A DNA stretch of 51,671 bases. Origin: Pseudomonadota bacterium. Lineage in GTDB: Bacteria; Pseudomonadota; Gammaproteobacteria; Ga0077536. The stretch covers positions 1-51,671 of the forward strand of contig JAYWAC010000010.1 in NCBI GenBank assembly GCA_043782755.1. The letters are read 5' to 3'. The notes beneath the pieces are model-generated. The model saw only the letters and a list, made by a program, of their open reading frames with translations, did no database searches and had not been told where the DNA came from. Below are positions 1 through 51,671 of this stretch, in pieces. The translations under genes and the position numbers were made by a program. Every line of letters starts with the position of its first letter. Position 1 is the first letter of the stretch.

Positions 1-516
1 GGCTATCTGAACACCATCGCCAACGACCTGCTGCAAGGCAAGATGACCCAGACCGCGCAGGATTCGGGTCGTTTCCTGGTCAACAGCACCATCGGCATCG
101 GCGGCCTGTTCGACCCTGCGACCAGCATGGGTCTGAAGCAGCACAACGAAGATCTCGGCCAGACGTTTGGCAAGTGGGGCGCAAAAGAAGGCGCCTATCT
201 CATGATTCCGTTGATGGGGCCGAGTTCGTTTCGCGACGTCGGCTCGCCGGTAATGGACATGTTCTTGAACCCGCTGACCTACTTCGCTTCGGTGGTGACC
301 ATCCCGGCCGGTGTGGTGAGTGCGGTGAACACCCGCGCCAATCTGCTGGACGCGACGCGCATCCGCGATCAGGCAGCTCTCGATCCCTATACCTTCGTGC
401 GTGAAGCCTGGCGCCAGCAGCGCGAATATGAGATCTACGACGGCAACCCGCCTGGCGATGGTTATGAGAATTACATCGAAGGTCAGGGCGACGCCGCAGT
501 GCTGCGCGTCTACTGA
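1..516 (+). CDS. mlaA: MlaA/VacJ family lipoprotein, 5' end outside the window
   Basis: Frame is open from base 1 (GYLNTIANDLLQGK...). Family motifs RFLVNSTIGIGGLFD, EDLGQTFGKWG, YLMIPLMGPSS.RD and DPYTFVREAW.Q.R. Confidence 0.9.
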   Translation, partial: GYLNTIANDLLQGKMTQTAQDSGRFLVNSTIGIGGLFDPATSMGLKQHNEDLGQTFGKWGAKEGAYLMIPLMGPSSFRDVGSPVMDMFLNPLTYFASVVTIPAGVVSAVNTRANLLDATRIRDQAALDPYTFVREAWRQQREYEIYDGNPPGDGYENYIEGQGDAAVLRVY

Positions 517-544
517 GACACCGACTGCCTAGCATTTTTTCAAA

Positions 545-569
545 GCCGCGAACCATCCTGGCTCGCGGC
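545..569. terminator. Hairpin between convergent mlaA and glcF, probable intrinsic terminator
   Basis: gccgcgaacca-tcc-tggctcgcggc inverted repeat, followed by ttt on the minus strand. Confidence 0.5.
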
Positions 570-581
570 GTCTCTTCGGGC

Positions 582-1796
582 TCAGTCCAGAGCCGCCGCC
601 AGCACTTCCAACCAATGACGCACCGGCACCGAGGCTTTTGCCGACAGGTGTAATTGACAGCCGATATTGGCGGTGACGATCTCTTGCGGTCCTTCAAGCA
701 TCAGATTGCCAAGCTTGCGCGTGCGCAACTCGCCCGCCATACCCGGTTGCAACACCGAATAGCTGCCGGCCGAGCCGCAACACAGATGGCCTTCGTTGGC
801 CGGCAATATTTCCCAGCCGAGATCCCGCAATAGCGGTTCAATGCGACCGCCGAGACGCTGACCGTGTTGCAGCGTGCAGGGTGTCTGCACCGCGACGCGT
901 CGACCGTGGCCATTCACCCGCCCGCGCAACTGCGCACTTGTGACGAGTTCCAGCGGATCGCGGACCAATGACACCAGACGTGAGGCGCGCGGCCCATAGT
1001 AACCGTCCTTCGCAAGCAACTGCCCATACTCGCGCAATTGCAGGCCGCAGCCCGAGGAAGTCGCCATGACCGCTTCGGCACCGGCCTCGATGGCTGGCCA
1101 CCAGGCATCGATATTGGCCTTGGCGATGCGTATCGCGACCGACTCGTCACCGAGGTGATAAGGCAAGGCACCACAGCAGTCCACGCCTGGCAGTCGATCG
1201 AGAGTGATGGCGAGACTGTCGAAGACCCGCGTCGCGGCCGCGTCGATGCCGGGATTCAATACCGATTGGGCGCAGCCACCGAGCAGCAGCACGCGACGGC
1301 CGTGACTAACTGGGATAAAAGCAGGCGGCGGATCGGACAAAGCATAAAGTCCGGTGATCGCGCGCGGCAGCAAAGGCCGCAGCCAGCGCCCGACGGTCAC
1401 GGCACCACGCCAGCGGCGCGGATAGGGAAGCACGCTGCTCAACAATGCGCGGGTTAAACGCTGGGCACACGACTGACCGGCGGCGGCGTGCACGCGCGGG
1501 CGCACCAGATCGAGCAAGCGTCCGTAACGCACACCCGATGGACAGGTAGTCTCGCAACTGCGGCACAACAGACAACGGTCGAGATGGGTCTGGGTGGTGT
1601 CACCTGCCGCGTCAGCTTCAAGCCAGGATTTCATGAGATAGATGCGACCGCGCGGCCCGTCGCGTTCGTCACCGGTCAACTGATAGGTCGGACAGGTCGC
1701 ATTACAGAAACCACAATGCACACACGAGCGTACGATGGCCGCCGCTTCCATCGCGCCCGGATCATCTCGCAAAGTGTCGTTCAGCAGGCTGCGCAT
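582..1796 (-). CDS. glcF: Glycolate oxidase iron-sulfur subunit
   Basis: Two 4Fe-4S motifs (CVHCGFCNATCP, CLLCRSCETTCP) and two CCG domains (CCGALP, CCGSAG..TANIGC). Confidence 0.9.
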   Translation of the reverse strand: MRSLLNDTLRDDPGAMEAAAIVRSCVHCGFCNATCPTYQLTGDERDGPRGRIYLMKSWLEADAAGDTTQTHLDRCLLCRSCETTCPSGVRYGRLLDLVRPRVHAAAGQSCAQRLTRALLSSVLPYPRRWRGAVTVGRWLRPLLPRAITGLYALSDPPPAFIPVSHGRRVLLLGGCAQSVLNPGIDAAATRVFDSLAITLDRLPGVDCCGALPYHLGDESVAIRIAKANIDAWWPAIEAGAEAVMATSSGCGLQLREYGQLLAKDGYYGPRASRLVSLVRDPLELVTSAQLRGRVNGHGRRVAVQTPCTLQHGQRLGGRIEPLLRDLGWEILPANEGHLCCGSAGSYSVLQPGMAGELRTRKLGNLMLEGPQEIVTANIGCQLHLSAKASVPVRHWLEVLAAALD

Positions 1797-1802
1797 GGTG
1801 CT

Positions 1803-2897
1803 CTATAACCACTCGTAGAGGCGGCCGGGATTGAAGATGCCTTGCGGATCGAGCGCGCGCTTCAAACGTTGCATGAGGGCGCGCAACGGCGCGGCCGGCG
1901 CGGCAAAAGGCGCATCACAGAGGCTGAAACAAGTGGCATGACCACCGAACTCGGCAGCATGGGCGCGCACTGTCGGATCATCGGCGACCGCGTGCAGCCA
2001 CCGCTGCGCACCACCCCAGTCGTGCAACACCGGTCCCAGTCCCGCAAGATCGGGCGCGACGGGCGGCACGCTCATGCGCCACACGGGGCGCGGATCGTCA
2101 GTGAAAAAGGGCAGACGCAGATCGCGCAAGGCACGCCAGTAATCGAGATCGTCGCTTTCCACGTCGGGCGCGAGTTGCGCGATGGCGTGAGACACCGCTT
2201 CATCGCTACCGGCGGCGCGCAGGCGCAAGAACTCGCCGTCGTAACACATGGCCGTGATCGGCCACGGTGCTAGAGCCAGCTCTGCCATGCGTGGCCGTGC
2301 CGCGCTCGGCGACAAGCGCCATACCAGCGTACGCTGCACCCGTGGCCGTGGCAGCACGCGCAGCGAGACCTGCACGATCACCCCCAGCGAACCGAGCGAG
2401 CCCGCGAGCAGACGTGAAACATCGAAGCCGGCGACGTTCTTCATTACCTGTCCACCGAAACTCAGCAGCTCGCCACGACCGTCGAGCAGATCGACACCGA
2501 GGACGAAATCACGCACCGCGCCGTGATAGGGACGCGCTGGTCCCGACAGGCCACTGGCCACCACACCACCCACAGTGGCACCACCGCCAAAATGGGGCGG
2601 TTCGAAACCGAGCATTTGGTCCTGCGCAGCGAGCACCGCTTCGATGTCGATGAGTGACGTACCGGCGCGCGCGGTGATGACGAGTTCAGTGGGTTCGTAG
2701 GCGACGATACCGGCGCAGTCGCGAGTATCGAGCAGCTCGCCCTGTATAGCGCGGCCATAGAAAGCCTTGCTGCCACCGCCGCAGATTTGCAGCGGCATGG
2801 CGGACTCCGCTGCGGCCTTGACGCGCGTCGCGAGCGCCGCGACAGCGGCATCGTTCAAGCTCGCGCGCACGCCGCTGACCTCAGGTTCGCGCGGCAC
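1803..2897 (-). CDS. glcE: Glycolate oxidase FAD-binding subunit
   Basis: GGGSKAFYG, YEPTELVITARAGT, GGQVMKNVAGFDVSRLLAGSLG and C-terminal DPQGIFNPGRLY. Exact start codon uncertain. Confidence 0.9.
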   Translation of the reverse strand: MPREPEVSGVRASLNDAAVAALATRVKAAAESAMPLQICGGGSKAFYGRAIQGELLDTRDCAGIVAYEPTELVITARAGTSLIDIEAVLAAQDQMLGFEPPHFGGGATVGGVVASGLSGPARPYHGAVRDFVLGVDLLDGRGELLSFGGQVMKNVAGFDVSRLLAGSLGSLGVIVQVSLRVLPRPRVQRTLVWRLSPSAARPRMAELALAPWPITAMCYDGEFLRLRAAGSDEAVSHAIAQLAPDVESDDLDYWRALRDLRLPFFTDDPRPVWRMSVPPVAPDLAGLGPVLHDWGGAQRWLHAVADDPTVRAHAAEFGGHATCFSLCDAPFAAPAAPLRALMQRLKRALDPQGIFNPGRLYEWL

Positions 2898-2909
2898 CGC
2901 AGTTCCTCC

Positions 2910-4013
2910 TCAGACCGAGGAATCGCGCGTAATGACCGGCGTGCCGACGTCGACATCGGCGTTCTGTCCACGCTGGCGCAGCAGGTGATCGATCAGGACC
3001 AATGCGACCATGGCCTCGGCGATGGGTACCGCACGGATGCCGACACACGGGTCATGGCGCCCGAGTGTGACAATCGAAGTCGATTCACCATTCATATCGA
3101 TAGTCTCGCCATCGAGACGGATGCTGGAGGTCGGCTTAAGCGCAATGCTGGCGACGATATCCTGGCCAGTGGAAATTCCACCGAGAATGCCGCCGGCATG
3201 ATTGCTGGCAAAACCACGCGGCGACATCGCGTCGCGATGTTCACTGCCCTTCTGCTCGACTACCGCGAAGCCGTCACCGATCTCGACCGCGCGCACCGCA
3301 TTGATGCTCATCAAAGCCTTGGCCAGATCAGCATCGAGACGATCAAACACCGGCTCACCCCAACCAGGTGGCAAGCCACGAGCTATGACGGTCACGCGCG
3401 CGCCGATGGAATCACCTTCCTTACGTAGCGCGTCCATATAGGCTTCAAGCTCTGCGACGCGGCCAGGCTCGGCGCAGAAAAAGGGATTGCTGTCGGCGGC
3501 GCTCAAATCTTCGCAGGCCAGATGTATCGGTCCGAGCTGGGCCAGATAGGCACGCACTTCGACACCACAGGTCTCGCGCAGATATTTCTTGGCGATAGCA
3601 CCGGCCGCGACCCGCATGCAAGTCTCGCGCGCCGAGGAACGCCCACCACCGCGATAGTCGCGCACGCCGTATTTCTGGATATAGGTATAGTCAGCATGAC
3701 CAGGACGAAATTTGTCCTGAATATTCGAATAGTCCTTGGACTTCTGATCGGTGTTCTCGATCATGAGCGCGATGGAGGTGCCGGTAGTGCGCCCTTCGAA
3801 CACGCCGGACAGGATGCGCACCTTGTCCTCTTCGCGTCGCTGCGTGGTATGGCGTGACTGTCCTGGTTTACGCCGATCCAGATCGTGCTGCAGATCAGCC
3901 TCGGTCAGCGGCAATCCCGGCGGGCATCCGTCGACGATCGCGACATAGCCCGGACCATGACTTTCGCCGGCGCTGGCAAGAGAAAACAGTTTACCAATCG
4001 TGTTACCGGCCAT
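2910..4013 (-). CDS. aroC: Chorismate synthase
   Basis: [22 protein letters not shown] and GRHDPCV signatures. Confidence 0.97.
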
Positions 4014-4084
4014 GACGGTATTCTAGCAGCCTGTCGGACTTAGGATGAATCTGCGGCGGCGGCGCGCGTGATTCGATGTATGGC

Positions 4085-4978
4085 TTAAGTGCCCTGCGCA
4101 AGATCCTTGCGCGAGATGACGAAAACGCCTTCGCCACCGTGTTCGAACTCCACCCAGGTCAAGGGTAGATGCGCATAGCGCATATCGACCGCTGCGGCGA
4201 TTTCACCGACCTCCACCACCAGCACGCCGTGTGAACTGAGATGGCGGACAGCGCGCGCCAGAATGTCATCGACGCAGGCAAAACCCTCCTCACCCGCGAC
4301 CAGGGCCATGGCCGGCTCTTGGCGATATTCGTGCGGCAATTGCTCCATGCGCGCGGCCGGCACATAGGGCGGATTACTGACGATGAGGTCGTAAACCCCG
4401 GCGTCGCTCGGAAACAGATCGGCCTCGACCAGACGCACCCGCGATTCGAGGCCATGGCGGGCGCGATTGATAGCGGCGACCGCAAGCGCATCGGGACTGA
4501 GATCCGTGGCATCGACTTGCGCGGTGGGGAAAGTCAGCGCGCAGGCCAGCGCGATGCAGCCGCTGCCGGTGCCGATGTCGAGGATGCGCGTGACCTGCCC
4601 TTCATGCAGCCATGGCGCGAACTGCGCGTCGATAAGTTCGGCGATTGGCGAGCGCGGCACCAGCACGCGCTCGTCGACATAGAACTCGTGCCCGGCAAAC
4701 CACATGCGATGGGTGAGATAGGCGGCTGGACAGCGACGCTTGAGGCGCGTCGCTATCAGTTGTTCAGCGGCGGCACGACCCGTCTCATCGAGTGGCTGGT
4801 CGAGCAGTTCGTCACCCGCGTCGGGCGGCAAGGCCAATGCATGCAGGACGAGGAAGGCGGCCTCGTCCACGGCGTTGTCCGTGCCGTGACCATAGAACAG
4901 TCCTGCCCGTCGAAAACGCCGTGCGGCGCTGTCAACCAGCGCGCGCGGCGTGGCGGGCAATACTCCTCGTCTAGCCAC
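4085..4978 (-). CDS. prmB: 50S ribosomal protein L3 N5-glutamine methyltransferase
   Basis: YGHGTDNA.DEA, FYVDERVLVPRSPIAELI, LDIGTGSGCIA and SNPPY motifs; conserved prmB-aroC order. Confidence 0.93.
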   Translation of the reverse strand: MARRGVLPATPRALVDSAARRFRRAGLFYGHGTDNAVDEAAFLVLHALALPPDAGDELLDQPLDETGRAAAEQLIATRLKRRCPAAYLTHRMWFAGHEFYVDERVLVPRSPIAELIDAQFAPWLHEGQVTRILDIGTGSGCIALACALTFPTAQVDATDLSPDALAVAAINRARHGLESRVRLVEADLFPSDAGVYDLIVSNPPYVPAARMEQLPHEYRQEPAMALVAGEEGFACVDDILARAVRHLSSHGVLVVEVGEIAAAVDMRYAHLPLTWVEFEHGGEGVFVISRKDLAQGT

Positions 4979-6839
4979 GCGTGGCGGCCAGTTCGAGTAC
5001 CACGTCGTTCATGCGCTTGACGAAGCCCGCCGGGTCTTCCAACTTGCCACCTTCGGCCAGGATCGATTGTTCGAACAACAGGCTTGCCCAGTTGGTGAAC
5101 TGCTGCTCGTCCTGCATGTGATCCATGAACTTGATCATCGGATGTTCAACGTTCAGTTCGAGGATGCGCTTGGCGGCGGGTACGTCCTGGCCGGCGGCTT
5201 TCAGGAGACGTTCGAGATTGGCGCTCATCGCGGCCTCAGCCGACACCAAACAGGCCGGCGAACTGGTCAGACGCTGACTGCGCTTGACGTCCTCGACGCG
5301 CGCAGCGAGCGCTTCCTTGATACGCTTCAAGAGCGGGCTGACTTCCTCATCCTGCTGCTTGTCCTGGTCCTCTTTGGTCTCGCTCTTGAGGTCGCCGTGC
5401 ACGACCGACTTCAACTGCTTGCCCTCGAATTCCGCGAGATGGGTCACCAGCCATTCGTCGATGGGCTCGTACATGAGCAGCACTTCAATACCGGCTTTAC
5501 GGAAGTATTCGAGATGAGGGCTGTTGCGTGCGGTCGAGAAACCGTCAGCGGCAATGTAGTAGACAGCGTCCTGAGCCTCTTTCATGCGTGACACATAGGC
5601 GGCGAGGCTGACATCCTGGGTGTCGGTATCGCTGTGGGTGCTGGCGAAGCGCAACAACTTGGCGATGCGCTCGCGATTGCTGAAGTCTTCGATCACGCCT
5701 TCTTTCAGCACGCGGCCAAAGGCTTCCCAGAAACTGGCGTAGTCCTCACCCTCGGCGAGCGTCTCTACCATGCCCAATACTTTCTTGACCGAGGCGTTGC
5801 GGATGGTTTCAAGGGTCTTGTTGTGCTGCAAGATTTCGCGCGAGACGTTGAGCGGCAGATCATTGGTATCGATCACACCGCGCACGAAGCGCAGATAACG
5901 CGGCATGAGCTTCTCGGCGTCGTCCATGATGAACACGCGCTGCACATAGAGCTTCACACCGTGCTTGACCTCACGGTCCCATAGATCGAAGGGCGCGCGC
6001 GCCGGCAGGTAGAACAGCGTGGTGTATTCGCTCTTACCCTCGACCTTGGAATGCAGCCAGCTGGTCGGGTCGCTGAAGTCATGGGAGACGTGTTTGTAGA
6101 ACGCTTTGTATTCCTCGTCGGTAATCTCGTGCTTGGAGCGACGCCACAGCGCGGTCGCCTGGTTGATGGTCTCCCAGCCCTTATCCTCACCGCTCTTGTG
6201 CATCTTGATCGGCAGGGCGATGTGGTCCGAGTAGCGCTTGCAGATGTCGCGCAGACGATATTCGTTGGCGAGATCCTTGGCGTCTTCCTTCAGATGCATG
6301 ACGATTTCGGTGCCGCGCTGCTTGGCGTTGACGGTCTCGACTGTGAACTCGCCCTTGCCTTGCGATTCCCAGCGTACGCCCTGCGCGGCGGCCACGCCGG
6401 CCTTGCGCGATGTGACGGTGACCTTGTCGGCGACGATGAAGGCGGCATAGAAGCCCACGCCGAACTGGCCGATGAGCTGCGAATCCTGGCGTGCGTCACC
6501 CGACAGCTTGCCGAAGAACTCGCGGGTGCCGGACTTGGCGATGGTGCCGAGGTTATCGACCGCCTCGTCGCGCGTCATGCCGATGCCGTTGTCGCGCAGC
6601 GTAATCGTGCCGGCCTCAGCGTCGAATTCGAGTTCGATGGCCAGTTCACCGTCATTCTCGTAGAGGCTGTCGTCGGATAGCGCCGCGAAGCGCAGCTTGT
6701 CGGCCGCGTCGGCGGCGTTCGAGACCAGCTCGCGCAGGAAGATCTCGCGGTTGCTGTATAGAGAGTTGATGACGAGGTCGAGTAGCTGGGTGACTTCCGA
6801 TTGGAATCCCCGTTGTTCTTTGGCAGTGTCCGGCGCCAT
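4971..6839 (-). CDS. htpG: Chaperone HtpG (Hsp90)
   Basis: YSNREIFLRELVSNA, DNGIGM, IGQFGVGFY, LPLNVSREILQ. Start moved to ATG 6839 (MAPDTAKE), which has an AGAGGA RBS. Confidence 0.97.
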   Translation of the reverse strand: MAPDTAKEQRGFQSEVTQLLDLVINSLYSNREIFLRELVSNAADAADKLRFAALSDDSLYENDGELAIELEFDAEAGTITLRDNGIGMTRDEAVDNLGTIAKSGTREFFGKLSGDARQDSQLIGQFGVGFYAAFIVADKVTVTSRKAGVAAAQGVRWESQGKGEFTVETVNAKQRGTEIVMHLKEDAKDLANEYRLRDICKRYSDHIALPIKMHKSGEDKGWETINQATALWRRSKHEITDEEYKAFYKHVSHDFSDPTSWLHSKVEGKSEYTTLFYLPARAPFDLWDREVKHGVKLYVQRVFIMDDAEKLMPRYLRFVRGVIDTNDLPLNVSREILQHNKTLETIRNASVKKVLGMVETLAEGEDYASFWEAFGRVLKEGVIEDFSNRERIAKLLRFASTHSDTDTQDVSLAAYVSRMKEAQDAVYYIAADGFSTARNSPHLEYFRKAGIEVLLMYEPIDEWLVTHLAEFEGKQLKSVVHGDLKSETKEDQDKQQDEEVSPLLKRIKEALAARVEDVKRSQRLTSSPACLVSAEAAMSANLERLLKAAGQDVPAAKRILELNVEHPMIKFMDHMQDEQQFTNWASLLFEQSILAEGGKLEDPAGFVKRMNDVVLELAATRG

Positions 6840-6876
6840 GGTGTCCTCTGTGAGTCGCGTGAATGAGGCGGGCAAG

Positions 6877-6903
6877 CTATGGGCGCGAGCGTTCGATTTC
6901 AAG
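6877..6903 (-). promoter_or_regulatory. Sigma32 (RpoH) heat-shock promoter of htpG
   Basis: Minus strand CTTGAA-N13-GCCCATAG matches the CTTGAA-N13/17-CCCCATNT consensus; htpG is a known RpoH target. Confidence 0.75.
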
Positions 6904-7027
6904 GCCTTTGCTCGTGTGAACGCGCGCCGCGCTACCATAGCGCCCCACGGTCGCGAGCCCGCGACTGGCATCTTCGAGGGACTGAAGTGTGCGCGCTGCG
7001 GCGCGTCCGCAGCCTATCATTCGCGCC

Positions 7028-9583
7028 ATGGCTACCGATAAATCCGCCAATTCACCGGTCATGCAGCAGTTCCTCGGCATCAAGGCCGAGCATCCGGATA
7101 CGCTGCTGTTCTATCGCATGGGCGATTTCTATGAACTGTTCTTCGACGACGCCAAGCGCGCCGCGAAACTGCTCGATCTCACCCTGACCGCGCGCGGCAC
7201 CAGCGAGGGCCAGCCCATCCCGATGGCGGGCGTGCCTGCCCATGCCGCCGACCCGTATCTCGCGCGCCTCTTGAAGCTGGGTGTATCGGTCGCGATCTGC
7301 GAGCAGATAGGCGATCCGGCCGAATCGCGCGGGCCGGTGGCACGCAAGGTCACGCGCATCCTGACGCCGGGGACGGTGACCGACGAATCGCTGCTCGAAG
7401 CGCGCCAGGACACTTTGATTGCAGCCCTGGTATTTGCCGGCGAACGCAGCGGCCTGGCCTGGCTCGATGTCGGCGCCGGCCGCTTCCTGGTCTGTGAACC
7501 CGACAGCCCGACCGCACTCGAGGCCGAGCTCGAACGTCTGCAACCGGCGGAACTGCTGGTCGCCGATAACCAACGCAATCTGCTGCCAGCCGGCTGGGCG
7601 GCGCGCAGTCGGGGCGTGCCGGACTGGCGCTTCGATCTGACGGCGGCACGGCGACGCCTGTGCGAGCAGTTCGGAGTAAGCGATCTGCATGGTTATGGCT
7701 GCGCCAACTTCGAACCGGCCATCGCCGCCGCCGGTGCGGTGCTGGTCTACAGCCAGGAGATGCACGGCGGCGCGCTGGCCCATGTGCTGGGGCTCGCGGT
7801 CGAACGTCCGCAGGATGCCCTGTATCTCGATCCCGCCACCCGTCGTAATCTCGAAATCACACGGGCCTTGTCCGGCAATGATGTCCATACCCTGGTAGCG
7901 GTGTTCGACACCACGCGCACCGCGATGGGTGGGCGTCTGCTGCGGCGCTGGCTGCAACGCCCGCTGCGCGACCACGACACCCTGCGCCATCGCCAACAGG
8001 CGGTTGCGATGCTTATCGCCCGTCACGATGTCGCGGCCCTGCGCAGCGCCCTGCGGCGGGTGCATGACATCGAACGCATCGTCACCCGCGTCGCACTCGG
8101 CAGCGCGCGGCCACGCGATCTGGCGCGCCTGCGTGACGCCCTGGGTGTGCTGCCGGAACTGCGTGGCTTGCTGTTGCCGGACTTGACTCCAAGCCTTGAT
8201 GAATTGCGCTTGCGCATCGATGAAATGCCTGAGGTGCGCGCCTTACTCGAACGCGCGCTGGTCGAATCACCCGCCCATCTGATCCGCGATGGCGGCGTGC
8301 TGGCGCCGGGCTATGACAGCGAACTTGACGAGCTGCGCAACGCCAGCGCCGATGCCGATGCCTTTCTGGTCGCGCTCGAACAACGCGAACGCGAACGCAG
8401 TGGTATCACTAATCTGCGCGTCGGTTACAACCGCGTGCACGGCTACTATATCGAGATCAGCCGCGCCCAGGCCGAGCGCGCACCGGCCGACTACACCCGA
8501 CGTCAGACCCTGAAAGGTGTGGAGCGCTACATCACGCCCGAACTGAAGGGTTTTGAGACCCATATCCTGACCGCCGCCGATCGCGCCTTGAGACGTGAAC
8601 GCGAGCTCTATGAAAGCCTGCTGATCGAACTGCTGCCGCAAGTACGCGCGCTGCAGGACACCAGCGCAGCGCTGGCCGAGTTGGATGTGTTGGCGAGTTT
8701 CGCCGAACGCGCCGAGAGCTTGCAGCTCTGCGCGCCCGAGTTCTGCACTGAACCGCGCCTCAGTATCACCGATGGCCGTCATCCGCTGGTCGAACAATTC
8801 CAGGACACGCCTTTCGTTGCCAACGATCTGGAACTCGACGACACGCGTCGTCTGCTGCTCATCACCGGCCCCAATATGGGCGGCAAATCGACCTATATGC
8901 GCCAGGCCGCGCTCATCACCCTGCTCGCCCACATTGGCAGTTTCGTGCCGGCGCGCGCCGCCTTACTCGGCCCCATCGACGCCATCTATTCGCGCATCGG
9001 CGCCGGCGACAATCTCGCCGGCGGCCAGAGCACCTTCATGGTCGAAATGGCCGAGACCGCCAACATCCTCCATCACGCCACCGCCGCGAGCCTGGTCATC
9101 GTCGACGAGATCGGGCGCGGCACCAGCACCTATGACGGCATGTCGCTGGCCTGGGCGGCGGCCGAGCATCTGGCCCAGCGCAATCGCGCCTTCACGCTAT
9201 TCGCGACCCATTATTTCGAGCTGACCGCGCTTGCCGACGAAGTGTCGGCGGTGGCCAATGTGCGGCTCGACGCGGTTGAGCACGGCGAGGACGTGGTGTT
9301 CATGCACAGCGTCAGTGAAGGGCCGGCCTCACGCAGCTTCGGCATTGCCGTGGCGCGCCGCGCCGGCGTACCCGTGGCTGTCATCGCCCGTGCCCGTGCA
9401 CTGCTCGCCACGCTCGAACGCCGCCACCAACAACAAAGTCATCATGAGACGCCGCAATTGCCCCTGTTCGATCGGCCGCACCCCGCGCTCGTCGCCTTGG
9501 GTGACCTGGATCCGGACACTCTGACGCCGCGTGAGGCCCTGGAAGCCCTGTATCGCCTGCGTACGCTGATCGAACACTCATGA
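7028..9583 (+). CDS. mutS: DNA mismatch repair protein MutS
   Basis: [49 protein letters not shown] and beta-clamp-like QLPLF. Start ATG 7028 preferred. Confidence 0.97.
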
Positions 9584-9646
9584 AGTGTTTGGCACCACGC
9601 GGTCGGCAGATATAATGCCCGCCTCCGAATTTGACGAAGAGCAGCC

Positions 9647-9970
9647 ATGACGTTTGTTGTTGTAGAAAACTGTATCAAGTGCAAGTACACGGACTGTGTC
9701 GAGGTGTGCCCGGTCGATTGCTTTCACGAAGGCCCTAATATGCTCGTGATTGATCCGGACGAATGCATCGATTGCACGCTCTGCGAGCCGGAATGCCCGG
9801 TCGAAGCGATCAAGTCGGAGGACGATCTGACCGACGACGAACAGCAGTACCTAGCCCTCAACGCCGAACTTGCCAAGCAGTGGCCGGTGATCAGCGAAAT
9901 GAAGGAGCCGGTTGGCGACGCCGATGACTGGAAGGGCAAATCGGGCAAGCTCGACCTGCTCGAGCGCTAA
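9647..9970 (+). CDS. fdxA: 7Fe ferredoxin FdxA
   Basis: [18 protein letters not shown]...[12 protein letters not shown], 107 aa; TATAAT upstream at about 9610. Confidence 0.93.
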
Positions 9971-9978
9971 GATCTGAC

Positions 9979-10007
9979 CCAGGCCGCTTGCTCAGCGAGT
10001 GGCTTGG
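9979..10007 (+). terminator. 13-bp hairpin after fdxA
   Basis: ccaggccgcttgc-tca-gcgagtggcttgg pairs fully only on the plus strand (three G:U pairs); followed by tgtctt. Confidence 0.55.
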
Positions 10008-10017
10008 TGTCTTCGAG

Positions 10018-10128
10018 CTTAAGTGGGCCAGGAGCCGTCCGTCCCTGGACGACCCCTGGTCCGCCGCTCTCCCTCACCGTTGGAGTTGCCATCCGTGGCG
10101 GCGGCGAGTGCGTTGCTGAATACGCACC
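10018..10128 (-). ncRNA. Candidate CsrA/RsmA-sequestering sRNA (RsmZ/CsrB-like)
   Basis: Minus-strand hairpins gcc-ACGGAT-ggc and ccaggggtcgtcc-AGGGAC-ggacggctcctgg carry ANGGAN loops; an extra AGGGAG is present; TAGACT -10 at 10132-10137; convergent with fdxA. Ends approximate. Confidence 0.6.
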
Positions 10129-10352
10129 TGCAGTCTAGTTAGCCACGGCAGGCGTCCCCGCTCAAATTTCGCCTGCCCCTCGTCGCTGCTGTGCTTTACA
10201 CTTCGTGCTCAACGACTTACGCAGCAGGGACGGAGCGCGGCATGCATTCGGCGCATAGCGAATCAGGAAATCTTCCCGTCCTGAACTCAGCGCCCCGCCC
10301 AAGCGGGTCAAGCCTGACGTCCGCTGTCACCAACACGCGTCGCCTGTGTGGG

Positions 10353-10808
10353 ATGCTCAGTCGAGCTAAGGCCCGCGCTTTAGCGACCTGCATGACGCTC
10401 TGTCTGTGCGTGACAGCGGCACCGGCCGCCGAGGTCTTTAAATGGAAGGACGCCGACGGTCATATCCACTTCGGGGATCGTCCATCCGACACCCCGGCCG
10501 AGAGCGTGACCATACGGAGCGCAGCACCTGCAGCCGCTAATGGCAACAACCAGGAACGATTGCGTCAGGTACTCGACGGCTATACCAAGGAGCGCGAGGC
10601 GCGTGAGGCGTCGCGTGCAACCAAGAAACAAGATGCTGAAAAACGCGAGCAACTCTGCGTGGGCGCCAAGGCCCGTCAGCATTCGGTCGAGAATGCCAAC
10701 TTTCTGTACGACTACACAACCAAGGGCGAACGACGCGTGCTTGAGGGGGCCGAGTACAAACATGTAATAGAGAAAGCGCATCAGGCCGTCGCCGACTCTT
10801 GCGACTGA
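10353..10808 (+). CDS. DUF4124 domain exported protein
   Basis: Signal-peptide-like N-terminus, then AEVFKWKDADGHIHFGDRP (DUF4124 motif), a coiled coil and a Cys pair. Start uncertain (10353 or 10392). Confidence 0.75.
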   Translation: MLSRAKARALATCMTLCLCVTAAPAAEVFKWKDADGHIHFGDRPSDTPAESVTIRSAAPAAANGNNQERLRQVLDGYTKEREAREASRATKKQDAEKREQLCVGAKARQHSVENANFLYDYTTKGERRVLEGAEYKHVIEKAHQAVADSCD

Positions 10809-10897
10809 TCTAAAGACGCCGTTCTATCTGCCTATTTTCTCAATACAAAGGAAGGTAACATGACGAATCTACTAGACTCGCTAGAACTCGTGACCGG

Positions 10898-13444
10898 ATG
10901 AATAAAGCGTTCTGGAAATCCGACTGGTTTGTCGGCGCCGCCCTGTCCTTCGTGTTCTTCATCGCTTGGTGGGGACGCGCGCCGCTGTTGGAAAGCATCG
11001 AGCGGGACGCCTACGACCTCGGCGTGCGCACCGCGTCGCGTGATCCAGGCGACAAGGTCGTGGTGGTCGCCATCGACGATAAGAGTATCCAGAACATCGG
11101 TCGCTGGCCTTGGTCGCGCAAGGTCCACGCCGCGATGATCGACAAGCTCGCACAAGCCGGCGCCAAGACCATCGGCTCCACCATCTTCTATTCCGAACCG
11201 GAAGTACCGCCGGGCCTCGACTGGATACGCGAATTCCGCTCTGAGACTGGAAAGCTCGCCCAGGCGGGTGTGGCGGTTGATGCCCTCAACAAGAAATTCA
11301 GTGAAGCCGAACTCGCGCTTGACACCGACAGCGTGCTCGGCAATTCCTTCAAGCACGCCGGTAACGTGGTGCTCGGCATGCAGTTCACACCGGGTGAACC
11401 AGTCGGCAAGCCCGACAAACCCCTGCCCGACTACATCCTGCGGAACGCCATCAAGGAAGACAAGGTCGTCGATCCGAGCGGCGAATTTCCGATGCCTGTG
11501 CAGACCGTGCTCGCCGACTCTCCGATTCCAGTGGTCGGTGAAGCCGCACGCGGCATCGGTCACCTGCTCAATCCGCCCGATGTCGATGGCGGTATCCGCT
11601 TCGAACCGCTGGTGGTCGAGTATTACGGCGCTTTCTATCCCGCCCAATCGCTGATGGTCGCGGCGGCTTATCACAACCTCAAGGCCGAGGACATCAAAGT
11701 CAATCTCGGCGACAGCGTTCAGCTCGGCAACCTCAAGATCAAGACCGATCTGAACCTCAACATGAACACGTTCTTCTACAGCAAACGTCAGGGACACCCT
11801 GCGCCGTTCGACATCTATTCGTTCTACGACGTCCAACAGGGCGCCGTGCCGATGGAAAACTTCAAGGATAAAATTGTCCTGATCGGCGCTACCGCTTTCG
11901 GTGTCGGCTCCTCGTTCCATATTCCGCTGGGGGGCGATCCTGCCAGCCCGGTGCTGATCATGGCCCACACGGTGGCCAGCATTCTTAACGAGGCGTTCTT
12001 CATCGCGCCGTCATGGGCGGGCATCACCGAGCTGGTCGTGCTGCTCGTGATTGCAGCCTATTTGATCAGCCTGTTACCCAAGCTCAGTGCCGGGCCAGCA
12101 GCGCTGTTAAGCCTGGGCTTGTTCGTGCTGGTCATTGCCACCGAAATCGGTCTGATGGCGTCGCAGGCCATCTGGTTGAAATTGACCGGCGCGGCGACCT
12201 TGCTCGTCATCGGCCATGTGTTGCTTACCACCAAGCGCTTCCTGGTCACCGAAGCCACCAAGCGCCGCCTCGACTATGATTCGGCCCAGAGCAACAAGCA
12301 GCTCGCGCTCAAATTCCAGAAGGAAGGCGAGCTCGACATGGCGCTGGAGTATTTCCGCCGCTGTCCGGTGGATGAGAGTCTGCTGGAAGCGGTCTACATC
12401 CTGGCCGGCGACTTCGAGCGCAAGCGGCAGTTCAACAAGGCCGGCGCGGCTTACGAATACATCGCCGCCAAGGACCCGAACTTCCGCGACATCAAGAATA
12501 AGGTCAACCGCGCCAAGCAGCTCAACGACACGGTCATCCTCGGCGGCTCGGCGGCGGCCGCTACGGCGGCCAGCACCATGCTGCTCGACGGCAGCATCTC
12601 CAAGCCCATGCTCGGCCGCTACGAAGTCGACAAGGAACTCGGCAAGGGTGCGATGGGCGTGGTCTATCTCGGCAAGGATCCGAAGATCAACCGCGTGGTG
12701 GCGATCAAGACCATGGCCTTATCTCAGGAATTCGACCCGGCCGAACTGAACGAGGTCAAGGAACGCTTCTTCCGCGAAGCGGAAACCGCCGGTCGCCTCG
12801 ATCAGCCGAATATCGTGCGCATCTACGACGTCGGCGAAGAACACGATCTTGCCTACATCGCCATGGAGTTCCTGGCCGGTCACGATCTGGCCCGCTACAC
12901 CAAGCCCGACACTCTGCTGCCGCTGCCGACCGTGATGGGCATCATCTTCAAGGCCGCCATGGCGCTCGACTACGCGCACAAACACAACGTCGTGCATCGC
13001 GATATCAAGCCGGCCAATATCATGTACGAGCCGGAATCCAAGCAGGTCAAACTGACCGACTTCGGTATCGCGCGCATCACCGACTCAAGCAGGACCAAGA
13101 CCGGCATGGTGCTCGGCACGCCATCCTATATGTCGCCCGAGCAGCTGTCGGGCAAGAAGGTCGACGGCCGTTCCGATCTGTTCTCCCTGGGTGTGATGTT
13201 CTACCAGATGATCACCGGCAAGCTGCCCTTCCAGGGGGACTCGATGGCGACCCTCATGTACAAGATTGCCAACGAGGCGCATACCGAGGTCACCACCCTG
13301 CGTCCGGATCTGGCCAAGCAGCGCCCCTGTGTGTCCGAGATCATCAATCGGGCGCTGGTAAAGGATCCCTCCAAGCGTTATCAGACCGGCGCCGAAATGG
13401 CGCGCGACATTCAGCGCTGTGCCAAGCAGACCCAGTCGGCCTGA
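10898..13444 (+). CDS. Membrane Hanks-type Ser/Thr kinase with periplasmic CHASE2 sensor
   Basis: N-terminal TM, CHASE2 motifs (VVAIDDKS..IGRWPWSR, DVDGGIR, DKIVLIGATA), three TMs, then LGKGAMGVVY, VAIK, HRDIKPAN, DFGIAR, GTPSYMSPEQ. Confidence 0.92.
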   Translation: MNKAFWKSDWFVGAALSFVFFIAWWGRAPLLESIERDAYDLGVRTASRDPGDKVVVVAIDDKSIQNIGRWPWSRKVHAAMIDKLAQAGAKTIGSTIFYSEPEVPPGLDWIREFRSETGKLAQAGVAVDALNKKFSEAELALDTDSVLGNSFKHAGNVVLGMQFTPGEPVGKPDKPLPDYILRNAIKEDKVVDPSGEFPMPVQTVLADSPIPVVGEAARGIGHLLNPPDVDGGIRFEPLVVEYYGAFYPAQSLMVAAAYHNLKAEDIKVNLGDSVQLGNLKIKTDLNLNMNTFFYSKRQGHPAPFDIYSFYDVQQGAVPMENFKDKIVLIGATAFGVGSSFHIPLGGDPASPVLIMAHTVASILNEAFFIAPSWAGITELVVLLVIAAYLISLLPKLSAGPAALLSLGLFVLVIATEIGLMASQAIWLKLTGAATLLVIGHVLLTTKRFLVTEATKRRLDYDSAQSNKQLALKFQKEGELDMALEYFRRCPVDESLLEAVYILAGDFERKRQFNKAGAAYEYIAAKDPNFRDIKNKVNRAKQLNDTVILGGSAAAATAASTMLLDGSISKPMLGRYEVDKELGKGAMGVVYLGKDPKINRVVAIKTMALSQEFDPAELNEVKERFFREAETAGRLDQPNIVRIYDVGEEHDLAYIAMEFLAGHDLARYTKPDTLLPLPTVMGIIFKAAMALDYAHKHNVVHRDIKPANIMYEPESKQVKLTDFGIARITDSSRTKTGMVLGTPSYMSPEQLSGKKVDGRSDLFSLGVMFYQMITGKLPFQGDSMATLMYKIANEAHTEVTTLRPDLAKQRPCVSEIINRALVKDPSKRYQTGAEMARDIQRCAKQTQSA

Positions 13445-13470
13445 CGCCTAAGGACTGAGGATTAGACACC

Positions 13471-14301
13471 GTGGCCAAGGGCATCATCGAAGTCGCGAAC
13501 ATTTCGGACACCGGTCTGAAGCGCCCGCACAACGAAGACAGCGCAGTCACGGATTCGGCTCTGGGTCTGGCCGTGGTGGCCGACGGCATGGGTGGCTACA
13601 AGGCCGGTGAAGTGGCCAGCGCCATTGCCGCCCAGCTGATCCTGAACGAGGTAAGGGCCGGCATCACCCATGGCGACACTAGCGGCAAGGCCAACGGCTC
13701 GACCTTAAGTCGTGCCTCCATGGTAATTCGCGACGCGGTCGCCAAGGCCAATGCCGAGGTGTTCCGCACCGCCCAGGAAATTCCGCAATGCCAAGGCATG
13801 GGAACCACGGTGGTGGTGGTGTTCTATCACGGCGACAAGGTCAGCATCGCGCATGTCGGCGATTCGCGGGTTTACCGCCTGCGCGGCAATGAATTCAAAC
13901 AGATTACCCGCGATCACTCCCTCATTCAGGAGTTGATCGACCGTGGCTTCTTCACCCCGGAAGAGGCGGCCGAGAACACGCCCAAGAATCTCGTCACGCG
14001 GGCACTGGGTATCGAGCAGTCCGTGGAGGTGGATGTCCAGGAACAGGACCTGCAGGCGGGCGAGATCTACCTGCTCTGTTCGGACGGCCTCAATGATATG
14101 GTAGATGATGAAGAAATTCACTTAACCCTAAGTAAATATAGTGCTAATCTTGTCCAAGCGGCCACTGAACTGGTCCGACTGGCGAACGAAAAAGGCGGCA
14201 AGGACAACGTTTCCGTTGTGCTGGTACGACCGCAGAACCCGTCGAATGGCACGGCGGGGATCATGGCTAAATTCAATAGCTTTCTGAAAAAGGGCAGCTG
14301 A
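13471..14301 (+). CDS. PP2C/Stp1-family Ser/Thr phosphatase
   Basis: R.HNEDS, VADGMGG, GMGTT, HVGDSRVY, LLCSDGL, GGKDNVS. Confidence 0.93.
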   Translation: MAKGIIEVANISDTGLKRPHNEDSAVTDSALGLAVVADGMGGYKAGEVASAIAAQLILNEVRAGITHGDTSGKANGSTLSRASMVIRDAVAKANAEVFRTAQEIPQCQGMGTTVVVVFYHGDKVSIAHVGDSRVYRLRGNEFKQITRDHSLIQELIDRGFFTPEEAAENTPKNLVTRALGIEQSVEVDVQEQDLQAGEIYLLCSDGLNDMVDDEEIHLTLSKYSANLVQAATELVRLANEKGGKDNVSVVLVRPQNPSNGTAGIMAKFNSFLKKGS

Positions 14302-14314
14302 ATAGGACAGAACA

Positions 14315-15064
14315 ATGGCGAAGTTGGTTCTGAGCATGAACGGGGCGGTGCAAGGGGAATTCCAGCTGGGGAAGGAACGGATATCCATCGGCCGCAAACC
14401 CGACAACGATATCCAGATCGATAACCTGGCCGTCAGCGGCAAGCACGCACTCATCATTACGATTCTTGACGACTCCTTTCTCGAAGATCTCGGCAGCACG
14501 AACGGGACCTACGTGAATGGCAAGCTGGTCAAGAAGCACGCGTTGCGCAATGGCGACGTGATTGGTCTCGGCAAGCATGAGCTCAAGTACATCAATGAGC
14601 ACGCCACCGCCGACGACGAAGAATTCGAAAAGACCATGATCATCCGGCCGGGCTCGGCCAGTGCTGCGGTCGAGGCCGCCAAGGCGGTCGAGAAGGCCGC
14701 CGCCAAGGCACCGCCGCCCACCCTGGATCACACCGCCGGCGGTTCGCCGCGGATGGCGCCGATCAGCCCGGCACCGGGTGGCGGCATGCCGCTTGCCAAG
14801 CTGCACGTGCTGAACGGCCCGATAGCGGGCAAGGAACTGGAACTGACCAAGGCGCTCATCACGCTCGGCAAGCCAGGCACCCAGGTGGCGGTGATTTCCC
14901 GTCGTCCCCAGGGCTACTTCCTGACTCATATCGAAGGCGACGGCAAGAACGACAACTTCCCGGTGGTGAACAACATCCCGATAGGTCCTCAGGCCTATGC
15001 CATCAAGAACGGCGACATCATCGAACTCGCCGGCATCAAGATGGAATTCAGCCTGGTCAAGTAA
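14315..15064 (+). CDS. FHA domain protein with a second, degenerate C-terminal FHA-like domain
   Basis: N-terminal IGR...VSGKHA...DLGSTNGTYVNG; Ala/Pro linker; C-terminal ITLGK...NGDIIEL. Confidence 0.88.
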   Translation: MAKLVLSMNGAVQGEFQLGKERISIGRKPDNDIQIDNLAVSGKHALIITILDDSFLEDLGSTNGTYVNGKLVKKHALRNGDVIGLGKHELKYINEHATADDEEFEKTMIIRPGSASAAVEAAKAVEKAAAKAPPPTLDHTAGGSPRMAPISPAPGGGMPLAKLHVLNGPIAGKELELTKALITLGKPGTQVAVISRRPQGYFLTHIEGDGKNDNFPVVNNIPIGPQAYAIKNGDIIELAGIKMEFSLVK

Positions 15065-15191
15065 ATCGCCTCGGCCCTCGCCGCATCATGGCGGCGGGGG
15101 CATTCAAGCTTACCCACTCGCCCCTGCTTGCTAACCTTCACCGCCGCCACATCGACGTGGCGACCAGCACTTGAAGCAGATTCAAACCACG

Positions 15192-17468
15192 CTATTTGCT
15201 CTCGTGTTCGAACACGCCATCCCAATCGGCGGACGGCGGCACCTTGCGGAAATGCGCAACGCGTTCGGCATAGACCTTGTACAAGGCCGGCGACTTCGAG
15301 CCCCGTTGCAGGTTAACGAAGTTGAGCTCGGCGGTATCCCACTGCTGGGCGCGATAGAGACGCACGGTATCGGCGAATAGTTTCAGTTCTTTCTTCCACA
15401 GCGGGTCCAGTTGCTCGGCCAGTCCCAGCGGCTCATAGATCGCCACCGGTTTGGCCTTACCCTTGACCCGCACCCGGTCGAGTTCGCGATAGGCGTATTC
15501 GGGCACCGCGTCCTTGGTGGTTTCACTGACGATCAGGCGCACGCCATACTTCTTGGTCAGCCCTTCCAGCCGTGAGCCAAGGTTCACGGCGTCGCCGATC
15601 ACGGTATAGGCCATGCGGAACGATGAGCCCATGTTGCCAACGTTCATGAGTCCCGTATTCAAGCCCACGCCGATGCTGATCTCGGGCCAACCCTTGGCGC
15701 GGAACTGCGCGTTGATCTCGTCAAGCTTGGCGATCATCTCGTGTGCCGCTTCAAGCGCATGGCGGGCGTGCTCGCTGTCTTTTAGCGGCGCGCCCCAGAA
15801 CGCCATGATGGCGTCGCCCATGTACTTGTCGATAGTGCCCCGCGAATGGTGGATGACCTCGGTCATGGGAGTCAGAAACTGGTTCATGAGGTCGGCCAGA
15901 TCCGACGGCGAAAGCCCTTCGGAAATCGTGGTGAAGCCACGCACGTCGGAAAACAGCACGGTCAAGTCGCGGCTTTCGGCCGCCAGCGAGTATTCGGTCG
16001 GTGCCTTAGCCATTTCATCGACCAGCTCGGGCGGCACATATTGGCCGAACAGGCCGGTAATCTGACGCTTGCCGCGAGTCTCGACGAAATAGCCGTAGGA
16101 CATGTGCAGCAAGAACATCGTCAGGGCCATCATGATGCCCGAAGCGAGCGGCAGCACAGTCTGTCCCATCGACCAGACCATATGGTTGAAACCGATGTAA
16201 AGCAGGATGCCGCCAAAGGTGTAGAGCGTGATATTCAACGGACTGAGCAGTAGCCCCGCCACGATCATGCCGATGCCGACCACCAGCAGCATGATCACTT
16301 CGGCGCCCACCGTGTAAGCGGGAAATTCCAGCATCTTGTTGTTGAGAATGCCCGCGATCAGATTGGCATGGACCTCGACACCGGGATAAGCCTTTTCCAT
16401 GGGTGTCGCACGGAGGTCGAGCAAGCCCGGGGCGCTGGTCCCAAGCAGCACGATACGGTCTTTGAACAGGTTCGGGTCGGCGGCACCTTGCAGAACAGAG
16501 GTAGCCGACACATAGTGAAAACTGCCCTTCCCGCCGCGGTAGGGCACCAGCGTTGTCACATTTTTGTCGACTGGCACGCGTGCATTGCCGACGTTCAGCC
16601 ATTCGAGTCCAGGATAGCCACGGGTGTCGAACAGCGGCTTCTCGAAATGGGTAAGCACGGCATCGACGCCCAACACCCGCCGCACCATTTCCAGTGACAA
16701 GGAGCCGTAATACTTGTCGGCATAGCGCACCAGCATCGGCACGCGACGCACCACCCCGTCGCGATCGAGTGTCGGCGTAAAATGGCCGGCGCTCAAGGCG
16801 CTGGCCTGCAAGGCCTTGAGGTTGGCACCGAAGCCCGTCGCCGTCAGGAACTGCACGGCCTTGCCTTGGAAATCGGATTTTTCGAACAGCGGTTCGGGCA
16901 ATTCGCCAATCTTGGCGATGTCGGCGCCGTCACCAAAATTGAAGTAGTAGCCGAGCACGACGTTGTACTTCTGAATGGTCTCGGCCAGGATGCCGTCGTA
17001 GTCGAGCTGCGGCCGAATCATGTCCAGCCGACTGACGAATTCCTGATTGCCCCGCAGATCGTTCTTGGCGAGTTTCTCCAGGATCTTCAGACCCGAGCTC
17101 TCATCGGGCTCGGCAAACACAATGTCGAACCCAACCAGCTTGACCTTGTACTGTTGAAAGAGCCGATCGAGCAGATGCGCGAGCTTGTCGCGCGACCAGG
17201 GCCAGCGACCTTCGGCGGTGAGGCTGGCTTCATCAATATCGACGATCACGACGCTCTCATCGATGGTGCGCGGCATGGTGAATTCGAGATGACGGTCGTA
17301 GGCTAGATTCTCCATCTGCTCGATGAATTCAAAGCGCCAGACTTCGCTCGCGTGGACCAGGAACAAGACCAGCACGGCGGCGCTCATCGCCACACGAGGC
17401 CAGTTGTCTTTGAATCTGCTGAGTATCGCCCCCAAACTCTGCACTCCCCAGGTAAGGGGTCGTCTCAA
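15192..17468 (-). CDS. CHASE2-domain class III adenylate/guanylate cyclase
   Basis: CHASE2 (IVDIDEASL..EGRWPWSR, DRDGVVRR, PGVEVHAN), TMs, and cyclase motifs LFSDVRGFTT, DKYMGDAIMAFW, YTVIGDAVNLGSRLEG. Start uncertain. Confidence 0.92.
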   Translation of the reverse strand: MRRPLTWGVQSLGAILSRFKDNWPRVAMSAAVLVLFLVHASEVWRFEFIEQMENLAYDRHLEFTMPRTIDESVVIVDIDEASLTAEGRWPWSRDKLAHLLDRLFQQYKVKLVGFDIVFAEPDESSGLKILEKLAKNDLRGNQEFVSRLDMIRPQLDYDGILAETIQKYNVVLGYYFNFGDGADIAKIGELPEPLFEKSDFQGKAVQFLTATGFGANLKALQASALSAGHFTPTLDRDGVVRRVPMLVRYADKYYGSLSLEMVRRVLGVDAVLTHFEKPLFDTRGYPGLEWLNVGNARVPVDKNVTTLVPYRGGKGSFHYVSATSVLQGAADPNLFKDRIVLLGTSAPGLLDLRATPMEKAYPGVEVHANLIAGILNNKMLEFPAYTVGAEVIMLLVVGIGMIVAGLLLSPLNITLYTFGGILLYIGFNHMVWSMGQTVLPLASGIMMALTMFLLHMSYGYFVETRGKRQITGLFGQYVPPELVDEMAKAPTEYSLAAESRDLTVLFSDVRGFTTISEGLSPSDLADLMNQFLTPMTEVIHHSRGTIDKYMGDAIMAFWGAPLKDSEHARHALEAAHEMIAKLDEINAQFRAKGWPEISIGVGLNTGLMNVGNMGSSFRMAYTVIGDAVNLGSRLEGLTKKYGVRLIVSETTKDAVPEYAYRELDRVRVKGKAKPVAIYEPLGLAEQLDPLWKKELKLFADTVRLYRAQQWDTAELNFVNLQRGSKSPALYKVYAERVAHFRKVPPSADWDGVFEHESK

Positions 17469-17548
17469 TGCGACCCGCAGCTATGAACGTGCCCCATGGC
17501 GGGGGCACAGGCTAGAACTCACCGAGAAGTCGCGCGACGCGCCCCTTC

Positions 17549-18130
17549 CTACCGTCCCCAATAAGCCTCGAGATCCGTGACGAAATTCGCCAGCTCGTCC
17601 TGCGCGGCCTGTCCCAGCGCATGCGCACAACTACTTATCGCCTCATCGGGCAAGGGCACGCTGCGCTGGTAAGCACGCACGAATTCAGGCAACTCGCTAG
17701 CGGCCGACAGCAACTCGAACTCGAGACTCACCTCGGCCGTCGCGGCCCCTTGCCGCTCGAACTTGCGAATGTGACCGCGCACCGTGTACTGCGCATCGGC
17801 GCTAGGCGCGGTCACGATGCGATGCGTGCCGCGCAAGCGCTCGGCCAGCGCCTCCTGCAACAGCAGGCGCGGGCTGTCGACCCAATAGTGGTAAGTGTAC
17901 TGTTCGAGCGCCGTACCATCATCATGTGCGTAGACCAGGGCACGCTCGCCATGCAGACCATCGGCGACGAACGGCGGCACGTAGACAATCGCCCCCTCGC
18001 CAATGCTCGGCGCGCCGTTGCCAGCGGTCTGTGGCAAACGATAGAAGGTGTCTTTTTTCGGCGCTGCGCCGCAGCCAGCGAGTGCCAGTAACAAGCCGAC
18101 GAGCAACCCACGGCGCAGACACGCTTTCAT
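17549..18130 (-). CDS. PqiC-like ABC transport auxiliary lipoprotein
   Basis: Lipobox LAGC, FYRL, Y.YHYWVDSP.LLLQEAL; last gene of an MCE operon, 4-bp overlap with the MCE gene. Confidence 0.8.
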   Translation of the reverse strand: MKACLRRGLLVGLLLALAGCGAAPKKDTFYRLPQTAGNGAPSIGEGAIVYVPPFVADGLHGERALVYAHDDGTALEQYTYHYWVDSPRLLLQEALAERLRGTHRIVTAPSADAQYTVRGHIRKFERQGAATAEVSLEFELLSAASELPEFVRAYQRSVPLPDEAISSCAHALGQAAQDELANFVTDLEAYWGR

Positions 18131-19137
18131 TTCTGCCCAGGCTCTGGACTTTCCGCGTTACGCAATAGCCGCGCCGGATTGCCACGGATGGTGCGCGCGA
18201 ATTCATTCATGTTGCGCGTTCCGCCTTCGAGATTGGCGAGGATCTGACCGAGATGCTCGTTGACCGTCTTCAAGGCGAGCTGCAATTCGCGCATCGAGAC
18301 CTGCGCCGCGCCAACTCCGGCGCTGACCTCGTCGCGGTTATCGATGACCAGGCTGTCGAGCGCGACCAGCAACTTGTCGGCCTCGGCGCGACTGGTCTCG
18401 ACGCGGCTGATCAACGCATTCAAGTTGACCGCGACGCCATCGACGTGGGTCAGAATATCCTTCACGTGCTCCTGATTGGCGGTGCTAAACATGGCCTGCA
18501 GGCCACGCGCACTTTCGTCCAGTTGCTTGATGATGGAGATGGTGCCGCCCAGCACTTCCTTGTCCAGCCGCTCGTGCAGCATGGTCACCAGTGGCGAGAG
18601 ATCGTCGTGGCGGAATTTCAGAATCTCATCGGTCACGGCGGTGATGCGCGTGTCGAGATTCTTCAGCACTGGCATGAGGCCGTCCTGGGACAAGGTACGG
18701 AAATCGCCGGCCGCCTGATTCAAGACCGAGAACAAATCGGTCTGGGCCTGACCGGCGAGAATATCGCCGGGCTGCAAGGAGGTCGCGGACTTGCCTTGGT
18801 GTATGTCGATGGTCACCGCCGAGATCAGGCCCGAGGCCGCCACTGCCGCAACACTGTCACTCGGAATCTTCCAGCCGGCTTGCACGCCGAGTTCGAGCTT
18901 GTAACGCATGCCACCGGCGTCCGGTTGGGGCGTGATAGCCTCGACCTGGCCGATGCGATAGCCCTCGAAGAATACACCGGTGCCGAAGTTGAGACCGGCA
19001 ACGTTGTTGTAGACCACGTAGTAGGTATCAGTCGGGCCATGTCGCCCGGTCACCGCGAACAGCAGCACCACCAAGGCCACCGCCATGGCAAGCACGAAGC
19101 TACCGACCATGAGGTAATTGATGTTGTCTCGCTTCAT
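18127..19137 (-). CDS. MCE/MlaD family protein with long helical C-terminus
   Basis: N-terminal TM (VGSFVL), NVAGL..GTGV.FEGYRIGQV and GLISAVTIDI MCE motifs; ends NPARLLR. Confidence 0.88.
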   Translation of the reverse strand: MKRDNINYLMVGSFVLAMAVALVVLLFAVTGRHGPTDTYYVVYNNVAGLNFGTGVFFEGYRIGQVEAITPQPDAGGMRYKLELGVQAGWKIPSDSVAAVAASGLISAVTIDIHQGKSATSLQPGDILAGQAQTDLFSVLNQAAGDFRTLSQDGLMPVLKNLDTRITAVTDEILKFRHDDLSPLVTMLHERLDKEVLGGTISIIKQLDESARGLQAMFSTANQEHVKDILTHVDGVAVNLNALISRVETSRAEADKLLVALDSLVIDNRDEVSAGVGAAQVSMRELQLALKTVNEHLGQILANLEGGTRNMNEFARTIRGNPARLLRNAESPEPGQK

Positions 19138-19165
19138 GCTGACCGGGTCCGACTCTTGGGCCGCG

Positions 19166-19951
19166 CTAACCGCCCGTCAAACGGCGCAGATAGGCATCGG
19201 CATCGATTTCTTCTTGTCTGGGTCGACGGTTCAAGAGATCCTGGACCCGCTCATTGGAGGAATTTCTGACCTCAAGAGCGGTGCCCGCCAATAGAATCTT
19301 GCCACGATCGAGCACCGTGATGCGATCGGCGATTTTGAAGGCGCTGTCGAGTTCATGGGTGACGACTACGATCGACATCTGCATGCTGTCGCGTAGCTTC
19401 AGGATCAGCTCATCCAGTTCCGCCGACACCACGGGATCGAGCCCGGCCGAAGGCTCGTCGAAGAACAGCAGCTTGGGGTCCATGACGATGGCGCGTGCCA
19501 GCGCGGCGCGCTTGATCATGCCGCCCGACAGCTGCGCCGGCATGAGATCGCCGAGGCCGCCCAGCCGCACTACCTCGAGCTTCATGCGCGCCATGATGGC
19601 CATGGTCTGCTCATCGAGCCGGGTGTGCTCGCGCAGCGGCAACATGACGTTCTCCAGCACCGACATCGAACCGAAAAGCGCGCCACTCTGGAAGGACACA
19701 CCCATGTTCTTGCGCAAGGCGTGCATCTGCATCGGTGTAGTCGTGGTGATGTCCTGACCAAGCAGTTTGATTGAACCACTGGTCGGCGCGTTCAGGCCAA
19801 GCAGATGACGCAGCAGCGTGCTCTTGCCCGAGCCGCTGCCGCCCATGATGACCATGATCTCACCCGCTGCGACCGTCAGGGAGACATGGTCGAGAATGAG
19901 TCGCGGCCCGTAGTGGGTGACCAGTGCGCGGACTTCAATCGCGGCGCTCAT
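19166..19951 (-). CDS. MlaF-like ABC transporter ATPase
   Basis: GGSGSGKST, FQSGALFGSMSV.ENV, LSGGMIKRAALARA, FFDEPSAGLDP, VVVTHE. Confidence 0.92.
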   Translation of the reverse strand: MSAAIEVRALVTHYGPRLILDHVSLTVAAGEIMVIMGGSGSGKSTLLRHLLGLNAPTSGSIKLLGQDITTTTPMQMHALRKNMGVSFQSGALFGSMSVLENVMLPLREHTRLDEQTMAIMARMKLEVVRLGGLGDLMPAQLSGGMIKRAALARAIVMDPKLLFFDEPSAGLDPVVSAELDELILKLRDSMQMSIVVVTHELDSAFKIADRITVLDRGKILLAGTALEVRNSSNERVQDLLNRRPRQEEIDADAYLRRLTGG

Positions 19952-20763
19952 GCGCGATTCAGGAAGTAGGTGAACATCATGTCGGTCAACACGATGTAGG
20001 AAATCGACAGCACCACCGCGCGGGTCGTAGCGCGACCGAGTCCCTCGGCGCCGCCCGCGACAGAAAAGCCATTGCTGACGCCGACCAGCGCCACCACCAG
20101 CGCGAACACACCGCTCTTGGCCAAACCCTGCATGATGTCATCAACGCCGATGAAGTGGCTGGTCTGATCCCAGAACGCACGATAGCTCAAACCCAATTCG
20201 AGCTTGCAGAACACCGCGCCGCCAAACAGCGCGGCGAAATCGGCGAACAAGGCCATGAGCGGCATCATCACTAACATGGCGACCATCACCGGTGCGACCA
20301 GATAGCGCACCGGATTGATGCCCATCACGCGCAATGCGTCGATCTCCTGATTGATATTCATAGTGCCAATGCGCGCGGCCAGCGAGGAACCGCTGCGGCC
20401 GGCAACCAGAATGCCGGTCATGAGCGGACCAAACTCGCGCGTCACCGACAAGGCGATGCCGAGCACCACCTGAGTCTGGGCGCCGAATTGTTTCAAGGTA
20501 TGGATGCCCTGGATGGCGAGCATCACGCCGATGGCAAAAGACAGCATGAAGATGATCGGCAGACCGGCGAGACCGATCTCGACCATCTGCTGCACGGCGG
20601 CCGAGAAACGCACCGGCTGCCGGCGTAGCGTGCCCCAGCCCAGCCAGTAGATACATTCGATACAGAGCGCGAGGTAGTAGCCGAACTCCTCGACCAGGCA
20701 GACGCAGATCTGGCCGAGACGTTCGAGCGCGTCGACGAATGGGCGCTGCCCGCCGTCAGCCAT
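19948..20763 (-). CDS. MlaE-family ABC permease
   Basis: REFGPLMTGILVAGRSGS..AA.IGTM...EIDALRVMGINP.RYLV.P and GLGRATTRAVV. Start ATG 20763 overlaps the STAS stop by 8 bp. Confidence 0.92.
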   Translation of the reverse strand: MADGGQRPFVDALERLGQICVCLVEEFGYYLALCIECIYWLGWGTLRRQPVRFSAAVQQMVEIGLAGLPIIFMLSFAIGVMLAIQGIHTLKQFGAQTQVVLGIALSVTREFGPLMTGILVAGRSGSSLAARIGTMNINQEIDALRVMGINPVRYLVAPVMVAMLVMMPLMALFADFAALFGGAVFCKLELGLSYRAFWDQTSHFIGVDDIMQGLAKSGVFALVVALVGVSNGFSVAGGAEGLGRATTRAVVLSISYIVLTDMMFTYFLNRA

Positions 20764-21088
20764 CCGCCATGAGACGCGCGGCAAGATCGGCGTGGATGGG
20801 AAACACCTTATCGAGGCGCGCCAGTTCCAGCACACTCATGGCCGCCTCGCTGACACCGATCAGACCGAAGCGCAGCGCTTTCTTGCGCGCAGTCTGAAAG
20901 CCTTCCACCAGACTCGCCACGCCCGAGCTGTCGATATAAGACACGCCACTCAAATCGACCAGGGTGTGCTGGCCCTTGGTGAGGCTGGCAAGAATGGTCT
21001 TGCGCGCGTCCGGAGAACAGGACAGATCGACATCGCCGCTCAGACGCACGATGGCGTAGCCGCTTTCCTGCTGAACTTGATAGGGCAT
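20756..21088 (-). CDS. STAS domain protein (RsbV/SpoIIAA anti-anti-sigma-like or MlaB-like)
   Basis: 110 aa; LSGDVD, VDLSGVSYIDSSGVASLV (phospho-acceptor Ser motif), VLELARLDKVF. Confidence 0.9.
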   Translation of the reverse strand: MPYQVQQESGYAIVRLSGDVDLSCSPDARKTILASLTKGQHTLVDLSGVSYIDSSGVASLVEGFQTARKKALRFGLIGVSEAAMSVLELARLDKVFPIHADLAARLMADG

Positions 21089-21135
21089 GCGTCAGGCGTC
21101 CTTGTAAGACTCGAACCAGGTCAGCAATGACATCA

Positions 21136-22830
21136 TCACCCCACTCCCCCATCCAGGCGCTTGCTCATGCGCAGGACATTGCCAGGTCGATCGGCGAGAT
21201 GCGCGTAGACGCAGCGGTCCATGATCTCGTTCATGAAATGAGTGCCCAGACCGCCGGGCCGCACATCCTCGAACGCGCGGCCCCGGATACTGTCGAGGTC
21301 GATGGGCGCGGCGAAGTCAGTCAATACGACTTCGATCTCGTTTTCATTATTATGGATCTCCAACACGATTTCACCCGAGCTATCACGCCGGTAGGCATGC
21401 TCGATGATGTTCATGCAGGCCTCGTTGATCGCGATCACGAGCGCCTTGATGAGCTTATCGGGCCAGCCGCGCGCGCGACCCGCCTGGTGCACCTGTTCGC
21501 GCATGCTCTTCAACTGCGCGGCGTCGGCTGTGAAGCGCAACGTCAATATCCTTGTCGTCAACGCCGCCGCGCGCGGCAACTCGATGAGCATGAGCGTGAT
21601 GTCGTCGTGAGAGCGGTAACCTGCCGCGCGCCAGGCACCGACCACCGCCTCCAAACGACGATCGGCGGGCACCGCACTGGCGGCGGCCAGCATCTGCGTG
21701 AGTCCACGCGCGCCGAGTTCGGCGCCCATCGGCGAAACACTCTCGCTGATACCGTCGGTGTAGAGATACAGCGCGCCGCCATCGAGATCTATCTCCTCGG
21801 CCGGGAAATCCATATCGGCCAATACACCGAGTGGTGGCGCGCCTGCGGCAAACTCGACAATGCTGCCATCCGGTCGACGCAGAAGGGCAGGATGATGCCC
21901 ACCATTGGCGAGTTCGAGTCGACCGCTGCTTGGATCGAGATAACCGGCAATGAGGGTCACAAACATGCCGAGCGTGCTGCGCTCGCAGATCTCATCGTTG
22001 ACCTGTCGCAGCAAGGCACTGGCACTGCTGGCGCTCTTGGCCAGGCAGCGCAACAGACTGGTGGTCTTGGCCATCAAGAGCGCGGCATTCATGCCCTTGC
22101 CCGCGACGTCGGCCAGCGCGAAGTAGATGCGCCCATCGGCGAGCGGCATGAAATCATAGAAATCACCGGACACTTCGCGTGCCGGAATATTCATGCCATG
22201 CACCGCGAAGTCACTCGCCTCGCCAGCGGGCAAAAGGCTTTCCTGAATCTGGCGCGCGAGTTCGAGCTCCTTGCGCACGCGCTCCTGTTCGACCAGGGCG
22301 GTGGCCATGCGCGCGTTATGAATGGCCAACGCGGCGGCCGCTGCAACGATGCTCGCGAGTTGCAGGTCATTGAGTTCAAACAGACCATCGCCGCCGCGCT
22401 TGTTGAGCAGTTCGAGTGCGCCCAGGCAACGACCGCGCACCGCGAGCGGCACGCACAGGATGGAACGGGTGGCGAAACCAGTGTCGGCATCGACCATCGC
22501 CGCGAAACTCGCATCGCACGACACATCGCGCACGATGCGCGGCGCGTTCCGCGCCACGGTCTGACCGACGATGCCCTGTCCCGCCGCAAGTCTGAGCCCG
22601 CGAATGTTGACCGGGCCCGCACATTCGCGACAGACCAAGGCTTGGTCGTCGTCTTCAAGCAGGAAAATCGACGCCGCTTCGGCATCGAGATGCACCATGA
22701 AGCGATCGATGGCGTTCTTGAGAGTCTCGCCGATGTCGAGCGAGCTGGCGAAATCCTGGGTCAGTTCGGCGAGAAAACTGGCGGCTAGCTCCGGCACCTC
22801 ATCCAGCATGGCCGGCACCGCCTCACTCAT
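21136..22830 (-). CDS. GAF + SpoIIE (RsbU-like) phosphatase + RsbW-like HATPase kinase fusion
   Basis: GAF (GQGIVG, D..TGF.TRSILCVPL, LELLNK); SpoIIE (SGDFYD, ADVAGKG, YTDG, DDIT); HATPase (NEACMNIIEHAY, GGLG). ATG 22830 overlaps the DUF1841 stop (ATGA). Confidence 0.9.
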   Translation of the reverse strand: MSEAVPAMLDEVPELAASFLAELTQDFASSLDIGETLKNAIDRFMVHLDAEAASIFLLEDDDQALVCRECAGPVNIRGLRLAAGQGIVGQTVARNAPRIVRDVSCDASFAAMVDADTGFATRSILCVPLAVRGRCLGALELLNKRGGDGLFELNDLQLASIVAAAAALAIHNARMATALVEQERVRKELELARQIQESLLPAGEASDFAVHGMNIPAREVSGDFYDFMPLADGRIYFALADVAGKGMNAALLMAKTTSLLRCLAKSASSASALLRQVNDEICERSTLGMFVTLIAGYLDPSSGRLELANGGHHPALLRRPDGSIVEFAAGAPPLGVLADMDFPAEEIDLDGGALYLYTDGISESVSPMGAELGARGLTQMLAAASAVPADRRLEAVVGAWRAAGYRSHDDITLMLIELPRAAALTTRILTLRFTADAAQLKSMREQVHQAGRARGWPDKLIKALVIAINEACMNIIEHAYRRDSSGEIVLEIHNNENEIEVVLTDFAAPIDLDSIRGRAFEDVRPGGLGTHFMNEIMDRCVYAHLADRPGNVLRMSKRLDGGVG

Positions 22831-23252
22831 CGCAACAGCGCGCGCAGACGCGCGAGATAGCCCTGTTCGTCGGGCATGACGCTGTGCTGATTGGCGCTCC
22901 ACAACACCGCAGCGAGATGTTCCATGATGCGATGCTCGAGACCATGCACATCCTGGCTTTCCTGTACCACCAGCTGTTTATAGAGCGCCATGATGCCGGG
23001 CGGCCTGTCGGTCTGTAGTTGCTCGATGAGAGCGACATGCAGGCCCATATGCAGGAAGGGATTGGTATCGCCTGCAGCAAAGTCGCGTTCTAGCGCACGC
23101 TCGCCCTGGCCAAGCACGCGGTGATATTCAGGATGGGCGCGGATGACTTCAGCAAGCAGGGTCTCGAGAGGTGTAAGCGCCTCGCTGCGGGCGATCTTCT
23201 CCCACACCGCGAAAAAGAATTGTCGAGACTGGTCGCGTGATTCGACGAACAT
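22827..23252 (-). CDS. DUF1841 family protein
   Basis: SRDQ.RQFF...W, HPEYH and NPFLHMGLH..L.EQ..DRP.GI, recognised from memory of the family. Confidence 0.75.
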   Translation of the reverse strand: MFVESRDQSRQFFFAVWEKIARSEALTPLETLLAEVIRAHPEYHRVLGQGERALERDFAAGDTNPFLHMGLHVALIEQLQTDRPPGIMALYKQLVVQESQDVHGLEHRIMEHLAAVLWSANQHSVMPDEQGYLARLRALLR

Positions 23253-23289
23253 AACGGCACTTTAGCAGCGCGACGAGTGCCGCGCGAAT

Positions 23290-23934
23290 TCAATCGCCGA
23301 GATAATGGCGCTTATCGCGCCACTCGCACAGATCGGCCACCACGCATTGCCCGCAACGGGGATTGCGCGCGGTGCAGACATAACGGCCATGCAGAATCAG
23401 CCAATGATGGGCGTGTAGCTGAAATTCGCGAGGCACGGCGCGCAGCAGTCCTTGCTCGACCGCGAGTGGCGTCTTGCCCGGCGCGAGCTTAGTGCGGTTG
23501 CCGACCCGAAAGATGTGAGTGTCGACGGCGATGGTCGGTTCGCCAAAGACGACGTTCAAGACCACATTGGCGGTCTTACGCCCGACGCCTGGCAGGGCTT
23601 CCAACGCGTCGCGCTCGCGCGGCACTTCGCCGCCATGATTGTCGAGCAGAATGCGACAGGTCTTGATGACATTCTCGGCCTTGGTATTGAACAGGCCGAT
23701 GTTGCGGATATGGTTCTTCACGCCCGCCACGCCGAGGGCCAGCACGGACTTCGCATCGGGCGCGACTTTGTACAGCGTGACGGTCGCCTTGTTGACGCTA
23801 ACGTCGGTCGCCTGCGCCGACAGGATCACGGCGATCAGCAATTGAAACGGTGTGTCGTACTTAAGTTCGGTGGTCGGTGCCGGGTCGCGCGCCGCCAGGC
23901 GCCGAAAGAATTCGGCTTTGTTAACCTTGTTCAC
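23290..23934 (-). CDS. nth: Endonuclease III
   Basis: [24 protein letters not shown], and 4Fe-4S C-X6-C-X2-C-X5-C. Confidence 0.97.
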
Positions 23935-24512
23935 GGCGCACCGTGTTTTCGTGCGACCGCCGCCAGCACCGCCGCCCGCAACCGCTCCGCTTCGGATTCC
24001 ACTTCAATCAGCAGCGGTGCGCGCCGCACGGTATGACGACCATCGAGCCGCGCAGTACGTCGTTCGTGGCGCGCGAGATTGTCGGCCGCGCTGGGCAGCG
24101 CCTGCGTAGTCTCGGGCAAGGCGATGCAATCAGTTGGACAGACCGGCACGCACAATCCGCAGCCGGTACACCAGGCAGTAAACACGCTGTGCATACGACC
24201 CGCCGCGCCAATGATGGCATCGACCGGACAGGCATCCAGACATTGTGTGCAGCCTATGCAATCGATCTCACGGATCTCGGCGACGCGCGCGGGCTCTTCA
24301 TCCAAGGGCGCCGAGGCGGCGTCTCGTTCCAGCAGCGCTGCCAGGCGCTGATGCGTCGTTTCACCACCGGGCGGACAGAGCGCAAGCGAGACACTCTCGT
24401 TGACCAAGGCCTCGGCATAGGGCCGGCAGCCCGCGTAACCGCAACGCCTACATTGGGTCTGAGGCAGCAGCGCGTCGACGGCGGCGATCAAGCCCAGCCT
24501 ATCCACCATCAC
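23931..24512 (-). CDS. rnfB: RnfB/RsxB-like iron-sulfur protein
   Basis: [43 protein letters not shown]; lacks the N-terminal TM of complex-associated RnfB. Confidence 0.8.
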
Positions 24513-24542
24513 CGCTGACTCAGGCCTGAGCGCACGAGACTT

Positions 24543-26585
24543 TTATTTCACCCGCTGGCCAGGCTCGGCACCGCTGTCGACATTCAACAGAAAGATGTCC
24601 GCACCACCGGGACCGGCCGCTAGCACCATGCCTTCCGAAATGCCGAAGCGCATCTTGCGCGGCGCGAGATTGACGACCATCACTACCTGGCGACCGATCA
24701 ATGCTTGCGGTGCATAGGCGGCCTTGATGCCGGCAAACACATTGCGCTGCTCGGTGCCGATGTCGAGGGTGAGTTGCACGAGTTTGTCGGCGCCCTCCAC
24801 GGCCTTGGCATCAACCACGCGCGCGATGCGCAGATCGACCTTGGCAAAATCATCGATGCTGATCAGGCCTTCGTCGACGGTCGCTTGCGCCGTGGCCGGC
24901 GCGGGTGTGGGCGCGGCGGCAGCTATCGGCTTGGCCGGCTGGCCGTCTTTACTCGCTTCTACCATGAGATTGATTTTCTCCCGGTCAACCCGCTGCATGA
25001 GGGGCTCGAATTTATTGATGCTGGCGCCTAGTGGCACCGTGTTCACATCCGACCAGCACAGTTCGCCGCCACCCAGAAAATCTTCGGCGCGACGCGCGGT
25101 GGCTGGCAGCACCGGTTTCAGATAAATGAGCAGGATGCGAAACAGGAAGATGCCCATGCTGCATACCGCCTGCAATTCGGTGTCACGCGTGGCGTCCTTC
25201 GCAATCACCCACGGCGCGCGCCGGTCGATGTACTGATTGGCGCGATCGGCGAGCGCCATGATGTCGCGCATCGCGCGGCTGTATTCACGCGCTTCATAGC
25301 AAGCCGCGAGCGGTTCGGCGGCGGCCTCAAGCTCGGCCAGCAAATCCGCATCGTCGAGTCTATCGGCGAGACGGCCATCGAAACGCTTGGTAATGAAGCC
25401 CGCGCAGCGACTCGCGATGTTGACGATTTTGCCGACCAGATCGGAATTGACCCTGAGCTCGAAGTCTTCAAGATTGAGATCGATGTCTTCGATGGCCGAA
25501 CCGAGTTTGGCCGCGAAGTAGTAGCGCAGATATTCTGGATTCAGATGATCGAGATAGGTGCGCGCGGTGATGAAGGTGCCGCGCGACTTCGACATCTTGA
25601 GCCCGTCGACGGTCAGAAAACCGTGCACGAAAACATTGCTCGGCAAACGGAAGCCGGCGCCATGCAGCATCGCCGGCCAGAACAATGTATGGAAATACAT
25701 GATGTCCTTGCCGATGAAGTGATAAAGCTCGGTCGTGCTCTCAGGGCCGACGAAGTGCTCGAAATCGAGACCGCTGCGTGCACACAGATGCTTGAAGCTC
25801 GCAAAGTAGCCGATAGGCGCATCCAGCCACACGTAGAAATACTTGCCCGGATGATCGGGGATCTCAAAGCCGAAGTAAGGCGCGTCGCGCGAGATGTCCC
25901 AGTCCTGCAAGCCGGTCTCGAACCATTCGTTTAGCTTGTTGACGATACCGCTCTGCAGGTCGTTATCCTTCAGCCACTGACGCAGCACCTGTTCAAAGGC
26001 GCCGAGGCGAAAGAACAAATGCTCGGACTCTTTGAGTTCCGGCGTCACACCGGACAAGGCCGAGACCGCGTCGATGAGATCGGTGGGCGCGTAAGTCGCG
26101 CCACATATTTCACAGGAGTCGCCGTACTGATCGGCGGACTTACAGCGCGGGCAGGTGCCGCGGATGAAACGGTCCGGCAGGAACATCTGCTTGATCGGGT
26201 CAAAGGCCTGACGAATGGCGCGTTTGGTGATGTAACCACCATCGCGCAGGCGCGTGTAGATGGTCTCGGCAATCGCGCGGTTTTCCGGCGAGTGGGTCGA
26301 ATAATAATTGTCAAAGTCCACGCCGAAATCGGCGAAGTCACGTTGATGAGCCGCGCCGATGCGCGCGATCAAATGTTCCGGCGTGACGCCCTCCTGCTCG
26401 GCGCGCAGCATGATGGGTGTGCCATGGGCGTCATCGGCGCACACGTAATGGCACTCGTTGCCGCGCAGCTTCTGAAAACGTACCCATATATCGGTCTGGA
26501 TGTATTCGACCAGATGGCCGATGTGTATCGGGCCGTTCGCATAGGGCAGGGCACTGGTGACCAGGATCTGGCGTGTGGCGGTCAT
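24543..26585 (-). CDS. metG: Methionyl-tRNA synthetase
   Basis: HIGH and KMSKS motifs, Zn knuckle, C-terminal tRNA-binding domain. Start ATG 26585 with GAGG RBS. Confidence 0.97.
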
Positions 26586-26689
26586 AGCCTCTCGATTCAC
26601 GGGGGTAGGCCAGGAATTATAGGGAGCGACGACGGGCGCGGCCATTGAATTGGTGGTGTAGAATGCGAGCGTCCCGCGAAAGTACCGTC

Positions 26690-27772
26690 ATGAGCCACAC
26701 TGAAGAAAGCATTCGCGCCGCCCTCGGCGCCGATATCGACCCTTATCTCGGCCAGGACCTGGTCAAGGCTGGCGCGGTGCTGGCCATCGATGCAGGGGTC
26801 TCACCCGCACTCATCAAGATCGAACTCGGCTTCCCGGTCGCGCGCTATGCCGCCGAACTCGAAGCGCGTCTGCGCGAAGTGCTTGGTCGGGCGGGCATCA
26901 CCGCGAATTTCGAGATCAGCTCGAAAATCGTCGCCCGCGAAGTGCAGAAGGGCACCAAGCCCATGCCGCAGATCCGCAACATCATCGCCATTGCCTCGGG
27001 CAAGGGCGGTGTCGGCAAGTCCACCACCGCCGCCAATCTGGCCCTCGCACTTCAGCAGGAAGGCGGCAAGGTCGGCGTACTCGACGCCGATATCTACGGC
27101 CCGAGCCAGACCCGCATGTTGGCGAGCGGTGGTCGGCCCGAGAGCCGCGACGGCAAGTCCATGGAACCGCGCGTTAGCTACGGCTTGCAGACCATCTCCA
27201 TCGGCAATCTGATCGAAGAAGACACGCCCATGATCTGGCGTGGCCCGATGGTCACTGGCGCGTTGGAACAGCTGCTGACCGACACCAACTGGCATGACCT
27301 CGACTACCTGGTCATCGATCTTCCGCCTGGCACCGGTGATATCCAGCTCACGCTGTGTCAGAAGATTCCGGTCTCGGGCGCGGTCATAGTGACCACGCCC
27401 CAGGACATTGCCCTGCTCGACGCGCGCAAGGCGCTCAAGATGTTCGAGAAGGTTAATGTGCCGGTGCTCGGCATCGTCGAGAACATGAGCGTGCATATCT
27501 GCACTAACTGCGGCCATGCCGAGCATATCTTCGGCTCAGGTGGTGGCCAGTCGATGGCGACTCAGTATGGCGTCGATCTGATCGGCTCGCTGCCACTCGA
27601 TATCTCGATCCGCGAAGGTGTGGACAATGGTCGGCCGACGGTTGCCATCGCGCCGGACTCGGCGATCTCGGCGATGTACCGGGAAATCGCGCGGCGCATC
27701 GCCGCCAAGCTCGCCATGCGGGCCCGCGACTTCTCGGCCAAGTTCCCCAAGATTGTCATTCAGAACACTTAA
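26690..27772 (+). CDS. apbC: Mrp/ApbC Fe-S cluster carrier ATPase
   Basis: [34 protein letters not shown]; divergent from metG as usual. Confidence 0.93.
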
Positions 27773-27803
27773 AAGCGCGGCGCGCGAGCGGAGACTTAAG
27801 GCT

Positions 27804-28370
27804 ATGCCGGTCAAATCGGATGCCTGGATCAGGCGCATGGCACAGTCCCATGGGCTGATCGAACCTTTCGAGCCCCAGCAGGTACGCGAAGTGAACGGCG
27901 AGAAGGTGATTTCTTTCGGCACTTCGAGCTATGGCTACGACATACGCTGCGCGCCCGAATTCAAGATCTTCACCAACATCAACGCCACTATCGTCGATCC
28001 GAAGAACTTCGATTCGGGCAGCTTCGTAGATATACACAGCGATGTGTGCGTGATTCCGCCCAACTCCTTCGCGCTTGCGCGCACGGTCGAATTCTTCCGC
28101 ATTCCGCGCGACATCTTGACCATCTGCCTCGGCAAGTCGACCTATGCGCGCTGCGGCATCATCGTCAACGTCACGCCATTGGAACCCGAATGGGAAGGCC
28201 ATGTGACCTTGGAGTTCTCCAATACCACGCCGCTGCCGGCCAGGATCTACGCCAACGAAGGCGTCGCCCAAGTCATATTTCTGCAGTCCGACGAATCCTG
28301 TGAAGTGTCTTACCGCGATCGCGGTGGCAAGTATCAGGGCCAGTTGGGCGTTACCCTGCCGAGGGCCTAA
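27804..28370 (+). CDS. dcd: dCTP deaminase
   Basis: [30 protein letters not shown]; start ATG 27804 gives 188 aa. Confidence 0.95.
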
Positions 28371-28373
28371 CGC

Positions 28374-28967
28374 TCAATCCTGACGGGCCTGACCACCGCG
28401 CTCCTGGCGCAGCATCTGGGCTTGTTTGCGCAGGGCGTGGCTGATCAAGGCATCCCTGTCCTCTTCGCGCAGGGCATCGAACTCGATACCTATCGAATAT
28501 TCCGCACCACGCTTGCGCACATCGGTCACGCGGCCGACAGCCCGTAGCGTGTAATTGCCCGGTAGCAGCACCAAATCGATCGCAAGCCAGGTCTTGGCGG
28601 GCAGCGCTGCGTCGGCGCGCATGGCCAGTCCGCCACCACTCAAGTTGACTGTGCTTAGGTGCTGTTCGCGATGGTCAATACTCGCAGCGGCGCCATGGTC
28701 AAGTGCCAACACGTCCGCCAACAGGCTGAGCTTACGATTGATGAGTTCGATAGCGTCGGCCACCACCCGACTCTCGCGCCGCAGTGCCGGTGTGAGTTCG
28801 GTCAGATGCGCGTCCAGCGGTTCGAGATGTGCGCGCAGCTTGTCGGCCTGCAGACTATGGTGAGCGATGTGCGTGCGCGCCGCTTCGAGATCAGGCTCAG
28901 CGACCACGCAGTATCTGATCAACGCCGTGTCGTCGATGCGGAAATAGCGTCGCCTCTCGGTCCTCAT
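28374..28967 (-). CDS. PilZ domain (c-di-GMP-binding) protein
   Basis: ERRRYFR (RxxxR) and NLSGGG (D/NxSxxG) motifs separated by a coiled coil. Confidence 0.8.
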   Translation of the reverse strand: MRTERRRYFRIDDTALIRYCVVAEPDLEAARTHIAHHSLQADKLRAHLEPLDAHLTELTPALRRESRVVADAIELINRKLSLLADVLALDHGAAASIDHREQHLSTVNLSGGGLAMRADAALPAKTWLAIDLVLLPGNYTLRAVGRVTDVRKRGAEYSIGIEFDALREEDRDALISHALRKQAQMLRQERGGQARQD

Positions 28968-29098
28968 CTATTGCCCTCGTGGTGTTCGTCCGCGCAATCG
29001 TCGCACATTGCACCATGACCTTGAACGTAAGCCAGTGAAGAGTCGCGCTGCTATACTGCCACGACCTTCATTAGCTCGCTGATCACGCCAACATCGCG

Positions 29099-30514
29099 AT
29101 GGATTTTCTGCCCATCTTTCTCACTCTGCGCGAGCGCCGTTGTGTGGTGGTGGGTGGCGGCCATATCGCCGAGCGTAAACTTGCCCTGCTGTTGCGCGCT
29201 GGAGCCATTGTCGACGTCGTAGCGCCGCACTTGAGTGAAGAACTTGTGCGCCTCGCCGCAGACGGCAAAATCACCGCCCATCAACGGGATTTCCTCCTCT
29301 CCGACGTACAGGGTGCGGCACTTGTGATCGCCGCCACCGACGTGCCGTCGATCAACGAACAGGTGGCTGCAGCGGCCGAAGCGGCGGGTGTATTGGTCAA
29401 TGTCGTTGACCAACCCGGCGTCGGTAACGTCATCATGCCCTCCATCGTCGATCGCTCACCGGTAGTGATCGCGATAGGCACCGGCGGCAACGCGCCGGTG
29501 CTGGCGCGCATGCTGCGCGCGAAACTGGAATCGCTTATCCCGCAGGCCTATGGCGAACTCGCGAGCCTACTCGGCAGTCTGCGCGAACGAGTGCGCGCGG
29601 CCGTGCCCGACGGCGTGGCGCGACGTCGTTTCTGGGAACGGACACTGGATGGTCCCGCTGCAGAAATGATTTTTGCCGGACGGCGGGCCGATGCCCTGGC
29701 CAGTATCGAACGCGGCCTGGCCATGGTCGGTCAGGAGCATGCGCCGCAAGGCGAGGTCTATTTGATCGGCACCGGTCCTGGCGATCCCGACTTGCTGACC
29801 TTCCGCGCATTACGCCTCATGCAGAACGCCGATGTGGTGGTCTATGACCGTCTGGTCGGCGATACCATTGTCGATCTCAGTCGTCGCGACGCCGAGCGCA
29901 TCTATGTTGGCAAATCACGCGACCGTCATGCTCTGCCTCAGGAAGAAATCAACCAATTGCTGGTGCGCTTGGCGCGTGCCGGCAAACGCGCGGCGCGCCT
30001 GAAAGGCGGCGACCCTTTCGTGTTCGGCCGGGGCGGCGAAGAAATCGAGGAACTGGCCGCAGCCGGCGTGCCTTTTCAGGTCGTGCCCGGCATCACCGCC
30101 GCGCTCGGCTGCGCGGCCTATGCCGGCATTCCGCTCACTCATCGCGATCTGGCCCACAGTTGTGCGTTCGTCACTGGCCATCATCGTGAGGACGGCGGTG
30201 AACCGGACTGGGCGGGCTTAGTCCGCCCGCACCAGACTCTGGTGTTCTATATGGGTGCGGCCAGTCTGGCCAGAATTTGCGAGCGATTGATAGCAGCGGG
30301 TATGGAGAGTGAGACGCCGGCGGCGGTGGTCGAGCGCGGCACGACGCTCGCACAGCGGGTCGTGAGCGGTACGGTCACGAGTCTGCCGGCCCTGGTTGCG
30401 GCGGCCGATTGCAAGCCGCCGCTGTTGATCATCGTGGGCGCGGTGGTCGGCTTGCGCGATCGTCTCAAATGGTTCGAGCAGGCCGTGACGCTCAGGCCTT
30501 GGGGTCGAACTTGA
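29099..30514 (+). CDS. cysG: Siroheme synthase
   Basis: VVGGG.IA.RK dehydrogenase part; GTGPGDPDLLT and RLKGGDPFVFGRGGEE methyltransferase part. Confidence 0.95.
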   Translation: MDFLPIFLTLRERRCVVVGGGHIAERKLALLLRAGAIVDVVAPHLSEELVRLAADGKITAHQRDFLLSDVQGAALVIAATDVPSINEQVAAAAEAAGVLVNVVDQPGVGNVIMPSIVDRSPVVIAIGTGGNAPVLARMLRAKLESLIPQAYGELASLLGSLRERVRAAVPDGVARRRFWERTLDGPAAEMIFAGRRADALASIERGLAMVGQEHAPQGEVYLIGTGPGDPDLLTFRALRLMQNADVVVYDRLVGDTIVDLSRRDAERIYVGKSRDRHALPQEEINQLLVRLARAGKRAARLKGGDPFVFGRGGEEIEELAAAGVPFQVVPGITAALGCAAYAGIPLTHRDLAHSCAFVTGHHREDGGEPDWAGLVRPHQTLVFYMGAASLARICERLIAAGMESETPAAVVERGTTLAQRVVSGTVTSLPALVAAADCKPPLLIIVGAVVGLRDRLKWFEQAVTLRPWGRT

Positions 30515-30887
30515 GCGACACCGAGTTGATGCAGTAACGCTTGTTGGTCGGGCGTGGGCCATCGTCGAAGACATGGCCCAGATGAGCTTCGCAAGCCGCA
30601 CACACGACTTCCGTTCGAACCATGCCGTGGCTGGCATCGCTGCGTAACAGCAAACGGCCTTCGTCCACACCCTGCCAGAAACTCGGCCAGCCGGAGCCCG
30701 AATCGAATTTGTGTTCGGAGCTGAACAACTCGGCGTCACAACACACGCAGCGATAGATGCCGTCGTCCTTGAGGTTGTAGTAACGGCCGCTGAAGGGCGG
30801 CTCGGTGCCCTGTTGACGACATACCGCAAATGTTTCGGGCGACAGGATCTGGCGCCATTGCTGATCGGTCTTGGTGGTTTTGCTCAT
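30492..30887 (-). CDS. msrB: Peptide methionine-R-sulfoxide reductase
   Basis: GTEPPFSG, KFDSGSGWPSF, HLGHVF.DGP, RYCINS. Confidence 0.96.
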   Translation of the reverse strand: MSKTTKTDQQWRQILSPETFAVCRQQGTEPPFSGRYYNLKDDGIYRCVCCDAELFSSEHKFDSGSGWPSFWQGVDEGRLLLRSDASHGMVRTEVVCAACEAHLGHVFDDGPRPTNKRYCINSVSLKFDPKA

Positions 30888-31100
30888 GATGATACCTGCC
30901 TGCTGATGGTTGGCACCGGCGACTCACGACTTCATTCCGAACGCGAGCGCGCTGGGGTCGGAAGCCGTTCCCGGTCCCGGGCATAGGCGCTATGATAGGA
31001 CCGTTCTTGGCTCAAAAAAATAAAGATTCCGCCGCGCCTGCCGCCAAGGAGTCTGCGCCGCCCAGTTCGCCGCACAGTACCGCCAGTCAGGAGAAGTCAT

Positions 31101-31793
31101 GTGAGGGTCGCACTGCTTGAAGATGATCGGGACCAAGCCGCCTTATTCACCGAATGGTTGAAGGCTGCGGGTCATACCTGCGAACACTTCGACACGGGTA
31201 AGTCCTTCGTTCGCAACATCAAGCACGACAGCTTTGATGCCCTCATCCTCGATTGGATGGTGCCGGACATGGATGGCTTCGAAGTGCTACGCTGGGTGCG
31301 CGAGAATTTCGATTGGCCGATCCCGGTCGTATTCGTGACCGCCAAGGATGACGAAGACGACATCGTACGCGCACTGGAAGAAGGCGCCGACGATTATGTG
31401 GTCAAGCCCGCCAAGCAACGTGAGCTGGTTGCACGTATCACTGCGGTGGTGCGTCGCGCCGCCGGCGTCGACGACACCCAGACCACCATCGAACAGGATC
31501 CCTTTCTGATCGATCTCGGCAATCATCAGATTCAACGCGGCGGCGAGCGCATCGAAGTCACGCAGAAAGAATACGAGCTGATCGTGTTTTTGTTCCGCAA
31601 TGTCGGCCGCGTGTTGTCGCGTGCCCACATCCTGGAAAGCGTGTGGGGTCGCAACCCCGATATCAACACGCGTACCGTCGATACCCACGTCAGCCGCATC
31701 CGCTCCAAGCTTGCGCTGGCACTCGATACGGGCTGGAAACTGTCCTCTATCTACCAGCACGGTTACCGACTGGAAAAAACCTCGGTCAACTGA
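31101..31793 (+). CDS. Orphan OmpR-family response regulator
   Basis: LLEDD, LDWMVP, GADDYVVKP receiver; RTVDTHVSRIRSKL...GYRL winged helix; no kinase adjacent. Confidence 0.9.
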   Translation: MRVALLEDDRDQAALFTEWLKAAGHTCEHFDTGKSFVRNIKHDSFDALILDWMVPDMDGFEVLRWVRENFDWPIPVVFVTAKDDEDDIVRALEEGADDYVVKPAKQRELVARITAVVRRAAGVDDTQTTIEQDPFLIDLGNHQIQRGGERIEVTQKEYELIVFLFRNVGRVLSRAHILESVWGRNPDINTRTVDTHVSRIRSKLALALDTGWKLSSIYQHGYRLEKTSVN

Positions 31794-31910
31794 GAACAGT
31801 CAGACCTCATGGCCGCGAGTACACCAAGCGTGCGACATGGACTTTCGTCGGGCAAAAAAAAGCTCAGTGTCGTCCTGGGGTTGGGGGGGATTGGACGTCC
31901 ACCGAGCGCG

Positions 31911-32828
31911 TTACTTGAACGCTGACGCTTCGGCCTTCGACCATAACCACGCCGCGCCGCGCACACCGCTGCTGTCGCCGTGCTTCGCTACCACCACACG
32001 ACTCTCGAACTCCGGGCCGAACACATAGGGTGGCAAGCGCCGGGTGACTTCGCTGGCGATGCCGGGCAGATTGGACAAGCCCCCGCCCAGCACCACAACC
32101 TCGGGATCAAAAACGTTGATGATGGTGCCCAGCGCACAAGCCAATTGATCGAGATGTGTGTCGAAAGCACGCCGAGCTTGCTCCTCGCCCTGCGCCGCAG
32201 CGGCCGCGATGGCCTGCACGTTCGCGCGTTGCGCAGGCCCCATCTCGTTGTAGGTATAGGTCAGGCCCGGCCCCGACAAATAGGTCTCGATGCAGTCGGA
32301 GCGGCCGCAGTAGCAGGGCCGCGCATTGGCCCTTGAACGTGGCCAGGGCGCGGGATTGTGGCCCCATTCTCCGGCGATACTGTTGGCACCACCGATAGGC
32401 CGTCCATGGAGATGCAGCCCACCACCGCAGCCGGTGCCGATGATCACTCCAAAGGCACTGCTGGCACCGGCTGCGGCGCCATCGGCTGCTTCCGACACGA
32501 CGAAGCAATTGGCATCGTTTTCGAGGCGCACGGATCGCGCGAGGCGCCGGGCAAGGTCACCCTCGAGTGGATTCCCTATCAGGCACACGGTATTTGCGTT
32601 CTTGACCAAGCCAGTGGCGGGGGAGGCCGCGCCAGGAATCGCGACACCTACCGTGCCGCGCGCACCGAGCACGTTTTCGGCATTCAGTACCAGGCCTGCG
32701 ATCGCATCGCAGATGGCGTCGTAGTCGTGACGCGGCGTCGCCACGCGTTCGCGCAGAACTATCTGGTCAGCGTCGCCCAGCACCGCTACTTCGATTTTCG
32801 TTCCACCCAGATCGATGCCGATCCGCAT
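31911..32828 (-). CDS. ROK family sugar kinase (Mak-like fructokinase)
   Basis: GIDLGGTK, ENDANC, GTGCGGG, GEWGH, CYCG..CIE. Confidence 0.88.
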   Translation of the reverse strand: MRIGIDLGGTKIEVAVLGDADQIVLRERVATPRHDYDAICDAIAGLVLNAENVLGARGTVGVAIPGAASPATGLVKNANTVCLIGNPLEGDLARRLARSVRLENDANCFVVSEAADGAAAGASSAFGVIIGTGCGGGLHLHGRPIGGANSIAGEWGHNPAPWPRSRANARPCYCGRSDCIETYLSGPGLTYTYNEMGPAQRANVQAIAAAAAQGEEQARRAFDTHLDQLACALGTIINVFDPEVVVLGGGLSNLPGIASEVTRRLPPYVFGPEFESRVVVAKHGDSSGVRGAAWLWSKAEASAFK

Positions 32829-32924
32829 GCTCACATCCTCACTCGCGACGCTTTGGCACCCTTGCCATGCTACTGTAGAATTCCCGCTGCCGAACGCATT
32901 CACGTCTTACAGTAGAGCCTCACC

Positions 32925-34190
32925 ATGATTTCAGAAGCCGGGTACCAGCGTCATCACAGTGTGCCGGTGCAAATCGGCGACATCACCGTTGGCGGCGATG
33001 CGCCGGTGGTCGTGCAATCCATGACCAACACCGATACCGCCGATGCGCTCGGCACCGCCAAGCAAGTGCAGGCGCTGGCCGCCGCCGGCTCGGAACTGGT
33101 GCGTATCACGGTCAACACTGAAGACGCCGCGCGCCAAGTCGCGCGCATTCGCGATCTGCTCGACACGATGGGCTGCCGCGTACCACTGGTCGGTGATTTT
33201 CATTACAACGGCCACTTGCTACTGACCAAATATCCGGACTGCGCGCAGGCGCTGGCCAAATACCGCATCAATCCCGGCAACGTCGGTTTCGGTCGCAAGA
33301 AGGACAATCAGTTTGCCACCATGATCGAAGTCGCCATCGCGCGCGATAAACCGGTGCGCATCGGCGTGAACTGGGGCAGTCTCGATCCGGCGTTGGTCGC
33401 GCAGATGATGGACGACAACGCCAAGCTGTCGGAGCCGCGCGACGTCAAAGCCGTGACTCGCGCAGCCTTGATCCTGTCCGCACTGAACAGTGCCGCCAAA
33501 GCCGAGGAAATCGGCCTGCCGCGCAATCGCATCATCCTCTCGTGCAAGGTCAGTGACGTGCAGGATTTGATTGCCGTCTACACCGAACTCGCTTCGCGCT
33601 GTGATTATGCTCTGCATCTCGGTCTGACCGAGGCGGGTATGGGCTCAAAGGGCATGGTGGCCTCGGCCACCGCAATGGGCATCCTGTTACAGCGGGGCAT
33701 AGGCGACACCATTCGCGTGTCACTGACGCCGGAGCCAGGTGGCGATCGCACCAAAGAGGTGATCGTTGCCCAGGAACTGTTGCAGACCATGGGCATGCGG
33801 TCCTTTACACCGCTGGTCACCGCCTGCCCGGGCTGCGGCCGCACCACCAGCACCGTATTCCAGGAACTGGCGGGCGACATCCAAGCTTATGTACGCACCC
33901 AGATGCCAGCGTGGAGCAAGACTTATCCCGGCGTCGAATCCATGACCCTGGCGGTGATGGGTTGCGTGGTCAACGGTCCCGGCGAAAGCAAGCATGCCGA
34001 CATCGGCATCAGTCTGCCTGGCACCGGCGAAGTGCCGTCCGCACCGGTGTTCGTCGATGGCGAGAAATTCACGACTCTGCGTGGCGAGAACATCGCCAAC
34101 GAGTTCAAGACGATCCTCGATACCTACGTGCAGTCGCGTTACGGCCAGGGTACGCCGCTCATCGCCAAGGAAAATGCGTCGGCGGCTTGA
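32925..34190 (+). CDS. ispG: HMBPP synthase (MEP pathway)
   Basis: [47 protein letters not shown]. Confidence 0.96.
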
Positions 34191-34277
34191 GCGCACCACC
34201 TCGGATCTGAGCTTGCCCATCGCCATGACACGGCGCGCGCACTGCTCGCCGACTGCGGCCGTCAACATGCAGTTCTC

Positions 34278-34802
34278 ATGTTGACCGCACTGTGGTCAGT
34301 GCTGCGCGCTTTCGGCGGCATCTGTACTTTTCAACTCGCGCCCCAGGATTTGCCCCGGTCCAGCGCGCTGTTGACGATGACCACCCTCGGTAACCTGAGC
34401 TTGTCGGTCATCATCTACGGACTAGAGTCATCTGTCGGCCAAGCACTGTTCAAGGCCGTACTCGAAACCGCCGTGTTGTTCGCACTGACGCTCGTGCTGT
34501 TATTCCTGATGTCCTACGGCCGGCGCCTGATCCAGACCATGACCGCGATGATGGGCTGCGGCACCTTGCTAGGCGGCGTGGCGCTGCTGACCATGGTGCT
34601 GGCGCCGGTGCTGCCGCAAGCGCTCGGGCTGGCCTTGTTGCGCGTGAACTTCCTGCTCAATTTACTAGTCATCGCGCATATCCTGCGCCACGCTCTCGGC
34701 ACTTGGTTTCTGGTCGGACTGCTGTTCGCTTTCGGCTATGCGCTGCTACTGAATAAATTCTTCATGCTCGCCGATGCATTGCTCGGCGTCGCACCGGCCT
34801 GA
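34278..34802 (+). CDS. Hypothetical membrane protein
   Basis: Several hydrophobic segments, PQDLP motif; directly upstream of mpl. Confidence 0.7.
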   Translation: MLTALWSVLRAFGGICTFQLAPQDLPRSSALLTMTTLGNLSLSVIIYGLESSVGQALFKAVLETAVLFALTLVLLFLMSYGRRLIQTMTAMMGCGTLLGGVALLTMVLAPVLPQALGLALLRVNFLLNLLVIAHILRHALGTWFLVGLLFAFGYALLLNKFFMLADALLGVAPA

Positions 34803-34817
34803 CGGACGAGGCTTTCT

Positions 34818-36179
34818 ATGCACCTACACATTCTCGGTATCGGCGGCACGTTCATGGCCGGCGTCGCGCGTCTGGCGGTGGAACTAGGACATCGCGTCAC
34901 TGGCGCCGACACCAATCTCTATCCGCCCATGAGCGATCAGCTCGATGCGCTGGGCGTAGAGGTGTTCAATGGTTATGGCGTGAGCGTGCTCGAACCTGCA
35001 CCCGACATCGTGATCATTGGCAACGCCCTGTCGCGTGGCAATCCCAGTGTCGAATACATCTTGAGTAACAACCTGCCCTACACCTCGGGGCCGGCCTGGC
35101 TGTATGACGAAATACTGCGCCATCGACACGTCATCGCGGTGGCGGGTACCCACGGCAAGACCACCGTCACCAGCATCGTCACCTGGATGCTCGAGCATGG
35201 CGGACTTGAGCCCGGCTTTCTGATCGGTGGCGTGGCCGAAAATTTCGGCGTCTCAGCGCGACTTGGTCAGGGCCCCTTGTTTGTGGTGGAAGCCGATGAA
35301 TACGACACCGCGTTCTTCGACAAGCGCTCGAAGTTCGTGCACTACGCGCCGCGTACGCTGATCATCAACAATCTCGAATTCGACCACGCCGACATCTTTC
35401 CCGACCTCGCGGCGATCGAGCGTCAGTTCCATCACCTGATCCGTAGCCTGCCGCAAGAGGCGCTGATCGTCTGCCCGGCGCCCGACGCGACTATCGATAA
35501 ATTGTTGGGGATGGGTCTATGGTCGCGCGTCACCCGCTTTGGCCAAAGCGCGCAGAGTGATTGGCGTTACGCCTATTCAAGCACTGAGCAAACGCTGCGT
35601 ATCACGGCGCCCGATGGCAGTGAGGCGCGAGGTAGCAGTCCCCTGCTCGGTGTTCATAACGCCCACAATGTCGCGGCGGCCATTGCGGCGGTAGCCGATG
35701 TCGGCCTGTCTCCTGCGCGCGCGATGGCGGCTTTAGCAGGATTTGCCAACGTCAAACGGCGACTGGAATTGCGCGGGCGTGTGGCCGGCGTGGCCGTGTA
35801 TGACGACTTCGCTCACCATCCGACCGCGATCGCGGCGACCATCGCCGCCTTGCGCCCGCAGGTTGCGGCGCCCGGACGCATCATCGCGGTCAGCGAGATG
35901 CGCTCGAACACCCTGCGCATGGGCGTGCACAAGGACAGCCTGGCGACGGCCTTCGCCGGCGCTGAGTTAACCGCCATTCTGGTGCCCGCCGCTTTGCCGT
36001 GGGACATCGGCTCCGCCCTCGCAAGTTTGCCCGGCCACCAGTTGTTCACTGACAGTACGGCACTTGTGGCGGCGGTGACGGGCTGGGCGCGCGACGGCGA
36101 CGCTTTGCTGGTGATGAGTAATGGCGCCTTCGACAATGTCCACGCGCGACTCTTGAGCGCACTTGAGACGCGCCCATGA
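34818..36179 (+). CDS. mpl: Murein peptide ligase
   Basis: HILGIGGTFM, AGTHGKTT, EADEYDTAFFDKRSKF, DDFAHHPTAI. Confidence 0.95.
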   Translation: MHLHILGIGGTFMAGVARLAVELGHRVTGADTNLYPPMSDQLDALGVEVFNGYGVSVLEPAPDIVIIGNALSRGNPSVEYILSNNLPYTSGPAWLYDEILRHRHVIAVAGTHGKTTVTSIVTWMLEHGGLEPGFLIGGVAENFGVSARLGQGPLFVVEADEYDTAFFDKRSKFVHYAPRTLIINNLEFDHADIFPDLAAIERQFHHLIRSLPQEALIVCPAPDATIDKLLGMGLWSRVTRFGQSAQSDWRYAYSSTEQTLRITAPDGSEARGSSPLLGVHNAHNVAAAIAAVADVGLSPARAMAALAGFANVKRRLELRGRVAGVAVYDDFAHHPTAIAATIAALRPQVAAPGRIIAVSEMRSNTLRMGVHKDSLATAFAGAELTAILVPAALPWDIGSALASLPGHQLFTDSTALVAAVTGWARDGDALLVMSNGAFDNVHARLLSALETRP

Positions 36180-36796
36180 GCGATGCAGCCATCACCATCG
36201 CCGACGTGCCGCTGTTTCCGCTGCAGACGGTGTTGTACCCGGGCATGCTGCTGCCACTGCGCATCTTCGAGGCCCGCTACCTGGACATGATCAGCGCCTC
36301 GCTGCGCCAATATCGGCCTTTTGGCATCGTGCCGATACGTCAGGGCCACGAGGTGGGTGCGCCGGCCGAGTTTTTTCCGTTTGGCACGCTGGCTGCGGTC
36401 GAGTCCTTTGACCAGGGCAAGGATGGCCTGCTGCAAGTATGCGTGCTGGGTACGGATCGTTTCCGCGTCGAACGGCACACGGTACAGCCCAATACGCTGA
36501 CGGTGGCGGACATCACGCCGGTCGCGGCGGCCGAAGATCAGGCGATACCGCAAGATCTCGGCTATCTACCTGGTCTGCTCAAGGACATCTTAGAAGCGAA
36601 TGCCGCGCACTTACCCTATCGCGACTGGCAGATGGCGAGTGCGCTGTGGGTGGCCTATCGGCTGGCGGAGTTTTTGCCGCTCGCGGCCGCAACCAAAATT
36701 GCGGTATTACAGGCCGACGATGGCCTCGCCGCGCTGTCCCGTCTTGATGCTGGCATTCGAGCCGTCTCCAGCACGCCGCCCAAGGGAACGCACTGA
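36176..36796 (+). CDS. LON peptidase substrate-binding domain protein
   Basis: PLFPL.TVL.PG..LPLRIFE.RYLDM, G..RF; no protease or ATPase domain. Confidence 0.85.
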   Translation: MSDAAITIADVPLFPLQTVLYPGMLLPLRIFEARYLDMISASLRQYRPFGIVPIRQGHEVGAPAEFFPFGTLAAVESFDQGKDGLLQVCVLGTDRFRVERHTVQPNTLTVADITPVAAAEDQAIPQDLGYLPGLLKDILEANAAHLPYRDWQMASALWVAYRLAEFLPLAAATKIAVLQADDGLAALSRLDAGIRAVSSTPPKGTH

Positions 36797-36899
36797 AGCG
36801 GGGTTTGGACCACGACCCCTAGCGGTGCGTGTTGCTGCTACCGGGAAACTGTGCGATTTTTAGCTCTACGCTGACTCACCCTACGCATCACTGCGTTAA

Positions 36900-39182
36900 A
36901 TGATAAAAATAATCTCCTCGCGTGCGCAGGCTGCGGCCGCGCCCGTGGTCTCGCTCGTCCTGGCGACAGCCCTGATAGTCGCCTGGTGCGGCTCTGCGCG
37001 CGCCGGAATCCTTGAGAAACACACCAACGATTACAAATGGCGGCTCTGTCCGCCAGCCACTATGGTGCCGACCGCGCCACCCTACAGCCAATCAAATATT
37101 GACCCTAAGAGCACCGAGGTACGCGCCGACGCTGTGCGGGTCTTGAAGGATGGCTTGAGTCAGTTCTCGGGCGATGTCGAGGTGATACACGCCGGCCAGG
37201 CGCTCAGCGCCGACATCGTTACCTACGACCGCCAGCACGACACCTTTGCCGCCGAGGGGCGCGCACGCATCTGGGACAGCACCATGGTGTGGGCCGGCGC
37301 GGAAGCTCTCTACGATATGGGCAATCACGTCGCCAGACTGCGCGATGGTGACTACTGGGTGCACGACGGCCATGGTCGCGGCCATGCACGGCGCATGCGC
37401 AACGACACGGACACCAAGATCACGATCCTGAAGGACGTCGACTATTCCACCTGCCCGCTGTCGGACGAAGCCTGGCGCGTGTCGGCATCCCGCATCCGTC
37501 TCGATCACGACGCGGAACGCGGCTCGGCGCGCAACGCCATCCTGCGGGTCTACGACGTACCGGTGTTCTATTTTCCCTATGTAAGTTTCCCGATCAGCGA
37601 CAAGCGCAAATCAGGCTTTCTGTCGCCGACTTTCGGCAATACCAACCAGTCCGGCTTTGACTTTCAACTGCCTTACTACTGGGATATCGCGCCCAACCAG
37701 GATGCCACGCTAACGCCACGCGGCCTGACCGATCGCGGCGTCATGTTGAATGGCGAGTACCGCTATTTGGGTCCGCGATACGATGGCCAGTTGGACGTCG
37801 AATACCTGCCCAGTGACCGCCTCAAGAACGATCAGGAGCGCTCACTGATTTCCTTTCGTCACCGCCAGAAGATGCTCGATGACCACGGTCGTCTGCGCTT
37901 GATCTTCAACAACGTGTCGGACAATCAGTTCTTCGAGGATTTTGGCAGCAGCATCGCGGCCACCAGTCAGCGCTTCCTCGATAGGCGCGCCGATTTCTTT
38001 TACAACGGCGGCAATTACCGCGTACGCGGTGTGGTGCAGAGCTACCAGACCATCGACACCACGCTGGCGCCAGGCAGCGGCCCCTACCGTCGCTTACCGC
38101 AGCTTGCCTTTGACGGCCGTACACCGCAGAGCTATTACGGCTTCGTGCCAGCCCTCAGGGCTGACACGACCTATTTCGACCGCGACGCCAGCGTAACTGG
38201 CACCCGCGTCAACGTCATTCCCGCACTGTCCTATCCCTTCGTGCGGCCCTACATGAACATCACGCCCAAAATTGCGGTGATGCAATCAGAGTATTACCTG
38301 GACGATCCCTCGCGGCGCTTCGATAACCAACTGTCGCGCACCGTGCCGGTCTTCAGCGTCGATTCCAACGTGTTCTTCGAGCGGCGTCTGAATTTCTTCG
38401 ACAGCGAGCACATCCAGACCTTTGAGCCGCATATCTACTATCTGCTGGTGCCCAAGGTCCAGCAGGACGGTATTCCGCGTTTCGACAGCGGCAATTTGAG
38501 CGTCTCATTCCGCAATCTGTTCCGCGACAATCGCTTCACCGGCGAGGACCGCGTGTCCGATGCGAACCAGGTCGCGACTGCCATCACCTCACGCATGATC
38601 GATGTTGAGAGCGGACGCGAAACCTATCGGGCCAGCATCGGCCAGATTTACTACTTTCGTGACCGCGAAGTGCAGTTGGCAAGCGAGGGGCCGCAGACGG
38701 CGGGGACCTCGGAACTGATCTCGGAAGTCGCGACGAATGTCGTGCAGGATTGGACCGCGCGCGGTGTGTTGCAGTGGGATCCTCATAATTCACGCACTGA
38801 ACTAGCGGCCGCCACCCTGCGTTATCGCCCGGACCTCGATACGGTATTGAATTTCAGTTATCGCTTTCGCCGTGCCATCAGCGACATTCGACAAACCGAT
38901 TTCTCGATGCGCTGGCCTATCACCGAAAATATCGCCCTGGTCGGGCGCTGGAACTACTCGATACAGGAACAGCGTTCGCTTGAGACCTTGGCCGGCGTGG
39001 AATACGAAAGCTGCTGCTGGGGTGTACGTTTCGTCGGCCGCCGCTTCCTGCGCAATGCCGCAGGCCAGTTCGATAACGGCATGTTCCTGCAGTTTCAGTT
39101 CCGCGGCCTGGGCGGTATCGGCAAGAAGTCGGGCTCGGTGCTACACCGAGACATCCCTGGCTATGAAGATCCCTTCGAATAA
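36900..39182 (+). CDS. lptD: LPS assembly protein LptD
   Basis: YSTCP, PVFYFPY.SFP...RKSGFL.P, YYWDIAPNQDAT, YESCCW; upstream of surA-pdxA-rsmA. Confidence 0.93.
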   Translation: MIKIISSRAQAAAAPVVSLVLATALIVAWCGSARAGILEKHTNDYKWRLCPPATMVPTAPPYSQSNIDPKSTEVRADAVRVLKDGLSQFSGDVEVIHAGQALSADIVTYDRQHDTFAAEGRARIWDSTMVWAGAEALYDMGNHVARLRDGDYWVHDGHGRGHARRMRNDTDTKITILKDVDYSTCPLSDEAWRVSASRIRLDHDAERGSARNAILRVYDVPVFYFPYVSFPISDKRKSGFLSPTFGNTNQSGFDFQLPYYWDIAPNQDATLTPRGLTDRGVMLNGEYRYLGPRYDGQLDVEYLPSDRLKNDQERSLISFRHRQKMLDDHGRLRLIFNNVSDNQFFEDFGSSIAATSQRFLDRRADFFYNGGNYRVRGVVQSYQTIDTTLAPGSGPYRRLPQLAFDGRTPQSYYGFVPALRADTTYFDRDASVTGTRVNVIPALSYPFVRPYMNITPKIAVMQSEYYLDDPSRRFDNQLSRTVPVFSVDSNVFFERRLNFFDSEHIQTFEPHIYYLLVPKVQQDGIPRFDSGNLSVSFRNLFRDNRFTGEDRVSDANQVATAITSRMIDVESGRETYRASIGQIYYFRDREVQLASEGPQTAGTSELISEVATNVVQDWTARGVLQWDPHNSRTELAAATLRYRPDLDTVLNFSYRFRRAISDIRQTDFSMRWPITENIALVGRWNYSIQEQRSLETLAGVEYESCCWGVRFVGRRFLRNAAGQFDNGMFLQFQFRGLGGIGKKSGSVLHRDIPGYEDPFE

Positions 39183-39364
39183 GGACCCGGACACCATGCG
39201 GGAACGGGACTATCGCAGGCGTGTCTCAAGGGCGGCCGCAAGTGCCAGTGCTTGGGTTACAATTGCGCCCGCCGCGCGGTCGCCGTCCTTGCCAGTGCCG
39301 ATGCCGTTCCGTAGTCCATGCTCGCAGACAGCCGCAGAATCCGATCTGGTACCCGTGTATCCCC

Positions 39365-40660
39365 ATGCTTGAAACCCTCTTTACTTATCGCCTGCGACGG
39401 GTTCTGACTGCGGCCGCCCTGCTCCTAGCTGGTCAGGTGCAGGCTGCCGAACTCGATCGCATCATCGCCGTGGTCGATGACGATGTCGTGATGCAGAGCG
39501 AACTCGATGAACAGTCCGCGCGCGTGCGCGACGCCTTACGCCAGCAGCACACGGAAATGCCGCCGACCACGGTGCTGGAACGCCAGGTGCTGGAACGTCT
39601 GGTGCTGGAGAAGATCCAGATGCAGGTCGCGACCGCGTCCGGCATCAAGGTCAGCGAAAAGGATCTCAACAAGGCCGTCGCCGACATCGCCAAGCGCAAC
39701 AAGCTTGAGCTGCCGCAATTCCAGAAGATTATCGAATCCGAAGGCATCACCTTTCCGCGCTTCCGGGAACAGATTGGCCAGCAGATCCTGATTGCCAAGC
39801 TGCGCCACGAAGAGGTCGAAAACCGCGTCAAGGTCTCAGATCAGGAAATCGAGAATTTCCTGCGTAATCAGTCCAGCGGAAGCGAATCCGAGCTGGAATA
39901 TCGGCTGTCGCACATTCTCATCACCATCCCTAGCGGTGCCAGCGACACCGAACTCAAGGCGGCCCGCGACAAGGCCGACGACACGTTACGACGTATCGAC
40001 GCGGGGGAGGATTTCGGTGATGTCGCGCTGCGCGTGTCAGACGGTCAACAGGCGCTGGAAAAAGGCGACCTAGGCTGGCGCAAAGGCGCGGAAATCCCCA
40101 CGCTTTTCGCCGACGCGGTGAGCGCCATGAAGATTGGCGATAACAGCGGCATCATCACCAGCCCGAGCGGCTATCACATCGTCAAGCTGGTCGATAAGCG
40201 CAACGGCGAGAAAATCATGGTCGAGCAGCACAAGGTGCGACACATCCTAGTCAAGCCGAACGCGCTGGTCACCACGCAGCAGGCGCAGGAACGCCTGCTG
40301 CAGCTCAAGATGCGTATCGAAGGCGGCGCCGACTTCGCGCAACTCGCCCGCACCAACTCCGACGATCGTAGCTCGGCGCTCAAGGGCGGCGACCTGGGAT
40401 GGGTCAGCAAGGGCCAGATGGTGCCGGAATTCGAAGAAGTGATGATGCAGAGCCCGCTAGGCACGGTCAGCCAGCCGTTCCGCAGCGAGTTCGGCCTGCA
40501 TATCCTGCAGGTCACCGACGTACGCGAATACGACGGTACCGAGGAAGTGAAGCGCGCCGGCGCCCGCCGCGCGATCCGCGAACAGAAAATGCAAGAAAGA
40601 CAGCAAACCTGGTTGCGCAGCCTGCGCGACGAGGCCTATGTCGAATATCGCAATAAATAG
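39365..40660 (+). CDS. surA: Periplasmic chaperone/PPIase SurA
   Basis: LDRIIAVVDDDVV and two parvulin domains (SHILI, GDLGW, RHIL). Start ATG 39365 preferred. Confidence 0.93.
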   Translation: MLETLFTYRLRRVLTAAALLLAGQVQAAELDRIIAVVDDDVVMQSELDEQSARVRDALRQQHTEMPPTTVLERQVLERLVLEKIQMQVATASGIKVSEKDLNKAVADIAKRNKLELPQFQKIIESEGITFPRFREQIGQQILIAKLRHEEVENRVKVSDQEIENFLRNQSSGSESELEYRLSHILITIPSGASDTELKAARDKADDTLRRIDAGEDFGDVALRVSDGQQALEKGDLGWRKGAEIPTLFADAVSAMKIGDNSGIITSPSGYHIVKLVDKRNGEKIMVEQHKVRHILVKPNALVTTQQAQERLLQLKMRIEGGADFAQLARTNSDDRSSALKGGDLGWVSKGQMVPEFEEVMMQSPLGTVSQPFRSEFGLHILQVTDVREYDGTEEVKRAGARRAIREQKMQERQQTWLRSLRDEAYVEYRNK

Positions 40661-41663
40661 CTCGTCGCCCGTCCGCCTCGCGCTGACCCCAGGCGAACCG
40701 GCCGGCATCGGACCTGATCTGGCCATAAGGGTTGCGCTTCAAGCCTGCCGCGTCCAACTGCTGTGCTTCGCTGATCCCGCCTTGCTGGCGGCGCGCGCGA
40801 CGAAGCTCGGCGTGAGCCTGGCGCTGCGCGAGGTGCGCGACCCTACCGCGCTGCAGAGCGTACCCGCCGGCGTATTGCAGGTTTTTCCGGTGGCCACCGC
40901 GACGACCCCACAAGCCGGCCGTCTCGATGTGCGCAATGCCCGCTATGTGTTGGACTGCCTCGACGCAGCGACCGATGCCTGCGCGCGAGGCACGCTCGAC
41001 GGCTTGGTCACCGGCCCGATACAGAAATCGCTGATCAACGAAGCCGGCATTCCCTTTTCCGGTCATACCGAATATCTCGCTGAGCGCCTCTGCGCGCCAC
41101 TGCCGGTGATGATGCTGGTGGCCGGTGAACTGCGGGTCGGCCTGGTCACAACCCACGTCGCTCTACGTAAAGTGCCGGACCTCATCACCCGCGAGCGGGT
41201 GATCGCGACAGTCGAAATCATTCACCGCCAGTTGCGCGAGCAGTTTGCACTCGCCACACCACGCATAGCGGTCTGTGGCCTAAATCCGCATGCCGGTGAA
41301 AACCGCCATCTTGGCTGCGAGGACGACGACGAGATTCGACCGGCGGTGGAAGAACTGCGCGCGCGCGGCTGGTCTGTCGATGGCCCACTACCAGCTGACA
41401 CGGCCTTCACTGTCGAGCAGCGTCAAGGCTATGACGCGATCGTCGCCATGTACCACGACCAAGGGCTCGCCGCGCTCAAGGCGGTCGGCTTTGGCGAATC
41501 GGTCAACGTCACTTTCGGTCTGCCAATTGTGCGCACCTCGGTCGACCATGGTACGGCCTTGACCTTGGCCGGGACGGGCGCGAGTCGCATCGGCAGCCTG
41601 CAAGCCGCCATCGAACTCGCCACCACACTCGCGCACGCCCGGAAATCCCATGGAGAATTTTGA
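40638..41663 (+). CDS. pdxA: 4-hydroxythreonine-4-phosphate dehydrogenase
   Basis: GEPAGIGPD, GHTEYL, GLNPHAGE, MYHDQG, RTSVDHGTA. Confidence 0.96.
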   Translation: MSNIAINSSSPVRLALTPGEPAGIGPDLAIRVALQACRVQLLCFADPALLAARATKLGVSLALREVRDPTALQSVPAGVLQVFPVATATTPQAGRLDVRNARYVLDCLDAATDACARGTLDGLVTGPIQKSLINEAGIPFSGHTEYLAERLCAPLPVMMLVAGELRVGLVTTHVALRKVPDLITRERVIATVEIIHRQLREQFALATPRIAVCGLNPHAGENRHLGCEDDDEIRPAVEELRARGWSVDGPLPADTAFTVEQRQGYDAIVAMYHDQGLAALKAVGFGESVNVTFGLPIVRTSVDHGTALTLAGTGASRIGSLQAAIELATTLAHARKSHGEF

Positions 41664-42438
41664 ACGCGGTTCGACGCGCAAGCGCTTCGGGCAGCACTTC
41701 CTGGTGGATAGCTACGCGATCGATGAAATCATCCACGCCACCGACCCGCATCCCGGCGAGCACATCATTGAGATTGGACCTGGCGAAGGTGTACTGACCG
41801 GACAATTGGTCGCGAGTGGCGCCGGGCTGTTAGCCATCGAGATCGACCGCGATCTGGCGGCAAAACTCACTAGGCGCTTTGCCGAAGCAGCCAACTTCCG
41901 ACTGCACAACGGCGACGTGCTGAAATTCGATTTTGGCGCCCTTCCAGCCGTACCAGACGGCTGGAAGGTAGTCGGCAATCTGCCCTACAACATTTCCACT
42001 CCACTCATCATGCTGCTGCTGGCCCACACCATGACGTTCAGTCGTATGGTCGTGATGGTGCAGCGCGAAGTCGCCGCTCGCATGGCGGCGGTCGAGGGCA
42101 GCCATGCGTACGGTCGCTTGAGTGTCATGGTCCAGCGGCGCTGCTCAATACGCTCGATACTCGACATCGGCCCGGATAGCTTTCGGCCGCCTCCCAAGGT
42201 TGACTCCAGCGTGATCGAACTCGTCCCCCATGGGCAGCTCTTGGACGAACAATTCGAACGCTGGCTGGGCGATGTCGTGCGATTCGCCTTCTCGGCGCGG
42301 CGTAAGACAGTCGCCAATGCCATGCGCGGTCAGGTCGATGCCGCCGCGTTTGCTGCGGCTGGGATCGACCCCGGCACGCGGGCCGAACAATTGAGCGTGA
42401 AGGACTTCGTGCGCCTTGCCGAGGTCACGCGCCGCTGA
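41650..42438 (+). CDS. rsmA: 16S rRNA dimethyladenosine transferase KsgA
   Basis: RKRFGQHFL, EIGPGEG, GNLPYNISTP, FRPPPKVDS. Confidence 0.96.
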   Translation: MENFERGSTRKRFGQHFLVDSYAIDEIIHATDPHPGEHIIEIGPGEGVLTGQLVASGAGLLAIEIDRDLAAKLTRRFAEAANFRLHNGDVLKFDFGALPAVPDGWKVVGNLPYNISTPLIMLLLAHTMTFSRMVVMVQREVAARMAAVEGSHAYGRLSVMVQRRCSIRSILDIGPDSFRPPPKVDSSVIELVPHGQLLDEQFERWLGDVVRFAFSARRKTVANAMRGQVDAAAFAAAGIDPGTRAEQLSVKDFVRLAEVTRR

Positions 42439-42543
42439 CCCGCAGGCCCGTTCCGGCCTCTGTCCCGCCTGCAAGCGTTCCTATCCTCAACACCGTCAGC
42501 GACGAATTTTGTGGCGTCGCGGCATATCTTCATGACAGTCACG

Positions 42544-42761
42544 TTACCCACAGATTCTGTGGATAAGCCTGTGTACGAGTGGCGCGGGAGAAGGCCTATC
42601 CAATGCCCTGAAAGCGATTCCAATCGAATTGGGCAAGAATTAACCAATTTATTAACAAAATAATAAATATTAAATAGTTATATAGTTTATCTATCGTTAA
42701 ATCGCGACAAAATTCGATAAGTATCGAACAACGGAAGCGAGGTCAGTCGTGGTGTGCATAA
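42544..42761. promoter_or_regulatory. DnaA-box cluster with AT-rich segment (DARS-like element)
   Basis: TTACCCACA(42544)-5bp-TGTGGATAA(42558)-3bp-TGTGTACGA(42570); Fis-like 42631-42645; IHF-like 42668-42680; extra box TGTGCATAA 42753-42761; lies between convergent genes. Confidence 0.6.
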
Positions 42762-42893
42762 CACGCACCGCACCCAGCCGGCACGAGCCGAATCCGACCC
42801 CGTAACTGCGAAAATTTTGCAATAGTCTGAATCGGTGGTGGGCACCAATTCCTTGGGACAAGAATGACGCCAAATGGCAGTCAGCATGACGGC

Positions 42894-43751
42894 TCAGGCG
42901 TCGCTCGCGAGTCGCTCACGCAACATGGTGATAACGAGTGCCGTCGTTGGCTCGCGTCCGTTCCAGATTGAGAAGGCGGCGGCGGCCTGCTCGACCAGCA
43001 TGCCCAGACCGTCCAACACGCGCCCGACTCCGCGTGTGCCCGCCCAGACCATGAAGCGGGTTGGCTGGGGGCCGTACATCATGTCGTAACACAAAGTGCG
43101 GGCATGCAGCAGGCTGGGCGCCAGAGCGGGCACTTCGCCCTGCAGGCTGAGGGAGGTGGCGTTGATGATCACATCACAAGGCGCGCCATCCTCGCCGCCC
43201 CACGGCAGCACCTCGACGCGTCCGGTCTCGGCGTAACCCGCCGCCAGGCTGGTTGCCCGCTCCAAGGTACGATTGGTGATCAGGACACAGGATGGGCCGG
43301 CATCGAGCAATGCTGGTAACACACCGCGCGACGCACCGCCCGCACCCAGCAACAGGATGCGCTTACCGGCGAGCAGCTCACCATGATTGGTTTCCAGATC
43401 CCGAACCAGACCGACACCGTCGGTATTGTCAGCCACCATGCCGCGAGCGTCGAACCACAGAGTATTCGCTGCGCCGGCCCGCGCCGCACGTGGCATGCGC
43501 ACATCGGCCAGCGCCCAGGCTTCTTCTTTGAGCGGCACGGTGACATTGAGACCGCGCCCTCCGGCGGCGCGGAATTCGCTCAACGCAGCCTGAAGGCGAC
43601 CAGGGGCGACTTCAATCTTGTCATAGACCAGCTCGATGCCGCACTGGGCGCCGAAGGCGGCGTGAATAAGGGGAGATTTACTGTGCGCTATCGGACTACC
43701 GACCACGCAGAAGTAAGGCAGGTCGAAATGTTTTTCGAACCACTCTGCCAC
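42894..43751 (-). CDS. aroE: Shikimate dehydrogenase
   Basis: HSKSP.IH, GLNVTVPLKE, DNTDG, GAGGA, DGLGMLVEQA. Confidence 0.95.
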   Translation of the reverse strand: MAEWFEKHFDLPYFCVVGSPIAHSKSPLIHAAFGAQCGIELVYDKIEVAPGRLQAALSEFRAAGGRGLNVTVPLKEEAWALADVRMPRAARAGAANTLWFDARGMVADNTDGVGLVRDLETNHGELLAGKRILLLGAGGASRGVLPALLDAGPSCVLITNRTLERATSLAAGYAETGRVEVLPWGGEDGAPCDVIINATSLSLQGEVPALAPSLLHARTLCYDMMYGPQPTRFMVWAGTRGVGRVLDGLGMLVEQAAAAFSIWNGREPTTALVITMLRERLASDA

Positions 43752-43789
43752 GGCCGTTATCCGGATTCAGCCGTGCGCAGCGCGCGCGC

Positions 43790-44851
43790 TCAGGCGGCGC
43801 CTGGCGTCTGCTCCATGAGTCCGCCCTGCAAGACATAGGTCTCAAAGCCACGCTCGCCAAGCAAAAAAGCTGCGGCTGAACTGCGGCGCCCGGTGTCGCA
43901 ATAGACGATGTAGGGCAGGTCAGGGTTCAGGGAATCGGTCTTGAGCCTCAACATGAATAGCGGGATATTCATGCTGCCTGGAATACCGTTGTTGGAATGT
44001 TCGCTCTCAAGTCGCACATCGAGCAGCTTGGCACCCTTGCTCACCCGCCCCATGGCCTCGTCCAGGCTCAACCAGCTGAGCATCGGTTCCTTCAATAGCG
44101 CGTTGAAGTTCTCCTTGGACAGGCGCATCAAGGTGCCTTCGGTTTCCATGGTGATATTGGCATTGCGCTTGGCTTCCGAGAGCAGCGCCTCCTCACCAAA
44201 GGCATCGCCATCCTTGAGCGTCGCCAACACCAGGTCCGTACTGGTCTTGGAAGCGCGCGTCACTTTCGCGCGACCATGCTTGATGATGTAGTAGAAATCG
44301 CCGTCGTCGCCCTGCTTGATGACAACGTCACCAGCACGCACCGGCAGCTCCTGCATGCGCATGAACATTGCCTGGATGTTGGCGGGCGGTATCTGCAGGA
44401 ATGCCTGAGACTGCAGAATGCGAGTCATCCAGTCGCAGTCGGCATCTTCCTCGCCCTCGCCTAGAACGATTTCGTTGACTTCAATACCGGACAACTGATC
44501 CCAGGTCAGCAGGATGTCAAGCAGATCGCTGTCGAAGCGGGTGATTTTGCAGGGAGTCTTGGTTCTGGCCGTCTGCTTGCGCGGTTGGGTATTAGCGAGC
44601 GGATGCTTGGCGGCGTCAGAGCCACCGCGCACGGTCGTGGACACGCCCGCCTCGTCGGAGAGAATGAGTTCTCCTTCCAGCAGGTAGGTCGTTTTACGGT
44701 CGACATCGCCGGCCTTGAAGATGACCTTGCCGGGCCCGACTTCCTCGATGAACGCCTTACCCGAGAGTTCCTGGAAATTCTCTGCGTTGAGAGCGTTGGC
44801 CGGAACCAGCGTCTTGAGGATGTTCTTGTCTACGAGTTGACCGTCTGCCAT
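43790..44851 (-). CDS. Tandem cyclic-nucleotide-binding domains plus rhodanese-like domain
   Basis: Second cNMP domain GDAFGEEALL...RNA; degenerate first domain; C-terminal LLDVR..E, YCDTGRRS, LQGG. Start ATG 44851. Confidence 0.85.
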   Translation of the reverse strand: MADGQLVDKNILKTLVPANALNAENFQELSGKAFIEEVGPGKVIFKAGDVDRKTTYLLEGELILSDEAGVSTTVRGGSDAAKHPLANTQPRKQTARTKTPCKITRFDSDLLDILLTWDQLSGIEVNEIVLGEGEEDADCDWMTRILQSQAFLQIPPANIQAMFMRMQELPVRAGDVVIKQGDDGDFYYIIKHGRAKVTRASKTSTDLVLATLKDGDAFGEEALLSEAKRNANITMETEGTLMRLSKENFNALLKEPMLSWLSLDEAMGRVSKGAKLLDVRLESEHSNNGIPGSMNIPLFMLRLKTDSLNPDLPYIVYCDTGRRSSAAAFLLGERGFETYVLQGGLMEQTPGAA

Positions 44852-45128
44852 GGATTTTGACTGCTCGGATGAACGCCTGGGCTGCTTGTGAGAACTGCGG
44901 TCTGAGATTCCGTTGGAGACCCGCCGTTGCTGTGACCGTCGCGGGATAAAATCGCCACATCGGCCCGCGCTATAACGGCTCGCCACAAGCGCGATCGCAG
45001 TGATTCATTGTATGCCGACACTATAAATCATGGGAACGGCTTTGTGGCCGCGATGAGACGCGTCACTCGCGGCGAAGCGCGTGCATGATGTTGCGCTAAT
45101 CGCGTGACACCGTGCTATCCGAGCGTCG

Positions 45129-46406
45129 CTAGATGATATAGCCGCGCTCGTCGTGTTCGCCCAGGTCAAGACCCTCGGTCTCGGTCTCCGGGGCGACACG
45201 CAGCCCAACCATGGCCTGAGTGAGCTTCAGCAGGACAAAGGTCAGCACACCGCAGTAGACACCAATGGTGACGATGCCGAGCAACTGCACCGAGATCTGA
45301 CGACCTAGCGTCATGCCCGCCACCAGACCCTTGCCGCCCAGGTCTGCGGAAACGACCACGCCCGCCATAAAAGTACCGAGAATACCGCCGACGCCATGCA
45401 CCGGAAAAACGTCCAGCGAGTCGTCAATGCGCAGCACGCGCTTGATGAGCTGGGTACTGAAGTAACACACCACACCGGCTATGAGACCGATCATGAGCGC
45501 TCCCATGGGGCCGGCTACACCCGAGGCTGGTGTAATCGTACCGAGACCCGCCACCATGCCGGTGACAATGCCGAGCACACTGGGCTTGCCATGCTTGAAC
45601 CATTCGACCGTCATCCATGACAGCGAACCGGCCGCAGCGGCGATATGGGTAACCAGCATCGCCATGCCGGCGTCACCGTTGACGGCCGCCGCACTGCCGG
45701 CGTTGAAGCCGAACCACCCAACCCACAACATCGACGCACCGGTTACGGTCATGGTCAGGTTATGGGGCGGCATGGCGGTCTGCGGAAAGCCGCGACGGTT
45801 GCCGAGCTGTATCGCCGCCACCAGCGAAGCGACGCCGGCATTGATATGCACGACTGTGCCACCCGCGAAATCGAGCAAGCCCATTTGCATGAGCCAACCA
45901 TTGCCCCACACCCAATGGCAGACCGGCACGTAGACCAGCATCAACCATAAGGAGCTGAACACGATCACTGCTGAAAATTTCATACGTTCCGCATAGCTAC
46001 CAAGCACCAGCGCCGGGGTGATGATGGCGAATGTCATCTGGAACATGAGGAACACGGATTCGGGAATGGTGCCGCTCACGCTGTCGCGAGTCACGCCTGT
46101 TAGCAGAAACTTGCCGCCGCCGATGACGTCGTTCCACACACCGCCGTCGCCGAAGGCCAGCCCATAGCCCGCCACCACCCACAGCAGCGAGACCAGACAG
46201 GTCAAGGAGAAACACTGCATGAGGATGGATAGGACGTTCTTGCTACGGACCAGGCCGCCGTAGAACAGCGCGAGACCCGGCAAGGTCATGAATAACACCA
46301 ACGCCGTCGAGGTCAGCATCCAGGCGCCATCGCCACTATTAATGCCTTCGGCACTCGCCAGCCATGGCATGGCCGACAAAAAAAGCCCGAGCAGAATGCG
46401 CGACAT
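45129..46406 (-). CDS. amtB: Ammonium transporter
   Basis: PGLALFYGG, DFAGGTVVH, LWVGWFGFNAGS, DDSLDVF.VHG. Confidence 0.96.
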   Translation of the reverse strand: MSRILLGLFLSAMPWLASAEGINSGDGAWMLTSTALVLFMTLPGLALFYGGLVRSKNVLSILMQCFSLTCLVSLLWVVAGYGLAFGDGGVWNDVIGGGKFLLTGVTRDSVSGTIPESVFLMFQMTFAIITPALVLGSYAERMKFSAVIVFSSLWLMLVYVPVCHWVWGNGWLMQMGLLDFAGGTVVHINAGVASLVAAIQLGNRRGFPQTAMPPHNLTMTVTGASMLWVGWFGFNAGSAAAVNGDAGMAMLVTHIAAAAGSLSWMTVEWFKHGKPSVLGIVTGMVAGLGTITPASGVAGPMGALMIGLIAGVVCYFSTQLIKRVLRIDDSLDVFPVHGVGGILGTFMAGVVVSADLGGKGLVAGMTLGRQISVQLLGIVTIGVYCGVLTFVLLKLTQAMVGLRVAPETETEGLDLGEHDERGYII

Positions 46407-46731
46407 GGATGTCCTCCCCGAAAGCGTTTTGTTATTTCCTGCTCACCGCTGCCGTGCGACTGGCAGATTTATGGGGTGAGACTGTCTTCGGCGACGACGT
46501 GACACGAGAAGAGCGGGAATTAAAGCCCGTCTCGCGAAAATTTCACGAATATCGCCCACACGGGGATCGCCGGCGTGGTGCGGAACCGCCCAAGTTCCAC
46601 AGTCGCCGATCAATCCTTCGGTGCAAATTGCTCCACGACTCGCCCCGCAAGGGGTCGGTCACGGTAGCCTGCTATTCAGATCATGCCATCGACAGATTAA
46701 GGATGGCCAAGAAACCCTGAAAGGACTGGCG

Positions 46732-47145
<414 letters not shown>

Positions 47146-47197
47146 CTAACTCGTATAAGAATAACGGCTCGTCAAGCCAGCGGAAACGACCGCCGGC

Positions 47198-48025
47198 TTA
47201 CCAGGCGCTCGATACCGCGAACACTACACCGTTGCACAGACCGTCTTTGCCGGTAATCTTGGTGCAGCCGTTGTCAGCGTCGTTCCACGACAAGTTCAGC
47301 GTGAGCTTACCAACCGCCTTGCTCACACCAATCGAGTAGTGGACATAGTCGTAACCGCCGATCGCGCCACTGGTCTTATCACCATCGACTGTCAGATAAC
47401 CGACCGTTGCCGACAGGCCAATGTCATAAGGCAGCGTCACCCCAAAAGTGCCGAACCCGTAGACACCGGTGCCATCCTCGCCGAAGTAGTCCGGCGAATA
47501 GTAGACGCCGCCCTTGACTGTCGGGCTATAAGTGACGCCGGTGAAGGCATAGCTGGTCTTAAAGTACACTTCTTCGTAGCCATAATCGGCGCCCCCGAAG
47601 GTCACCACACCAGTGTTCTTGTCGACGATCTTGCCGTCTTCATTCTGCCCCGGGTAGGAGTAATAGATGCCACCCACATCCCAGCCGATTCCGTTACTCA
47701 ACGCGCCGGAGAAGCCCCCGTAATAATCGAGCTCCATCGACGCGCGATTATTGACGCCTTTGCTTGGCGTGCCGTTCACGGCCAGTTCGACGTTGGATGC
47801 CCAAGCGCCGGCATAGAAACCGACTGGCGTGTACTGGTAATCAAATCCACCCTGAATGGCCGGGCCATCGTCGGTCTGCGTGATGCCCCGGAACATATAG
47901 TCCGTGGTCAGTGCCACATTGGCGGCGAACACATGAGGCGGCTTGGCTTCCTCGTCCGCAATTGCACCCATCGAAACGCTTGCCAGCGCGACGGCCGCGC
48001 CAATTACACTCAGTTTATACATCAC
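47198..48025 (-). CDS. TorF family putative outer-membrane porin
   Basis: Signal peptide, TTDYMFRGITQT..PAIQGGFDY, GFYAGAWASNV, ELDYYGG, terminal aromatic residue; family commonly lies upstream of glnK-amtB. Confidence 0.85.
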   Translation of the reverse strand: MMYKLSVIGAAVALASVSMGAIADEEAKPPHVFAANVALTTDYMFRGITQTDDGPAIQGGFDYQYTPVGFYAGAWASNVELAVNGTPSKGVNNRASMELDYYGGFSGALSNGIGWDVGGIYYSYPGQNEDGKIVDKNTGVVTFGGADYGYEEVYFKTSYAFTGVTYSPTVKGGVYYSPDYFGEDGTGVYGFGTFGVTLPYDIGLSATVGYLTVDGDKTSGAIGGYDYVHYSIGVSKAVGKLTLNLSWNDADNGCTKITGKDGLCNGVVFAVSSAW

Positions 48026-48106
48026 TTTCGTATCCTCCGGACTTTCAAAAATTTATCGCTTCTCACTTGCTCCGCAGAGCCAGGTCAGAAGCTGTTGACC
48101 AGCATA

Positions 48107-48122
48107 TGCACCATGTATGCCA
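48107..48122 (-). promoter_or_regulatory. Sigma54 -24/-12 promoter of porin-glnK-amtB
   Basis: Minus strand TGGCATACATGGTGCA fits GG-N10-GC. Confidence 0.7.
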
Positions 48123-48209
48123 TGGATGAAATAATAATTTAAAATTTGATAGTTACAAGATCTTTGTAAAGAATAGTCTTAGAAAAATAGACACACTTGA
48201 CGAAGTCTT

Positions 48210-48256
48210 CGCACCACTGCGAAGCAGGCTTGCGCAAATTGCACTTCCGAGGTGCG
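48210..48256. promoter_or_regulatory. Two NtrC-like enhancer sites
   Basis: TGCACT-TCCGA-GGTGCG (48240-48256, strong) and CGCACC-ACTGC-GAAGCA (48210-48226, weak) against TGCACC-N5-GGTGCA; 30 bp apart, with an AT-rich spacer toward the sigma54 site. Confidence 0.65.
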
Positions 48257-48320
48257 ATTACGGAGCTGGCGGCTAATGCGCTCGCCCATTACCCTTGCCG
48301 GGCACACGAGGACGCGAACA

Positions 48321-48572
48321 GTGATCGACTTGAAGATGATTGAAGGCATAAGTGAGCGGATCGGCGCCTTGCTACCGGCCGACCTGGGCGCGCTGCGCTC
48401 CGAGTTCAAGACCAACGTCAAAGCGCTGCTGGAAGCCAGCCTGACGCGCATGGACGTCGTCACACGCGAGGAATTCGACGCCCAGAGCGCGCTTTTGCGG
48501 CGCACTCGCGAGAAGCTCGACAAACTCGAGAAACTGCTCGCAGAGCTTGAGGAGGCCACACTGCGGGCCTGA
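48321..48572 (+). CDS. ubiK: Ubiquinone biosynthesis accessory factor UbiK (YqiC/BMFP family)
   Basis: MDVVTREEFDAQ..LL.RTREKL..LE; GTG start with GAGGA RBS; usual neighbour of glnK and comM. Confidence 0.88.
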   Translation: MIDLKMIEGISERIGALLPADLGALRSEFKTNVKALLEASLTRMDVVTREEFDAQSALLRRTREKLDKLEKLLAELEEATLRA

Positions 48573-48686
48573 AGCGCTGACCGCGAAAAATGTTCGACGG
48601 ACGGCACTAGGCTTGGCTAGACTGAGCCGAGTTCAGCCATCAACCAGTCGCCGCGCAGGATGCGAGGCAGAATTTGCAGGGAACGC

Positions 48687-49730
48687 ATGTCTATCGCACT
48701 TGTTTATACCCGCTGCCAGGACGGCATGGACGCCCTGGCGATCTGCGTCGAAACCCATCTCTCCAACGGTCTGCCGTCCTTCACCATCGTCGGCCTGCCG
48801 GAAACCGCCGTGCGGGAAAGCCGCGAGCGGGTACGTTCGGCTCTGATCAACTCCGGTTTCGAGTTCCCCCAGCGTCGCATCACAGTCAACCTTGCACCTG
48901 GCGATATCCCCAAAGAAGGCACGCGCTTCGATCTGGCGATAGCTATCGGCATCCTCGCCGCCTCGCATCAGATCCCTCTTCCCCCACTCGCCCAGGCCGA
49001 ATTCATCGGCGAACTGGCGCTCGACGGTGGACTACGAGCGGTGGGGACGACTTTGGCGTCGGCACTTGCTGCCCGCGATGCCGGGCACGCGCTGTTCGTC
49101 GCTGGCGTCGATGCCGACGAAGCGGCACTCATCGACGGCGCGGAGGTGCACGCGGCGGTGTCTTTACGCGAGGTCTGTATGCATCTGCAAGGCCACGCTC
49201 GATTGTCTGTGCGGAACGTCCCTAAACGCGTGCGCGATGATTCGCGCCTGCCCGATCTGACGGATGTGGTCGGACAACCACGTGCGCGACGCGCGCTCGA
49301 AATCGCGGCCGGAGGCGGACACAACCTGCTGCTGATCGGCCCACCGGGCACGGGTAAGACCATGCTCGCCACGCGTCTCCCCGGCCTGCTGCCGCCACTC
49401 AACGAGGAACAGGCGCTAACGGTAGCGGCTATCCACTCGGTGGCCGCTCAGCCCTCGCGCCTGGCCGACTGGCGCTCACCACCCTATCGCGCACCCCACC
49501 ATTCGGCCTCGGCCGTCGCCCTGGTCGGTGGCGGGCGGATACCGCGTCCAGGCGAGATTTCTCTCGCACACCACGGCGTGCTGTTCATGGACGAACTGCC
49601 AGAATTCGAACGGCGCGCATTGGAGGCGCTGCGCGAGCCGCTGGAGTCCGGTCAGATCACCGTCGCACGCGCAGCCCGCGCCGTGCGCTACCCAGCCAGC
49701 TTTCTCCTGATTGCCGCCATGAATCCCTGA
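48687..49730 (+). pseudogene. comM: ComM/YifB Mg-chelatase-like AAA+ helicase, 3'-truncated (347 aa) by an integration
   Basis: [24 protein letters not shown], Walker [33 protein letters not shown]; ends at LIAAMNP-TGA where the family continues CPCG to about 500 aa. Confidence 0.9.
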
Positions 49731-51220
49731 GGATTCATTGCCAAACTGTCACGCTCTAAGCCTTTCTTTTGAAAGGGTTGAGGAAGGTAGAGTAGTGATA
49801 TATCGACGTCACCATCACCAATAGTGATCTGTTCGGTAATTGATTCAACGATCCCTCGTTTCTCTTCCGTAGGAAGAGAAGGCCATCGTTCATAGAGCGT
49901 CTCAGCTCCCTGCATCATCTCTTCTCTTGAAAGCCTCGAAATCTTCATCACATCGATTTGTGCCTCAAGGCGTGGCATCTCTTCATCGAGTTGCTTCCGT
50001 CGTTCGTCGAGCGAAAAGAAGCGACCGCCGAAGGCTTCCTTCGAAATGTTGTCCGACTGATATAAGGAATAGAGCTTCTCGGTCTCGGTCGCGAGTTTTC
50101 GGCTTTCGGACTGGAGCGATTTAAGAAGCGCGATCTTTTCGTGCACCGCCGCATCAGCCTGGTCGAGATAGCCAGCGATCTCGTCAGACGAAAACGAGAA
50201 GTGCCGGATCTGCTCACGGAAGATGTCTTCCATGGCGTCAATCGGCATCTTGTTCCGGCAGGAGTAACAGACGTACTTCGGCATATTCGAAGGGACATAC
50301 ATCTTGCCGCCGCAGGCGCACTCAATAAAGCCGGCGAAGAGATGCACCGGCCGCTTGGCAACTCGCTTCCTGGCTGTCCGCTGGGTGTCAAGGAACGCAT
50401 TGCAGGCCAACCAAAGCTCCTCGGACACGACAGCCTCGACCGGGTGGTGAATCCAATCGCTCTCGGGTTTCAGCTTCCAGGCCTTCTTGTTGTCCGTGGA
50501 CGAGGTGTAGTTCGCGCGGCGGAGCCCTTTCGCGGTCGGGTCCCTGAGAAGTCGGTCAACCGTCGTATCTGAGAACTTCGAGCCGTTCCGGGTCCGGTGC
50601 CCCTGCTCATTCAGAAGCCGCGCAACAGTCTTCTTTCGCTTATGGAGCGCAAACAACTCATACATGAGCTTCCGTACCGGCGCTTCCTTCGTATCTACCT
50701 TCAGTTCCTGGCCATCCCACCGGTACCCAAATGGTGCAGCGCCACCAAGCGGCTTCCCGAGCTTGGCCCGGATCGGGACCGAGACCGCCACGCGTTCTGC
50801 GATTTCTTCACGCTCCCATTGCGCCATGGCGGCAATCATGGTGTAAAAGAGGCGGCCGGCAGGGGTCGTGGTGTCGATCGATTCTTGAAGGGAAATGAGG
50901 TCGGCGCCGGCATCCCGGAAGAGATCCGAGAAATCGAGCAGCTCTCGGGTGCTCCGGGCGAGTCGGGCAAGCTTTGAGAAGATCAGACCGGTGATTCGGC
51001 CCGCCTGGATGTCGGCGACCATCCGTGTCGCTTCTGGGTGGTCCATGACCGCTTTACCGGAAACGCCTTCGAGGTGGTACACCTCGACCACATTCCAGCC
51101 CTTCGCCTCGGCATAGTAGCGGGCGCGGCGTTCATGGTGCTCGGGACTTTCGCCCCGCGCTTGGTCTTCGGTCGATACCCGAATCCAGATACCGACTCGT
51201 TTGCTTTCGGCTATGCCCAT
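49688..51220 (-). CDS. Large serine recombinase (integrase)
   Basis: WIRVSTEDQ catalytic Ser, [29 protein letters not shown], Zn ribbon CACGG...C.SC, coiled coil; ATG 51220 with GAGGTG RBS; 510 aa. Confidence 0.93.
49716..49741. mobile_element. Hybrid att junction of a serine-recombinase element inserted in comM
   Basis: gccATGAATCC-ctga-GGATTCATtgc inverted repeat (8 bp perfect, 10/11 overall) around a central TG at 49728-49729. GC is 45/60 at 49621-49680 and 26/60 at 49741-49800. Confidence 0.8.
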
Positions 51221-51671
51221 CGAACATCCCACCTCGCTGGAGATCCATCCCGACAAGCGCATTATCTCAAGGCACACTCGCCAACTCAAATTATTTTTCT
51301 TTATTTTTCATAAAGTAAGTGGGCTAGAGCCAAATCAATTAACTGACGTCATACATTGCAACGACGGAGTGGCCCATCTGAAGTTTTGTATGCCCAACCG
51401 GCAGTGGTAGGAAAGACCGGTATTCGGATTAACATGGCATAACGGAAGTCGCTGATTAAGCGCTATACGGACATCTGTCGGTCAGCTTAGGGGGAATCTT
51501 GTACTGGTTCAGGGCCTTTCGTCGTGAAAGTCCGGTAGACGTGCTCGCCGTGCTGAAAGCCGGTGATTTACCAAACCCCGATCCGGACTCCATTTCACGC
51601 CAGAACGAAGCCGAATTGGGATTTCCATCCGCATGCGTATACGCGTATCTCGGACAGACTCTCGAAGCCTT
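49730..51671. mobile_element. Left end of a genomic island integrated in comM, continuing beyond the window
   Basis: att junction, adjacent recombinase, and lower GC including an AT-rich stretch near 51280-51350. Confidence 0.82.
51499..51671 (+). CDS. Possible first cargo gene, 3' end outside the window
   Basis: TTG start after AGGGGG; frame open for 57 codons to the window end (MYWFRAFRRESPVDVLAVLKAGDL...VYAYLGQTLEA). Confidence 0.3.
   Translation, partial: MYWFRAFRRESPVDVLAVLKAGDLPNPDPDSISRQNEAELGFPSACVYAYLGQTLEA

Follow-up and report, generated by a model that had tools for sequence, protein, structure and literature searches.

Gene content of the operon

The stretch of DNA analyzed here (the window) covers positions 1 to 51,671 of contig JAYWAC010000010.1 in assembly GCA_043782755.1, from a member of the gammaproteobacterial lineage Ga0077536. 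It contains genes for a DUF1841 protein, a multidomain switch enzyme, a free-standing STAS protein, and the permease, ATPase, MCE protein, and lipoprotein of an ABC transporter (Table 1). A sequence-only reading had claimed these seven same-strand genes, their domains, and four overlaps between them, all of which were found by Pfam searches and direct reading of the sequence. Three of the overlaps are of the ATGA start/stop type (22827-22830, 19948-19951, and 18127-18130), and the STAS and mlaE genes share 8 nt, ATGGCTGA, at 20756-20763. Gaps of 47 nt and 28 nt separate the enzyme gene from the STAS gene and the MlaF gene from the MCE gene, respectively. A gene for a CHASE2 cyclase lies on the same strand, 80 nt downstream of the operon.

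Table 1. Genes of the transporter operon and the adjoining cyclase gene
Feature	Position	Strand	Basis
DUF1841 protein, 141 aa	22827..23252	-	Pfam PF08897, E 5e-46
GAF + SpoIIE + HATPase_c_2 switch enzyme, one ORF 21136-22902; 564 aa from ATG at 22830	21136..22830	-	Pfam
Free-standing STAS protein, 110 aa	20756..21088	-	Pfam STAS, E 6e-16
MlaE-type ABC permease, ORF 19948-20835; 271 aa from ATG at 20763	19948..20763	-	Pfam MlaE, E 4e-71
MlaF-type ABC ATPase, 261 aa, MlaF* clade	19166..19951	-	Pfam ABC_tran
Single-MCE protein, 336 aa	18127..19137	-	Pfam MlaD at residues 36-115
PqiC/YmbA-family lipoprotein, 193 aa, last transporter gene	17549..18130	-	Pfam ABC_trans_aux, E 2e-12
CHASE2-sensor adenylate/guanylate cyclase, 758 aa	15192..17468	-	Pfam CHASE2, E 2e-60; Guanylate_cyc, E 3e-20

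The stop codon of the DUF1841 gene overlaps the start of the switch-enzyme gene (ATGA), but the DUF1841 family, present in 162 of 299 other genomes of the same class (the class sample), adjoins the module in only 7. The protein is co-transcribed here yet lies outside the conserved core of the system.

The switch enzyme combines a GAF domain (approximately 22318-22740), a PP2C/SpoIIE phosphatase domain (approximately 21577-22137), and an RsbW-like HATPase_c_2 serine kinase domain (21160-21534), as delimited by Pfam; the position of the kinase domain agrees with that given by a genome search. The closest solved kinase is Bacillus subtilis RsbW (6m36; E 1e-9). The kinase N box and G2 box are retained, whereas the G1 box reads D-F-A-A-P-I in place of the D-E-G-D-S-F of B. 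subtilis RsbW, and this replacement of the glycine by alanine extends across the family, which makes the catalytic competence of the kinase uncertain. Fused relatives of the enzyme are 557 to 578 aa long and 65 to 87% identical to it. The single bifunctional enzyme first proposed is indeed fused in this genome, but fusion is only one of two common forms, the kinase being encoded by its own gene in many relatives. The profile of the GAF domain is closest to the GAF domains of PDE5, CyaB2, and PDE2 (E 9e-32 to 4e-25), a likeness to cyclic-nucleotide-binding GAFs at the sequence level. The neighboring CHASE2 cyclase may be the source of such a nucleotide; it adjoins gammaproteobacterial loci, including some without transporter genes, and gave no match beside the beta- and alphaproteobacterial loci, so that the association is lineage specific.

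Among solved proteins, the window MlaF is nearest to MlaF of Acinetobacter baumannii, Pseudomonas aeruginosa, and Escherichia coli (E 3e-69 to 1e-61), and it is 39% identical to the canonical MlaF of the same genome. The AlphaFold2 model of the MCE protein (mean pLDDT 73) contains a helix at residues 3 to 30, strands at residues 36 to 130 (pLDDT above 90), and helices at residues 135 to 319 (pLDDT 55 to 77), giving an N-terminal membrane helix and an MCE beta-barrel followed by a needle-like extension of approximately 190 aa of long helices. The signal peptide of the PqiC-like protein ends in a lipobox-like LAGC.

The STAS protein carries the motif YIDSSG, with the Ser54 codon at 20927-20929. 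An alignment of 39 orthologs shows no variation at D53, S54, S55, or G56, which bears out the canonical DSSG site that had been read from the window. By sequence the protein is best likened to anti-sigma-factor antagonists (TM1442, E 2e-21; RsbV, E 5e-13) and is only marginally similar to MlaB (E 1e-4, 25 bits). It is predicted to be both a phospho-acceptor and the equivalent of the MlaB subunit.

Conservation of the switch and its genomic partner

The neighborhood was surveyed in 80 related loci, counted by the downstream sequence available. The STAS gene lies directly 3' of the enzyme gene in all 76 loci with downstream sequence, the remaining 4 stopping at a contig edge, and 74 of these 76 STAS proteins have the DSSG motif. 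The STAS gene is followed by an orthologous MlaE gene in 58 loci, a canonical-type MlaE gene in 2, and neither in 14, with no room for one in another 2; among the 74 loci long enough to show it, 58 therefore keep the linkage expected from the window. The same 58 loci are counted as having the orthologous MlaE-MlaF-MCE-PqiC-like set after STAS, and tblastn matched all four transporter genes in 39 of the 47 loci with room for all of them. Two of the 8 loci without a PqiC match were checked, and both have an open reading frame with a weak ABC_trans_aux match in its place. Recurrence in dozens of gamma-, beta-, and alphaproteobacterial genomes places the arrangement far beyond chance.

An RsbW-type gene or domain lies directly upstream of STAS in 76 of 76 related loci, and L088 is the only exception among the further class-sample loci read. 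A PP2C gene is retained even in L089, L091, and L092, where it lies instead at the operon's 3' end. This retention, together with the preserved N and G2 boxes and the invariant D53-S54-S55-G56, argues against a STAS protein that serves constitutively as an MlaB-like structural subunit beside a kinase/phosphatase that has another substrate or is a dead scaffold or chaperone for STAS. The alanine in the G1 box would fit such an arrangement, as would the fact that, of 21 fused STAS domains lacking a nearby kinase, 19 also have Ser or Thr at the Ser54 position, which means that the residue alone is not diagnostic; we nonetheless regard it as very unlikely.

Those fused domains belong to the sister permeases of the window MlaE. 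Orthologs of the latter (at least 50% identity) occur in 41 of the 299 class genomes and are set apart by a clear gap from paralogs, which are at most 44% identical. In this second tier, 21 of 21 open reading frames read have an N-terminal extension of approximately 100 to 115 aa that aligns with STAS, and Pfam STAS_2 matched on the 2 that were checked; the fusion-type permeases of the class are 35 to 44% identical to the window MlaE. The earlier statement that related MCE permeases carry a fused STAS domain thus holds in this class, and the published description of Brucella MpcE, as far as it is drawn on here, reports the same (PMC12436622).

The association of STAS is closer with the ATPase than with the permease. 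In the class sample, an MlaE ortholog is carried by 41 genomes, a STAS ortholog by 54, and an MlaF of the window type (MlaF*, E≤1e-75) by 54. Both STAS and MlaF* are present in 52 genomes, STAS only in 2 (G089 and G096, which have no MlaF* at this cut-off), MlaF* only in 2, and neither in 243, a table that overstates significance because related genomes are not independent. The STAS ortholog is immediately upstream of 38 of the 41 MlaE orthologs; orthologous transporters without an adjacent STAS gene occur in G284 (L087) and G122 (L090). In the 14 genomes with STAS and no MlaE ortholog, MlaF* directly follows STAS in 7. Two loci (L111 and L112) have the order HDOD-PP2C, RsbW, STAS, MlaF*, MlaE (approximately 30% identical), MlaD, MlaA, and MlaC, and similar sets are found in L113 to L115, L119, L060, and L065. 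A quick tree search with 85 MlaF sequences grouped the 77 MlaF* sequences together (SH-aLRT 93), with operon contexts mixed within the clade and canonical MlaF (99) and fusion-type MlaF (98) on long branches outside it. The switch goes with MlaF* and not with a type of permease, be it the Mpc type found here or the full MlaE-MlaD-MlaA-MlaC set. That STAS tracks one MlaF clade despite differing permease and MCE genes, or genes at a distance, is supported and is stronger than the sequence-only reading had expected.

The 14 related loci without transporter genes fit this pattern, in that 12 of their genomes encode MlaF* elsewhere (60 to 63% identity), and the four MlaF* operons read from them have the order MlaF-MlaE-MlaD...MlaC without MlaB. 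One locus (L012, G306) is decayed, with a truncated STAS gene and an in-frame stop in MlaF, and another (L079, G005) has the switch and only a 41% identical MlaF. The CHASE2 cyclase gene directly follows STAS in several of the transporter-less loci (L015, L018, L026, L028, and L038) and is also downstream of the window operon, raising the idea that the switch acts through STAS on another neighbor, such as this cyclase, the link to MlaF being incidental. HsbA of P. aeruginosa, which is said to act on a diguanylate cyclase, would be a model. However, in the alpha- and betaproteobacterial loci with both switch and transporter, no match to a CHASE2 cyclase was obtained downstream of the operon, there is no cyclase in the HDOD-type loci read (L110 to L113 and L117), and MlaF* is elsewhere in those 12 of 14 genomes; this alternative is quite improbable.

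Predicted STAS-MlaF contact and the sigma factor alternative

Structure prediction of STAS with MlaF, proposed earlier as a check, gave a predicted complex through the Ser54 face. The score was 0.80 in three runs, compared with 0.01 for the best of three controls; solved complexes reach the mark used for this score in 116 of 157 cases and mismatched pairs in 2 of 215, and a high score may here reflect likeness to known structures because MlaF-MlaB complexes have already been solved. The runs share at least 97% of contacts, with partner pLDDT values of at least 91. Residues 51, 53 to 55, 57 to 59, and 61 to 62 of STAS are predicted to contact MlaF residues 110 to 127, 156 to 158, and 185 to 191, with Ser54 at the center.

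The sequence-only reading had noted the absence of a sigma factor gene from the window. For the sigma-70 family this extends to the contig, since none of the 13 Sigma70_r2 matches in the complete assembly lies on the window contig (C10). If the module is instead a classical partner switch, its RsbW-like domain would hold a sigma factor encoded elsewhere and STAS would be its antagonist, with the transporter merely co-transcribed or part of the regulon. The STAS and HATPase domains are indeed typical in sequence of RsbV and RsbW, the 13 sigma-70-family genes on other contigs offer candidate partners, and the switch is kept without an adjacent transporter in some genomes. Shewanella CrsR is reportedly a fused PP2C-HATPase enzyme that binds a sigma factor. 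Against this stand the lack of a sigma-70-family gene on the contig and the fact that none turned up beside the switch in the tblastn surveys and the Pfam scans of some of the loci, which were aimed at other genes. A sigma factor target would also leave unexplained the tracking of STAS with MlaF* (52/2/2/243), the placement of STAS immediately 5' of MlaF* or MlaE in three different operon designs, the STAS-MlaE fusions of sister permeases, and the location of Ser54 inside the predicted MlaF contact, and we consider it unlikely.

The operon probably encodes an Mpc/Mla-type, envelope-spanning lipid ABC transporter whose PqiC-like lipoprotein would sit in the outer membrane and whose free-standing, cytoplasmic, phosphorylatable STAS protein, the MlaB equivalent, has a dedicated switch enzyme. 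Comparative genomics and the structure model both support the earlier suggestion of an MlaB-like STAS subunit under switch control.

Related systems and proposed mechanism

The module resembles the RsbU/RsbW/RsbV and SpoIIE/SpoIIAB/SpoIIAA systems of Bacillus (PDB 6m36 and 1th8) in its PP2C/SpoIIE phosphatase, HATPase_c_2 kinase, and STAS protein with a DS(S/T)G phospho-serine. In contrast to those systems, it includes no sigma factor, its conserved genomic partner is an ABC ATPase, and its phosphatase and kinase are fused together with a GAF sensor. Partner switches without a sigma factor and with STAS as the output reportedly include HsbR/HsbA of P. aeruginosa. In the portions of the literature drawn on here, SypE/SypA of Vibrio fischeri is another (PMC10120452), and in the HenR system of Anabaena a STAS protein regulates a glycosyltransferase (PMC13555669). 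In all three, as proposed here, a STAS-only protein whose target is not a sigma factor is switched by a multidomain kinase/phosphatase. However, the targets described in these sources are polysaccharide or biofilm functions, a glycosyltransferase, and FlgM or a cyclase, none of them an ABC transporter subunit, and the sensor domains are REC rather than GAF or HDOD.

The closest transporter systems are E. coli MlaFEDB and Brucella abortus MpcEFDA, the latter compared by gene design and not by sequence orthology. MlaFEDB (PDB 6XGY and 6XBD) likewise consists of an MlaE permease, an MlaF ATPase, and an MCE protein, with a small STAS protein on the MlaF helical subdomain through a conserved Ser/Thr face (Thr52 there and, in our model, Ser54 here). 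The pertinent sections of Kolich 2020 (PMC7367683) place Thr52 of MlaB centrally in the MlaF contact, report that T52E weakens binding and that MlaF falls off MlaE without MlaB, and raise phosphoregulation of MlaB as an open question. No kinase or phosphatase is known for MlaB in the sources drawn on, whereas the present operon encodes an RsbW-type kinase and a sensor PP2C; the STAS protein here is RsbV-type and precedes mlaE instead of ending the operon, and a long MCE protein (336 aa) and a PqiC-like lipoprotein are found instead of MlaC/MlaA. MpcEFDA, described as a "chimeric Mla-Pqi" system (EMBO J 2025, PMC12436622), shares with the window the MlaE-like and MlaF-like proteins, a single-MCE protein (approximately 330 aa) that carries a long helical extension, a PqiC-like last gene, the lack of MlaC, and a MlaB-homologous STAS that belongs to the permease. 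In that system, however, STAS is fused to the MpcE N terminus, whereas here it is a separate gene with a switch enzyme; in the text of the paper as available to us, "phosphoryl" occurs 0 times and no kinase or phosphatase is mentioned. No description of a system like the present one was found in the literature searched.

In the proposed mechanism, unphosphorylated STAS would bind the MlaF helical subdomain with its Ser54 face, and this, as shown for E. coli MlaB, would permit stable assembly of MlaF and its action on the permease. Phosphorylation of Ser54 by the RsbW-like domain would break this contact and turn the pump off, and the GAF-PP2C phosphatase would strip the phosphate upon binding of a GAF ligand, probably a cyclic nucleotide that may come from the neighboring CHASE2 cyclase. 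Kinase and ATPase probably bind STAS on one and the same face, so that STAS would alternate between them as partners. We infer the phosphorylation and its sign (off when phosphorylated), as well as the ligand, the substrate, and the direction of transport. The output of the switch would be transport and not transcription. Phosphorylation control of such lipid pumps has been proposed earlier and never shown; the encoding of this pump together with a kinase/phosphatase and its STAS subunit suggests that it may be turned on and off in this way.

Organization of the operon and its signaling enzyme

The seven genes from DUF1841 to the PqiC-like lipoprotein gene that had been named from the sequence alone are all present in the window and co-oriented on the minus strand (Pfam). 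The four overlaps between them were borne out by direct reading, as ATGA at 22827-22830, 19948-19951, and 18127-18130 and as ATGGCTGA, an 8-nt overlap between the STAS gene and mlaE, at 20756-20763; at the two other junctions of the seven-gene run, 47 and 28 nt separate the genes. Scanning positions 15000-24600 for promoters and terminators gave chance-level results, with 2 promoter-like sites versus 2.6 expected and 11 terminator-like sites versus 6.8±3.0 expected, and no site at a gene boundary delimiting the operon.

Genes of the seven-gene run in the window
Feature	Position	Strand	Basis or remark
DUF1841	22827-23252	-	Pfam
GAF + SpoIIE/PP2C + HATPase_c_2, single ORF, 564 aa	21136-22830	-	ATG overlaps DUF1841 stop
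STAS protein, 110 aa	20756-21088	-	PF01740, E 6e-16
MlaE	19948-20763	-	Pfam MlaE
MlaF-like ABC ATPase	19166-19951	-	Pfam ABC_tran
MCE protein, 336 aa	18127-19137	-	Pfam MlaD
PqiC/YmbA-family lipoprotein	17549-18130	-	PF03886, E 2e-12

The enzyme contains a PP2C/SpoIIE phosphatase domain (PF07228, E 1e-40, residues 256-442 of a 588-aa ORF) and an HATPase_c_2 domain (PF13581, E 8e-26, Pfam), the latter being the sole strong RsbW-type match in a search of the genome (94.7 bits; runner-up, 29.4 bits). Compared with Bacillus subtilis RsbW (6m36), the HATPase domain keeps the N box and the G2 box and has alanine at the position of the G1 glycine, a replacement found throughout the family. The domain is a predicted serine kinase of the RsbW type, of putative activity in view of the G1 deviation. 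Profile matches of the GAF domain were to PDE5 (9e-32), CyaB2 (9e-29), and PDE2A (4e-25), whereas DevS-type GAFs reached only about 1e-8. The N, K, F, and D of NKFDE, a motif of cyclic-nucleotide-binding GAF domains, are invariant or almost so. The GAF profile is closest to those of cyclic-nucleotide-binding GAFs (PDE2/5/6/10 and the CyaB group), and ligand binding is putative. Members of this large enzyme family include fused proteins of about 560 aa as well as GAF-PP2C proteins of about 420 aa.

Downstream of the operon, in the window and in gammaproteobacterial relatives, lies a gene for a CHASE2 adenylate/guanylate cyclase; among the loci surveyed, none was found after the operon in those of alpha- or betaproteobacteria. 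A STAS protein acting on a target other than the transporter, such as this cyclase, would fit the gammaproteobacterial lineage only, and we consider such a role very improbable. The cyclase is adjoined in the window by a PP2C gene (13471-14301, plus strand) and an FHA-domain protein gene (14315-15064, plus strand), and a CHASE2-Ser/Thr protein kinase joins the equivalent PP2C/FHA pair in three related loci (L031, L043, and L068). These PP2C/FHA/CHASE2 genes beside the switch are a conserved Hanks-type signaling cluster.

Conservation of the switch next to transporter genes

Profile scanning of genomes representing species gave 575 confirmed relatives of the enzyme, and the best 80 of the 575 loci were kept; these carry the labels Gammaproteobacteria, Rhodocyclaceae/Azonexaceae (for example, Azonexus hydrophilus and Propionivibrio), and Rhodospirillales. 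The linkage proved to be conserved, since the STAS gene directly follows the enzyme in 76 of the best 80 loci and the remaining 4 stop at a contig edge. Directly 3' of STAS, an orthologous MlaE is encoded in 58 loci, whereas L060 and L065 have an MlaE of the canonical type, about 30% identical; 14 have no MlaE there, and 2 more have no room for one. All four transporter genes were detected by tblastn in 39 of the 47 loci with room, and the other 8 miss a PqiC match alone; in the 2 of these that were checked (L046 and L064), a weak ABC_trans_aux ORF occupies the PqiC position.

The STAS protein is a single domain with a conserved phospho-serine position (PF01740, E 6e-16). Its phospho-site was described in the sequence-only reading as a canonical DSSG, which holds: the protein reads YIDSSG, with D53-S54-S55-G56 invariant in all 39 orthologues aligned. 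Among the 76 STAS proteins of the best 80 loci, 74 have DSSG, the exceptions being L012, with an ORF shortened to 72 aa, and L039, at a contig end. The invariance of DSSG and the universal presence of kinase and phosphatase neighbors fit poorly with a constitutive STAS protein accompanied by an inactive kinase. In L012 the shortened STAS ORF (11680-11898) lacks DSSG, and in the same genome the best MlaF (G306:C125:12540-13244; 54% identity) has an in-frame TAG; the proposed partners could have decayed together, or the assembly could be in error at both genes.

The 14 transporter-less loci among the best 80 are syntenic with the window, their genes running in the order nth, DUF1841, the enzyme, STAS, and then the CHASE2 cyclase, FHA, and PP2C, and exactly the four transporter genes are missing. 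Orthologous MlaE was not found in five of these genomes that were searched (G001 to G005). Transporter loss was considered as an argument against a transporter role and is largely resolved, as an MlaF 60 to 63% identical to that of the window is encoded elsewhere in 12 of the 14 genomes. The four remote loci that were read (L103 to L106) have this MlaF in an MlaF-MlaE-MlaD...MlaC operon without its own MlaB, and one of the genomes (G002) additionally has a canonical operon with MlaB (L107). A true exception is L079 (genome G005), where the best MlaF reaches 41%.

Co-occurrence of STAS with one MlaF clade

A reverse survey covered 299 other genomes sampled evenly from the class of the window, many of them incomplete MAGs, with one (G253) left unscored and with orthologue thresholds set at gaps in E value and identity. 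MlaE orthologues (at least 50% identity) were found in 41 of the 299, clearly separated from paralogues at 44% or less, and the STAS orthologue, one each, in 54. STAS lies immediately upstream of the MlaE orthologue in 38 of the 41; the other three are at a contig end (G137), in a genome with STAS on another contig (G122), or in a genome without STAS (G284). The window MlaF, at E≤1e-75 (at least 60% identity), likewise had a match in 54 genomes. Both STAS and an MlaF of this clade were present in 52 genomes, STAS only in 2 (G089 and G096), MlaF of the clade only in 2 (G284 and G019, in the latter at a contig start), and neither in 243, these being related genomes rather than independent cases.

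The MlaF proteins themselves fall into separate groups. Among all MlaF matches in the loci collected, 8 are 35 to 45% identical to the window MlaF and 81 are 60 to 85% identical, with none between. In a quick IQ-TREE analysis of 85 MlaF sequences, 77 form one cluster (SH-aLRT 93) within which three operon contexts are intermixed, and canonical MlaF (SH-aLRT 99) and fusion-type MlaF (98) lie outside it on long branches. On these comparisons, STAS tracks one MlaF clade.

Across the apparent exceptions and some variants that were read, the switch persists in differing designs. The phosphatase sensor is GAF, as in the window, or HDOD (L100 to L102); a bare PP2C follows the lipoprotein gene in L089, L091, and L092; and the kinase is fused to the phosphatase or encoded separately, depending on the locus. 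Fourteen genomes of the class sample have STAS without an orthologous MlaE, and in 7 of them STAS is directly followed by MlaF of the window clade. Relatives of the switch also occur inside full MlaE-MlaD-MlaA-MlaC operons: L111 and L112 read HDOD-PP2C, RsbW, STAS, MlaF of the window clade, MlaE (about 30% identical), MlaD, MlaA, and MlaC, with near variants in L113 to L115 and with the MlaF divergent in L119, L060, and L065. A radical-SAM/DUF3641 gene stands directly before HDOD-PP2C in L112 (9302-10270) and L117 (7818-8783), in two different families. In L110 (2829-6377; genome G039), HDOD-PP2C, RsbW, STAS, and MlaF of the window clade stand together with no permease or MCE gene downstream, where msrA on the opposite strand is followed by unrelated ORFs; this ATPase and switch may serve a permease encoded elsewhere.

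Orthologous MlaE-MlaF-MCE-PqiC operons without STAS were seen in L090 (4018-5933; G122) and L087 (3764-5632; G284), with an HD_5 (HD-GYP-like) protein upstream of one and LemA and DUF1841 upstream of the other. G122 retains GAF-PP2C/RsbW/STAS on another contig, ahead of a full Mla operon (L119). DUF1841 was considered as a member of the system and rejected, because the family occurs in 162 of the 299 class genomes, mostly far from the module and adjacent to it in 7. In the contrary case of L087, DUF1841 directly precedes the orthologous mlaE and the switch is absent.

The window operon resembles Mla systems in combining an MlaE permease, an MlaF ATPase, and an MCE-domain protein (Pfam), and its MlaF profile is nearest to solved MlaF proteins. 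Unlike Mla, it contains no MlaC or MlaA (Pfam). MlaC is instead found in the canonical mlaF-mlaE-mlaD-mlaC operon of contig C35, which also holds the second MlaE of the assembly. That operon has an MlaF only 39% identical to the window MlaF and ends with its own 91-aa MlaB-like STAS gene (L108, 3087-3362), which has DSSA in the phospho-site region. Within the same stretch (3087-8241), a REC-PP2C-HATPase_c_2 gene (3851-5593), of the HsbR/CrsR architecture, is convergent with the MlaB-like gene, and next to it comes a gene for an Hpt-containing hybrid histidine kinase (5815-8241). This second kinase/phosphatase may or may not act on MlaB; L107, the one other canonical mla operon read, has no such neighbor. 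An unrelated STAS-only protein of 109 aa is encoded within a chemotaxis cluster, between CheR and CheW/CheA, on contig C240 (L109, 7162-7491).

Another parallel in several features is Mpc, the chimeric Mla-Pqi transporter of Brucella abortus. In its published description, STAS is fused to MlaE, and the other components are a homologue of MlaF, an MCE needle protein of 331 aa, and a lipoprotein resembling PqiC (PMC12436622). The window likewise encodes a single-MCE protein of 336 aa with long C-terminal helices (about 330 aa in Mpc), lacks MlaC, and ends with a PqiC-like lipoprotein whose signal peptide ends in LAGC. In a monomer model of the MCE protein, whose mean pLDDT is 73, a membrane helix precedes the MCE domain (residues 36-130, pLDDT >90), and residues 135-319 form helices. 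The STAS protein of the window is a separate 110-aa product, in contrast to the N-terminal fusion on the Mpc permease.

Related permeases had been said often to carry a fused STAS, which agrees with the second-tier MlaE paralogues (35 to 44% identity to the window MlaE), encoded in open frames of about 370 to 400 aa, in a tally that includes three unpublished genomes (G301, G044, and G146). An N-terminal extension of about 100 to 115 aa aligns with STAS in all 21 ORFs read, and Pfam STAS_2 was confirmed on 2 of the 21. In a further second-tier locus (L098), STAS is a separate upstream gene. Judging from these alignments, the sister transporters contain STAS as a built-in component. No kinase was seen near fusion-type permeases in the few loci examined. 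The phospho-site residue failed as a separator of kinase-linked from fused STAS, with Thr or Ser there in 19 of the 21 fused domains.

PP2C and a DSSG STAS are encoded in the window, as in RsbU/RsbW/RsbV partner switches, together with a putative RsbW-type kinase. In those switches a sigma factor, the alternative partner of the kinase, is usually encoded with the module; the contig of the window encodes none of the sigma-70 family. The absence of a sigma gene noted earlier was upheld for that family, a Sigma70_r2 search of the whole assembly giving 13 matches and none on this contig. Those 13 matches make a distant sigma partner conceivable; control of such a factor would nevertheless not account for the association of STAS with a single MlaF clade, for the three kinds of operon, or for the STAS fusions, and we judge it unlikely.

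Predicted STAS-MlaF contact and a candidate mechanism

A complex of MlaF and STAS was modeled from alignments of 39 orthologues each and scored 0.80, 0.80, and 0.81 in three runs, versus 0.01 for the best of three controls, with contact agreement of at least 97% and partner pLDDT of at least 91; of 157 solved complexes, 116 attain the mark used for such scores, as do 2 of 215 mismatched pairs. The interface involves STAS residues 21-22, 25-26, 29, 51, 53-55, 57-59, 61-62, and 85-92, including Ser54, the predicted phospho-site, and MlaF residues 110-127, 156-158, and 185-191. Because MlaF-MlaB complexes have already been solved, the high score may reflect likeness to them, and the model supports binding of STAS to the MlaF helical subdomain, short of showing it. 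The geometry is that reported for Escherichia coli MlaF-MlaB, in which Thr52 of MlaB is the center of the MlaF contact and T52E weakens binding (PMC7367683). That STAS is an MlaB-like subunit toggled by one bifunctional enzyme is favored by the linkage, the co-occurrence, and the complex model, whereas the likeness to MlaB in sequence reaches only E 1e-4; the nearest STAS profiles are TM1442 (2e-21), RsbV (5e-13), and SpoIIAA.

In the mechanism proposed here, unphosphorylated STAS bound to MlaF would let the ATPase join the permease. Phosphorylation of Ser54 by the RsbW-like domain would break the STAS-MlaF contact, and the GAF-PP2C portion, upon ligand binding, would reverse this phosphorylation; the ligand may be a cyclic nucleotide made by the CHASE2 cyclase. 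Gene content, linkage, co-occurrence, and the complex model are what the analysis shows, and from there we infer the phosphorylation, the direction of its effect, the ligand, and the lipid carried. More generally, we see an even chance that a sensor PP2C, an RsbW kinase, a DSSG-STAS, and a matched MlaF make up a portable four-part cassette that gates ABC lipid transporters post-translationally, with a CHASE2-made cyclic nucleotide as the input in this lineage. One serine phosphate would set whether the ATPase can dock, and the cassette would be plugged into at least two envelope lipid machines, the Mpc type and the full Mla type. With CHASE2 as an envelope sensor, the state of the envelope would be coupled to lipid flux in a closed loop that bypasses transcription.

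The sequence-only reading knew of no characterized example, and a full-text literature search, with most subscription journals outside its coverage, found no partner switch or kinase linked to Mla or MCE transport. Mla, ABC transporter, MCE, and lipid have no occurrences in the text of a review of STAS-only proteins (PMC8256260). For E. coli MlaFB, structural work showed that the STAS subunit governs retention of the ATPase on the pump; there, Kolich et al. raised Thr/Ser phosphoregulation as a question, with no kinase known and the phosphorylation status of MlaB left undetermined (PMC7367683).

The operon family brings together a predicted kinase, ligand-sensing phosphatase, phospho-acceptor, and matching ATPase, and it is widespread among proteobacterial genomes, including some from cultured genera that have names, such as that of the Azonexus hydrophilus ZS02 record (L046). 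To our knowledge, no mechanism is known for the fast adjustment of lipid traffic between the two bacterial membranes. Because the predicted switch and its matching ATPase share one operon and some carriers are cultured, MlaB-type phosphoregulation becomes testable by ordinary biochemistry. If the proposal is true, a transporter would for the first time be the output of a partner switch, the question left open about MlaB phosphoregulation would have its natural answer, and the outputs of partner switches would widen from transcription to membrane transport.

Follow-up and report, generated by a model that had tools for sequence, protein, structure and literature searches.

A putative integrative element in comM whose serine recombinase gene appears to be parted from a helix-turn-helix module upon integration

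Results

Structure of the comM junction

The 51,671-nt stretch of DNA analysed here (the window), which is the complete contig C10 of a draft genome of 345 contigs and 93.9% completeness, is likely to end within an integrative element that sits in comM and whose large serine recombinase (LSR) gene contains the attP site internally, with a helix-turn-helix (HTH) module being split off on integration. In the proposed mechanism, the element would be inserted by its own LSR at the TG of a comM Cys codon (AAMNP|CPCG), and attP would lie in a linker that separates a complete LSR core (~480 residues) from the C-terminal module, which consists of one to three XRE-type HTH domains. The core would keep its promoter at attL and gain antisense comM codons up to a chance stop, while the HTH-coding piece would be left at attR, at a distance of about 30-50 kb in relatives. 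The free circle would then encode an Int-HTH protein and the integrated copy a tail-less Int, a pair of forms that can be read from the sequences of relatives and is expected for the copy in the window.

The comM 5′ part in the window comprises 347 codons (48687..49730, plus strand) and matches Pfam ChlI (PF13541) and positions 1-158 of 207 of Mg_chelatase (PF01078). Its reading ends with ...FLLIAAMNP followed by the stop TGA at 49728-49730, which consists of the crossover TG and one element base. The uninterrupted comM in genomes of the same genus reads ...AAMNPCPCGF... and continues for ~160 further residues to an intact C-terminus, the intact ComM homologues forming a 526-aa frame that passes through ...CPCG.... 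The crossover dinucleotide TG (49728..49729), which was placed in the window by alignment with relatives, corresponds to bases 1-2 of the comM Cys codon and reads CA on the recombinase strand. On the host side it is preceded by the putative attB-derived half-site of attL (49705..49727; outer limit approximate), recognised by the family consensus ...GC.GCgATGAAtCCc that stands immediately 5′ of the TG in 25 phase-0 and 33 phase-2 junctions, phase 0 being the reading frame of the window's recombinase at the crossover. On the element side lies the putative attP-derived half-site, or P′ arm (AGGATT CATTGCC AAAC TGTCAC; 49730..49752), which falls within the recombinase coding sequence and fits the family consensus TG-N6-CGTTGCC-N4-TGCCA. 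The first-pass annotation had pointed to an att palindrome and to the peptide AMNP being common to ComM and the recombinase, and both observations hold: an 11-nt inverted repeat with 91% complementary arms (49716-49726 and 49731-49741, spacing 4 nt) flanks the junction, one of them lying in the host half-site and the other in the P′ arm. The GC content is 0.69 on the host side of the junction and 0.48 on the element side.

The element extends past the window end at 51671, and only its attL half is inside the window. The remainder up to the contig end (51221..51671, minus strand) consists of an AT-richer region upstream of the recombinase gene with three ORF fragments, for which no Pfam family was found at E-values up to 1. 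One run contig reaches 226 bases beyond position 51671.

The recombinase and its reading frame

The recombinase ORF spans 49688..51289 on the minus strand with a likely start at ATG 51220, which has GAGGTGG ahead of it, and the resulting attL-form gene (49688..51220, minus strand) encodes 510 amino acids; the query sequences used here were taken from 49688-51223 and thus carry one extra leading residue (511-aa numbering). The product matches Pfam Resolvase (PF00239, E 5e-33) and Recombinase (PF07508, E 5e-17), and in an alignment of 16 sequences the catalytic RVSTEDQ motif with the nucleophile serine and the four cysteines C302, C304, C319 and C322 (511-aa numbering) are invariant. The enzyme is an LSR, having a resolvase-type catalytic domain, a Recombinase domain and then a zinc ribbon with a coiled coil, and the att sites of its relatives are short and quasi-palindromic with a non-palindromic 2-bp crossover, of which the window shows attL only. 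The Pfam Zn_ribbon_recom family gave no match to the window recombinase at E 0.001. The best PDB sequence match is the catalytic domain of the TP901-1 integrase (E 9e-20); the PDB matches are confined to the catalytic domain, and the end of the core was not placed by this search.

Direct reading of the sequence confirms an earlier observation that the ORF lacks a stop within the element and terminates after 12 codons of antisense comM. It crosses the att core, and its stop is TAG 49688-49690. The AMNP of the recombinase (49730-49741) is coded by the element and the following Q codon straddles the crossover, such that the host-derived tail (49688..49727, minus strand, by sequence reading) is composed of the last base of the Q codon, 12 antisense comM codons and the TAG. 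The first-pass annotation saw no RDF gene, and likewise no RDF candidate was found in the window or in the annotated L040 island, an integrated relative.

Conservation of the read-through among relatives

Searches of genome contigs, with one genome per species, yielded 357 relatives of the window recombinase, of which the best 80 loci, 59-69% identical and spread over many phyla, were analysed. Metagenome contigs hold at least 564 relatives, and a second set of 80 loci was examined from these, 10 of which duplicate genome loci. The comM 5′ half lies antisense directly downstream of the recombinase gene at 57 of the 80 genome loci and 58 of the 80 metagenome loci, and at all 115 of these junctions (57/57 and 58/58) the crossover dinucleotide is CA on the recombinase strand. 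The ORF crosses the crossover in 55/57 genome loci and 57/58 metagenome loci (3 of the latter 57 are still open at the contig end), and read-through at this frequency is not due to chance. The ORF stops 29 nt before the crossover in L014 (genome) and L113 (metagenome), both of which are integrated, and in L026 it is broken far upstream of the crossover. The reading frame at the crossover is phase 0 in 24 and phase 2 in 33 of the genome loci and phase 0 in 38 and phase 2 in 20 of the metagenome loci, with phase 1 found in neither set. An alignment of homologue C-termini had been proposed as a check on whether the read-through is conserved in the window's frame; the read-through itself turned out to be nearly universal, but it uses two of the three frames and an opposite-orientation arrangement in addition.

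Within the host family, the recombinase is present in 2 of 81 genomes, the window's own and one other, leaving no close sister element as a stand-in. An exact 35-base pattern from the element side had 0 matches in metagenome contigs, and exact peptide patterns from a single protein gave no match in viral contigs, although such patterns limit sensitivity and the result does not imply absence. In plasmid and phage collections, the identity of matches does not exceed about 30%, and the HTH tail is left uncovered by all of them. A repressor/M78-peptidase gene pair was observed upstream of the recombinase in L040; it was rejected as a family trait, as the query used found it at 1 of 68 loci, and the upstream fragment in the window has no similarity to it.

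Rebuilt attP sites and the HTH module

Far junctions were located in relatives on long contigs by searching their genomes for Mg_chelatase_C, and both junctions could be defined for nine elements (four phase-0 and five phase-2) of about 28-50 kb in length. In all nine, the far end adjoins comM exactly at ...|TG-CPCG/CRCG/CFCG, and joining the host halves restores ...AAMNPCPCG.... The joined element halves form a symmetric attP, TGGCA-N4-GGCAACG-N6-TG-N6-CGTTGCC-N4-TGCCA, with the TG at the centre of symmetry. Free and integrated forms had been predicted to encode different integrase isoforms, and this prediction is borne out in the relatives, where the recombinase ORF of the rebuilt attP form stays open in 9/9 elements and extends past the crossover by 83, 152, 153 and 169 codons in phase 0 and by 145-216 codons in phase 2. 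Every one of the nine far-end pieces scores above the Pfam HTH_3 cut-off and contains one to three XRE-type HTH stretches. As judged from these sequences, attP is inside the integrase ORF and integration splits its product; the attL half in the window suggests the same for its recombinase, as both its P′ arm and its frame agree with phase 0. With attP within the gene, integration in the relatives would detach a whole domain, the HTH module. In none of the nine elements was a Shine-Dalgarno-preceded start seen ahead of the first HTH at attR, so the detached HTH piece is probably silent.

The att region reads AT..Q|GRVAFLP in phase 0 and QRN.|IPALPFCH in phase 2, whereas the half-site geometry is common to both, and past att the ORFs of both phases rejoin one HTH protein sequence. 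That one att DNA is read in two frames which both lead back to the HTH module argues for selection on the continuity of the ORF rather than on the peptide. The att DNA thus appears to be constrained as DNA, with the frame through it apparently kept open by whatever peptide results. A third class of loci, inserted in the opposite orientation, keeps the frame as well: the ORF of Int continues in frame into the 3′ part of comM in L051 and L062, and in L108 and L110 the 5′ part of comM continues in frame into the HTH piece. Two more such loci are present in the metagenome set, and in this class TG, not CA, is found on the recombinase strand.

An AlphaFold2 model of the unsplit relative L024 (mean pLDDT 72.8) provides a structural setting for this arrangement. 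The LSR core of the model, with long helices at residues 340-443 between the strands of the zinc ribbon, ends near residue 471, the stretch 462-528 that holds the att-coded peptide has pLDDT values below 50, and an HTH domain is located at about 530-590 with pLDDT 81-90. The attP is therefore predicted to be coded within a disordered linker between the LSR core and the HTH module. As further evidence that the fusion is selected, pN/pS is 0.28-0.62 for the HTH piece (12 valid pairs, four L065 rows being excluded); the core, at 0.11-0.30, is under tighter constraint, and the values are rough since pS is 0.66-0.80 in most pairs and the synonymous sites are near saturation.

Rebuilding attP in silico had been suggested as a test for the window as well, and while it was accomplished in the nine relatives, the far junction of the window copy is absent from its draft genome, so that the HTH tail of this copy is deduced by homology. 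For the comM 3′ part, a PF13335 search of the assembly gave 0 matches and tblastn with the comM C-terminal parts of five relatives gave a best E-value of 0.026. For the HTH piece, tblastn with those of four relatives returned a single match, in contig C103 (E 0.03), which was rejected as the far end, being an unrelated HTH gene beside a putative toxin gene. The run contigs over the junction region have a depth of about 4-7, which alone is enough to explain missing contigs. Among the joints and loose ends listed for the assembled run contigs, which drop rare variants, none falls at 49728-49730.

The host-derived tail

The host-derived stretch in the genome loci varies between 25 and 490 nt in phase 0 and between 11 and 332 nt in phase 2, with twenty of the 33 phase-2 loci having a stretch of 26 nt. 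A stop at the position of the window's (40 nt) is found in 7/24 phase-0 genome loci and 6/38 phase-0 metagenome loci, and these thirteen relatives mostly end in ..RAG or ..LAG. The window tail ends in ..IRRKLAG, and RRK is found in no other tail among those listed. The TAG in the window is the antisense of host C-TAC-CC codons in a conserved Y/F-P-A part of ComM; the stop thus arises from antisense comM codons and the tail length follows the codon choice of the host. Overall, the host-derived tail looks like an incidental by-product of the insertion, as far as sequence comparison can tell.

Naturally unsplit genes

Naturally unsplit ORFs of about 590-690 aa occur at 10/80 loci in the genome set and at 8/80 in the metagenome set, where two are duplicates, and continue as ...AT..H/Q-G/R-RVAFLP...LGEHI.KRRLELGL.Q...WE.G. 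In all nine unsplit genes tested, Resolvase, Recombinase and an HTH family (HTH_3, with HTH_31 in one) score above the Pfam cut-offs in a single ORF. Genes for coupling-protein-like ATPases and for an Endonuclease I are among the neighbours of two unsplit genes, and in the integrated L040 island genes of the same kinds adjoin the HTH piece, which fits a circular permutation of one backbone.

Some of the unsplit genes are on long contigs, of 594 kb in L020 and 360 kb in L119, and four of the five genomes with an unsplit gene on a long contig have an intact comM on another contig, so an intact attP-bearing gene can sit in a chromosome. Such chromosomal genes are not explained by a simple model of splitting upon integration. 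An inversion between attP and comM on the same contig was considered for these genomes and dropped, as their comM genes are on other contigs.

Discussion

The readings that compete with the proposed mechanism differ in what they make of the end of the ORF. A functional role for the host-derived tail, as a ClpX-type degron or a switch that sets directionality, was put forward in the first-pass annotation. ClpX does recognise C-terminal tails such as that of MuA, the tail in the window is real, and thirteen relatives in phase 0 stop where it does, mostly with similar last residues. However, no conserved C-terminal recognition motif emerges, as tails of 11-490 nt in two frames differ in length and sequence, their stops are set by host codon choice, and among the tails listed RRK is seen in the window alone; besides, antisense codons of a conserved AAA+ motif of the host would be hard for selection to shape, and we regard such a role as very unlikely. 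A second reading regards the read-through and the in-frame HTH as neutral consequences of a compact attP, the LSR core alone being of importance and the HTH either dispensable or a gene in its own right. To our knowledge, the LSR cores in the systems studied need no extra domain for integration, and the weaker constraint on the HTH piece and the two genes that stop before att, in L014 and L113, agree with neutrality. Yet the 9/9 rebuilt and 18 natural unsplit ORFs are all open and in frame, the three frame and orientation solutions all keep continuity, and the lack of a Shine-Dalgarno-preceded start in 9/9 attR pieces speaks against a separate gene, which makes neutrality rather improbable.

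Two further readings concern the window copy itself. It could be a stranded remnant, in which deletion took away the far end together with the 3′ part of comM, excision was lost and the end of the ORF has no present role; that neither this part of comM nor an HTH piece was found in the assembly, and that the recombinase is rare in the host family, would agree with such a history. On the other hand, the recombinase has an uninterrupted ORF and retains every invariant residue, and the low depth of the run contigs could account for the missing pieces, so a remnant seems improbable. An artefact of sequencing or assembly at the junction, which the first-pass annotation had listed among the outcomes that would overturn its reading, might be suspected in a fragmented draft of 345 contigs, but two public runs that belong to a single study and may be the source sample have contigs spanning 48700-50535 and 48700-50339 with 0 differences. 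An assembly error is thereby excluded, the same architecture recurs at 115 other comM junctions, and an artefact of any kind has a negligible probability.

Under the preferred reading, that of an element in comM with attP inside its LSR gene, we suggest, with low confidence, that the HTH module may have a role only in the free form, where it could provide additional DNA contacts at attP or close to it, or could regulate genes of the element. Any such function would be switched off by integration and restored by excision.

The occurrence of attP within an integrase gene was previously known for tyrosine integrases, with Mx8 and SSV1 as the closest cases, and we did not find a serine-integrase case described. 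The Mx8 Int is a tyrosine recombinase, as are the SSV1-type integrases of archaeal viruses and plasmids, which have attP in the gene, target tRNA genes and have the parts of the enzyme separated. According to a review, attP of Mx8 is located in int, which acquires a different 3′ end upon integration and is not inactivated (PMC6070905), so the comparison with Mx8 made in the first-pass annotation was apt. The comM LSR family shares with Mx8 the location of attP inside the int coding sequence, but Mx8 has another target and an altered C-terminal end, whereas a whole HTH module is detached in the comM family. Genes of SSV1-type archaeal integrases are described as "split upon integration" in the available excerpt of PMC8371274. 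There the split falls within the enzyme itself, in contrast to the comM LSR core, which remains intact. The window enzyme is a serine recombinase, and the comM LSR thus works like the attP-in-int systems of the Mx8 and SSV1 type without being a member of them.

In mycobacteriophage BPs, the part lost on integration is a degradation tag. The accessible text on BPs places attP inside the repressor gene, with integrated and free forms differing in protein length (PMC4557955). The comM family is different in that the integrase gene rather than the repressor gene is split, an HTH module rather than a C-terminal degradation tag is removed, and the system is not based on a tyrosine integrase.

The canonical serine integrases phiC31, Bxb1, A118, TP901-1 and SPbeta SprA resemble the comM LSR in the succession of Resolvase, recombinase and zinc-ribbon/coiled-coil parts, in their short att sites and in the 2-bp crossover. 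In these systems attP is described as lying beyond the int ORF, and directionality depends on a separate RDF. In engineered integrase-RDF fusions, a domain fused to the LSR C-terminus changes the behaviour of the enzyme, as the consulted part of PMC5737554 reports, and the PDB includes an SPbeta integrase-YotN fusion chain. Those fusions are man-made, whereas the comM family fusion is natural and would be made and broken by recombination, and the HTH is not claimed to be an RDF. Among open-access papers and bioRxiv, we found no account of an LSR gene that is separated from an HTH tail. A preprint on LSRs, as far as its main text could be consulted, presents an LSR with a conserved intragenic target, a gene that we would equate with comM/yifB; in that text "helix-turn-helix" and "chelatase" have 0 occurrences and no split integrase gene is described.

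Serine integrases are prized as simple and directional tools, and the control of their direction is an active question. If the proposed mechanism is true, a widespread natural family in which the integrase gains or loses a DNA-binding domain through recombination itself would represent a new layer of control across many phyla, as well as a template for integration systems that report their state or limit themselves. For annotation, it would mean that integrated copies are called with spurious host-derived tails and that orphan HTH pieces beside the comM 3′ part are called as separate genes. The insertion site is of relevance in itself given the link of comM to transformation: in the sections of PMC11472951 at hand, inactivation of comM by diverse mobile elements is linked to lower natural transformation and is suggested to possibly protect the elements from removal.

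A bolder extension of the mechanism, which we put forward tentatively and think doubtful, is that the state of the DNA selects the integrase isoform and that the HTH tail acts as a built-in sensor and effector of integration status. The tail could aid attP capture or keep the element genes in a "free" programme; once it is lost, the integrated state might become locked in, or the enzyme might favour one direction without a classical RDF. For the oppositely oriented class, this reading would extend to an exchange of domains between the integrase and the host ComM, with ComM(N)-HTH and Int-ComM(C) as the chimeric products.

Insertions in the opposite orientation

In one class of relatives, comprising the loci L051 (L051:10001-11932), L108 (G104:C34:249400-252000), L062 and L110, and also L178 and L180, the orientation of the element within comM is reversed. 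Here the open reading frame of the large serine recombinase enters the 3′ part of comM in frame, giving a 643-residue ORF in L051, while the 5′ part of comM leads in frame into the HTH piece, the DNA from the far end of the element that codes for XRE-type HTH domains, with open frames of 462 and 523 residues. At the level of the reading frames, insertion in this orientation makes the integrase and ComM exchange domains reciprocally and in frame. A different arrangement is seen in two integrated relatives, L014 and L113, where a stop codon lies 29 nucleotides short of the crossover and the integrase thus terminates within the element.

Unsplit genes with an intact attP

Unsplit genes encoding the integrase together with the HTH module, with an intact attP inside, were found within long contigs at L020 (a 594-kb contig), L119 (a 360-kb contig), L019, L023 and L024, and four of these five genomes have an intact comM on a separate contig. 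The gene in L024 is surrounded by several additional small HTH_3 ORFs (L024:5593-5994, 7028-7285 and 11907-12173), which may be HTH pieces left behind by earlier elements.

Additional and interrupted copies of comM

The genome of the relative L036 has two attR-like junctions roughly 34 kb apart, L095 (G026:C4:122500-126500) and L096 (G026:C4:88800-92800), with a separate copy of the comM 3′ part at each and a truncated HTH piece at the outer copy; the pair resembles an array that is either tandem or decayed. At L099 (G030:C12:1453300-1459300) the comM 3′ part occurs twice, with about 2 kb between the copies and an att-like element end adjoining only one of them. At L055 (G107:C210) the recombinase gene is directly preceded by a full-length comM in the same orientation, and another comM 5′ half follows it downstream in the antisense direction. 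The element may carry a comM copy of its own.

A contig from a genome of the same genus (L007; G010:C515:1-2539) ends at most one or two codons away from the position at which comM is broken in the window, with residues 1-346 of the query matching from base 2. The recombinase of the window had no match in that genome at an E-value of 1e-50, and the contig end may mark a polymorphic insertion of a different element.

Gene content of a related island and the host flank

The integrated island of the relative L040, roughly 30.6 kb in length (L106 and L107; G025:C3:48800-80600), contains an XRE repressor and M78 peptidase pair directly upstream of the integrase gene, and a second large serine recombinase. 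It also encodes a XamI-type restriction enzyme with an Eco57I-type methylase, an E1/ThiF-JAB gene set, an AHH nuclease with Imm11 immunity, RadC, Endonuclease I and coupling-protein-like ATPases.

On the host side, four ORFs lie upstream of comM in the window (45129-48572). One belongs to the BMFP family by Pfam, two are, from reading of their translations, a putative membrane protein of 425 residues and a putative PII-type regulator of 112 residues, and another is an ORF of 275 residues.
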